From Rhizaria sp. SCN 62-66 (taxonomy: Eukaryota), in assembly GCA_001724265.1 (NCBI GenBank), contig MEDY01000215.1, positions 1-49,606 on the forward strand: a DNA stretch of 49,606 bases, in the 5' to 3' direction. The notes under the pieces are model-generated. The model was given only the letters and a program-made list of their open reading frames with translations. It ran no database searches and was not told the DNA's origin. Positions 1 through 49,606 of this stretch are shown piece after piece. Positions within the stretch are counted from its first letter, which is position 1, and the number at the start of each line of letters is the position of its first letter. The position numbers were made by a program, and so were the translations under genes.

Positions 1-2087
1 GCCGCGGCCAGCTCGGCCTCGCTCGGCCGCGCCGCCTCGGCCGCGGCAGCAGCGGCAGAGCTCTCAGCCGCGGCCGCCTCAGCCGCGGCGGCGGCGAGCG
101 GACATGGCAGCCCGCGCGGACGGCTCAGGCGCGCCCAAGTCGACTCGCTGCGGCCGGCCGCGGCGGCGCGCGCCACGGCCAGCGCGGACGCAGCCTGGGC
201 GCTCGCGGCGGAGGCGGCCGCTGGGGACAGCGCGCCCGTGGCGGCCGCGGCGCGCGCAGTCTCGGCGGCGGCGGACGCGGCAGCAACCAAGGCGGCTGCG
301 GCAGCGGCGCGGGCCGCGCGGCGGCGGTTGCGCTCGGCCAGGAAAGACGTCGGCAGCGCGGCTTCGTGCCACGAAGACAGCAGCGAGCGCGCGCCCAGGC
401 TCCGCGGCTCAGGCTCCACATGCGCAGCCACGAAGTGGGCGCTCTGCTATTGCTGTTGCTGTTGTTGTTGCTGTTGTTGTGAGTCCGCAGCGTTGGCCTC
501 GACAAGCGCTGTCGACGCGGAGCCAGGCACGTGCTCGACCAGTGCAGTCTCCGCGGTCTCCGTCAACTGCACAGGCTCTGTTTTGCAATTCGCCTGTAAA
601 ACTGCTACACCATGCGCCGTGCCCTTGCTTGTCTTCGCATGAGCCGTGGCATTGCTGTTCGCATGAACCGTGGCGGCGTTGCCATTGAACCCATCGTAGC
701 GTGGACAGGCTGGGTCAGCCCGCATGCGTCGCAGTCGGTGCGGATCCATGTCGCGCGTGTACGTGTGCGCTACGGCGCGCGCGCGGGCCGGTAGCGACGG
801 CGGCGCAGTGCCAGACGCGGCGGCGACAGAGGACGGCAGCAGCAAGTGCGACTGCGCTAAAGACTGTGGCGAAGACTGAGACTGAGAAGACCGCGGCCGG
901 GACGCACGGCGGGCGGCTGGGGTAGACATATTCGGGGCAGTAGTAGCAGCGGACCCAGGCCTGTGTGCGTGCTTGGTCGTCGCGGAGTGCGCTGACTGCG
1001 TCGTTGACGCTGTTTGTGTTTGTGAAATGAGGGCAGCGCGGAGTAACACGCTGTCCGAGACTGGCCGCGACGGCGCTTGCGGCAGCGCCAACGCCGCGCG
1101 GCTGTGTGCACGCTGCGGCGGTGGCGGCAGCGCAATCCGCAGCAACTGGCGGCCGGGGCCAGTTGTTGCGGATGTGTTTGCGGCGGCAGCGGCGAGACGG
1201 CGGCCAACGCGCGCGGGCTGCAACTGCGGCGCACCGGAGCGGGGCCTGTTGTTACCGTGACCGGTACTTGCGGCTGCACCGCCGCCGTAGCCGAAGTCGT
1301 CGCCGTCGTCGGCAAAGTCCAAAAATGCGTCTAATGCCGCCTCCATGGCCGGATTTGCGCGGTTCGCTGGAGATGCAGTGTGTGACTGTGCAGGCTCTGT
1401 GGCTGCGGGCTCTGTTTCAGCTGATGCTTCTATTGCGGGCTCTGCTGTTTCGGGACTGAATGTGATATTTGCAGCCAAGTCAAAAACACCGCGAGAAGGG
1501 AATGCCTGACGGGGCGGGCTAGCTGAGGCCGGTTGTGGCGCGACAATAGGTGAGGAAATGCGTTCCTCATGTTCACGTTCAGGCTCAAGCAGCGATTGCA
1601 TAAGTGATGGAGATGCTGCAACTGGGATTGATGAAGCGGGAAGGGCGTGAAATAACTTTGGTGCGTCGGATAGCGCAGTTTGGCTTGCGGGCACTGGTTC
1701 GTAGGTTGTGTGCTGTTCTGTGTAAGTCGCTGAAGCAGTCTGCTTGTGCGCACGCGTCTCGTCGAAGTCTTCGAACGCGTCCTCTTCGTCATGCGCTGCA
1801 GCGGGCTGCATAGATGCGGCCAGACCGCCTGTCGCAAACTCGAACGTGGGCAAACGGGGTGTAGCTGAAAACTCATGTTGCACTGGAAACTCAGACGTCT
1901 GGCCGTCGGTGTAGGCGCTTGACTGAGTCTCAAGCAATTGAGCCGGAGGTGTGAAGGTCGAAGCGAGCTGTGGTTGCGGCTGCGCGTAGAAGTCTTGATG
2001 TGTCACGGTATAAAACGGTGCATTGGTTGCGTTCTCAAGCGGGGGTACATCCTCCTCGAACGCAAATGCGTCCGGGTCGAAGTCCAT
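1..2087 (-). CDS. Uncharacterised low-complexity (Ala/Pro/Ser/Gln-rich) protein, 3'-partial, with an in-frame TAG at 447-449 probably read as Gln
   Basis: ATG at 2087 (MDFDPDAFAFEEDV...). The ORF track stops at TAG 447-449, but this TAG lies in a CAA/CAG run (QQQQQQQQQQ*QSAHFVAAHVEPEPRSLG...). The same frame stays open with typical GC/Ala-rich codons for 148 more codons to the window edge. No recognisable domain. Confidence 0.7.
444..479 (-). repeat. CAA/CAG (poly-Gln) microsatellite containing one TAG
   Basis: Minus strand reads CAA CAA CAG CAA CAA CAA CAG CAA CAG CAA TAG CAG. Confidence 0.85.
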
Positions 2088-3289
2088 GCCGGCCAGGCAA
2101 CCTTTTAGCAGTGTTGCTTCGCTCAAGACAAGTGTGAAGCGGCGACTATGAAAATCAGGCATATCAGAAGACACTCGCAAATTGATAAAATATTATATAG
2201 TGACAGGTAACAAAATCATTCTCAAAATACAATATTATAGTGGCATGAGATATTGACGTTTTTGAAGGCTATAGTCGACTGCTTTATTTTGAGCAACCCC
2301 CAACGGTTATTCTCAGACACCGAGCCACAAGTGCAAGCGCAAATTTAGGCAGTATCACGTCTAGTTTCATGTCATCATGTTTCTTGGGCCTAAAAATCAA
2401 ATATAACTTCAAAACTTAAGGGATCTATACAATATTGTCTTCGTGTTTGATTTTATTGAATACAGCATGACTTATGTTTTAAAATATGTGTGTCCTCTCA
2501 AGTTTGTTTTGTTTCAATCGACTGTTTCAGTCAGTTTCACGCTCCAATATGCATTTCATTTTACAATAACTTAAACCTGGGTGTAATATCGTGTCTTGAC
2601 TTAGTATCATGCATTTATAAATATATCAGTAACTGAACCACCGTATGTGACTGTGAGCAAGTTAGAGTAACAGTATGCAACAACTTGAAACACGATGTAC
2701 ATGTATCCTCATGTTAAGCAACAGTATTCAAGCAAACTATTCTTCATCAAATTGAAACTGTAGATATTCCACAAATACAACAACGTCTTATAACGCTGCA
2801 AAGGCACGACAGTGAGACACACCAAAGAGTGAACGGTCGCGCTGTTGCCACGTTGCTGCCTCAGTCGCTGGTGAAGCGCAACTTGAAGCCCGACACGCAA
2901 GCAGGTGATATGCCGTGTACTTTCCGTTAACCAGCGCAGTTCTTTGTGTACAAATTTAATTTTTTGTTTTATACTTCTAACGTAAAAATTTCTTCCAACT
3001 GTGTATGTTCCGCCCTTCATTTGTAAAAGTAGCATCCCAAGCGATTGGGCTTTACGAGGTTGTTCGCCACCCTCGTGTTAAACAAACTTTTCAGCTTTGC
3101 TTAGTCATTGCTGCGTTTTCAAGCATTTCTGCAAGCACTTTCCCCTCCCATTCTACTCCTTGTAGCCCTTTTTTCTTCGCCGTGATCCATCATTGATCTC
3201 GCCGAAGCGTCTCTTCACAACTCACTTTAAGACACTGACAAGTCCACACTTACAAACTAAAACATCAATACTGATAAACAACAGCAACA

Positions 3290-4294
3290 ATGCAAACCTC
3301 TATCTGCAATTCCCTGCTAGCCGTGTTAATTCTTATCGCGGCCCTCACTGCCTCGCTCGCGTCCGCCACCGCGACCGCGGTCCCCGCTGCCGTTGCGCCC
3401 GCACTCGTGCCGACCGCGCCCACCGCCGCAGCAGTCTCCGCTGGCACTGCCTACACGCCCGAGCAGCTGCACGCGTACATCGCGCAGGGCACTCCCGAGC
3501 AGCAGCGCCTGGCCGCGACCGAGCTCGCGCGCCTCGGTCTCCCGCAGCTTCTGCTCTCCGCGACACACAGCGACGAGATGGTGCGCTACGAAGCCGTCAA
3601 CGCGCTCGGCGCGCTGGGCGACCCGCGAGCCGTGCGCGTGCTGCTGCGCGTGGCGCTCACCGACGGCTCACTCTACGCGCGCCACCGCGCCATCTGGGCG
3701 CTGGGCACGGTCGCGGCGCGCGACGCCGCGCTGGCGCGCACTGTGATGTCCGCACTGCAGCAGCTTCATCTGGCGCGCGAGGCGCCCGCGGCGGAGCGGT
3801 GGCGCGCCGTGCTGGCGCTGGGGCTGCTGGGCGACGAGAGCATGGGCCGCCACATCACGACGGTGCTGGCGCAGACCGAGGACGAGGCGACGGCGTGGGA
3901 AGGGCTTAACGCGCTCGCCACGACCCCGAGCGGTGACGCGGCGCAGGCGCTGCCGGCAATCTATCCGTACCTCACGCACGCCGCGCCGCGCGTGGCTGAG
4001 GCCGCGGTGCGCGCGCTGGCCAAGACGGCGGAGCGGCACAACAACAGCGCGCACACCGCCGCGCTCGCAGAGGGCACCGTTGTGGTCGAGGAGACAGAGC
4101 TTGGCCGCATTGCGCGCAAGGCTCTGGCCGCCGCCGCTGCCGTGCACCAGTGCCCGCAGGTGGCGCGCCGCGCGCGGTCGCTGGGCGAGGCGATGAAGGC
4201 GCGCAAGCTGGCGCAGAACGCGGAGCGCTCGGTGCGCCGAGGGGTGCTGCAGGCGGAACACAAGAGCCGCTTCAACCTTAAGTCGGAGCTGTGA
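3290..4294 (+). CDS. HEAT/PBS-lyase-like repeat protein with N-terminal signal peptide and C-terminal KSEL
   Basis: Single-exon 334 aa ORF, TGA stop. Hydrophobic N-terminus LLAVLILIAALTASLA. Repeats such as DEMVRYEAVNALGALGDPRAVRVLLRVA, ARHRAIWALG and RWRAVLALGLLGD resemble PBS-lyase HEAT repeats. Confidence 0.75.
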   Translation: MQTSICNSLLAVLILIAALTASLASATATAVPAAVAPALVPTAPTAAAVSAGTAYTPEQLHAYIAQGTPEQQRLAATELARLGLPQLLLSATHSDEMVRYEAVNALGALGDPRAVRVLLRVALTDGSLYARHRAIWALGTVAARDAALARTVMSALQQLHLAREAPAAERWRAVLALGLLGDESMGRHITTVLAQTEDEATAWEGLNALATTPSGDAAQALPAIYPYLTHAAPRVAEAAVRALAKTAERHNNSAHTAALAEGTVVVEETELGRIARKALAAAAAVHQCPQVARRARSLGEAMKARKLAQNAERSVRRGVLQAEHKSRFNLKSEL

Positions 4295-4848
4295 GCAGGT
4301 CACTTTTAAGTAGCTGCGGGGGAGCAAAATATGTAATCGGTGGGGGTAGATGCGCTGAAGCGGGCCGAAGTCGGCACTGGAAGGGTGACTAGTCACTCAG
4401 TGCCGCATGCTCAGCAAATTAAAAACAAAGCATTTCATTGTGATATCGACAATTATTTGTGGCCTTCAAGTTATCTACGCTTGCTAAACGCTGATTTTCT
4501 GCTTACGCACACTTTTTTGAAAAGTGCTTTTGTGAGCTTAATTCTGGCGATCGCATTTTTTCAAGAATAAAAATCTTTTGATGTTCCTTGGAGCTTGAGA
4601 ATGACCCACGATTATCATGCTCGTGGTGAGGAAAAAATCAAGACTAATACACGCGTATTTTATCGTCAATTGCGAGACAGAAGGCATATTCAAATATTAT
4701 AACTATTTAAGATTTTAGACACAAAATCGTGATTCTTATCATATCAATTTTGTTGAGATATGATCCTGACAGTTCGGTAACTCGGATCTCGAAAACTCAC
4801 TCTACACTTTTCATTATTTTGCTTCGCTCCCTGGTCTCCATGTTCAGA

Positions 4849-6016
4849 ATGTCAAGATCCGCCGAAGCCCACTGTGAGTTTCGTGCGGGCCGTGTTGCTG
4901 TGTCAGGTTAGTTTCTGTCTGCTCGAACATCTCTTCCCTCATGCCCCGCTTGATCGCCCCCGTCCTCATCCCTGACCGTTCACCTCTCTACTTACTTACT
5001 CCCCCGACCCAGCCGACGGTTCCGCGAGCCCCGACCCGCGCCGCGGCACACTCGCGATTGCCGCGGCCGAGAGCGGTGCGGTGATCGTTTCCTGGTCGCT
5101 GCGGCCCTCCGGCGAGCGCGTGTGGAGCGCCACCGTGCCCCGCGGCTCGATCGCGCTGTCGCAACGGCCCGAACACGCCGCCGCGCGCATTCTCGCGCTC
5201 GCCCCCACTGCGCCGACAACTGCTGCGGCCGAGGCCCCGCGCGAGGCGTTCTGGATGCAGGAGCCGGCGAAGAAGGGCGATGACGCCGCCGCGGCCACCG
5301 CCGCCGCTGACGCCGCCCTCGTCGCAGCCTTCAACCTCGTTGCCGGCGTCACCGCTGCAACTGCTGCGCCTGCACCTGCGCCTGCGCCTGCGCCTGCGCC
5401 CACTGCCTCTGCGACTGCGACTATTGCGGCGGCCCCTGTGACCGCGACTGCACCCGTTGCAGCTGCATCGGCACCCGCCCCTGCTGATGCTGCTGCTGCT
5501 GCTGCTTCTCCACCTGTGCCTGCTGTCAATGCCTCTGCTCCTGTCGCCGCCGCGCCCGCCGCCACGCCCGCCGCCGCGCCGACCGCTGCGTCCGCCGCGC
5601 CCGCGCCACTTGACCTGCGCGACGTGCTGTCCCGCCCCGTCGTCTCTGGCCCGCTGTCTCAGCTCTCCGAGGCCGCGACTGCGCCGTTGATGCCGCTCAT
5701 GCCCGCGGGCCAGCAGACTGCGCGCGCGCTCGCGGCGCAGCTGGCGCAGCCCAGCGCGTTCTCCGCCGCTGTTGACGCGCTCGCGGAGATTACCGCGGAC
5801 GCCGACGAGGGCGAGGCGCAGGAGCGGCGCTTCCGCGCGATGCTCGCTTCCGTGGGATTGGGCGCGCATGCCAACTTTACCAGCAACTTTGCGGGGGGCG
5901 CGCAGAACAAGAAGAGTGGGTTTGCGCGGCTGATCGAGGCGATTAAGGCCGATGTTGCGGCTGAGAAACGGAGAGCGGCGGCGGATGGAGCTGCCGCCGA
6001 GGCCGACAAAAAGTGA
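4849..6016 (+). CDS. RPN13: Proteasomal ubiquitin receptor RPN13/ADRM1 (exons 4849-4906, 5013-6016; about 353 aa; alternative ATG at 4840)
   Basis: Spliced product HCEFRAGRVAVS-ADGSASPDPRRGTL...VIVSWSLR...EAFWMQEP matches the Pru domain pattern (FRAG...PD.RKG...W...FFWMQEP). C-terminal region resembles the DEUBAD helices. Intron GTTAGT...CCAG keeps the frame. TGA stop. Confidence 0.85.
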
Positions 6017-6521
6017 GCTCGGTTGTCGAAAGAAGAGTAACTGTGATGGCATTGCAAGACTAGGGCCATGTCTAGACGCACTGTATGCGTCTGCGACAAT
6101 TATTTCGAATGCATAGACTGAAAATAAACTAGTCATATAATATATGTTTTTGAAGAGCACTTAAAGCCGATCAAATAATCCACTTAAAGTGTGATGTTGA
6201 TTGAAAAAGCAATCTCGGCGTAATCATTTTTCGGTCCCCGACCTCACTTCGCCGTGCTCAAACAGGCAACAACGATGATGACGACCGAATCAATTAGTTT
6301 TTTCGTGTACTAGAGTTTCTTTAATGAGCAAAATTATAAATTTATGAATAGCCGAATGCGCATCCTATTTTAATCCGTTCTTCGTTTTGCTCAGGACGGA
6401 CTTCTGACTGTGCTCTCACCTCGTATCCGATTGCTCCTCGTCGCCTTGCTTGACTTTAGCCTCCCCACCCCTTCCGTGGGTTTTCAGCCCTCATCTCAGC
6501 CGTCTCGTGCCGTTTCGCACC

Positions 6522-9500
6522 ATGGACGACGATTTGAGTTCATTCTACGGCATTAGCCTTGCCGCACCCACGGCACAGGGCTCGCCCGCTGCCGGCGCGG
6601 GCCCCGCGTCGCCCGAGGTCGAGTACGAGTACGACATCTCGAGCGCCCGCAAGGTCGCTGCCGCGGCCGCGGCCACTGCTGCGTTCTCTTCCCAGAACAA
6701 GTCTTCCCTGACATCCTCGGCGTTTGTGCCGCTCTCTGCCTCCGCTGCGGCCGCCGCGGCCGCGTCCTCGTCCGCGCACCTGCCGCCCGTGTCGCCCACG
6801 AGCGACTTCGCCCGTTCTGGCGAGGTCGCGGAGGCACGCGCGATGCTCGACCTGGACTCGCAGTACTTCGACTCGGAGGCGTACGTGTCGCACCTTTTTG
6901 CCACACTGCCCATGCAGCCGCTGCTCGACGCGTCGACGCGGCTGTCCACGGCCAAGCGCTCGCTCGACACGGACATGCAGACGCTCGTGTACGAGAACTA
7001 CAACCGGTTCATTTCAGCCACGGACGTGATCCGCACGATGAAGCAGAACGTCGACGCCATGGACGCTGAGATGGCGCGCCTCCAGCAGGCCGTCGCTGCT
7101 ATCCAGTCGGGCTCCGCCAAGGTTAATGCCGCGCTTGCACCGCCCCGCGAGCGCGTCGAGCACTTGCACCACCTCTCGTCTCTGCTGCACAAGCTCAACT
7201 TCCTCATCCGCCTGCCCGCGATGATCCAGACCCACGTCTCCGCTGGCCGCTTCCGCGCCGCTGTGCGTGCCTTTACGCTTGCCGCACCGCTGCTGCGCCG
7301 CTACAGCTCCGTCCCGTCGTTCTCTCGCATCCTGTCTCAGACGGAGCAGATCGTCGCCAACATGGTTACCACTCTCCAGGCGGTCGTCACCGCAGACGCC
7401 GCCGCCGCCTCGGCTGCGGGCCCCGGCGCGCGCCAGTCGCGCCGCCAGCTGCGCCAGCAGTTCGAGGCGCGTCTCGACTACGTCTGGATGCTCGCCGAGC
7501 TCGGCCAGGACGCTGTGCCTCTGTTGGAGGCTCTGCTGCGCCGCCAGGAGGAGCCGTTGCGCAACACGCTCACCGCCGCCGTCGCCGCTGCCAACGCCGC
7601 TGCCGCCGCGCCGCGCTCCGCCGCCGTTGTCGCCGCCGCCGCCGCCGCGGGCGCGCGCGCTGGCCCCGCCGCCGCCGCCGCGAAAGGCGCTGGGGGCGCT
7701 GCCCACGGTCACGCCAGCGGCGCTGAGGTCAGCTTGATCGAAGAGGACGACGACGAGGACGACGACTGCCCCATGGACGACGACGACGACGATGATGATG
7801 ATGATAACGCCGCGCCGTCGGCCGCCGCCGCTGACCCTACCGCCGCCGCCGCCGCCGCCGTCGCCGCTTCTGGTGCCGCCTCATCTGCCGCCGGTGCTCT
7901 GGGCAGCCCCTCCAAGGGCCCGCGCTCGGTCAGTGGCGCCGCGGCGGGCTCAGCGTCCTCCGCGAGCGACCCCACGCACCGTGACAGCGCGGTGGGCGCC
8001 GGCGCGGGCGCTACAGTGCGCCGCACGGGGTTCTGGCGCGTCACGCACCGCGCGTTCCTGCGCCGCGTGGGACGCATGGTCGACTCGGTCGAAGCGCGGT
8101 TGTTGCAGCCACTGCGCAAGGCCGTGCAGCGCCACCGCCGCGAGGGCGCCGCCGCCGCGGCCGCCACGCCCATCCGCGCCGCCAAGCCCGCGAACAGCAA
8201 GGCGGCCTCCGGTGCAGTGGCCAACAAGCCCGCTTCCGCTCCGAGTGCGACGTCTGCGTCGGTGTCGCAGGTGGTCGAGCGCATGCTGGCCATGGACGTC
8301 AACGCGCTCGAGCGTACGCTCACGGTCTGCGAGGCGCTTCTGGCGACCACGATCGACACCGTGATGGAGCCCTACGTCGCCGCCGCGGCCACCGAGCTCA
8401 AGCAGACCGCCGCGCTGCACCGTGTCGCCGCCGCCACACTCGCCCGCGCGCGTGCCCGCGCCACCGCGGCCGCCGTCGCTGCCGTCGCCGCGGCCTCCAC
8501 CCCGGGCGCCGCAGCCGCAGCCGCAGCCGCAGTCACCGCGGTCGGCGGCGTCGGCGGCGACCTCAGCGCGGCGTCGCAGACCTTCGCAGCCGCGGCCGTG
8601 GCCGTCGCCGCCGTCGAGTCCGCGACCTCGCCCGCGGGCGGCGTGCTGGCGTCTTCGGCCGCGTCGGCCGCCGCCTCGGCCGCCGCTGCGTCCGCCGCCG
8701 CGCGCGCTGCCGCGAGCCAGCCGCCGCCGCCGCTGGGCGCCTGGGCGCGCGCGCTGTCCCGCTCGCCGCTGCTGCTGCCCGACGCCGCGGTGGGCGAAGG
8801 CACACGCTTCAAGTCACTCTTCTCGGCCGTCACGACGGATTTCCTTGACGCGCTGCACACGCACTTCCGCGCCCCCATCGTCGCGCTCGCCGCTGTCGTG
8901 CCCGGCTGCGCGTTCCCGTCCTCCGCCGCCGCCGCGGCCGCCGCCGCCGTGGCCGCCGCGACGGACGCGGCCGCCGTGCTGGCGAGCTGGGGCCTGGTGG
9001 CCGTCTGCGAGGCCGCGCACGGCGCTGTTGCCGCGTCCGATGCTTACGCCACGCCGCGCCGCGCCGCCGCTGCGCTCGTCGACGCCGCGGGCATGCCGAT
9101 GTGGAAGAAGCAGCTCCGCCCGCGCGCGCCTCCCGCCGCCGCTGCCGACGCCAACGCCGGCGCGAATGGGAAGGCGCTTGTGCCTTCCGCTGCGTCGCGC
9201 TCCAACAGCTTCAAGGGCTCCGCACGCGACGGTGTCCCGCGCAACCCATTCGACGACAGCGCGGGCGACGCCGATGCTGAGCCGGAGCCCGGGAGCAACC
9301 CGTTCGACACGCCGCTCTCACCCGACAACGCCGTGATGCCTGGTAACCCGTTCGACACGCCGCGCGCGGACGGCCCCGGCGGCGCGCGCGGCTTTGGCGA
9401 TTCCTCGTCCTCGTCATCCTCGTCCTCTGTCATTGGTAGCGTGAACGACGACGACGACGACGAAGAGGAGGAGCGCGGGCTCACCGGCACAGGCGCCCTG

Positions 9501-11624
9501 CCCGACGCCGCCGCGCTGGCCGCGGACCTCCGCGCCGTCATTGAGGCCTCGCTGATGTTCTTCACGCCGCTGGCTGAGGCCGCCGCCGCGCTCGCAGTGC
9601 CCGCGCCGCACCTGCGCTGGACGGCCGACGTGCCGCCCGCGCCGGCCCCGGCCGTGGCCGCCACCATCGCCGCCGCGCTGCCCGCGCTCGGCCCGTCGCT
9701 CCTCGCGGACAGGCTTCACTTCCTGCTCCTCGCCCTGCTCTGCGGCGCCGCCCCGCGCGGCCTCGCGTCGTCTGCGCTCTCGGCCGCGGCTGCCGTGGCC
9801 GCTGACGTGGCGCAGCTCAAGAAGAACTACGCGCAATACCTCGAGACGTTCCTCGCGGCGTCCATGTCGCCCGTGGCCGCCGCGACGGCCGCGGCCGCGA
9901 TTGCCGACCCCACTTTGCTGCCGCTGGGCGCGCTCGCCGCCGTGGCCGCCGCGGGACAAACCGGCAACGCGCCGGCCGCCATCGCCGCCGCCGTGGCCGC
10001 CGCCAAGGCCGAGGCGCGCCACGCGCTGCCCGCGCCCTCCGCAGCGCAGCAGGTTGCGCTCGCGGCCGCCGGTGCGCGCACGCCGCTGGGCGCGCTGTCA
10101 GCGCTCGCTGCGGGCGCGCATCCCGTCTTCTTCCTCCTGCTCGCGCGCGCCGCCGAGCTGCTCGTGCGCCGCGAGGGCCCCCGCCTCATCACTATGGCGC
10201 AGGCGTCCTTCGGCCGCTTCGGCGCCGACGAAGACGCCGCGGGTTTCGCCGCCTTTGCCGCGGGGTCTCCGACGCACGCACAGGCCGCCGTGGCCGCCGA
10301 CGTTGCGCGCTGGTTCGCCACTCTCGTCCCCGCGGCCGCCGCGCCCGCCGCGCCGGTCCGCGGGCTGTACATCCGTGCCAGCGAGTCCTCGGGCGCCGCG
10401 CCCGCCGTGGCCGCCGCCGTGGCCGCGGGCGTGTCCGCGCTCGCCGCGCTGGCCGTGGTCCCGCCCACGCTCGCGCTGCGCTATGTGCAGACGTACACGG
10501 CGCACTTTGCCACGGCAGAGACGCTCCGCGTGTCCGGCGCCGCGGCGATCAACGTCACGGCCCGCTCGCGCGCCGCCGCCGACGCCGCCGCGGGCTGGCC
10601 CCCCGGCGCCGCCGCCGAGACGGAGGTCCGCGCCACGCTCACCGCCGCAGGCGCGCCCGCCGTGCTGCCGCTGTGCGCTGCCACCGCCGTCGCGGGCCCC
10701 GCCGGCCCGTCCGCGGCGGCTATGGCGACGCTGCTGCTGCTGGAGACGGCGGCGGAGGAAGTCTCGGCGGTGCTGGGGCCCGACCGCCGCGTCGCCACGC
10801 AGCGCGCGCGCGAGCGCGATGTCGAGGCCACGCGTCTCATGCACCGCGCCGCGGCGCTTTCCGCGGCGGCCGCGCGCAACAAGCACGCCGGCGCCGTGGG
10901 CGTCGTCTTCGGCGCTCAACCGGCCGGCGGCGCTGCGTCCGCGTCTGCGTCCGCATCCGCCGCCGGCGCTGCGACCGCCGCTGCTGGCAACGCCGCCACC
11001 GGGGCCGCGAGCGTGTTTGGCGCGGGCTCGGAGGGCAGCGAGGCGCAGCAGCGTCTGCTGCGCGACCTGGACCGCGACATCACGCGCATGCTCAAGCGTC
11101 GCTCCACCGGCGCCGGGCTTGGTCTCGGCCTTGCTGTCGTGGGGCCCTCCGCTGGCGCGACCTCAGCCGCCGCGGCCGCCGCGGCCGTGGTGGGCGTGAG
11201 CCGCAACGACGTCGTCGCCGCGCTGGCCGCCGCCGCCGTGCGCGCGTCGGGCACGCGTCTGCGCGCGCTGGCGCTCGACCGCTGGGCGCTGTGGCAGGCG
11301 CAGGTCGATCTCGCATGCGTGCGCCGTGCGCTGCGCAGTGTCGTGCCGGACCCGACCCCCTCTGCCGGCGCGGGCGCGGGCAGCGAGGCCGCTGTTACCG
11401 AGGTTGGCGCGCACCTGTTCGCGCTCATCGACGACGCCGGGCGCACGGCCGCCGCGCGTTTCAGCAAGCACGCCGACGCGGCCGCTGCGACTGCGCTTAA
11501 GACCGTTGTCGGCACTACGGTCAAGAGTGTGGTGGTTGAGCCCGTTGACGCCGCCAGCAAGGCTATGCTCTCGGACGCGCGCGTGCAGACGATTCTCGCC
11601 ATGTCGCCCCCGATGCCCAACTAA
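6522..11624 (+). CDS. VPS51: GARP/EARP complex subunit VPS51, expanded by Ala-rich insertions (1700 aa)
   Basis: ATG 6522 [11 protein letters not shown]. Vps51 N-terminal signature [11 protein letters not shown]...[43 protein letters not shown]. C-terminal [12 protein letters not shown] motif. TAA stop. Confidence 0.88.
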   Translation: [1700 protein letters not shown]

Positions 11625-12148
11625 AGCAGAAGAGAAAACACACAGGGGAGCAACAGCGTGACCACTCCGATGGGCGAGCTTGTTGCAAGCGTTTTCGCTC
11701 ACGTTATGATTAGGAAATGACTTGGAATTATATTGAACGAAATACACATATGATATTACATCTGTTTCTACTTTTAACATCTCAATCAATATTGATAAAT
11801 CCACTTGAACTTCTCGAATTGTCATTTCAGACTCTGGTTCGTGAAAAACCGCTGCAGCCAGCGACTACGAACGTGAGGAAGCGAAGATGTGGTGGGAAGA
11901 TATGAAAGAGGCACAGGCCCCTTTGTTGTCGACTATATCTGGTGTTGCAATTTGTTTATACATGAAATAGTGCACATATAACGCGCAGCTTGATTTAATA
12001 TGTCTTCTTACGTTGCTATCATGGTGTAATTTGATGAAACTTGCCTCGCAGACCCCCTCCTACACTCGTCACCTACTGCGCCACTTGCAGCACACCTTGA
12101 GAGTTCCCGTGTGAGTTCCGCAGGTCTGTTCACTTTCAGTCGCGCACA

Positions 12149-15100
12149 ATGCAGCCGTCTCCCGCCTCCGGCGCCGATTCCGGAGCCGCGCCGGCCAAGA
12201 ACGACACCCACCAGATCAACCTTCTCTTTGCGAACGCCCAGGTGCCTCTGACGACCATGCACCCCGCCGCCGGAACGACCACTCTCGCGAACGGCATGGC
12301 GATGAGCGGCGACTTCGGCGTGCACGGGACCGGCATGAACGCGTTGGGCGGCGTCCCGCTTGCCGGCGTGTCCGGTTTGGTCACGCGCGGCCCGCGCGGC
12401 GAGCTGTTGACTGAGTTCCCCAGCAACCCCACTCTGGCGCTGCTTAACACCGACCCGTCGTCGTTTACGGCCTCGTACGACCTCACACACGGCCCCGCGG
12501 GGCTGGCGACAGCGACCATTGGCGCAAACCCGCTGCCACCGCTGCCCGAGCATGACTACGCCGTGTCCTCCTTCACCACGACCACGACGGCCAACACCGG
12601 CGCGACCGACAACAGCGCCACCACGACGGGCTCCACACAGCCCGCGCTGCCACCGCAGCACCTGCTGGGCTCGGTCCCCGTCGCCGGCTCGCCCGAGTCT
12701 CTGCACACGGCCCCCGCGGCGCCCGTGCGCGCGCTCCAACTCGGTGGTGTACTCGGCGCCGTTCTGCCCCCGCCCTCTGACGCTTCAACTGGGATGCTCC
12801 CGCCGTCGTCGTCCGACTCGTCCGTGGGGCTCTCGTCGCTCACCAGCGGCGCCGTGCCGCACATCGGCGTGCTCCCTGTCGCCGGTTCCATGGGGCCTGC
12901 GCCCTCCCCCATCGCCGGCTCCGGCTCAGGCTCAGGCCCAGGCGCCTACGGCGGCGTCCCCACAGTCTCCACTGCACACACACACACCGACGCCGCCGCC
13001 GCCGTGGCCGCGGGCTCCCCGCACCTGGCGCTGCCGCTGCCCGCGGCGGGGCTCGAAGTCGCCGACTCGGGCGCGTCGTCGCACGCCTCTATGCTTGAGG
13101 AATCCCTCGACGACGCCGCCGCGGCCACCGCTGACCAGGCCTCGTCGCACCTTGACCCCGCCGCGCGTCGGGCTGCGGCGGCGCGGCGCCAAGAAGAGAG
13201 CGCGCAGCTCCAGGAGGCGTTCCTCAGCCTCAGTCTTGCTGGCTCCGCGGGCCCTATGCACGCGACAGCGGCACACGCAGTCTACTCATCTGCACAACAA
13301 CAGCAACAGCAACAGCATCCCGGTCACACTGCGCAGTCGACCCACGCGCACGGCCACGGTGTGGCGCCGCTGGGCTTCGGCCCGCATGCGCAGCCCGGCG
13401 CGACGCTGACGCCCGCCACGGTCACAATGCCGGCGTCCTCCGCCGCGGCCGCCGCAGCCGCAGCCGCCGCGCGTGGGCCCGGCGCGACGATGACCGACGG
13501 CTCAGTCGACTTCAACAACGCCTCGGCGCAGTACTTTTCAGGCGGCGCTTCGACGGCGGGCGCTGCGGCGCCGGCGGGCATGACGACGTACCCAAACCCG
13601 GCCACCCTCGGACTGGGAGCCGCGGTGATCGCGGGGCTGGGCTCGTTCGACGCCTCCGCGCTCGCGGCCGCGACTGCCGCCGCGACGGCGACGGCCGTGG
13701 CCAACGCACAGAGCACGGGCCGCCCCGCCGCGCTGCTCGTGCGCGGCTCCTCCACAGGGCTCGGCGGCTTCGTCGTTGACACACCCGCGCACGCACAGCT
13801 CGCCACAGGATTCAACGCCGGCGGCAGCGGCGGCGACAGCGCCGGCGCCAGCGAGCTGCCGCTGCAGCAGCTGGGCTTCCAGACCACGATGGGCTCCCCC
13901 AGCGCCTCGGGCCCCGGCGGCGCGGCGGGCGCAGAGCACACGGGCATGGCACTGGCGCTCGCGCGACCCGACCTGGCGCGGCTGCATCTCAGCGCGTCGC
14001 TGGACCAGTCAGGGCTCGTCATGGTCCGCATGGGCGACTCGACCGTCGCCGACGACTCGGCCGCCGCCGCCGCGGGCGACTCGCTGCAGAGCGACGCGAC
14101 GGGCGCCACGGCCGGCACGGCCGGCACTGCGGGCACGGCGGGCACCGCGGCGAGCGGCCGCAGCGGCCGCAGCGGCCACACCGTGCCCGTGGTGCTCCCG
14201 CCCGGTCTGCGTGTGGTCAGCGGCGCCCCCGCGCTCGCGTCGCCGCTCTCAATGACTGTCAAACCGCTCATCGGCGTCGCCGCCGACATGGCCGCGACGG
14301 AGGCGTACGAGCAGCAGCGCACCAACCGCGCCATCGCGGTCGCCGCAATCGCCGCCACGGCCGCGCAGATGGCGCATCCGCCGCCGTCGTCGCTGGCCGC
14401 GATGCCCGAGTCCGTGGCGCCGCCCGCGCCGCTGCTGGGGCTGCCCGGCGTGCACCCGTTCGGCTCCGCGCCTGGCCAGTTCCTCAGTGTGCCTCACATG
14501 CACAACGGCGGGGCGGGGTCGCGGCGCGGCAGCCACGGCGGCGGCGTGACGCCGGGGAGCCGCAACGGGAGCCGCGCGGGCAGCCACGCCGGCAGCCAGC
14601 AGGGTAGCCGCGCGGGCAGCCGGCTCGCGTCGCCGGCGAGACGCGCGCGCGTGGGCGCGGCGCAGGCGAAAGAGCCGCTGCCGATGGACGACTCGGGCCA
14701 CGTGCGGCTGCAGCGCAAGACGGGCACCAAGAAGCGCCGCGAGCGCCGCAAGGCGCCCGGGTGCAACTGCAAGAAGTCTCGCTGTGTGAAGCGGTACTGC
14801 GAATGCTACGCAGGCGGCCGGTTCTGCACCGAGGAGTGCCAGTGCTGCGACGACTGCATCAACATCGACTCGGCCGAGATGCGCGAGATCCGCGAGCGGT
14901 TCGTCGCGCAGACGGTCAAGCGCAACGGCGCCGCCGTGTTCGAGACGGCAGAGGACCGCGGCACCGTGACGTGCAACTGCGTCAAGTCGGGCTGCCAGAA
15001 GAACTACTGCGCGTGCTACCAGGCCGGCGTGGCGTGCGTCGCCGCCTGCAAGTGCAACGAGTGCCACAACAACAAAGATCTCGCTTTCGGCGCTCCCGGC

Positions 15101-15793
15101 GGCGCCGCGCGCAAGCACTCGCACGGCCACGGTCACGGCGCTCACAGTCACGCTCCCGGTCACAGTGCGCACGGTCACGGGCGCGCGGGCAGTCGCGGCA
15201 ACTCGCGGCCCGTGACGCCCGGCCGCTCGCCGGGCCGGTCCCCGGGGCGCGCGACGACGGGCGCGGCGCGGCGCGGCTCCACCGCGGGCGCCGGCACGGG
15301 CGCGGGCGGGATCATCGACGGCGACGCTGAGGGCTCGGCGGTGCAGCTGCCCGCGCCGCAGCAGACGTACGGCACGTACCTGTCGCCGCCGCCGCGGCAG
15401 AGCTTCGGCGGGCGTGGCGGCAGCGGCGGCGGCAGCGTGGGCGCGTCGCCGAACGGCACGCCCGGCGGCAGCCCCGCACTGGGCAGCGTCAGCGCGGGCG
15501 ACGACGTGGCGCCGCTCGACGGCGGCGGCGGCGGCGACAGGCTGCAGACGCGCCGCGGCAGTGTGCGGTCTAAGCGCGGGCTCCCGGAGTCGTCACGCAA
15601 CGCGACCGTGCAGGAGCGGCGTTTCTTCCCCACGCCCGCCAGCGCCGCCGGCGACAGCGACGACGACGATGACGATGACGGGGACGAGGAAGACGGCGAC
15701 GAGGAAGAGGATGATGACGAAGACGGTGGCGACGAAGAGGAAGACGAAGAGGAGGGCCGCGTCACGAGCACGGCGACCTCGCCCGCCGCGTAA
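12149..15793 (+). CDS. Tesmin/TSO1-like CXC domain protein (LIN54-like DREAM/MuvB subunit)
   Basis: Two CXC domains at about 14762-15070: [34 protein letters not shown] and [33 protein letters not shown], preceded by a basic NLS-like run KKRRERRK. The rest is low complexity. TAA stop. Confidence 0.85.
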   Translation: [1214 protein letters not shown]

Positions 15794-16589
15794 TCGCTGC
15801 GTAGCACGCGACCTCGTGTGTGATTGTGTGATCGATCGGCGGTGCGTGACTCTGAGTCACGCCTTTTGCGTCATTGTGAAACGTGCACTTATGTTTGCAC
15901 TGTTTCATTTCCTTGTTCTGTTACTTTTACTTGACTACACTAGAGTTGTGATATGTTTTCTGTTTTTATCTGTGACACGAGTTACGCTGTATGGAACCAA
16001 AACAATACAATGATCATGTTACATTTCCAAGCGCGTTGAGAGTGAATGAAGGAGCTCTTTTTGGGAATTATAAAATGTATTTGTTACCAATTGATTGTCG
16101 CTCAGCGGGAATACGCCTTGAAACCTCTGCTTCAGTCTTGTGATCCACACATAGTCAAATCATGTCAAAGTTATCGATCGAAAGTTAGTTATTTTTGTTT
16201 GGTTTTAAAGTTTTAAGTTACCATTGAAAAAAATTCTCGAAACATCATCTTCTCTCCTCCATCCATCACACAAATGAACAACAAAATCCACTTCCTCCAA
16301 GTTCTGCTGCGGTACGAAGGCAAAAAACTGTTTGCCGCACAAGCAGCCACAGTCTGCGAGTTGCGTGTTAACGCTATGATGAGCAAAGCAAGCACAGCGT
16401 TGCTGTTTTTATAAGTGTCACTCACTGCCGCCCCCGCGGCAAAGAATAACAAAAACAGCAACGTTGTGTGCTTCTCAACACTGTCAATTCATAACAGCAA
16501 CAACACGAGACCGAGGTCAAAGTGGTCGTGTTAGAGACCAACGACGACCACAGCACAGCACGCACGCACTGTAGTTTAGGCCAGTGAGC

Positions 16590-19500
16590 TTAGTAGAAGC
16601 CGCCGGGGCCGCCCATGCCGGGCATGCCACCCATGCCGCCCATGCCGCCCATACCCATGCCCATGCCGGGCATCGGGGCCGCGCCCATGGAGCCCATGCC
16701 GGGGACGTGGGTGAGCATCAGGGGCGCGTTGGCGCCAGCCATGAGGTGAGGGGGCACGCCGGTGAGGCCGAGGCCGACAGCGTCCTGGGCGCCGTCAACC
16801 TCCTCCTCCTTGGCCTTCTTCTCCTCAACCTTCTCGCGGACCTGGGCGTCGAGGCGCTTCTCGACGGTGGCAAGGCGCGCGTTGTACGACTGGAAGGTCT
16901 GGATCATGTAGGGCATGGCGAAGTTGGTGAGGTTGTGGCGCCACGCGAGCTCGAGCACGATGTCGGGCGTGATGAAGTCGTAGCACGTGTAGAGCATCGC
17001 GGAGAAGCACTGCTCGAGCTTCTGCGCAACGAAGAAGCGCAGGAGCGACTCGCACAGAGCGGGGTCCTTGGAGCTCGTGGCCGTGTCGATGGCGTCCTGC
17101 CAGAACTCGTCTTTCTTGCTCAGGTCGATGGACTGCTCGAAGCGCTCGGACTTCTTGTAGAGCAGCGCGGCGATGCGGCGGAACTCAAGGAGCTCGTGCT
17201 TCTGCAGACGGACGGCAAGACCCATCTGGTCGAACGAAGAGTGGTCCTCGATTGAGCCGCGGAGCGCACGGTGGTTCTCCTCGAGGATGTAGAGGTCGTT
17301 GATGGCCTCGTTGACGACGGGGAGGTCCGAGTGCTGAACGTGGACGAGGTACGACTGGATCAGAGGCAGGTGCTCGGCGTTCTTGACCTTGGAGACGACG
17401 CGCGAGTGGTCGAGCTTCTTCTCGTTCTCAAGCAGCACGTCCGAGAGGAGGAGCGGGTGAGCAGAGAGGTAAAAGTCGATGGCGCGGTAGAAGATCTCGG
17501 TGTTGGAGCACTTGACGAGGACGTCCTTAAAGAGGTCGTGCTTCCACGCGGCAGCAGAGTGCTCCATCATGAGGTCGATGGCGTTCTCGTACTGCTCGTC
17601 CTGCGAGCACAGGAACACAGCCTCGGGCCACAGCAGGTTCTGACGGCACGCGGCGATGAGCTGAGCAACGTTGGCACGGGCGTGGAAAAGCTTGACGTGC
17701 TCCATCATCTTCTCCTCCTTGTACTTGGCGTAGCACACGCCGAGCTGAGTGAAGATACCCTGGTGCGGGCGCTCGATGTTGATGCCCTGCTCGAGCAGCG
17801 CAATGAGCTCGGTGAAGTAACCGCGGCGCTCATAGTGCTGCACGAGATCCATGAGGTGCTCGTTCATGCCGATGACGTTGAGACCGCAAACCTGAGCGAG
17901 ACGGAACTTCTCGGCGTCGGCGCAGGCAAAGCACACGAACTTCCACGTCTGGATCGCCTTGGCCTTGCGGGCGGCGTCGACGGCCTCCTGCCAGAGCTCG
18001 AGCTTGACGAGGGTCATCGCAAGCTTGGCGAAGTTGTTGAGGTGCGTGTAGATGACGCGCGCGGCCTTGTACAGGCCCTCGGAGAAGGCGCGGTCGCCGG
18101 CGTCGACGAGACGGCCAGAGAGAGGCTGCTGGACAAAGTCCTCGAGGTCCGCGAGGCGGTCCGCGCGGGCAAAGGCGTAGAGCAGCTCGGCGTCAATGGA
18201 CGCGTCCTTGCCCTTGGTGCGGGCCATGCGGAGGTAGTCGATGAGAACGTTGTAGAGCTCGATGATGGCGGCCTCGTCCGAGGTCTCCTTGGTGAGCGCG
18301 GTGACGGTGTTGATCATCTCCTTGGCGCACGAGGCATCCTCGGCCTTGAGCAGCGACTTGGTGGCGGCCTTGACGTCGCGCGCGGCGAGCTGGGCCTTAC
18401 CGAGCAGGGACCACACGTCGGGGTGGTCGACCTGAGTGGCGAAGTCGAGAGCGCGGGCAATGTCCTGGATCTTGTCGATGAGGACAGCGACGGCCTCCTT
18501 GGCCTTCTTGGCCTTCTTGAAGATGAAGAAGGCCTCCTCGTACAGAGCGTTGGCGTCGTTGAGGCACACCTCAGCGATCTTGTCCGTGTCGTAGTTCTCA
18601 AGACGCTTGATGTACTCCATCACACGCTTCTTGTCGGCCTTGACGGCGGTGAGGATGAGGAGGTTCTGGAGGTTCTTGTTGTCCTGGAAGTGACTGGCGT
18701 TCTCGCCACCGCGCAGCATGAGGCGCTCGAGCAGCTCGATGAGCTCGGTGGGCAGGTCAGCGGCGATGAAGGCCTTGACGGTGACCGAGACCTCGTCGGG
18801 CGAGTGAGACTCGGGCAGCGCAGTGGACACAACCTGGTCGACAAGCTGGCGGCGGTAGGGGTTCGACTCAATGAGCACGATCTCCCACGCGGCGAGGTCC
18901 ATGCGCTCGACGAGGTAGCGGGCCTGGTCCTTGAAGAAGCCGTTCTTGTTGGTGACCTCGATGAGCTCCTTGTCACACTTGCCCTTCTTGTACACGATCA
19001 CCGCGAGACGAGGGTCGCGCGACTCGCAGAAGGCGCCCACCACAAGCGGGTCGTACAGCGTGTTGGTCTCGAGGAAGTGCTTGGGGTTGTTGTTGCCCTC
19101 GATGAAGACCTTGGCGAGCGACGTGTAGACGTGGCCGTCCTTGGAGTCCTCAGCGACACGCGCCTCAAGCCAAGTGCGGAACAGACGCAGGCGGTTGCGC
19201 TTCTCAAGCACCTCGGTGACCTTGGTCACCCACTCCGGGTCGTCAGCAGGAGGGCGGATGCCGTCGAGCATCTTCTTGACCTGCTCCTCACCGGCGTTGA
19301 GGTCGATGAGCGTGCCCACCACGGCGGGGGCCGCGGAGGGCGCCATGCGCTGCACGAACGCGTCGAGGAACTGCACGAGGTTGTTGTTGAACAGGAACGT
19401 GGTGAGCTCCTCGAGGTAGTTGAAGCGGTTGCACACGTGGATCAGCGCACGGGGGTCCTTGAGAGTCACAGGCTGCTCCATGAGGAACTCCTTGACCTCC

Positions 19501-22086
19501 TTGGGGTCGTAGACGTTGTTCTCGCGGCACACGCGCTCGATCTCCTTGGCGGCATTGGGGCCGATCTTGATCGCAGCCTCGATGTACTTGAACACCACAG
19601 ACGGGTTCGAGGTGAAGTTGACGAACGAGCCGAGGAAGAAGTACAGGCCGTTGAAGGACTTGAACTCCTCAAAGAGCGCGACGAGCTTCTCAGCGCCGTA
19701 GTGCTCAGTCCACTTCTTGGCAACCTCGACGACGAGACGGATGTTCTGCTGCAGGTTCTGCTTGAGCATGTCACGCAAGCACTCGAGGCCGAGCTCGGGG
19801 GAGAGCTTGCCGAAGTAGTCGAGCAGGAACTCGGGCTTCATCGTGTGCGCGTACGTGAGCACGCGCTTGATGTCCGTCTGGTCAGAGTAGTGCTCGAGCG
19901 CGCGCTGGAAGAGCTGAGCACGCTCGCACAGCTGCGCGATCTTGATCTTGTCGTAGTGCGTCATCTTGTAGTCCTCAGACTCGAGGATGGCGTCGGCGAT
20001 GGCGGGCATGTGGAGCAGGTTCGACTCGAGCACCTTGGTCTGGAGCGCGGCGTCCTCGGCGCGGTCGCCGCGGGAGCGGAGGTACTCGAGGATGATGTTG
20101 GTCGAGTTCTGCACGTCGTTGAGACGGATGAAGACGTCGGTGACCTGGTTGATGTCCATCTTGGGGCCGTCCTCGGCAGTCACGAGCAGCGTCGCGAGGT
20201 CCTTGCCGCGCTTCTGGTTGAGGCGCACGAGCATCTGCAGCAGCGACGCGTAGTCGGGGGTAAAGTCGACCTTCTTGGCGTACTTAAGGATGTTGGCAAA
20301 GTGCTCCTTGGCCTTGGCATCGTCGGCCTCCGCAGCGCCGAGCTGGACGAAGCAGGCGGCGACCTTGTCCTTGCACTCGGCGCGGAGGAAGACCGACAGC
20401 GCGAGCTGGGGGTTGTTGTGGCGCATCAGCTCCATGCCGAGCTCCTCACTCGCCTCGAGCTTGTTCTGCTTGAGCCAGTTCTGGATGTGCTCCACACCGG
20501 CGGGGCCCTTGGCGAGCAGCGGGCGGGCCAGCTCCACGGCCTCGACGGCGTTGAGCTTGCCGTTGGGCTTGTTGAGGATGAGCTGGAAGTAGGCGAGCAG
20601 GTTGGTGCCGCCCATCTGCTTAAGCAGCGCGATCGTCTCGCCGTTGCGCAGCACGCCCTTGGGGGAGCCCGCGGCGAGCTCCATAGCCTCCTGCGTGCGG
20701 TTCTGCTGCATCAGCGAAGCGAACTGCGTCTTGAACAGGTGGTCGGCGCCGTCGAGGTTGTAGCGGCGCGCGAGCTGGACGCCGAGGTCGAGGTCACGCA
20801 TCGTGTTGCAGATGTACGGCACGGCGTTGGCCTTGTCGAGAGCGAAGTGGACGACGCGGCCCTTGAGATCGATGGCGACGCAACCGTCCTCGGAGTGGGG
20901 CGCCACGGCGAACAGAGTCACCTGCGACGCGCGGCTCGCGAAAATGGGCTTGCCGGACTGGATCTCGTAGGCAAAGACGAAGCCCTGCTGCGACATGACG
21001 TAGAGGATGCCGTACTTGGGGTCAGCAACCATGTTCATGGGGAAGTCGGCGGCGTCGGCGAAGCGCATGGGGGCCTGCTTGGAGAAGGCAGTCTCCTTGG
21101 GGACGCCAAGCTCGAGCATCTGGAGGGTGTAGGTGCCCGTGGCGGGGTCCTTGCGGCAGAAGGCGAAGATGTTGGACTTAGCCTCCTTGTTGTCGAGCTG
21201 GGTGTGCGCGAAAGTCGCGGCGGGGGCGTTGAGCGTGGGCTGCGAGGCGCGCGCATCGACGGAGTAGACCTGGAGAACACCGTTGAAGTTCTTGTTGGCG
21301 TCGACCGAGAGGCCAGAGAGCATGAGCCACTTGCCATCGGGGGTGGCAAAGTAGTTAATGACCTGGACGGGCGAGTCGTGCGGGGTGCGGTCGAACATCT
21401 TGACGGGCTCACCGGCGCCCTCGAGGGACCAGTGGAAGACGGAGTCGGTGGTGACAATGGCGACAGTCTTAGGGTCGATCCACTTCCAGTACACGATGGT
21501 ACCGGCGATGGTGGCCTGGGACATCTTGGCCTTCATCTCGAGCGAGTACATGGTGAGGTGGCCACCAGCGCGGAGAGCAACGACCTTGGACACGGGGTTC
21601 ATGATCGCCGAGTCAGCAGCGATAGGAAGGCGCGTGGGAGACGACTTGGACTTGAGGTCCACAATGGCGATCGTCTTCTGCGCCTCCTCACGCACGCAAA
21701 CGTAGTTCTCGGCGGAGATCGTCACATTCGCGAACTTGATCAGAGAGGCATCGATGTTCTTGTCCGAGAGCTGCACGAGGCGGGTTTGAGTGGAGCGAGC
21801 GAGGGCGGAGAGATTAAAAGGACAATGAAACGAAGCGAAAGCAGAGATGTGAGCAAGATACCAGGCATAAAAGAAGAAAATACATCGAATGAAGAGTGTA
21901 AATTAAAAGCCCACACCCAGAAACTCAGCGCTGGGAGCGCACACAAGAGGCTGGCGGATTTGGGGCGACGTAAACAGGAAAGTGCAAAGGCTGAACGAAA
22001 GACAGGATTTCGACGCGGATTCTTTACGACAAACGTACTTTGGCAAGCTCGGTCAGAGCGATCGACTGCGGGCCAGGCTGAGACAT
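16590..22086 (-). CDS. CHC1: Clathrin heavy chain (exons 22086-22039, 21770-16590; 1742 aa)
   Basis: Exon 1 MSQPGPQSIALTELAK, intron GTACGT...TGCAG, then LSDKNIDASLIKFANVT...ADSAIMNPVSKVVALRA. CHCR repeats, LLEFRRIAALLY, DIVLELAWRHNLTNFAMPYMIQ, and a Gly/Met/Pro-rich tail. TAA stop. Confidence 0.98.
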
Positions 22087-23137
22087 TTGAGTTAGCGTAT
22101 ACTAGCTCAGTCTATGCGACAAATTGGCAACATCTCGCTCCCGCTCGACTAGGCCCCATCTCTGGCGTTGGGCCCTAGCCCCCCCCAACTTAATTTAAGC
22201 CGCATTGTCTCCGGGCTCAGTCAGTTGGCCTCAGTCCGCCCAGTCCAACGCCTCTCTGGCCCTCACTCTGCAATCGATATCTGTGGGGAGATTTTGCGTG
22301 TTCGATTTGAATTTGATTGTCAGGATTGCCATATGCTGTTCATGTATTTCCATCAATTTAATTATTCATTTGCGCTTGTCAAGTGCACTTAGTGCCGGTT
22401 TCAGTACCATAGACTGTTTGAATGTTTGCTACTTTTCCGAGGATTACATGCGCATGATCGGGAATATGCACTCTTTAGGGGTTTATTTTGCTTTTGTTGC
22501 GGTTCGTTCTACGGGGTAATATGAATAAATTGTTGACATCTACTATTCTTGCACGTCAGAAGCGTGCCTGAGTGCGCTGGAATACGATGGGAATTGCGAA
22601 GATCGGGAGAATAATTAAAGATACCAGAGCATCAAGTAGGGCTTAAAGAATAAATTGATTGTTCTTATTGTATACAGTGTTTGTTAAGTCTTGGATCTTG
22701 CCGTGGCAAGTGTGTTATCTAACGTAAATGTGATCATCGACCTCCGTGAAGGTCGCATGTTTAGATCTGTTTTTAGCACACCACCGAGTAACCAACGCTG
22801 CTCTATCGCTCGCCACAACGCCGCTCTCTGCTCCAGTCCCAGTACCATGCATATTCTCTGTGCGTTTGATGAACTCTGACAGCACAGAGACGCGCGCGAG
22901 GCGTATCTGGGTGAGTTTCACCATCTGACTAGTGCTATCAACAACAGAGCTCTCTGTTTGAGGGACGCAGAGACACCGAACGAGGACGTGAGAAAGCAAG
23001 CGCAGACCCCCGCGCATACTGAGTGCAAAACTCACGCGACGCGCGGCGGCAGCGCCGCCCGATGCACCCGGAAAGCAGGGGAGAGAAGCAGGGACAGAAT
23101 TGGCAGTTTGTAGTGCAGCTCGGTGTTGACGGTGCGT

Positions 23138-23589
23138 TTAGGCCTTGGGGAGGCCGAGCTCGGCGCGGAGCTGGGCAACAAAGTCCTGGTCCGCGTCGTC
23201 GTCGTCCCAGTTGGTCGCCCAGAGCGCCTCAGTGGGCGTGTCGTCCTTGGCGTCCCAGTCTAAGCAAGAGAGCATAAAACGGTCAACAGTGAGGGAGGAG
23301 CTAGAGGCGAGCAGCGAAATGACATTGCAGAAAGAAGGGATAAAGACAACGCAAAATGTAAGGGGTAAGATACGTACTCTCAACAGGGAACTCCTCGAAC
23401 TCGTCCTCGCAGTCGACATCCTCGACCTGGGGAACGGGGGAATAAAGGGGAAAGAGGGGTGGTCAGCATCATCTCAAAAGGTTCGGGAGACAGGAAAAGT
23501 AGACAGTGTCAGGAGGCATCAAGGTTGAGTAAAACGCGTACCTTATTCGCCTTGGCGTTAATGTTATCGATATCCTTCATATCAGACAT
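23138..23589 (-). CDS. SEM1: 26S proteasome subunit SEM1/DSS1 (exons 23589-23542, 23426-23378, 23259-23138; 72 aa)
   Basis: Spliced protein MSDMKDIDNINAKANK-VEDVDCEDEFEEFPVE-NWDAKDDTPTEALWATNWDDDDADQDFVAQLRAEL has the DSS1 motifs DEFEEFP.E.W and W..NWDDD...DF..QLR.EL. Two GT-AG introns keep the frame. TAA stop. Confidence 0.95.
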
Positions 23590-23923
23590 AGTGATTATGC
23601 ACTTGACGGATTTGACAAAGAGATCTAGCTTTTCCACGAGTCGCGACCTTGGACCCAACCGCCACCCACACACACAACCACAAATCGAAACCGAGCATGT
23701 CCAACAAGATTTTCTCAGGCATATGCAGCGAAGATCTTAGGTAAATCGAGCAAAACTAATGTTTCCATAATCAAATTCTTGTTTATTAACATAAGTAACT
23801 CAATAAATCAAACATACTACTTAATAACAGAGCGCATATGCGTTATGCCCACTCGACGCAGCCACTGGGGTCGTCCTTGAGCTTGTTCATTCGTTCAGTT
23901 GCTCCCTGCTCCCTGCTCACTGC

Positions 23924-26900
23924 TCACTGGAGCGTGAGACAGTCGAGCCCGTCAGGGAAATACGCATCACCGAACGTCAGCGCGGCGAACGACACCACAA
24001 GCGCGGCATACCCCGCGGCGACGGGCCCGGACACCGGCAGCGAGTACACCGCGTAGTCGACCACCGCGCACAGCGGACCGATGAGCAGCGACCCGGCGGC
24101 GACGGCGGCGGGCGACGCCACAAACGTCGCCAGCGCCACCAGCGCGTTGTGCAGCACGTCCGCGGCGCACGCGAGCAGCAGCAGCGGGAGCTCCCTGCGG
24201 CCGGGCAGCTGGAACGTCTCCAGCCCGGTGGCGTGCAGGAGCCCCATCACTGGCCACAGCATCAGCGCCGTGCACAGCCCCAGCGCGCCCAGGAACAGCA
24301 GCGCCTCGGCCGCCTCCTGCGCGGGCACCTCGAGCGCCGCCGCGGGCAGCCGCCAGACCAGAGTCGCCGCCGCGCGCGCGCGCCGCCGCGCCGGGGAGAG
24401 ACCGAGCTCAGCGTCGCAGGACGCGCCCGATTCCTCCGCCACATGCTCGTCATCGTCGTCGTCATCGCCGTTGTTGTGGCTGAGGCCGGAGTTGCCGGCG
24501 GAGGCGGCGGCGCCCGCCAGAGCCGCGGGGGGACGCACGCGCACCATCGACGGGGCGCCCACGCGCGCGCCAGTCGCCGGCGACGCATTCGGCCGCGCAC
24601 TCGCACTCACAGTGCTCGGGCGCGCACTGGCGGCCTGGTAGTCGAGGTCGAGGGCGGCGTTGTCGGAGCTGTCGTCGTCGACGTCGACGATGGGGCCACG
24701 GCGCATCGCCTCTGCGCGGTTGCGCGGCACGGGCTGGCGCGCGCTCCTGTGGTTTCCCCCGCTGTGCGCATGCCCATGCTCATCATGACCGTGACCGTGA
24801 CCGTGAGTGGGCCCGTGGTTGCGGCGGACGAGGGGCAGCGCGTCGTAATCCGCGCGCTCGTTGAGGTCCGCGTTCGTGCCCAGAGTCTGGTCCACCGAAA
24901 GCTGTAACAGCGCAAAGAACGCCGCCGCCAGCGCAGCCAGCGCGGCGCCCCACAGCGCCACGCGGTGCGTGAACGCGCGCGGCTCGGTGAAAGCGCCGAT
25001 GAACCGGCGCGCGAGCGTCCACGGCGCGTCGGGCGCGCCGGCGACGACGGTGACGACGCCGACTGCGGCGGCGGCGACGGCAACGAGCGCCCACCGCGAC
25101 GGCGCGCGGCCCAGCAGCAGCGCCGCGAACACCGCGCCCCACGCCGGCTCCGACAGCACGACGGACGCGTTGACCGTGAGCGTGGTGGTGGCGAGCGATG
25201 AGAACCAGAGCCAGGAGCACAGCGCCGAGAGCGGCGACAGCAGCGCGGCTGTGCGGACGATGTGTGCGGCGCGGCGCAGGAGACCGGGGGTCGGGTTGCC
25301 GCGCGCCCACGATAGCCACACAAGCGCGAGCGGCGCGGCGGCCGCGGCGGAGAGGTAGCCGACAAAAAAGGGCTGGTCGTACTGCTTCGCCACAAGCAGC
25401 TTCTGCACCGAGAACATCTGCCCTGCCCACGCCGCGACGAACAGCAGCACGGCACCCGCGGCGACGAGCTCCGCGCGTCCGCAGAGTGGCGCACGGAGAG
25501 CAGGCGCGCGGCGGCGGCGCACGCCCACCGCGGCCGCCGTCAGCAGCAGCGCGTCGCCGTCTTCGTCTTCGCTGTCGACATACTCGTCGCCACCGTCATT
25601 CTGGTGGCCACCGAAGCGGCGCGTAGCACTCTCGCGGTGCGCGCGCCGGTTGCTGCGGCCCTTGCGGCCTGTGTTGCTACCGCGGTCGCCGCCGTTGCCA
25701 CCGGCGCCGCCATGGGACTCGAAGGGGTCCAACAGCTGGTACGGCTGCTCCCCGCCACCGCTCAGCCGCGGCGCACCCGCAGCCCCCGCAGCCGCCGCAG
25801 ACGCAGCAGCCGCAGACGCAGTAACGGGCGGTCCGGCGCCCGCAGCGGCAGCGGCGGCGGCGATCGCAGCCTCGATGTCGGCCGGCAGCGCCGCCGCAGC
25901 GGACCGCGATGATGATGCTGATGATGCTGATGCTGTCGCAGCAGAGGCGGGCACGACAGTGAGCGCGACAGCGGCGGGGCGCGTCAGAGTCGACGCGCGC
26001 AGAGCGGCAAGCGCGGCGGCGGCGAGCGCGGCGGGCGTCGCCGCGGGGGGCGCGCAGTAGACCGGCGCATCGCCCAGCAGCGCCGCCGCCAGCGCCAGCG
26101 ACGGCGCACCCGCAGTCGACACGGACAGCTCCGACGCTGAGAGCGCTGAGGAAGCCGACGCTGACGCTACGCCAGTGGCGGTGGCGGTGGCGGCTCCGTC
26201 TGCATGCGTGCCCTCGACGGGGGCCACCGCGGCAGCGGCTGCTCCGGTTGCGACCGCGAGCGAGGGCGTCAGCGTGACCGAGTGATCCGCGTCGCTGCTG
26301 CTGCTGCAGTTGAGAGCGGCGAGAGCGGCGTCGACAGCTGCGAGCGCGGCGGCGGGCGCGCCGGGCTGCCAGCCGAGCACGGGCACCGCGCGCGCGGGCG
26401 AGAGCTGCGCGGTGAACGCCGACAGCGCGGCCGCGTCCGCCGCGGACAGCGCCGCCGCGGCCTCGGGGCCAGCCACGGTCGCGCTGCCGAGCACGACCAC
26501 CAGCGGCACTCCAGTGAACCCGGCGTTCCCAGTGTTTCCAGTCCGGCTTGCGCCGGTGTGCGCAGATGCGGCTGGCACGAGGGGCACGGCCGACGATGAC
26601 GCAGCAGCAGCAGCAGCAGCAGCAGTGGCATAGGCAGAGGCAGAGGCCGTCGTCGCAGTGCCGGCAGCGGTGGTGGCCGCAGCTGCAGTGGCAGCGGCGG
26701 AGTGCGGAAGCGAGGCGGAGAGCGCGCCGCAAACGAACGGCGCGAGACGCTGCCGCAGCACGGCCAGCTGCGGGGCCAGCGGGCGCCGCACGTCCAACAG
26801 CAACAACATCACGGCCGCCGCAGCATTACCAGCCGCTGCATTAGGAGCAGCAGCAGCAGCAGCAGCGCAGGAAGAGCTCTGCGTGAGATGTGCGGCGGCG

Positions 26901-27964
26901 GCCAGGGCCTCGGCCTCGGCAGCAGAGGCCGTGCGGCGCGGGGCACGCGCGGGTGCGAGTGCGGGGGACAGCGGCGCTGGCGTTAACAGCGCGGCGGGCG
27001 ATGATGAGGACACAGTGGCGGACCCAGTGGCGGGCACAGTCGCGGGCACAGTCGCGGTCAGCGGCGCGGCGGGCGCGAGCAGCTGCACGGTAACGCCGGC
27101 ACGCGGGCATAACACGAGCGCAATAGGCGCGCGCGTGCGCACCGTGGCCTCGGGCGCCGCGGCGGCGGCGAAGTCAGCCGCGAAGGCCACGGAGTGCTCG
27201 GAGTTGGCGGGCGCAGAAGCGAGGAACGACGTGCCCGCTGCTGTTGTCGCGCTACTCCCCGTGGCAGAGTCGGCGGAAAAACACAGGACGGACTTGGTGC
27301 CCGCGGCGAAGCTCAGCGGGGCGAGCGAGGGTGCGCTAGCGGCGACGGCGGAGAGGTACGACAACGGGTCTGCGAGCGAGAGCAGTGCGGCAGCGACGCG
27401 GCGGATGGCGACGCGGCACTGTGTGTCCAGCGTCTGGGCCGGGCCCTGCAAACGCATGATCTCCTGCACCGCGGCCGAGATAGACACGTCGACGGAGTCG
27501 CGCACAGCGCTGATGCGCGCGCGGGCGGCCGCGTAGCTGGACGCGTCGTAGAGCAGTGCGACGAGGTCGCGCTCGTAGGCAGTCATTGCGTCCTCTGAGG
27601 CGAAGGTAGACAGAACAGACTCCAAGGCGCGCGAGACAGCAACAAGCGCCTTGCTCAAGTTCGCAGCACGCCTCGCCTGGGCTTCCTCAACGCGTTCTGT
27701 GCGAGCCGAAGCGCTAGTTTCGTCTGCCTTCGGATAAGCATGCTGCAAGGCGAGCAGCACCAAATCTACGAATAATAACGGCGACAATGAGGCGAAAAAC
27801 GGGGTGTTGTGGTTAAACATGGGTTGTGACGTCAGTGTTGTTAACATCACCATAACGAATTTTCAACTATCGTTTATTTAAGAGCACGTACCTTCGGCAG
27901 AGGGAATGATGGAGCTTGGTTCACGCAGAACCAGGCCAGCTGGTTTGGCATCGACAGTACTCAT
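23924..27964 (-). CDS. Fusion protein: degenerate NOG1/GTPBP4-like N-terminal half plus SLC35F-like (DMT/EamA) transporter C-terminal half (exons 27964-27892, 27765-23924; about 1304 aa)
   Basis: N-terminal segments align by eye with NOG1 (IIPSAEDLVLLAL; YERDLVALLYDASSY; AEAEALAAAAHL). The C-terminal half has about 10 hydrophobic segments with QYDQPFFVGYLS, LWFSSLATTTLTVNASVVLSEPAW and LHATGLETFQLP, typical of SLC35F-type transporters. Intron GTACGT...TAG. TGA stop. Confidence 0.75.
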
Positions 27965-28107
27965 GTCAACCGAAGTGGCAGAGTCCGTGATTCTAATACA
28001 GAAATATCAGCTACTTCTACTATTAAGTTCTACCTGTGCTTCTCGCAATGGCGGAGTTAATGCAGAGTAATTGATGTTCACCTGAAGATCAACTAAGCTC
28101 TTCGTCA

Positions 28108-28149
28108 TCACTGCTGCCTCCGTCAGTCACTGCTGCCTCTGTCAGTCAC
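28108..28149 (+). repeat. Short tandem duplication, 19-bp unit x2.2 (tcactgctgcctcYgtcag)
   Basis: tcactgctgcctccgtcag / tcactgctgcctctgtcag / tcac, read directly in the spacer upstream of the NOG1-like/SLC35F gene. Confidence 0.7.
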
Positions 28150-28399
28150 GAACACCACCTCATCGTCATTTCGTATCACAGCGCGGCAATATCTCATCAT
28201 GTGGCAATAAAACATCGATATAACATGCATTTTCTACGTTTAGACTACATAATCAAGCGAAATTGTATTTGGGTAATAATATACGCATACATGCTCTCAG
28301 ACGAGTTACTCACAAGTTGTAGTTAAGGTTAAGGTGTTCAGGTTAAGGTGTTCATAAATAAGCAAGATTTAGTTAGTTAATTCTGCGAGAGCGCAAGAT

Positions 28400-31300
28400 T
28401 TACTTGTGCTTGCCCTTGCCAAAACCGAAGAAGCGGCCGACAGTTTTAGCTGCGCTGGTAATGTGACCCTTAACATTGTCAACCTTTTCTTCAAACCAGT
28501 CGCGCAGCAGTGCGCCCGACGCGCGGCCGAATAGACGAGCAATGCGCTGCGCACGCGCCTGCGAGAGCATCTGCCAGTCCGAGCCAGTCATAACCCTGCC
28601 GAAGACCTCGGAGTAAATGACTTCGACGTCGATGGGCGCCAGCTCGACGGGGATCGCACGCGCAACCTCCCAGAACTGGTCTGCGACGTCCTTATCGTCC
28701 CACGAAGGGTCGTTCACGCGCGCGGCCGCCGTGACGCCGCGGATCATCATGCGCATCTCGTCGTTGCGCAGCGGCGTCCTGAGGAACGCAGGTGCAACCT
28801 CAACAGCAGTGGCGAACTCGTGCTCAATCAGCTCCACCACGTCGGGCAGCTCGGACATGTCCGGCGGTGGCGGCGTGGCCACCAGGAACTGCTCCAGTCC
28901 GCTGTGCACAAACAGCGAGGGCCGCATCGGCGCCTGCAGCACGCGCTCGGCCACCATCGCCAGCGTCAGACTGCCGCGCGCGCCGCGCCCCGGCGCGCGC
29001 ACAGTCACGCGTCGCACCGTCAGCGCCGTCGCCGGCACGGCCGCAGCAGACGAGGACGCAGTCGCGCTCGCAGTCCCAGCCCCAGTCCCACTCGCACTCG
29101 CGCTCGCGGCAGCCGCAGACGCTGCGTTGCGTGACGCGGCGCGCGGGCCGTAGACCGCAGCCAAAATGCCATTCGGACGAATCGGAGCGGGTCCCTCAGG
29201 AGCCACGGGAGTCGCACAGCTGGCAGCATCATCGGCAGCGGCGGACGCAGTGTCAGGGCTCGCCTCCTTCGCCGCTTGGTGCTCCTTGGCCACGGCGCTG
29301 TGGACGGCGCTGGCGAGCTTCTCTGCCACCTTCCCAACCACAGCCTCGTGCCGGCGACGCGCGTAACCGCGGATAGCCTCCACCTTGCTGGCCGGCAGCG
29401 CGCGCGAGTGCACGAGCGCGCCGACGTCGTCCATAGCCGTGGGCACGCCCGTGGTGTCGCTGAGAAAGCGGTCCACGCTGCGCGCCGCGGCCGCCAGCGC
29501 GCCGTGTGCCATGCGTTCCATCACAGCGCACGCAGCGGCGTCGAGCGGCGCGTCAGCCACCACGCCCGTGCCGTGAACCAGTGCCGTGCCGCGCGGCGAG
29601 CGCAGCGCGGGCACGCCCAGCGCCAGGTCCCACTGGCACGGCGACGGCGGCTCGGGATCCAGCGTGCGCTCCCGCAGTCCGTACGCGCCGTAGCCGGGCG
29701 CGGCGCGCGCGCAGCCCTGCCAGCCGTCCGTCTCCTCGGGCCACAAGTGGCCCTGCATGTAGGCGGCCTGCACGCGCGCAACAGGTGCCTGGCAGCAGGG
29801 CCGCTGGAAGCCGCTGGCGTCCTCAACGACCTCGCACGCGCCGCAGGTCGGTACGCGCGAGGCAAAGGGGCCGTACGTCTGAGCGAAAAGCCGCGTGACG
29901 TTGCGCCACGGCGCCGCGTTGGCCGGGTCGGCGTTGAATGTCGCAAAGATCGACGGCTTCTCCAGCCAGACTGCGCGGCCCGAGCGCGAGGCCGTGTACT
30001 CAGCCAGCGCGGCCTCTGTCTCGGCCTCACTGGGCGGAGTGCGGTCCGCCACGTCGATGCCGCCGTCAGACTCGTCGCCGCTGTCCTCGCGCTCGCGCTC
30101 GCGTGCGCGCTCGCGCTCGAGCTCCTGCTCGAGCGCGCGGCGCTCCTGCTGCCGCTGAAGCTCGCGCTCAGCCTCGGTCGGCGCCGCGGGCCGCGTGCGG
30201 TGCCCGCGCACTGCGACTTCGGCGGACGACGCGGGCCGCCGCGTCGACGCCGGCAGCGGCTCAAGCCCGCTCTTGGTCACCGGCGACGACGACGACGACG
30301 ACGAAGACTGAGGTGACGATGAAGTTGCAGCCGGAGCAGACACGCTGTCAGGCTCGGTGCCGGTGCTGAGGCGCGAGGGCGCGGTAGCGGCGGCGCCTAC
30401 TGCGGCCTCGAGACGGCCGTAGAGCCGGATGTCGCGGCGGCGCTGGTCGTTCCAGCGAGCGAATTCAAGCCGCGCCTGCACAGCGGCCTCGTCCCAGGCC
30501 GCGAGCGCAACACGTGACAGCGGCGCCGCAGGGTCAGTCACGTCGACGCCGTCGAGTGCGCGGCGCGCAGCCGGGTAGCCGTCGGTGAGGTAGAGCATGT
30601 CGGCCTCGGTCAGTGCGGGCACCACGTCGTACGCCATCTCGATCATCGACAACAGACGCGCGTCGGTGAACAGGTACACTGCATAACAAGATAACATAGA
30701 ATCCAAGACATACCACCGAATAATGTTAGAATGTTAGAAACACACGCTACCAATCTATTTTAAAAAAAAAAATCAAAAAAAATCGCGATTGCAATTATGA
30801 CAAGACACAGAGATGAAATAATCACTCTATTCGTACCTGTGCGGACGGCGACCTCAGAGTCGTCGGCGGTGTCGCGGAGAACCTGCTGACCGTCGCGGCC
30901 GGGGACACGGATCTCGGCCTGCGTCTCAACTGTGCGCCGCAGCGCGTGCGCAACGCAGAGCGCCTGCTCGAAGCCCTCAGTGAGCACGCTCGACGGCCGC
31001 GGCGGCGACGGCGAATCGGGTGACACGCACGTTGCGCGGTGCAGCTCGTTCAGCAGCGTGCTCTCGGACACATCGAACGCTACATACACAAACAAAAACA
31101 AAAACACAATTGAAGACAATAAGAAGCAAATAAAAATCAAAAGTGAGACGAGCCTCAAACTTATCGGAAACATTAAATGATACGTGTTTTGTCAATAAAA
31201 GCTGAAACTGTGTGAGACACGACAAACGTACCCTTGCGATAGGCTGCGTTGATGCGCGAGACGACTGGCGCGCGGCCGCCCAGTACGAGCTGTGGCGCCT

Positions 31301-33305
31301 CTTCGCTCTCGCGCAGCGCCCACCGGCGCTCGGACGCGGCCGCGCGGGCAGCAGTCGCGGCGGACGCGGTGGCCGCAGCGGCGGCCGCAGCAGCGGCAAC
31401 AGTGAGCCTCGGAGGAGACGCAGACGCTGACGTAGCTGCGGGCGTAGCAGGCGTCACAGGCGAAGATGCGGCCGCAGGCGCAGCGGCGGGCGCCACCGTA
31501 GATGCGAACGCAGGTGCGGTCGCAGACGTAGACTCTGTAGATTCAGACGCAGGCGTAGACACGGGTGCAACAGCGGCCACCGCGACAGTGTGCGCAACGA
31601 CGGGCTTAACAGCGTCACCATCGTAGCTGTCGAGGTCGAGCCCCAGCGACTGGAGCAGCGCGGCGAACCCGTGATCATTGGCCGCAGCGGCGCGGGCCGC
31701 GGCGGCGGGCGAGGCAAATACTCCAGCCGTGGGCGTCGCTGCCGCAGGCGCAGCAGCAGCTGCTGCAGCAGGGGCAGCGGCAGCAGCAGGCGCAGTGGCA
31801 GCGCCAGCGTTGGTGGCGGCGGACGAGTCTGGAGCCACAGTCTCAGGCGCTGACACAGACTCGGACTGAGGCGCAGCAACAAAGCTGGCATCGGCAGCCT
31901 GCACATCGTCCTTAATGGCCTCCGTAGTCTGTGTCGCTTCCGCGGCCTCTGCCACAGCAGCGGTCTCGGCAGCGGCAGCGGCGGCCTGCGCTACGGTCTC
32001 AGCGGCGGCCGCGGCCTAAGCAGCAGCAGCAGCAGCAGCGGCGGCGGTGGTGGCCTGTGTAACAGCCTCGGAGTGCGCCGAGGCGGCAGCGGCCGCTGCT
32101 GCGGCGGTGCCCTGGACCGATGCGGCGGCGGGCCGGAGCAGCAGCGGCGCGTCGGGCGGTGTGGACATAGCCTCGGTGGCGCACGCCGCATAGTACGCAG
32201 GCGTGAGATGAGAGGACGCAAAAAGCAAGAAATTGTTGTCCGAGAGCAGCCGCGGCGAGACAAATGTGTCCGCGGCTAAGTCGTGCCCCGACACGGGCTC
32301 ACCAAAGAAAGACAGCGCGCCGCGCGCCTCGGCGGCCGCGGTGGCGGGAGGCGGGGGCGCGAGGTGCGAAACAACGGCGTGCGGCCGACGGAACGCGAAA
32401 AGCTGATCGACCAGCGGCAGCTCCGTGGGGTCCTTGCCAAGCGGCAGCACGAATACCTCAACGTGGCCGTGGCGCATGTAGCGCGCGCGCAGCGGCAGCG
32501 CGCTACGGTACTCGTCTGGTATGGCCGCGAAGCGCGGAGGCGGGTAGTTTGTGAAGAGCCGCGACTGAGGGTCCGCTGTACGCTGCGCAAACAGCGAGAG
32601 CGCGTCCCAGTCCGCCGGCGCGGCCGCGGGCGCGGTCGTCGCCACGGGCGGGCCGTACACGACCTTGTTCTGCAGGCGCGCGAGCAGCAGCGGGTCCGGC
32701 GAGCCTGCGACACAGGCCACGGGGCCCGATGAGACGTGGTGCATCGCAATCCCATCGCCCGCGCGCGCATTGTCGCCCAGCATCGCGGGCGCCTCGGCTG
32801 CCGTCGCGGGCGCAATCGTGCGCGCGGGCTGTGCCCAGTCGGGGTACAGCGCCAGCGATGGCGAACGGTGCGGCGTCGCGGGCCCGTAGGCCGACAGCGC
32901 AGTGAGCAGGTACGACGTCCGCACCAGGTGTGATGTGCCAGACAGAACGATCTCGTGCAGCGGCAGCGCGTTCTGCGGGATCTCGTCACCCGCGGCGGCC
33001 GGGTCTGTACCGGTCGCCGCAGCGTCAGAAACGGCTGCAGGAGCAGATGCAGAAGCTTCGGACGTTGAAGCAGATGCTGCAGTGATGGTGGAAGCGCTGA
33101 AAGGCACAGGATTCGCGGACTATGACTTGAAAGAGTCGGTTTGTTGTGCTGTTGTAAAGCTACGGATGTGCTGTGTAGTCCGCAAGAGACCAGGCGTCTG
33201 TTGTGTCAGAGGCCGTTGCGGTTGGCGTGGCATCGCTAATGCGATATGAGGCGCAAGCAGGAGCATGCCAGCCCTGGAAGCAACTCGCCGGCGACAGACA
33301 AACAT
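28400..33305 (-). CDS. Large uncharacterised, probably mitochondrion-targeted protein (exons 33305-31232, 31079-30837, 30678-28400; about 1531 aa) with two in-frame TAG codons (33120-33122, 32016-32018)
   Basis: ORFs 33120..33305, 32016..33107 and 31173..31955 are all in one frame, separated only by single TAG codons. Two GTACG...AG introns join it in frame to ORF 28400..30706. Total exon length 4596 nt is divisible by 3. Arg-rich N-terminus with almost no acidic residues, MFVCRRRVASRAG...HIRSFTT, looks like a mitochondrial presequence. TAA stop. Confidence 0.72.
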
Positions 33306-33901
33306 CGCCCGGGTTGGCTGGAAGGTAAAACACAGAAGTAAACGAGGTATTAGTCGTGGTCATGGTCTTATATCGACCAAGTAGGCCTTATGTGCCTCGC
33401 TAAACCCTTTGTCTCGGAGCATTGAGGTAATCTCTTCACTCTGTGCCCTGTCAGCACATTATTCCGGGAATTGAACAGCAAGATCTTACTACAATGAAAT
33501 GTAATTTAAAGATATAAAGTTTCACAAAGATTTAAAGCAAATTCCGCCAAGATATTCCCTATACAACGATGGCTCCTATCAGTCCCAATTGTGCTGACAA
33601 GTCCAACCGCTGACCCCCAAGACCAAACCACTGGAGCATGGCAAGCAGAAACGTCACTCTCGTATGAACATTGGGATATGTATGCTTAGGTGAAGTCGTG
33701 TACATATAAAATCGCAGTATCATAAATATTCGTAGATAGGGTATACGAAAAACGTGTTAGAAGCGTTGCCTAGATTTGTTCGTGTATCATAATTCGGCAG
33801 TTACATAGTTTAATCCACTCAACGCGCATCAACATGGTCGCCAAACACAACCGAGTTGTGCGGCGTATGTATGAGCCATGTTCTCGTCGCCGTTAAAGCA
33901 T

Positions 33902-35200
33902 TTACTGGCCGCCACGGAGCACGGAGGCAACGACGGTCTTGTCGTCGCCGCCCATGTTGACGGTGAGGCCGAGCTTGGGCCAGCGCGCGGCGTCAGCGCC
34001 GCCGACCTGGTATGCGCCGCACTGGCCCTTGATCTGGCGGCAGACCTCGAGCACCTGCTTGATGCCCGTGGCGCCGACGGGGTGGCCGAACGAGATGAGC
34101 CCGCCGCCGGTGTTAACGGGGTGCTTGCCGGTGAGCCCGGTGACGCCCTCCTTAGCGAGCAGGTGGCCCTTGCCGCGGGCCGCCCAGCCGATAGCCTCGT
34201 AGCCGAGCACCTCAGCGATGTTGAAGCAGTCGTGCAGCTCAGCGACCTGCACGTCCGCGGCCGTCACGCCCGCGGCCGCGAGCGCCTTGCGCGCGCCGTG
34301 CTTGATAGTGCCCATCTCGGTGAGGTCGCCGTCAACGCCAAGCGCGTCGGCCGCAACAGAGACGGAGAGAACCTCGATGCAGTCGGCGGGGGTCTTGCCC
34401 AGCGCGCGCAGACCGGCCTCGGAGGCGAGGATGAGACCGGCGCCACCGTCGGTGACCTGCGAGCAGTCGGAGGGCTTAAGCCACGCCGAGAGCTCCTCGT
34501 TCTTGAGAAAGTTGGGGTTCTTGTCCGACGCGACGGCGGCCGTCTCGAGCGAGAGCTTGGCGTGGTGCATATGCGCCAAAGGATTTAAGTTGCCGTTGGA
34601 ATAGGCCTTGACCGACACGGGCGCGATGTCCGCGGGCGTGACGCCGTGCGCCTCGCAGTACGCCTTCATACGGCGCGCAAAAAGCGCGGGGAACGTGAAG
34701 TCGTCGAGCGCGCGCTGGGTCGCGTAGTGCGACGCACGGGCGAGGAAGTCGCCGCCCTGACGAGGGGAGACAGAGGTCTGCATCTCGGCGCCGACGGCGA
34801 GCACGACGTCGCTGCCGGCCATGATGGCCTCAATGCCCGAGGAGTATGCGAGGCCGCCGGACGCGCACGCGCCCTCGACGTGCCAGGCAGGCACGTAACG
34901 CAGGCCGGGGTTGGCAGCGACGACCATGGGGCCCAGGTGGCCCTGGTTGTTGAACAGGTCAGAGGCGAAGTTGCCGATGATGGCCTTCTGCACGATCGAC
35001 GCGTCAGTGATGCCAGTGGCCTCGAAGGTCTTGTTCACGGCGTCGCGGATGTACCACTCAAGATCGGGGTTCTCCTTCTTGCCAAAGTCAGGGTGCTTCT
35101 TGTCGATGAAGGCAGGATTGCCCTTGCCGATGAACTTGGAGATGTGGCCACCCACAACGAAGACACGGCGGCGAGCGCCAGCAGCAGCAGCAACAGACAT
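33902..35200 (-). CDS. SCP2-type thiolase (3-ketoacyl-CoA thiolase / acetyl-CoA acetyltransferase), no sterol-carrier domain
   Basis: ATG 35200, 432 aa, intronless. Catalytic motifs VEGACASGG, AELHDCF (HDCF marks the SCP2-thiolase class) and FGHPVGATG, ending NMGGDDKT. TAA stop. Confidence 0.93.
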   Translation of the reverse strand: MSVAAAAGARRRVFVVGGHISKFIGKGNPAFIDKKHPDFGKKENPDLEWYIRDAVNKTFEATGITDASIVQKAIIGNFASDLFNNQGHLGPMVVAANPGLRYVPAWHVEGACASGGLAYSSGIEAIMAGSDVVLAVGAEMQTSVSPRQGGDFLARASHYATQRALDDFTFPALFARRMKAYCEAHGVTPADIAPVSVKAYSNGNLNPLAHMHHAKLSLETAAVASDKNPNFLKNEELSAWLKPSDCSQVTDGGAGLILASEAGLRALGKTPADCIEVLSVSVAADALGVDGDLTEMGTIKHGARKALAAAGVTAADVQVAELHDCFNIAEVLGYEAIGWAARGKGHLLAKEGVTGLTGKHPVNTGGGLISFGHPVGATGIKQVLEVCRQIKGQCGAYQVGGADAARWPKLGLTVNMGGDDKTVVASVLRGGQ

Positions 35201-35911
35201 TTCTATGGTTATACAAGATGTGAACAAGATCGCGTGAGAAAATTGTGAGACTATAGTGCTACAATGAGTCATGCTAAGTGCGCATGTTGAAGGAGAGCGG
35301 AAATCTAAGCACCTGCTTTAAGACGGGATACTACAGCGTGAATCCGACGTCATTGTAACCTCTCAAATAGCGAACGTGTAATTAACTACGCATAAGTCTA
35401 AATATGCATCACATCACGCTATTCTACTGCAGGTTTCAAGCACCCACTGTCTTGCAACTTGAGCTCGCTTTTGCGAGCATGAGCGTACTAGAAAGACCGC
35501 CAACCAGAAAGGGAAGGATTTTTTACAAATGCGCGATTACACGCATCAAATTGGCTGCTCCAAAGACTGCCTGTGGATATATCATTTAAAAATAATGTTA
35601 GTACCGAGATCTCTCATTATAATGCGAGAAATCAACATAATGTTGTATATTATCCGCATTATTACGAGGAGCGTTGTCGACAAACGTGACAAAATGTGCA
35701 TACTCGACTCAATGAGGCGGCCCCATCAAAGTGGATAAGTTCAAATACTATATAACACACTAGGATATGTGTTTAAAATTCGGAAAAATAGTACATACAG
35801 ATCATCATATGTCAAATATCATCGTACAAACCCAAATTTTCCCACACACGCATCATCAAGCGTCACGCAAAGCAAGTAGCGCGCAGCGCGCAGCAAGCCA
35901 ATCTGATCACT

Positions 35912-38900
35912 TCATGACCAGCATTCGAGGATGTAGCGCCCCGCCGTAACCATCTCCGCAATGCGCGCCTGCGCGTCCTGCTCCGTCCCGCCCGCGAGCG
36001 CGGCCACGAGCGCGGCGAGCGCTGCACGGACGTCGCGCGGCATCTGCTTAGCGCTGCCAGCGATCACCACGGTCCCGCGCGGCGACGCCACCGTGGAGTA
36101 GGCAGCGCGCGCAACAGCCCCGCGCGTCAGTCGGTGTTGCACGTACCGGTCCGCGCGCAGCACGCGCTCTTCCGCGGCCACCTCCGCCACTGCGGCGTCA
36201 ATACCAGCCCTCTCTGCCTCGGCAGTGTTCACTGCGGCGTTCTGCGAGGTGACAGCACTGTTGCCGCCGGTGCCGGTGCTACTCGCGGTGGTGCTACTCG
36301 CGGCGGCGTTACTCGCAGTGCTGCTTCCGAGTCCGTTGTTGCGCGAAAAGCACGCCTCGTAACGCTCGAGCGCGCCGAAGCGGACCGCAACGGTAAAAAA
36401 GTCCCTGTAAAAGTGGTCCGTGGCGGCGCCCTGGCAGCCGAAGAGCAAGCGCAGCGGCGCAAGCCCCGCCAGCGAGGCCAGCTGCGCCGCCGTGTCCGCC
36501 ACCGTGTCCGCCGCCAGCGTGGCCCCGGTCGCCAGCGCGGGTGCAGGCGACAGCGCGACGGCAAGGCGCGGCCACGACGCCGACGACGCACCCAACACCA
36601 GTGCGTTCTCGCTCCCGCTCCCGCTCCCGTCTGCGGTTTGCAGGGTGCGCAGTGCGGCGGGGGCGAGCGCGGCGAATACCTCGTCCGTCCACTCGGGGTC
36701 CTCGGCGGCGAGCCCTTCGCGCGCGAGCAGTGTGTGAAGCCGCCGGAGCACCGCGCAGAGCCGCTGCTGCGTGAGCGCGAGCAGCGCGGCGACGCCCGTG
36801 CCAGGGCCCAGCGCAGTCATCTCGGCGTCCTGCGGGAGAGCGCCCATCACGCCGCGCTTGACGCGCACCCACGCGCGCGCGCACCCGCCCTCGGCCGCGC
36901 CGTCCGCGACCGCGAAGGCAGAGGCAAGGAAGCTGGTGCAGAGCCCGCGCTTGAGGCGCTTGAACGGCGTGCGGAACTCGACCGCGGACACGCACAGGTG
37001 CGCCTCGGCAACGGCCACGCCCGCGGCGAACCCGGGGGCCGTGCTCACGCCCGCGGCGGCCGCGTCGGCGGCCTCGGCGGCGTCGAGCGCGGGCACCGAG
37101 CAGAGCAGCGCGCGGAGCTCCTCGGCCGTGGCGGGCAGCGGCAGCGGTGCGGCGGGGAACGATGAAGGTGGCCACAGTGCGCCGCGCGCGGGAGGCGGCG
37201 GCGGCGGCGCGTGGAGCGGGAAGTGGCGCGCGTAGGGCGAGCGCAGGAATGCCGACGATGACGCGATCGAGTATGATCGCGGCGCAATGCGCGGGATCAG
37301 CTCTATCAAAACGCAGCATAGACGTATAGAACAAAGAACAGTTGATGTGAGACAAATATAATTTTCATAGAGACACAACATTACCAAATCATGACAACAA
37401 CACAACATGTGTCAATCAGAGAAAGCACAAAACATATTGCGCAGGTCAAGCACGTACCGACGGCGGCGCTGAGCGGAAGCGTGACGCCCGGGAAGTCATC
37501 GAGCACTTCGGTGAAAGTGCGACGCTCGCGTGCGCAGTAGCGGTCAAGCTCTGCGGCCCATGCCAGCGATGTCAACTCTTCCAGACGCTCGCGCTCGTGC
37601 GCGGCAGATGTACACTGTGTGAAAGAGTAAAGATTGATGTCAGCGATGTCAAGAAAAACAATTAAAAAAAATGCGTGGATGACAACAAACTTTGACCGGA
37701 TAAAACAACAGTATGAAACATTATGATCTCAGATTGCGTGGAATGCGTACCTCTCGCAGAACATCAAAGAAGCTGCGTTGCGGTGATGCGGCCAGGTCAA
37801 GGTACCACGTCGCCAGTTCCCAGGCCGCCGCACGCCGCGGAAGCCCCACAGTGTCTTCGCTGCCGCCGCGCGCCGCCAGCTCCAGCGCCGCGTCTTCCCC
37901 CGTGAAGGCAGCGTCGGTGGCGGCGTCGCGGTCGGGGATAGGGTCGATGCAGAGGATGTCGTCGGGGCGCAGCTTCATGCGGCGCAGGAACGCGGCGACG
38001 GCGGCGTCGCAGTTGGGCGCCAGTACTTCAAGCACGTCACCGGCTGCGTATCCCGCGCTCAGCCGCGCCTGCGCACCGCACAGCCACGGCGCCTGCTGCT
38101 GCTGCGTCGTCGCCGCACTAGGGGCACTCCCCACGGCAACGGCGCTGACGCTGGCAGGGGTGGGCAGAGCGGCGGAGAGATCAAAGCGGAGGTGGCGCAC
38201 GTCTTTGCCGCGCAGCCGCGGCGGCGCAAGCTTGCGCAGACCTTCCGCCGTCGTCACAACACCCGCACCTGTCGCAGAATTGGTCCCAGTGGCCGTGGCC
38301 GTCGCCGCGGCCGTGGCTGTAGCTGTGGCTGCGGCGGTGACTGAGCCAGCGGGGTCTGCGGTGACGCGCGCGTTAGCGCTGATGCGGGCCGGGAACGGCA
38401 CTCCTTCGCGCTCGGCCTCTGTCTCCCCCGCCGTCTCACGAAGGAGGCCCTGCGCGCTGGCGCTGCCGTCGCGGTCCGCGGCCCACTGCGCGCGCCACGC
38501 CTCCACAGTCTCCACAGCAACAGCACCTGTTCCAGATGCAACTGCGAGTGTGCGGGCGCGGGGTCGCCAGCGCCGCAGCCAGCGAGCGAGCGTAGCGTCG
38601 ACCGCCCAGTCGGCGCCGCCGGTGCGCGCTTCGGGCGCGAGGACGCCGCCGCACTGCAGCGCCGCAAGCGCGTAAGTCGGCGCCACGCCCACCAGCTCCG
38701 GCGCCGCGCCAGCGCTCGCGGCAGTCAAAGCAGCGGCCGCAGCAGCAGAAGCGGCCTGACTGGCGGTATCGGCGGCCAAGTCCCCAGAGGCTGGCTCTAA
38801 GTGCACTAGCAGCGCGGGAACAGAGGCATCAGCACTGGCAGCCTCAGCGTCAGTCTCGCAAGAGTCAGCGTCTGTCATGGCTGAGTTGGCGTTACAGTGA

Positions 38901-39817
38901 GGAAAAAGACGGGCGCCGGCCGCGGCGCGCTGCAGCAGTGCGGCTGAGGGACAGAAGTAGCCCCCAGCCGCAGTCGCAGTCGCCGCAGGCGCAGTGGCAG
39001 TCGTTGTCGTCGGAGCCTCGGCGCTAGAAGCAGAACACTGCATGAGCGCCGCGTCGAGCACTGCGGTAAGAGCGGCGACCTCAGCGGCCACGGCGGCACG
39101 GGTGGCGCGCGCGGCGGCCAGGGGCACCACGCGCACTGACACCTGCGGACAGCTCAGCCACGAGTCGCCAGACGCAGCGCCCGCCGCAGCAGCGTCAGCG
39201 GCAGTGACTGGGGAGGCCGCGAGAACTGAGCGGAGGCCCGCGAGGAGGTCGACGGTCCAGGGAATAAGCGCACCGTCGTAGCCGATAGCGTGCTGGTCGT
39301 CGCCAAGCCCCTGCGGACAGAGCGCGCGCGCACCGAGAGCCAGCAGACGCTGGTGCAGGCGTCGCGCGACTGCGTTGTAGAGCGGGTACGACGAGTCGCC
39401 CAGCCCGAAAGTGGAGAAGCTGAGTCCCGCGAGCGAGGTCGCGGCCAGGTCGCTGCGGCGCAGAAAACGCCAAAAGGCGCGCATGTTCTCAGGGACCTCG
39501 CCCTGGCCGGTGGTGGAGCAGACGAAGATGGCGGCCCGTGTCGTTGGCAGCGCCGCGATCGGGAACGAGTCCATGGGGCACACGCGCGTCACATACCCGG
39601 CACTGAAAGCAAAACACAGGACGGCATAGAAAGAAACGAGATAAGTGTGATTATGTTGTTATTTAAGATTCTGAAGTTGATGTGACCTGGTGGAGCGGTG
39701 AACGTACCGACGAGACTCCCTTGCAAGTCGTTTGGCCACTGCACGAGAGCATCCCGATTGCGAGCCATACAGGATAACCAACTCTGAGGATTTCTCAGAA
39801 TTACTTTCTTCAAACAT
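35912..39817 (-). CDS. NDOR1: NADPH-dependent diflavin oxidoreductase 1 (Tah18/NDOR1); exons 39817-39708, 39602-37751, 37614-37458, 37302-35912; about 1169 aa
   Basis: Flavodoxin motifs LVILYGSQSG, VCSTTGQGEVPENMRAFWRFL, FGLGDSSYPLYN and GLGDDQH. FAD domain PRSYSIASS and GLCTSFL. NADP domain GPGTGVA, IAGSAKQMPRDVR and C-terminal YILECWS. Three GT-AG introns give 3510 nt. TGA stop. Confidence 0.93.
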
Positions 39818-40197
39818 TGTGATGGGAAAAACTGTCTATATCTTCAATGACGGATTCCAAGACACCGTATTCAGTCCATCTTTCTTGTCGTCGGACCTTG
39901 TTGCAGAGGACTTTTTAGGAACCACAGGTGCCGCCAGAAGCGGCCTGCTTGAGAAAACCGGCACCTACTCGCACATCACGAAATACATTCCGTTAAATCC
40001 GTTCTAGGTGCATAATATAGTCTTCACTCACAGTCCGCTGCGTGTTTTACCTTGCGCATGAAAATTAATTCTTACAGCCTCTGTATTTCCCTTGCTTCAC
40101 CACGTGCCCCGCAGCGTGTGACCACACTATTCTCCAGCACTAGTCCAACTTGTTCTGCACCCATAGCTCGCGAGGACCTGATTGAAGCACACCCAAA
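39818..40197. promoter_or_regulatory. Probable bidirectional promoter between head-to-head NDOR1 and RRM genes
   Basis: Only 380 nt separates the divergent ATGs at 39817 (-) and 40198 (+). No specific element identified. Confidence 0.4.
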
Positions 40198-43100
40198 ATG
40201 ATGTCTCTTGCTAAGGCAGAGCGTGTTGCGTCGCACATCCGCACAACTGCTTCTGGCAGGGCCGTCTCAAAAGTGATCTCCTCTGCCGCAGCCTACCGTA
40301 CGTAAACCACAATAATCTTGCTTTCACTCTCTTGCTCTGCTCTCGGAGCATCGCTTGAGCTTGACAAGAACAGAGCTTATCTCTTGCCGCCGTACGCCTG
40401 CCTTACTTGTGCCTTGTGTTATTACTTCCCTTTCTCCCCACGATTCTGTCTCCTCCCTCACAGAGTCCACCGACGCCTCCGCCGCTGCCTCCCAGCAACA
40501 GCATGAGGAGCCGCCTAACGAAGCCGACAGGGAAGAGCAAAAGCGGCGCAACTACATCCAGGAGCGCTACGAGCGCCTGCAGGCATCGCTTAAGGCCGAC
40601 ACGCGCACGCCCCTGCCCGCGTCCCCCGTCTTCGATAAAGACGGCGACGCCTCACACGCCGCCGACGCCGCCGCCGAGCCCGTCACCAAGCCCGCCGCCG
40701 CGGGGGGCGCAGCGAAGCGCCGCGCGACGCAGGGCGTGGACCCGCGCAGTCTGCGTCTGCGGCCCGCGCTTGTGGACCTACTCACGCGCCCCGTCGTCGA
40801 GCCCCCCCGCCCGCGCCGCGCGAAGGGCGAGACCGACGAGAATCCGGACGTCGGCGCTGCGGCCGAGGCTGAGGCTGCTGAGGCTGAGGTTGCAGAGGCT
40901 GCCGAGGTAGACGCTGCGGAGGGCCACGCGCACGAGAGCGCTGAGACCAAGGCGGCGCGCAAGAAGCAGCGCGCGCGCGAGTCTGCCAAGCGCGGCAAGG
41001 CGCGGCGCGAGGAGCGCGCGCGCGAGGCTGCCGAGCGGCGCCGCGACAGCTACCTCTCGCTGTTCCCCGAGGAAGAGGAGCGCGAGACGCTGGCGCTGAC
41101 GGATGTGCGCAACGCCGACCTGGCGCTCAAGCGCTATTTCTTACAGGCGCTTGTGACGTCACTGGACAACGAGCAGTACGACAAGTTTGTTAAGATCTTC
41201 CGCCGTTTCCGCGCACGCGTGCAGCTCATCGCGCTTAATGCCGGCCGCGCAGAGGCCGCCCCTCCCGGGAAGAACAGCCCCAACTTTTCCAACCTCCATC
41301 CGCGTGCGCGCGCGCAAAAGGCGGCGCAGGCGGCCGCGGCCTCGGCCGCCGAGGAGCTTGCCGACGCCGCCGCCGAGGCCGAGGAGGCCAGCACGACTGC
41401 GGCGGAGGAGGACGACAGCGAGGAGGCGCGCGCACGTTTGTCGGCCCTGACGCAGCTGCGCGAGTCGACTCTGGACGCGGTCCGCGTGCCGGCCGACAGC
41501 ACAGTCGCACAGCACGCCGCCGCGAGCGGGCTCGCGCTGCCCACGCAGGCCGCGCTCGTCAGCGCCGAGGCGCTCCGCGGCGCGCGCGCGCTCGTTGCGG
41601 CCGCGATGCTCATCTTCTACCGCAACGCCGCGCGCGCGCTCGCGCCGCACGCCGAGACGCTGATGCCGATGTTGGTGCGCCACATGCGCACGCTGACGAT
41701 CGGCGAGCTGGAGCGCGCGCGCGAGCGCGGCAGCAGCACGCGGATGCTGCCCTACGTCGTCGGCTTCCTCCCGCAGCGCACGCTGGCGCGGCTGCACACG
41801 CGCGAAGCAGCGCTGCAGGCCGCGCTTGCCACGGCCACCGACACGCTCCCGCCAGGCGCGTCGCTGCCCCCACCCGCCGCCGCCACCGCAGCGGGCGCCG
41901 CTGAGCGTGCGGTGGCGGCCAACGGCAACGGCAACGGCAACGCGCTGGCGACCGCCTCCGCGTCGTCGTCTACTTCAGCGTCAGCGTCGGCGTCGACAGG
42001 CGAGAGCGACGGATGGAGCGCTGCTGCTGCGTCGGCGTCTGCAGAACTGCACATGCTGGGCTCCAACGACCTCTACCGCTCGCTGGACATCGAGACGGAC
42101 GCGCAGTCGCCGTACGTTGAGAGCCGTCTCGAGTACCTCGCGCGCCAGGGCCACAAGGTGTTTGTGACCAACATCCCCCCCACGGCGACCACGCGCGAGC
42201 TCATGCAGGCCTTCGCGCACTGCGGCGTGGTCCTCGCGGCCGAGATCTTCCGTACCCCCACCACGGAGCGCGCCGCGATTATGAAGCAGGCCGCGATCGC
42301 GTCGCAGAACGCGCTCGACGACGCCGCCGTCTCGGCGCTGCACGCGCTCGACCCCGCCACGGGCCTCGCGCCGCGCACACTGCTCGCCAACACCCAGCCC
42401 TCGGACTCGGCGGACCAGCAGCAGTTCCAGCACAAGTTCTCGCGCGTCGCCGAGCCATCGTCTGTGCATGCGTACGTGTACTTTGCCACGGCCGAGGGCG
42501 CGCGCCGCGCACTGCTGCCGGCCGTGCAGTCCTTCGGTGTGATGCTGCACGACGTGGCGATGGGCACACATCCGGCTTCGTCGCGGCGCTCCATCACCCT
42601 CTTCGGCCTGCGCCGCTCACTCTCGCACTCGGACGTGCTGGCCGCGGTCCACCACCTGCTGCGTGACGTGCTCCCCACCTCGTCCATCGAGCGGCTGCGT
42701 CTGCCCACGGATCAGGGCCGCAACACTGGCGCATGCTACATCCACTTCTACACGCACGCCGACGCGTCCGCCGCGTTCCGCGCGCTTAACGGCGCCGTCG
42801 TTGCGGCGCCCGCGTACCGCAGTCTGTCCCCCGCCGAAGTGCGCTACCGCCGCGAAAACGCGCGTGTGGCGCTCGCCAACGACGGCTCCTCCGCCGCCGC
42901 GCTGGCCGACGCCGACGGCGACGCCGCCGAGGCCGCCGCCACGGCCGCGGCCGCCGGCGACAGTAGCGCGGTCCCTGGCTCCAGCAACGCCGCGGCGACG
43001 CTGCCGCTGCGCTCGAGCTTCGCGGCGTGGGTGACGATGCGCGCTGTGGTGCGTGTGGGCGACCAGAGCGCGGTGCCGCGCGACCGCTACGGCGTGTGGT

Positions 43101-43963
43101 ACCCCGTAGCGCCGCGCGAGGCCGGTGCGCCGCTTAAGCTGGCCGCCGGCGAGCGCGCCGCGGTCGATCCCGTCGCCGCCGACGACGCGCTGCGCCGCGC
43201 GCAGGAGGTGCTGGACGACCGCGCGGCGGATAAGGCGCGCCGGCTCGCGCAGATCCGCAGCAAGGTCTCCGCCGCGGCCGCCGCGGCCGACGGCGACGCA
43301 CTGGACGCCGACGTCGCTCTCGAGGACGGCGAGTACGCCGCTGCTGCTGTTGATGCACAGTCCAAGGCCAAGTCAAAGTCAAAGTCCGCGAAGGAGCCCG
43401 CGCTGAACGAGGCGGAGCTCGCGGAGCGGAGCGTGTTTCCCCTTGGCGCGGGCGCCGACGACGTTGTGTTACCGCGCGAAGGCAGCGTTCGCGACCGCAA
43501 AGCCGTGCTGCGCGCGCTCGCCGACGCCGAAGCGTTGGCCGTGGAGGCGCTCGACGCCCGCGAGCGCGCACGGCAGGTGCAGGATCACAGCGCGCGGCTG
43601 CAGCGCAACGCCGAACGCGTGCTTGACCCGCGTGCTGATGATCCGACGGTGCGCAAAGCGAGCGCGTTCGAAGGGCCCGGCACGTTTGTGCCGCTGCTGC
43701 GGGAGGCGGCCGGGTCGCAGCAGGCGCTGGCGCACGAGCGCGTGTTTCTTAAGCCCGCCGTGTCGTCGACGCTGATCGACCCGGCGCGGACGATCGAGGC
43801 CGAGGAGACGGCGCCGCCCGCCTGGCATGCTGGTGCGCAGTCGGCGTGGGACGAGTACCACAAAGACCAGCTTACCAGTCGTCTCCGCGCGCGCCTCCAG
43901 GAACAGCTTGCTGACCTCGAGGCGGACGACGAGGACGGCGACGGCGGGTTTGACCGCCACTGA
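40198..43963 (+). CDS. RNA-binding protein with two RRM domains, possible mitochondrial presequence (exons 40198-40297, 40464-43963; about 1199 aa)
   Basis: Exon 1 MMSLAKAERVASHIRTTASGRAVSKVISSAAAY, intron GTACGT...CAG. RNP2/RNP1-like motifs KVFVTNIPP...HAYVYFAT and SITLFGL...NTGACYIHFYTHADASAAFRALNG. TGA stop. Confidence 0.75.
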
Positions 43964-44407
43964 GCAGTCGGCGCCGGTGAGGCGAGGACTGAGAGAGGGA
44001 CAAACGAATGAGATGGTGTTGATACAACGATGACAACTCGCTCGATATTTATTCATAACACAGTTTTGTGTATTATGGCATCTATAAAGTTAAAAATAAT
44101 TCAATTATCATCTGATTTAAGTTATTTTCTATCCTTAAATTATGTCTATGTTCATTTTTGAGCTGTTTACATGTCCATACCAGTTGAAATTGAACTCTAA
44201 CCACAACTCGGTCTGGTAGCTGTGGAGTTGTGGCTCGATTGGCAGCGGCGGAGAGAAGAGCAATTTTGCGTGAAGCAAAAGTGGCTTGAGACGCGTCAAC
44301 AGTCCGTTCACCGTTGAACTAGCGTTGTGTAGAAGGACAACAGTACCTGCTACATTGATCGATTAAAACACTTAGTCTATCACGTGTGACTTTGCCTGTC
44401 TCCCAGC

Positions 44408-45515
44408 ATGGAAATGTACGTCCCTCGCCCCACTCTTTGACCCGACCTATCCGTACCACCTCTTTGCCATCGGCTCGCTTCCCATGAGGTTTTCTTCGCA
44501 AATGTTGCTTGCTCACTTCACACTCGCGCCTGTTATTTGCTTGTATAGCCTTGGTGTTGACGGCTTCCTCTCCGACTACGAGGTTTTCGAGGCGCTCAAC
44601 TCGGCCAACTTCGCGGCCACACCCGAGTTCTCTGACCTCGACTCGCGCCTGCACTCTGTGACGCGCAACATCGACCAGCTGCGCCGCAACCTGCGCAACG
44701 TGCCCGGTGCGACGTTGCCGAACGGGCGGCCCGTGCGCCCGCTGTCAGAGGACCAGCGCCGTCACATGGAGGCCGAGCTTGTGCACGCCACACAACAGCA
44801 GCAGCGCCTGCAACGCGCTGAGGACCTCGCGTGGATCCGCTCCCAGACGCTCAAGTACCTCAGCCACGCGCCGGGCTCCACGCAGTCGGTCGAGCACGTG
44901 CGCGGCTTCTTCACCAAGCTGGCTGCGCTGCAGAAAGAGCACCGATTTGAGCTCATGGCGCATGAGGCGCTGCAGCTCGTCAATCTGCGCCCCACCACCG
45001 CTATCGAGATGCACACCATCGTCGAGCAGTTTACCGAGGTACACACTTGCTCAGACATCTTCAATGCTTCAAAATTATTTATATATGGTATCTATTCGTA
45101 TTGTGATTTGACTCTTTGTTTCTCACCGACATCTTTGGTTTCATAACTCTATTCTTGTTCATTGCTCTTTTAGCGTCTGCGCACGGAGGCCGCGCGCGCC
45201 GCGCTTGAGGCACTGGTGCTGGAGGCGCTGCCCGAGCCGCCGCTCAGAGAGGACGCCGCGAGCGAGGAAGCCGCGGCCGCCGCCGCCGCCGCTGCGGCCG
45301 CCGCGGGCGACTCCTCCTCAGCCGCTGGCGCGGGTAGCGCGGACGCTGACGCCGACGGTGACAGCGAAGTCGAGGACCACGACGCTGCGCTCCACGCGCT
45401 CGCGGACTCGGACGAGCAGCACCGCGCCATGCGCGACGAAGTCGATTTCTCCACCGACGCGCGCGCGCAGGTTGACGCCGAGACCGACGGGCAGCCCGCT
45501 GCCGGAGACGACTGA
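44408..45515 (+). CDS. RPC9: RNA polymerase III subunit RPC9/C17 (CRCP); exons 44408-44415, 44549-45038, 45174-45515; 279 aa
   Basis: Spliced N-terminus MEILGVDGFLSDYEVFEAL matches the Rpc17/CRCP LSNYEV motif. TLKYL motif and HRDC-like LMAHEALQLVNLRPTTAIEMHTIVEQFTE-RL. 8-nt first coding exon. TGA stop. Confidence 0.88.
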
Positions 45516-46366
45516 GAATGATGAGAGAGATTGTGAGAAACCTGGTGAGCTACATGGTGAGCTTAGCGAGGTGTTGCATCCAATCTCGAGCGATTGGGTG
45601 TGGGGTATGGCGTGTGTTCAGTGGTCTACTAGCGCTACGGTGCTGTGTTAGAGCGCGCGCTGTGGCGCTGCGTGACAGACGGACGTTTGACAGGACGACG
45701 AGCGAGGGTCAGATGGCCACGCGCACGTTTCAGACATGACGTATTTATGTAGCACGTCGTCGCCGTTATGGTGGAATAATTCAATATAATACAGACACAT
45801 ATATATAATACCGCTTCCAAATGTGGCTTAGGCTAACCTCATCATTAGCACTTGAATAATGAGCTGAACAGCAGATTTTCGCCGACTCGAATCGGTGTCT
45901 TACAGTGCGTCGGTGCTCACGGTCACTCGGTCTAGAAGCTCGTCGTGCGAAACTAGACGGATCGCCTGTTTCCAATCGTCATTTCTGACCTCCGCCAACG
46001 ACGCCAGGATATGCCTTGCGGAATATTAAGTACCAGTGTTTTTATATTAACAGGAAAAAACATTGCCTTTGTCGTAGGACGTTTTTCTATTGCTCTAAAT
46101 CAAGACTAGCTGGTGCTGATAGTCCGACGGTGCAAGCTCTGCGCGCATCGACGACAAACGCGACTTTTCCGTCTCAAAATGAAAGGACTACATATAACGA
46201 GTGTGTTCTTAGAGAGAATAATACTTTGTTCCACAGGAATACGCGCTTTATTTGCGCACTACACTTGTTTCTTCTCTTCTTTGAACTCCACTTCTCACGT
46301 CATCGCCCCAACCTCTCACTCACTCTGTCTTGGTCGTTGCTCTCCGCCTCTCAGATCAGTCTCAGT

Positions 46367-48010
46367 ATGATGCGTAAGCAGGTTCAGAGCAGCGTCGCTC
46401 GCGTTGCCCGTGCTGTGTCCCAGACTGTTGCCCCCGTCGCCACCGTTGCGGCCCGCGCCTTCTCCGCAGCCCCCGTCGCCGCCGCCCGCCGCGCGCCCCA
46501 GTCCACGGCCGCCTTCTCCGTCGGCGCGTCCCTCGCCGTCTCTAAGGCCGCCGCGTTCTCCGCGGCCGCCTTCCGCGCGCCCGCGCTGGCCGCCGCGCCT
46601 TGCCGCGCCTTCTCCGGCGCCGCTCCTGCGTTCCAGTACCTGACGATGCCCGCGCTGTCGCCCACGATGGAGTCCGGCGGCCTCGCTTCCTGGGCCAAGG
46701 CCGAGGGCGACGAGGTCAAGGCCGGCGATGTGATCGCGCAGATCGAGACGGACAAGGCGACGGTGTCGTTTGACGCCACCGAGGACGGCTTTATCGCCAA
46801 GCTGCTGCTTGCACCCGGCACTCAAAACGTCGCTGTCGGCACCCCCATCGCCATCGTCGTTGAGAACCAGGAGGACGTCGCGCACTTCAAGAACTTCACC
46901 GCCACCGCCTCCTCCTCCTCCGCTTCTGCTCCCGCCGCCGCCGCCGTCCCTGCTGCCGCTGCTCCTGCTGCCGCCGCCGCCCCCGCCGCGGCAGCCGCCC
47001 CTACCGCCGCTGTTGCTGCTTCGAAGACTTCTGGCGGCCGCATCATCGCGTCCCCCGCCGCCAAGACCCTCGCCGCGCAGCGTGGCATCGACCTCTCTCA
47101 GGTCGCCGGCACCGGCCCCGGCCACCGCATCGTCGCCGCCGACGTCGCCGAGTTCGTGCCTTCCGCCGCCCCCGCCGCCGCCGCCGCTGCCCCCGCCGCC
47201 GCCGCGCCCGCCGCCGCGCGCGCCGCCGCCCCCGCCGCCCCCGCCGTCTCTGCCGGCGGCGCTGCGGGCGAGGCTGATGGCGACTTTAAGGACGTCCCGC
47301 TGACGACGATGCGCCGCGTTATCGCCCAGCGCTTGCTGCAGTCGAAGCAGACTGTGCCGCACTACTACGTCACCATGGAGGTCCAGATGGACGCCGTCAA
47401 CGCTCTCCGCGCGCAGCTCAACAAGCAGCTCGCGGCCGGCGCCAAGGATGCCGCGTTGGCGCCCAAGCTCTCGGTCAACGACTTCATTATCAAGGCGACT
47501 GCTGCGGCGCTGCGCAAGGTACCCGCGGTCAACGCGTCGTGGCGCGAGACAGCGATCCGCGAGTTCAACTACGTCGACATCTCGGTCGCCGTGGCCACCG
47601 AGGCCGGGCTCATCACGCCCATCGTGGCCGACGCCGACGGCAAGGGGCTGGCGACCATTTCCAAGGAGATGAAGGACCTCGCCAAGCGCGCGCGCGAAGG
47701 CAAGCTGCAGCCGCAGGAGTTCCAGGGTGGCTGCTTCACCATCTCCAACCTGGGCATGTTCGGCGTCAAGCATTTCTCCGCCATCATCAACCCGCCCCAG
47801 GCCGGCATCCTCGCCGTCGGTGGCTCCGACGTCAAGGTCGTTCCCAACCCCGCGGCCGCGACGGACCCCACTGCGGCGCCCTTCAAGACCGTGACGGTGA
47901 TGTCCGTCACGGCGTCGTTCGACCACCGCGTTGTCGACGGCGCGGTCGGCGCGCAGTGGCTCGACGCGTTCAAGCAGTTCCTCGAGAAGCCCACCACCAT
48001 GCTCCTCTAA
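46367..48010 (+). CDS. DLAT: Mitochondrial pyruvate dehydrogenase E2 (dihydrolipoamide acetyltransferase)
   Basis: Presequence MMRKQVQSSVARVARA...RAFS. Lipoyl domain MPALSPTM...IETDKAT, E3-binding IIASPAAK...GTGPGHRI, catalytic FTISNLGMFG...AIINPPQ...FDHRVVDGAVGAQWL. TAA stop. Confidence 0.97.
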   Translation: MMRKQVQSSVARVARAVSQTVAPVATVAARAFSAAPVAAARRAPQSTAAFSVGASLAVSKAAAFSAAAFRAPALAAAPCRAFSGAAPAFQYLTMPALSPTMESGGLASWAKAEGDEVKAGDVIAQIETDKATVSFDATEDGFIAKLLLAPGTQNVAVGTPIAIVVENQEDVAHFKNFTATASSSSASAPAAAAVPAAAAPAAAAAPAAAAAPTAAVAASKTSGGRIIASPAAKTLAAQRGIDLSQVAGTGPGHRIVAADVAEFVPSAAPAAAAAAPAAAAPAAARAAAPAAPAVSAGGAAGEADGDFKDVPLTTMRRVIAQRLLQSKQTVPHYYVTMEVQMDAVNALRAQLNKQLAAGAKDAALAPKLSVNDFIIKATAAALRKVPAVNASWRETAIREFNYVDISVAVATEAGLITPIVADADGKGLATISKEMKDLAKRAREGKLQPQEFQGGCFTISNLGMFGVKHFSAIINPPQAGILAVGGSDVKVVPNPAAATDPTAAPFKTVTVMSVTASFDHRVVDGAVGAQWLDAFKQFLEKPTTMLL

Positions 48011-48721
48011 GTTAAGCCGCGATGGATGAACTAGAGCGTGAGCGAGAGGCGGCGCGAGTGAGGGGAGCAGATGGGAACAGGGAGACGACGGCCGTTGTTC
48101 ACCGCTGTTCACCATGAAGGTTGTCACAATCGTAACATGTCTTGGCAGCTGAGGCGGTTTATATTATCCTCTGCTGCGACCTATGTGTTCTGACATCCTT
48201 CGCATTTATTCTATGTATTTTGCTGCGTATCATTTCAAAAGCAATGGAGTAGCTTTGCTTTGTGATTGGTGGTGTCTCGGAACTGGATCAAGCAGCATCA
48301 GCGAATGCTGTTGGTGCTGAGTTGTTGTCGAGACGTGTGAGTTTCAGATGTATATTATTTCATCATCAAAATAGAGAAGTTCTAATGTGAATATTCAATT
48401 GCTACTTTTATGTTTGTCTCAAGACCCACGACAAGCTAGAGCTAGCCACCATTTCGTATTTGAGTAGCGTATCGCTCAACGCTGGTGCGTCATGCGACGT
48501 TCATCGCCCCCACTGCTGGTGCTCTCACAGCTTCAGTGCATTTGCGCCGTCTCAGCGTCTGTGACTCACTCCTCACAACGCCTCCGACCTCGCCTTAGGG
48601 CAGCGATGTTGTGGCACAACCTGCCGCGCCCTCACGTCACAGTCGCCACCGTTGCTGCTCTGCACACGCAGCTCCACAAGCGCCGTGACAACAAGGACCC
48701 GCACCACTGCCGCGACCATCA

Positions 48722-49606
48722 TTACCGCAGCCACCATGGCCGTGACCACTCTGGCGGTCTGATCACGCGTGCCACAAGCATGTAGAGCTGCATCGCCTTA
48801 TCCAGTGCATCGCCGCAGGATGCTTGATTCCCAACCAGATTAATCAGTGCGCCTGGGCCACCTGCCGCAAAGAAAGCTGCCAGGAACACGTTTTACGGCT
48901 CGGCGCCCTCTGCTAACACTGCGGGGTCCGCATTCGTGTCGCCAAGCTCAATGATCATGTGCACCACCTGCAAGAGCCGGCTCAGCAGCTTATTGGGCGG
49001 CGGCGCGGACAATAGGGAGGCAGCAGCCAGCGTCTGTGCACAGTAGCTGAGCGCACCGGAGTCAAGCAGGATCGTTGCCGCAGCGGCCCGGTCGCCATCG
49101 TCTTCACTGGACCCGGTCATCACCGGCACCAAATATTTCGTTTTCAAATAAAGTTCGCTGCACAAATCTTCATTTTCACTCTAAACACTCCCTGACATCA
49201 ATGCTTTTGTATAATCAAATTACCAAGTTGTTTGTCTATGGGAGATCCATTGCAATTTTCAATAAACTCATTGTTTGCATCTTGCATTGAATAACCTATG
49301 TATTTCTATCTTACGAATAGTAAGCTTATGTGCTAAGGAACAAAGAAAAGTGAACATCAAAACGCCTGCACGTAGATAAACGTCAATTCACAACGTTGCG
49401 CACTATAGAAAGGACGACGCGTCGACGGAAAGCCAGTATCATTGCCGTCAAGATCAATATCCATGGGGTGGTGATGTCGTAGCTGCGACCACTGCCGCAA
49501 GGGACTAGGCTGTCGCGACGTGATGGCCTGCGGCACCGTTACTATAGCCGTCGCCGTTACCATAGTCTAACTGACGGCCTCACCGGCGACATCGGAGAGG
49601 TCGGCG
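48722..49606 (-). pseudogene. Decayed coding-like relic (weakly ARM/helical-repeat-like fragments)
   Basis: Protein-like fragment AAAATILLDSGALSYCAQTL...LLQVVHMIIELG...AEP is followed in frame, after TAA 48893-48895, by 56 open codons (NVFLAAFFAAGGPGALINLV...). The upstream GC-rich block is broken in several frames, and no clean splice model was found. Confidence 0.35.

Follow-up and report, generated by a model that had tools for sequence, protein, structure and literature searches.

The stretch of DNA analyzed here (the window) comprises positions 1 to 49,606 of contig MEDY01000215.1 from Rhizaria sp. SCN 62-66, a GC-rich eukaryote present in wastewater samples. A two-exon gene on the minus strand, running from an ATG at position 27964 to a stop at position 23924, encodes a spliced product of 1304 amino acids with zero internal stops (Table 1). 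The initial annotation had read this locus as a NOG1-like pseudo-GTPase fused to an SLC35F-like membrane transporter; the coordinates 23924-27964 are correct and all sequence strings that it quoted are present. It had also described one uninterrupted exon running into a multi-helix membrane domain, and indeed the EamA match and ten helices are found downstream of the NOG1-like part in the same exon.

Table 1. Features of the fusion gene and of its predicted product
Feature	Position	Strand	Residues	Description
Exon 1	27892..27964	(-)		73 nt; start codon plus 24 codons
Intron	27766..27891	(-)		126 nt, AT-rich, GTACGT...TCGTAG
Exon 2	23924..27765	(-)	25-1304	3842 nt; ends with the TGA stop (23924-23926)
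NOG1_N-like helical domain	27341..27754	(-)	29-166 (spliced)	With exon 1, likeness starts from residue 17
Putative decayed G domain	26204..27328	(-)	171-545	35% Ala, long low-complexity inserts, no G1/G3/G4
Aligned G-domain blocks	26405-26917			Within the putative decayed G domain
Low-complexity linker	25502..26203	(-)	546-779	Ala/Ser/Gly-rich, by composition
Transporter helices 1-6	24842..25495	(-)	782-999	By hydropathy and AlphaFold2 helices
EamA repeat match	25043-25450	(-)		Pfam EamA
Loop between helices 6 and 7	24395..24841	(-)		149 residues; His-rich motif and Asp run
His-rich motif	24764-24817			Within the loop
Transporter helices 7-10	23960..24322	(-)	1173-1293	By hydropathy and AlphaFold2 helices

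Splicing of exon 1 brings back the N-terminal motif of NOG1. The 3' end of the exon encodes the first half of this motif, and the GTACGT donor lies directly 3' of position 27892. The 16-mer peptide spanning the junction scores 11.7 bits on columns 9-24 of the NOG1 profile, as against -4.0 bits for the unspliced reading, and only one of the 72,389 six-frame 16-mers in the whole window reaches this score. The share of exon 1 in the junction peptide is 6.3 bits over columns 9-16. The neighboring DSS1/SEM1 gene contains two introns of 115 and 118 nt with the same type of donor, one of which is spliced out in cDNA contigs. The stop-to-stop ORF of exon 2 (23924-27862) has 1312 codons; its in-frame GC3 is 0.57 in the initial window of 60 codons, where most of the sequence is intronic, and 0.63-0.97 in the remainder, starting at codon 61. 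The gene call in the database, P0002, omits exon 1 and places the start within the intron. Several short-sided joints within the ORF were considered as further introns and rejected, as the joints fall in Ala-codon repeats.

Transcription of the locus was examined using sequencing runs. Contigs from a polyA metatranscriptome (X1) match it with 100% identity at 23913-24316, 24479-25708 (four contigs), 25756-26148 and 26944-27190, with none on 23567-23900 or 27241-28400. Region 27276-27593 is represented in cDNA runs from another study, and a run of unspecified kind (X5) covers 27572-28400 unspliced. The cDNA contigs touch all parts of the gene, with no contig joining the domains or spanning the intron, and the predicted intron was seen spliced out in none of the runs. 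One X1 contig retains a DSS1/SEM1 intron unspliced, which shows that the X1 library includes a certain amount of DNA or pre-mRNA. Two genes read as one, that is, a separate transporter gene sharing its frame with a NOG1-like gene or pseudogene, or a mis-joined contig, would leave the parts bridged by no contig, as observed, and long spurious ORFs are common in GC-rich DNA, such as the 1640 codons found antisense to clathrin. However, this explanation has to account for 1312 open codons with the GC3 given above, which are free of any AT-rich stretch like the introns and spacers of this window, and for a linker that is also covered by cDNA contigs. In addition, it provides no AUG upstream of helix 1 for a separate transporter, as Met is absent from residue 344 up to residue 808, which is inside helix 1. 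We consider it improbable and regard the locus as one real, transcribed two-exon gene that encodes a chimeric membrane protein.

Residues 17-166 appear homologous to the N-terminal domain of NOG1, and this relation is well supported by sequence comparison. The Pfam family NOG1_N (PF17835) is matched with an E-value of 3.7e-4, the alignment covering positions 16-150 of a profile of 160, at a score of 21.1 bits that is lower than the curated cut-off of 22.9. A sequence search of the PDB yielded six matches, the top two being NOG1 with E-values of 0.0021 and 0.057. Against a custom HMM built from 120 NOG1 proteins the domain scores 12.4 bits, a value reached by none of 3000 composition-matched shuffles (best shuffle 3.2), and the reversed sequence scores -2.4 bits. 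When the 510 ORFs of the window were compared with the NOG1 HMM, the fusion ORF ranked top at 7.2 bits, followed by a runner-up at 2.8. Comparison with NOG1 by hhalign gave a P value of 0.0016 and a probability of just 16%. The first ~150 residues align almost without gaps, with one gap in 98 columns. The AlphaFold2 model of the N-terminal part, calculated without an alignment, is poor (mean pLDDT of 41.4), with residues 2-143 predicted as helical at pLDDT 50-69. Using this model, Foldseek placed NOG1-type chains at ranks 1-11 with E-values of only 0.33-1.9. By the program VIA-align, NOG1 chains gave Z-scores of 6.5-8.4, on a par with ApoE and with designed helical bundles, and we give this tie in a predicted model no weight for or against the NOG1 likeness.

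The NOG1 origin of the N end, as initially claimed, is thus borne out by the Pfam match, the NOG1 chains in the PDB and the shuffles; a significant NOG1 match does exist, and two separate mRNAs were not observed. An unrelated Ala-rich helical segment that merely resembles NOG1_N is highly improbable to us. It would fit with the Pfam score below the cut-off and with structural Z-scores no higher than those of generic helical bundles, but it is opposed by the shuffled and reversed sequences, and by the fact that three sequence methods name one and the same family. Moreover, the match begins at the N end of the protein as in NOG1, exon 1, which was absent from the first searches, supplies the N-terminal motif in register, and the region that follows independently points to NOG1 G domains.

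This following region, residues 171-545, is barely recognizable as a GTPase, and the proposal that it is still a G-domain fold is weakly supported. A custom gapped profile alignment to NOG1 columns 160-345 gave 20.9 bits, which was reached by 37 of 2000 shuffles (p about 0.02), by 5 of 300 local shuffles and by none of 19 natural windows of other ORFs. In its first half, the G domain displays no signal above chance, the score there being reached by 139 of 300 shuffles. The language-model tool Atlas assigned residues 171-545 to NOG1 G-domain clusters at 0.84-0.85, where 0.85 ranks as a lead according to the calibration of the tool. The likeness to a NOG1 G domain that the initial annotation had put forward is weakly borne out: the unsupervised alignment picks the very blocks that it had quoted, whereas the G domain goes unseen by Pfam, HMMER and hhalign. 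AlphaFold2 gave pLDDT below 50 over residues 140-520, and its model is of no use for judging this fold. As for the canonical GTP-binding motifs, their absence was confirmed. The patterns [AG]xxxxGK[ST], GK[ST] and [NT]KxD have zero occurrences in the whole 1304 residues, and DxxG occurs solely at residues 758 and 1019, both outside the G region; the 120 reference NOG1 proteins contain G1 and G4 in all cases and DTPG in 117. In addition, the Pfam families NOG1 (PF06858) and NOGCT (PF08155), both carried by all 120 reference proteins, found no match at E<=10. As the P-loop lysine and NKxD are missing, the NOG1-derived arm would be unable to bind GTP in the canonical way.

The linker has no family match and contains no Met codon. 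Beyond it, residues 782-1293 comprise ten hydrophobic helices according to hydropathy and a low-confidence AlphaFold2 model, and the assignment of this part to a multi-helix transporter of the DMT/EamA type is supported. The 230-residue piece covering helices 1-5, when scanned alone, matches Pfam EamA with 29.7 bits (E-value of 9.2e-7), above the cut-off of 28.2, and larger queries gave 25.4 and 27.3 bits. Pfam matched nothing separately in the last 150 residues, which correspond to the second repeat. For the C-terminal 550 residues, the best ten Atlas matches all belong to the DMT clan at 0.95-0.96, and the top cluster (0.96), which is at lead level, carries SLC35F on 92% of its members. The SLC35F profile itself (PF06027) is not matched at E<=10. 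Accordingly, the transporter assignment holds at the level of a DMT/EamA multi-helix protein, whereas the SLC35F subfamily proposed initially is a candidate, indicated by the Atlas lead. The AlphaFold2 model of the C-terminal part, also made without an alignment, has a mean pLDDT of 44.3, and Foldseek on this poor model retrieved no transporter and only unrelated helical proteins with E-values of at least 2.8. The His-rich loop that had been noted was located between helices 6 and 7; a phmmer search of the C-terminal part against the PDB gave only chance-level matches for the His-rich stretch (E-values of 0.14-2).

Based on these results, we propose a chimeric gene in which a NOG1_N-descended arm, a decayed G-domain remnant and a linker precede a ten-helix DMT/EamA transporter, an explanation that we consider rather probable. 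In this explanation, the first ~170 residues stem from the helical N-terminal domain of NOG1 and are followed by a heavily decayed G-domain remnant swollen by Ala-rich inserts, and then by the low-complexity linker; the protein ends in the transporter, whose helices 6 and 7 are separated by the long His/Asp-rich loop. The gene would have originated by in-frame fusion of a transporter gene to the 5' half of a copy of NOG1, including the first intron. The EamA core would carry out the transport. A ten-helix topology with an inner N end is predicted to put the His/Asp loop and the arm together on the cytosolic face, where the loop may bind a divalent metal.

The charge of the arm bears on what it could still do. 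The NOG1-like domain has a net charge of -3 and a pI of 5.2, versus net charges of +10 to +17 and pI values of at least 9.68 in 120 out of 120 reference NOG1 N-terminal domains, and it has 17 Lys and Arg residues where the minimum of the references is 26. The N-terminal domain of NOG1 sits against rRNA on the pre-60S particle, and its strong basicity is taken here as needed for this contact. The arm thus seems to have been stripped of the strong positive charge of its ancestor. Since the domain is acidic where all 120 NOG1 proteins are basic, docking in the manner of NOG1 is unlikely. The initial annotation had suggested a cytosolic module for either regulation or ribosome docking, the latter through an arm which still binds the pre-60S or 60S and tethers particles to the transporter. 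The descent from a ribosome-binding protein speaks for docking, but the charge, the lack of PF06858 and NOGCT matches and the missing GTP-binding motifs all disfavor it, and we regard it as very improbable. With neither P-loop lysine nor NKxD and with the positive charge lost, the arm is most likely nucleotide-independent, if it is active at all; it could then act as a cytosolic arm in protein interaction, sorting or gating.

The arm might also be a functionless, decaying passenger of a real fusion, kept in frame only because translation of the transporter has to begin further upstream, at its one usable start codon. Because no Met is present between residues 344 and 808, continuity of the frame would on this account be enforced by the transporter alone. 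A G region of 35% Ala, with all motifs lost and no confident fold, agrees with such decay, and conservation of the arm is shown by no orthologue. On the other hand, the first ~150 residues are predicted to be helical and align with NOG1 almost without gaps, while free decay should have erased the helical domain as fully as the G domain. We consider the passenger unlikely, although a serious alternative; if it is correct, the gene would represent a snapshot of domain decay with the frame held by a downstream domain. If instead the chimera is functional, as our preferred explanation allows, the gene would show how a duplicate of an essential GTPase can shed its binding of nucleotide and RNA and take on a new use as the cytosolic arm of a transporter.

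The combination of NOG1 with a transporter is without a relative in the databases and papers searched. The whole-protein homologue search, with 8000 scored candidates, returned the window's own protein as the sole match, and the C-terminal 550 residues found no relative among shorter proteins. Only the self-match was obtained by phmmer with residues 25-544 against 1.84 billion representatives, and a scan of metagenome contigs gave 587 pattern matches, of which none was confirmed. We treat this absence of relatives as weak evidence, since the word-based searches were probably swamped by low-complexity words. In the literature, judged by listings and abstracts, no paper was found to pair 'NOG1' with 'pseudoGTPase' or 'nucleolar GTP-binding protein' with 'SLC35F'. 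Among the matches listed, a search on NOG1, EamA and fusion gave NOG1 and EamA never together, and one on pseudoGTPase, transporter and domain fusion gave 'pseudoGTPase' in none. Nor did the databases and papers searched, the latter by their listings and abstracts, contain a NOG1 descendant in another role or joined to a membrane protein.

NOG1/GTPBP4, the nucleolar GTP-binding protein 1, is a conserved and essential GTPase of 60S ribosome assembly, composed of NOG1_N, MMR_HSR1/NOG1 and NOGCT. Similar to NOG1, the fusion protein has an N-terminal helical domain that is collinear from the first residues, followed, around G4, by a faint likeness to the helix and strands, which come in the same order. 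Unlike the strongly basic NOG1, it is acidic, lacks G1, G3 and G4 as well as the PF06858 and NOGCT matches, contains long Ala-rich inserts, and ends in a membrane transporter in place of the NOG1 C-terminal tail. Compared with DMT/EamA proteins, it shares ten predicted hydrophobic helices and one EamA repeat above the Pfam cut-off when scanned alone, whereas its second repeat is unrecognized by the profile, and it differs in the 149-residue His/Asp-rich loop and the N-terminal extension of ~780 residues. Pseudo-GTPases are G-domain proteins without nucleotide binding or hydrolysis, a class defined by the retained G fold. The fusion protein resembles them in its GTPase descent and lost binding motifs, and for the fold that the class needs it has sequence traces at p about 0.02, the Atlas lead, and pLDDT below 50 over residues 140-520.

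In overall architecture, a precedent of sorts is FeoB, the bacterial ferrous-iron transporter, which carries a cytosolic N-terminal TRAFAC-type G domain and a helical domain on its permease. FeoB has an active G domain and a membrane part outside the DMT superfamily, whereas the present protein is eukaryotic, is devoid of GTP-binding motifs and has no FeoB_N or FeoB_C match at E<=10. The likeness is one of architecture only, a G domain (here its putative remnant) and a helical domain preceding the permease in both proteins, and the His-rich loop offers a possible metal link. A working eukaryotic counterpart of the FeoB-type architecture, in which the NOG1-derived, nucleotide-independent pseudo-GTPase arm, recruited away from ribosome biogenesis, gates, sorts or senses for the DMT transporter with a metal link through the cytosolic His/Asp loop, is in our view rather doubtful; if it proved true, a descendant of NOG1 would for the first time be seen in a role away from the ribosome. 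A functional chimera would be a eukaryotic addition to the small set of fusions between G domains and transporters.

Profile comparisons identify the N-terminal helical domain of the fusion protein as a descendant of NOG1, in agreement with the initial annotation, which had related this end of the protein to NOG1. The Pfam NOG1_N profile matched the exon-2 protein, the translation of the long frame without exon 1, with an E-value of 0.0015, and its first 520 residues with an E-value of 3.7e-4 and 21.1 bits, below the cut-off of 22.9, aligning profile positions 16-150 of 160 to residues 5-142. A phmmer search of the PDB sequences gave six matches at E<=10, the top two of which, 8i9r_CH (E 0.0021) and 3jct_b (E 0.057), are both NOG1. 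For a reference set, longer proteins were sought with a 351-residue Asgard NOG1 as the seed, yielding 465 matches; the 120 listed, all of 616-841 residues, contain NOG1_N, NOG1 and NOGCT without exception. Residues 1-200 of the spliced protein scored 12.4 bits against an HMM of these 120 proteins (E 2.3e-6 for a single comparison), in an alignment that pairs residues 68-166 with columns 58-155 and contains one gap. This score was reached by none of 3000 shuffles (best 3.2), and the reversed sequence gave -2.4. The program hhalign aligned 72-165 to 71-163 at a P-value of 0.0016, with a probability of only 16%. Among the 510 ORFs of the window, the fusion gene ORF is the sole outlier against the NOG1 profile.

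Structural comparison of predicted models adds little to this assignment. AlphaFold2 run without an alignment predicted helices over residues 2-143 with pLDDT of 50-69. The AlphaFold and Foldseek check suggested earlier did place NOG1-type chains at ranks 1-11, yet with E-values of 0.33-1.9, and in VIA-align their Z-scores of 6.5-8.4 were tied by ApoE and designed bundles. Chain b of the pre-60S entry 6elz is Nog1 according to the phmmer search of the PDB, and we take chain b of the other pre-60S Foldseek entries to be Nog1 as well.

The coordinates of the gene and its neighbours are listed in the table. Exon 1 lies upstream of the long frame, starts with the ATG at 27964 and contributes 73 coding nucleotides up to a GTACGT donor; it is followed by an intron of 126 AT-rich bases ending in TCGTAG, after which the long frame resumes. 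Against columns 9-24 of the NOG1 profile, the 16-residue peptide across the junction reaches 11.7 bits, a value equalled by only one of 72,389 16-mers from the six-frame translation of the whole window, whereas the unspliced reading scores -4.0 bits. This intron is supported by the fit of the junction peptide to the NOG1 profile, and by the similar donors and lengths of the two introns in the neighbouring DSS1/SEM1 gene (115 and 118 nt, starting GTACGC and GTACGT). The last exon of the latter matches Pfam DSS1_SEM1 at 34.1 bits (cut-off 32.2). In the public gene call, P0002 (1298 aa), exon 1 is missing and the start is placed at a Met inside the intron, in the stretch 27766-27862. From codon 61 of the ORF to its end, in-frame GC3 ranges from 0.63 to 0.97, compared with 0.90 for the window's clathrin heavy-chain gene; the first 60 codons, largely made up of intron, have 0.57. 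The frame antisense to the clathrin gene indicates that the GC-rich DNA here yields long spurious ORFs. The upstream neighbour, which matched no Pfam family at E<=0.001, looks like a further orphan gene.

Features of the fusion locus and its surroundings
Feature	Position	Strand	Remarks
Fusion gene, long frame	23924-27862	minus	1312 codons, stop-to-stop
Fusion gene, spliced ORF	27964-27892 joined to 27765-23924	minus	1305 codons; sole stop terminal
DSS1/SEM1 gene	23138-23589	minus	proteasome subunit; three exons; just downstream of fusion gene
DSS1/SEM1 exons	23542-23589, 23378-23426, 23138-23259	minus	
DSS1/SEM1 intron 1	23427-23541	minus	
Clathrin heavy-chain gene	16593-21902	minus	Clathrin repeats, E 2.2e-156
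Open frame	17256-22178	plus	1640 codons; antisense to clathrin heavy-chain gene
Upstream ORF	28403-30733	minus	777 codons; Ala/Ser-rich stretches

The G domain is a ruin at best. Pfam found no match in the 360 residues that follow the helical domain, and neither the HMMER nor the hhalign alignment to NOG1 extends beyond column 163. With long insertions made cheap, Smith-Waterman alignment of residues 170-560 to NOG1 columns 160-345 scored 20.9 bits (12.7 for the reversed sequence) and recovered strand 4, the helix preceding it and the G4-bearing strand, the same blocks quoted in the initial annotation. Its score was equalled by 37 of 2000 global and 5 of 300 local-window shuffles, and by none of the 19 windows taken from four further Ala-rich ORFs. 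The first half of the domain (columns 156-236) gave no signal, being matched by 139 of 300 shuffles. In Atlas, a protein-language-model cluster search, NOG1-type G-domain clusters fill the first seven matches listed (ranks 1-8) for residues 150-520 of the exon-2 protein, downstream of the helical domain, at scores of 0.84-0.85 that the tool itself rates as a lead only. The reported loss of G1 and G4 holds: [AG]xxxxGK[ST], GK[ST] and [NT]KxD are absent from all 1304 residues, whereas both motifs are present in all 120 reference proteins.

The C-terminal part is, by its profile matches, a transporter of the DMT/EamA type. Pfam EamA scored 25.4 and 27.3 bits within larger queries; a scan restricted to helices 1-5 gave 29.7 bits, above the cut-off of 28.2 (E 9.2e-7). 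Hydropathy and a low-confidence model suggest six helices separated from a further four by a His/Asp-rich loop of 149 residues. The last 550 residues gave Atlas scores of 0.95-0.96, with the DMT clan in all ten best matches. The SLC35F-like label proposed earlier is upheld at the level of DMT/EamA; the top Atlas cluster is SLC35F-rich, but the Pfam SLC35F profile did not match the fusion protein.

Met is absent between residues 344 and 808, the latter lying inside helix 1; therefore a separate transporter would have no AUG ahead of this helix. Contigs from the polyA metatranscriptome run X1 match helices 7-10, the loop, helices 1-6, the linker and part of the G-like region at 100%, and the helical domain is covered by cDNA runs of another study. 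All of these contigs are short and none bridges the domains of the gene, a single transcript being beyond what they can prove. Intron 1 of DSS1/SEM1 is removed in contigs of the cDNA runs X2 and X3, with just 24-25 letters on the shorter side, and still present in one X1 contig (23400-23567), which speaks for either retention of the intron or DNA carried over into X1, and makes X1 weaker as proof of transcription. Single-base differences from the window at 24065 (C>T, X1) and 27560 (G>A, X3) indicate that strains of the organism occur in at least two sludge or wastewater studies.

The NOG1-like domain has a net charge of -3 and a pI of 5.2, compared with +10 to +17 and a pI of at least 9.68 in all 120 NOG1 N-domains. 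This acidity, together with the missing motifs and the missing NOG1 tail, argues against GTP switching and against NOG1-style ribosome binding, and hence against the ribosome-docking role envisaged at first. The arm may instead be a cytosolic module that works independently of nucleotide, or else a relic whose frame is kept by the transporter behind it; we place the cytosolic module somewhat ahead of the relic, because the helical domain is preserved far better than the rest. Searches of protein databases and metagenome contigs found no relatives, and the literature listings and abstracts gave no link of NOG1 with pseudo-GTPases or with EamA/SLC35F transporters. The nearest precedent in architecture is FeoB.

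Follow-up and report, generated by a model that had tools for sequence, protein, structure and literature searches.

Nuclear genetic codes that split UAG from UAA are known from few lineages, namely a single fornicate, a single rhizarian and some ciliates (PMC5304391; PMC11687900; PMC10553269). The fornicate Iotanema spirale reads UAG as Gln and stops at UAA and UGA, with genes that carry several in-frame UAGs (PMC5304391), and the ciliates Hartmannula sinica and Trochilia petrani likewise translate UAG as Gln, with widespread use of the reassigned codon being reported (PMC11687900). UAG stands for Leu in uncultivated phyllopharyngean ciliates, for which suppressor tRNAs were found (PMC11687900), and in Rhizaria sp. 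exLh (Sainouroidea), where 71 genes contain 384 in-frame UAGs, which stand at conserved Leu positions, and the only terminators are UAA (56 cases) and UGA (15) (PMC5304391). In the ambiguous stop/sense codes of Condylostoma, karyorelicts and Blastocrithidia, the codon that is read as sense also ends genes.

Here, we analyzed a contig of 49,606 nt (the whole stretch is called the window for simplicity) and favor, with moderate confidence, the reading that UAG specifies an amino acid, most likely Gln, in the nuclear genes of its source, UAA and UGA being the terminators. The formal equivalent of this code is NCBI table 15. The locus resembles Iotanema, Hartmannula and Trochilia in that only UAG would be sense, UAA is the most frequent stop (seven of 13 gene ends) and Gln is the likeliest residue; unlike them, the host is a rhizarian according to a clathrin tree and has a GC-rich genome, and UAG, for which widespread use (PMC11687900) and genes with several in-frame copies (PMC5304391) are reported there, is very rare here and lies outside conserved domains. 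With exLh the window shares a rhizarian host, UAG as a (here probable) sense codon and UAA and UGA as terminators, but its genes, about 14 in number, hold three in-frame UAGs, and the contexts of these are Gln-like. The phyllopharyngean UAG=Leu lineages also show a UAG-only change and a preference for UAA and were likewise found by mining environmental assemblies, but their hosts are ciliates. A stop codon read as sense inside coding sequence would be a property shared with the ambiguous codes, from which the window differs in that none of its 13 gene ends uses TAG. Within the accessible literature we found no cercozoan or sainouroid UAG=Gln code, the nearest report being PMC5304391, and an origin independent of the known lineages is plausible.

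Results

Gene H is a three-exon gene with two in-frame TAG codons

The features on which the analysis is based are listed in Table 1. Gene H is a genuine three-exon gene of 1531 codons. A spliced contig (X6 record 30) links position 31232 to 31079 on the minus strand with GT..AG ends and fixes the 3′ boundary of exon 1; no spliced contig was seen across intron 2. The joined coding sequence of 4596 nt is a multiple of three, and its internal stops are TAG only (residues 62 and 430), with no frameshift and no in-frame TAA or TGA. The initial annotation had described one long minus-strand exon that is open except for two TAGs, with splice sites and frame intact, and both statements hold: between ATG 33305 and 31232 the frame contains exactly these two stops. 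We infer that translation starts at ATG 33305, since the N-terminal extension counted from there (about 117 aa) is close in length to that of the homologue P0101 (about 113 aa). Neither between TAG1 and the conserved block, which starts near residue 113, nor over the >340 codons between TAG2 and exon 3 is there an in-frame ATG, so that a restart of translation after TAG1 or TAG2 is not expected. The GC3 of exon 3 is 0.81. In the public database, exon 1 is represented by a 363-aa fragment only.

Table 1. Gene models, in-frame TAG codons and terminators in the window.
Feature	Position	Strand	Remarks
Gene H exon 1	31232..33305	-	691 codons + 1 base; starts at ATG 33305 (putative start)
Gene H intron 1	31080..31231	-	152 nt, GT..AG, AT-rich; spliced contig
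Gene H exon 2	30837..31079	-	243 nt; from sequence reading; X6 record 29 ends at 30837; aligns with homologues
Gene H intron 2 (predicted)	30679..30836	-	158 nt; GTACGA..GCAG restores frame into exon 3
Gene H exon 3	28400..30678	-	terminates at TAA 28400-28402; homology to P0099/P0101 and P0100
TAG1	33120..33122	-	gene H codon 62; presequence-like or linker part of the N-terminus
TAG2	32016..32018	-	codon 430 of gene H; directly 3′ of (GCT)7 run, Ala-rich linker
TAG3	447..449	-	gene A; within CAA/CAG poly-Gln run
Gene A	3..2162	-	partial, 3′ end outside window; orphan protein carrying TAG3
Pyruvate dehydrogenase (PDH) E2, TAA	48008..48010	+	C-terminal residue aligned to that of PDH E2 chains of known structure; lower GC and coding score downstream
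Diflavin reductase, TGA	35912..35914	-	flavodoxin + FAD domains, ends ..ECWS
Clathrin heavy chain, TAA	16590..16592	-	
Thiolase-like gene, TAA	33902..33904	-	
Small acidic gene, TAA	23138..23140	-	
Rpb4-like gene, TGA	45513..45515	+	last exon 45174-45515
HEAT-repeat gene, TGA	4292..4294	+	
Rpn13-like gene, TGA	6014..6016	+	
Vps51/Exo84-like gene, TAA	11622..11624	+	
CXC (tesmin/TSO1) gene, TAA	15791..15793	+	
EamA-domain gene, TGA	23924..23926	-	
RRM gene, TGA	43961..43963	+	

Searched with HMMER against 1.84 billion representatives, gene H gave four matches, namely its own database fragment and P0098, P0099 and P0100. P0099, P0100 and P0101 (1523 aa, a cluster mate of P0099) are single ORFs, and P0099/P0101 and P0100 are colinear with gene H: they carry the N-domain that precedes TAG2, the LVLAGR..YR motif that follows it, and the sequence of exons 2 and 3. 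P0098 covers the N-domain and the LVLAGR..YR motif in one ORF and spans the linker equivalent to that of TAG2. Exon 3 matches P0099/P0101 at 68% over 56 residues (E 6e-23 for an 88-residue alignment). Judged from these alignments, TAG2 lies inside a coding sequence that single-polypeptide homologues bridge on both sides. For TAG1, a position within the coding sequence is supported by the missing ATG ahead of the conserved block and by the matching N-terminal length.

Contexts of the TAG codons

The third TAG, which the initial annotation had placed in a poly-Gln run, is present in gene A, and the frame stays open for 148 further codons up to the window edge. Their GC3 is 0.84, the highest score is that of the same frame, and neither a Met nor an AT-rich spacer is present; the same-frame coding signal is the one line of support for TAG3 being inside coding sequence. 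A homologue search with gene A matched its own fragment alone, and in the database the gene stands as a 571-aa fragment.

TAG3 (CAA CAA CAG CAA CAA CAA CAG CAA CAG CAA TAG CAG) is one transition away from CAG within a 12-codon CAA/CAG run. The parallel drawn earlier between the segment at TAG2 (TAG GCC GCG GCC GCC GCT GAG ACC) and a CAG-led segment ten codons downstream (CAG GCC GCC GCT GCC GCT GCC GAG ACC) is correct with respect to the sequences. Tandem Repeats Finder reported only the (GCT)7 run adjoining the TAG and a 6-nt repeat, and no long-period repeat around TAG2, which makes the parallel weak. The base 3′ of the TAG differs at each site (T, G and C after TAG1, TAG2 and TAG3, respectively), and there is no common downstream context. 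Altogether, three TAGs occur in 12,389 modelled codons (~12,400) and in two out of about 14 genes, which would correspond to about 0.7% of the Gln codons if they encode Gln. All three fall into disordered or low-complexity parts of the proteins that cannot be aligned, TAG1 and TAG2 corresponding to unalignable linker columns in the homologue alignment, and the conserved genes of the window, e.g. clathrin (1770 codons) and PDH E2, have no TAG inside. The view that TAG is rare and limited to poorly conserved regions is borne out by these counts. Because none of the TAGs stands at an alignable conserved position, alignment does not fix the amino acid; the poly-Gln and CAG contexts point to Gln as the most likely residue. 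These contexts show an origin of TAG from CAG, which a nonsense mutation would share.

Coding statistics

At a GC content of 60-75%, wrong frames are long as well (e.g. an ORF of 1640 codons antisense to clathrin), and an open frame therefore means little in itself. The weight above chance comes from homology, splicing and codon statistics and not from openness. The codon model prefers the same frame on either side of TAG2 and of TAG3, and the signal upstream of TAG1 is weak. These values are from per-site scoring, which was used instead of a strict-threshold scan of the window for stops flanked by coding signal that returned none. The argument that only TAG interrupts the frames had to be dropped as evidence, since with this codon usage ~70% of random single-base nonsense mutations yield TAG and a set of three TAGs has a probability of about 0.35 under the mutation model.

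Gene ends

Thirteen gene ends were modelled, seven at TAA, six at TGA and none at TAG, so that the earlier statement that no gene of the window terminates in TAG is upheld in this small sample. Six to eight of the 13 ends are defined solely by the end of the ORF and the drop in composition; anchors by homology are the PDH E2 end (alignment) and the thiolase and diflavin reductase ends (domain extent). The small acidic gene at 23138 on the minus strand is, by eye, what we take to be SEM1/DSS1-like. After all 13 terminators the GC content drops to 0.35-0.63 and the in-frame score is negative, whereas after the three TAGs GC remains at 0.63-0.75 with a positive score. No in-frame TAA or TGA was present in the 12,389 modelled codons. 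UAA and UGA are working terminators. An ORF at 45112-45651 that ends in TAG was considered as a further gene end and rejected, since its frame is not that of the Rpb4-like gene, which stops at a TGA of its own.

Recurrence in other assemblies

The same alleles were found in assemblies from sequencing runs dated 2015 to 2025. TAG1 is contained in a contig from a different study (X4) that matches the window over 751 nt (32526-33276) with 0 differences. P0097, the ORF fragment that ends exactly before TAG2, occurs on five contigs, and P0115, the gene A fragment that ends at TAG3, on seven; the clusters of P0097 and P0115 contain no longer allele. The aligned contigs do not cover 32005-32057, where a repeat including TAG2 was skipped. 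Scanning metagenome contigs with gene H exon 3 gave a single identical contig of 1610 nt (about 29800-31410) that covers neither TAG. No RNA contig was found over 32650-33500, and neither gene H TAG lies under an RNA contig.

Placement of the organism

The same uncultured protist recurs across bioreactor and wastewater metagenomes. Its clathrin heavy chain groups with those of Leptophrys, Paulinella and Mataza with a support of 1.0 in a single-gene FastTree tree (73 sequences, 1655 columns, hits chosen by word sharing), by which the source of the contig is a rhizarian (Cercozoa-like) protist. The subclade that includes the window copy consists otherwise of unnamed environmental sequences only. 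The clathrin matches included no named sainouroid sequence, and clathrin as query against genome contigs and viral contigs found no relative. The window holds no tRNA genes (0 in 49,606 nt) and no eRF1 gene.

Discussion

The initial annotation proposed that UAG is a sense codon, probably Gln. The first part is strengthened by TAGs within a conserved, spliced coding sequence and by the lack of TAG among 13 gene ends; the assignment to Gln draws on the sequence contexts. In the code envisaged here, UAG would be decoded as Gln and UAA and UGA would keep stopping translation. UAG might be read by a tRNA whose anticodon is CUA and which probably arose from tRNA-Gln CUG, or efficiently by a near-cognate tRNA, and eRF1 would recognize UAG poorly. 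UAG would then be a very rare sense codon limited to disordered, low-complexity regions.

Two other explanations keep UAG as an ordinary stop. If genes H and A were young pseudogenes or carried fixed nonsense alleles, the sequence downstream of the TAGs would simply not have decayed yet. The nonsense spectrum with its preponderance of TAG (about 70%), the CAG-rich contexts in which C-to-T nonsense mutations arise, the orphan status of gene A, which has no homologues, and the position of every TAG in a poorly constrained region would all agree with this. However, three nonsense events in two of about 14 genes would be needed, and neither a frameshift nor a TAA or TGA has accumulated in 1531 + 720 codons, although the repeats in them are prone to slippage. 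Codon bias is kept downstream of the TAGs, gene H belongs to a conserved family and gives a spliced contig, and the same alleles occur in assemblies from runs of 2015 to 2025; mixed lesions, decayed bias and a missing processed transcript, the hallmarks of pseudogenes, were not found in gene H. Loss of the two genes would also leave the absence of TAG from 13 terminators unexplained. We regard this explanation as unlikely, although a very young pseudogene is conceivable. Alternatively, UAG could be a stop throughout the genome and be passed at these sites by a near-cognate tRNA, through leakiness or programmed readthrough, i.e. tolerated but not reassigned. TAG3 has C as its next base and CAG as its next codon, which is a leaky context; the extreme rarity of in-frame TAG (3 in about 12,400 codons), in disordered regions only, points in the same direction. 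Against this, two readthrough events would be required in one essential-looking coding sequence of 1531 codons, so that losses of product would multiply. The three sites have no downstream context in common, and 0 of 13 genes end in TAG. Tolerated readthrough is improbable as well.

A further variant accepts UAG as sense and differs in the residue, e.g. Leu as in exLh. In its favor, the organism is a rhizarian by the clathrin tree, and the only described rhizarian UAG reassignment is to Leu (PMC5304391). Yet the poly-Gln and CAG contexts fit Gln best, UAG is rare here compared with the 384 in-frame UAGs in 71 exLh genes (PMC5304391), and clathrin with its many Leu codons lacks TAG. In exLh UAG is frequent and marks conserved Leu positions; none of the TAGs here stands at an alignable Leu column, and this sub-variant of the preferred explanation appears rather unlikely. 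That the TAGs are removed from the message by short in-frame introns or U-to-C editing, or that they are errors of assembly, is highly improbable. Each TAG ends in AG, frame-preserving GT..AG segments of 48 nt and 57 nt end at TAG2 and TAG3, respectively, and TAG2 adjoins the (GCT)7 run that was skipped in contig placement. The introns seen or modelled in the window, however, are about 134-158 nt long, AT-rich and begin with GTAC, whereas these candidates are GC-rich, less than half that length and without a GTAC donor. At TAG1, both donor/acceptor combinations tried from ATG 33305 break the frame. Assembly errors are difficult to reconcile with an independent contig identical at TAG1 and with TAG-bounded fragments on 5 + 7 contigs.

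Provided that UAG indeed encodes Gln, the pattern might reflect an early stage of reassignment. A codon-capture or ambiguous-intermediate phase is postulated by models of code evolution and has rarely been observed. It is possible, although doubtful, that such a phase is captured in this free-living rhizarian, in which UAG would have been lost as a terminator and would be newly returning as a rare Gln codon, so far only at CAG-to-TAG transitions in unconstrained poly-Gln, poly-Ala or presequence segments. In that case, UAG would have changed its meaning twice independently within Rhizaria.

If correct, UAG decoding as Gln in this abundant uncultured wastewater rhizarian would add a further independent data point on the escape of UAG from eRF1. 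If UAG is both rare and young here, the organism would offer a system to study the code transition itself. Gene callers that use the standard code split the proteins of this rhizarian at TAG, which would lead to wrong annotation of the eukaryotic bins obtained from metagenomes of this kind.

In-frame TAG codons and coding potential

Reading the minus strand from the ATG at 33305 to 31232, i.e. through the first exon of gene H, we found two stops only, TAG1 and TAG2, the same pair as in the initial annotation. The third TAG that it had placed in a poly-Gln run was confirmed in the frame of gene A, a partial orphan gene, where TAG3 lies within CAA CAA CAG CAA CAA CAA CAG CAA CAG CAA TAG CAG and is followed by an open frame over the remaining 148 codons up to the window edge. 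GC-rich blocks (60-77% GC) alternate with AT-richer spacers along the window, and long wrong frames are common, e.g. a 1640-codon ORF antisense to clathrin, which is a codon-bias artefact. Since the DNA is so GC-rich that many wrong frames are also long, openness alone is weak evidence, and independent evidence of translation was therefore sought for the TAG-interrupted frames. Most window proteins carry very long low-complexity inserts rich in Ala, Ser and Thr and made of GCN repeats; they overload word-based homology searches and draw unrelated metagenome contigs when reads are mapped.

Coordinates of the features discussed (forward-strand numbering)
Feature	Position	Strand	Remark
Gene H exon 1	33305-31232	minus	sequence reading
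Gene H exon 2	31079-30837	minus	sequence reading
Gene H exon 3	30678-28400	minus	sequence reading
Gene H intron	31080-31231	minus	152 nt skipped by X6 contig
Gene H intron	30679-30836	minus	seen or modelled
Intron	45040-45173	plus	seen or modelled
TAG1	33120-33122	minus	gene H
TAG2	32016-32018	minus	gene H
TAG3	447-449	minus	gene A
Clathrin heavy chain	16590-21902	minus	intron-free single ORF, 1770 codons, GC3 0.90
Diflavin reductase ORF	37721-39658	minus	flavodoxin, partial FAD binding
Diflavin reductase ORF	35912-37411	minus	contains ..RSYSIASS.., C-terminus ..ECWS
Small acidic gene	23138-23473	minus	two exons, TAA end
Ala/Ser/Thr-rich inserts (examples)	24000-27800, 31300-32150, 8000-11000		

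Structure and homologues of gene H

The joined coding sequence of gene H measures 4596 nt (1531 codons plus TAA), and its internal stops are TAG only, at residues 62 and 430. A contig of X6, an RNA-Seq/cDNA library run flagged 'RNA? probably DNA', connects the first exon straight to the second, omitting an intervening stretch with GT..AG ends, and another X6 contig terminates at 30837, the position of the next donor as placed by reading the sequence. A HMMER search of 1.84 billion representative sequences, with exon 1 as query and TAG translated as Q, yielded four matches: the gene's own 363-aa fragment, which spans exactly from directly after TAG1 to directly before TAG2, and the environmental proteins P0098, P0099 and P0100. 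P0099 (1450 aa) and P0101 (1523 aa) belong to one cluster; each of them, like P0100 (1008 aa), consists of a single ORF whose matches are colinear with gene H, running from the N-domain upstream of TAG2 through the LVLAGR..YR motif that closes exon 1 to exons 2 and 3. P0098 holds the N-domain and the motif within one ORF and appears to continue into an intron located as in gene H, between AYR(K/R) and G, which suggests that this intron site is conserved. The family consists of ~1500-aa proteins with a presequence-like N-terminus, known only from environmental sequences; no Pfam domain was found in it.

Because the homologues are single ORFs matching both sides in order, TAG2 is, as judged from these alignments, within a variable linker of one conserved polypeptide. 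In-frame Met codons are missing from TAG2 up to exon 3, and therefore translation cannot restart in this interval. TAG1 is less secure, since the coding signal upstream of it is weak; it is followed by 50 codons without Met and then a conserved block, and the N-terminal extension of gene H, ~117 aa when counted from the ATG, agrees in length with the ~113 aa of P0101. Gene H is a real, spliced and conserved gene with TAGs inside its coding sequence; that splice sites and frame stay intact past the TAGs, as claimed initially, is borne out by the X6 junction and the full-length frame with its colinear homologues.

Terminators and codon statistics

With a codon model trained on eight genes of the window, the best-scoring frame was unchanged across TAG2 and across TAG3. 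Thirteen complete 3' ends were modelled (HEAT-repeat, Rpn13-like, Vps51-like, CXC, clathrin, small SEM1-like, EamA, gene H, thiolase, diflavin reductase over two ORFs, RRM, Rpb4-like and PDH E2), seven with TAA, six with TGA and none with TAG, in agreement with the initial annotation, in which no gene ended in TAG and UAA and UGA still terminated. Past all 13 terminators the coding signal is lost, with GC down at 0.35-0.63 and a negative in-frame codon score; past all three TAGs, GC is still 0.63-0.75 and the score still positive. The TAA of PDH E2 falls exactly where solved PDH E2 chains have their last residue. A TAG at 45649 was considered as a gene end and rejected, the frame being non-coding. 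The two diflavin reductase ORFs look like parts of one gene, probably of the NDOR1/Tah18 type, which introns appear to interrupt, a small exon lying near 37400-37600; the small acidic gene (..EDEFEEFPVE.. / ..WATNWDDDDADQDFVAQLRAELG..) presumably encodes a protein like the proteasome subunit SEM1/DSS1, judged by eye. The three introns observed or modelled in the window (134-158 nt) are rich in AT; all begin with GTAC, and a pyrimidine-rich tract precedes the closing AG.

Origin of the sequence

Several studies of bioreactors, wastewater and activated sludge, with runs dated 2015-2025, contain near-identical window sequence. No named sequence exceeds 53% identity to the clathrin heavy chain: the 53% match is labelled as a euglenid transcriptome, followed by Paulinella (51%), Mataza (49%) and Leptophrys (48%), and environmental relatives reach 91%, 68%, 62% and 58%. 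In a FastTree phylogeny of 73 clathrin sequences, the window groups with Leptophrys, Paulinella and Mataza (support 1.0), in a subclade whose other members are all environmental. Although built from a single gene with biased taxon sampling, the tree points to Rhizaria, and the runs together with the environmental clathrins point to a rhizarian clade typical of such treatment systems (bioreactor, wastewater, sludge). The clathrin shares just ~43% identity with those fungal, choanoflagellate and Blastocystis sequences that were matched, so that the lineage is fast-evolving or deep-branching.

Probable reassignment of UAG and its alternatives

The best-supported reading, which we regard as reasonably likely, is that UAG is a sense codon, probably for Gln, and that UAA and UGA are stops. 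The TAGs are unlikely to stem from cryptic introns, editing or errors of assembly. The initial annotation had proposed to confirm them in raw reads and mRNA. Among assembled contigs, TAG1 recurs in an identical 751-nt contig of X4, a run from a different study than the window's probable source, and the fragments bounded by TAG2 (P0097) and TAG3 (P0115) occur on five and seven contigs, respectively, with no longer allele in their clusters. Read mapping left out 32005-32057, which spans TAG2, as repeat, and no RNA contigs covered 32650-33500, which spans TAG1, among the runs compared. Of the two main rival readings, leaky, site-specific readthrough at the TAGs is one that we consider improbable.

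We are similarly doubtful of the other main rival, that genes H and A are pseudogenes or nonsense alleles. Under the window's codon usage (CAG 360, GAG 521, AAG 286, TCG 287 and others), ~70% of random single-base nonsense mutations give TAG, so that three of three stops being TAG (P ~0.35 under the mutation model) does not discriminate, and CAG-to-TAG mutations would likewise land in Gln-rich contexts. However, pseudogenes need three hits in two of ~14 genes without a frameshift or other stop. The 2250 codons of both genes are rich in slippage-prone repeats, yet contain no frameshift, which two nonsense hits by neutral decay should bring, going by general indel-to-substitution ratios rather than a computation. 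Codon bias is kept downstream of the TAGs, a spliced contig was obtained for gene H, the TAG alleles persist unchanged across runs from 2015 to 2025, and TAG terminators are absent among the modelled ends.

If UAG is sense, it probably means Gln, the commonest outcome of UAR reassignments. TAG3 is one transition away from CAG inside its polyQ run, and TAG2 has a CAG counterpart ten codons downstream, both in similar A-rich ..ET.. segments. This parallel is weak: TRF did not call the internal repeat in which the initial annotation had placed TAG2, but only a (GCT)7 run adjoining the TAG. UAG could instead mean Leu, as in the rhizarian exLh, for which 384 UAG at conserved Leu positions are described in 71 genes (PMC5304391); against this, exLh uses UAG heavily, whereas the window's clathrin and PDH E2 contain no TAG.

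UAG-only reassignment is described as Gln in Iotanema spirale and as Leu in Rhizaria sp. exLh (PMC5304391), and in phyllopharyngean ciliates as Leu in an uncultivated clade and as Gln in Hartmannula and Trochilia (PMC11687900). In NCBI table 15, TAG is Gln. The freely accessible literature searched contained no description of a UAG=Gln code in a cercozoan or any rhizarian. If real, the reassignment would represent a new lineage for a known kind of code, and its unusual feature would be the rarity of the reassigned codon, in contrast to its heavy use in exLh.
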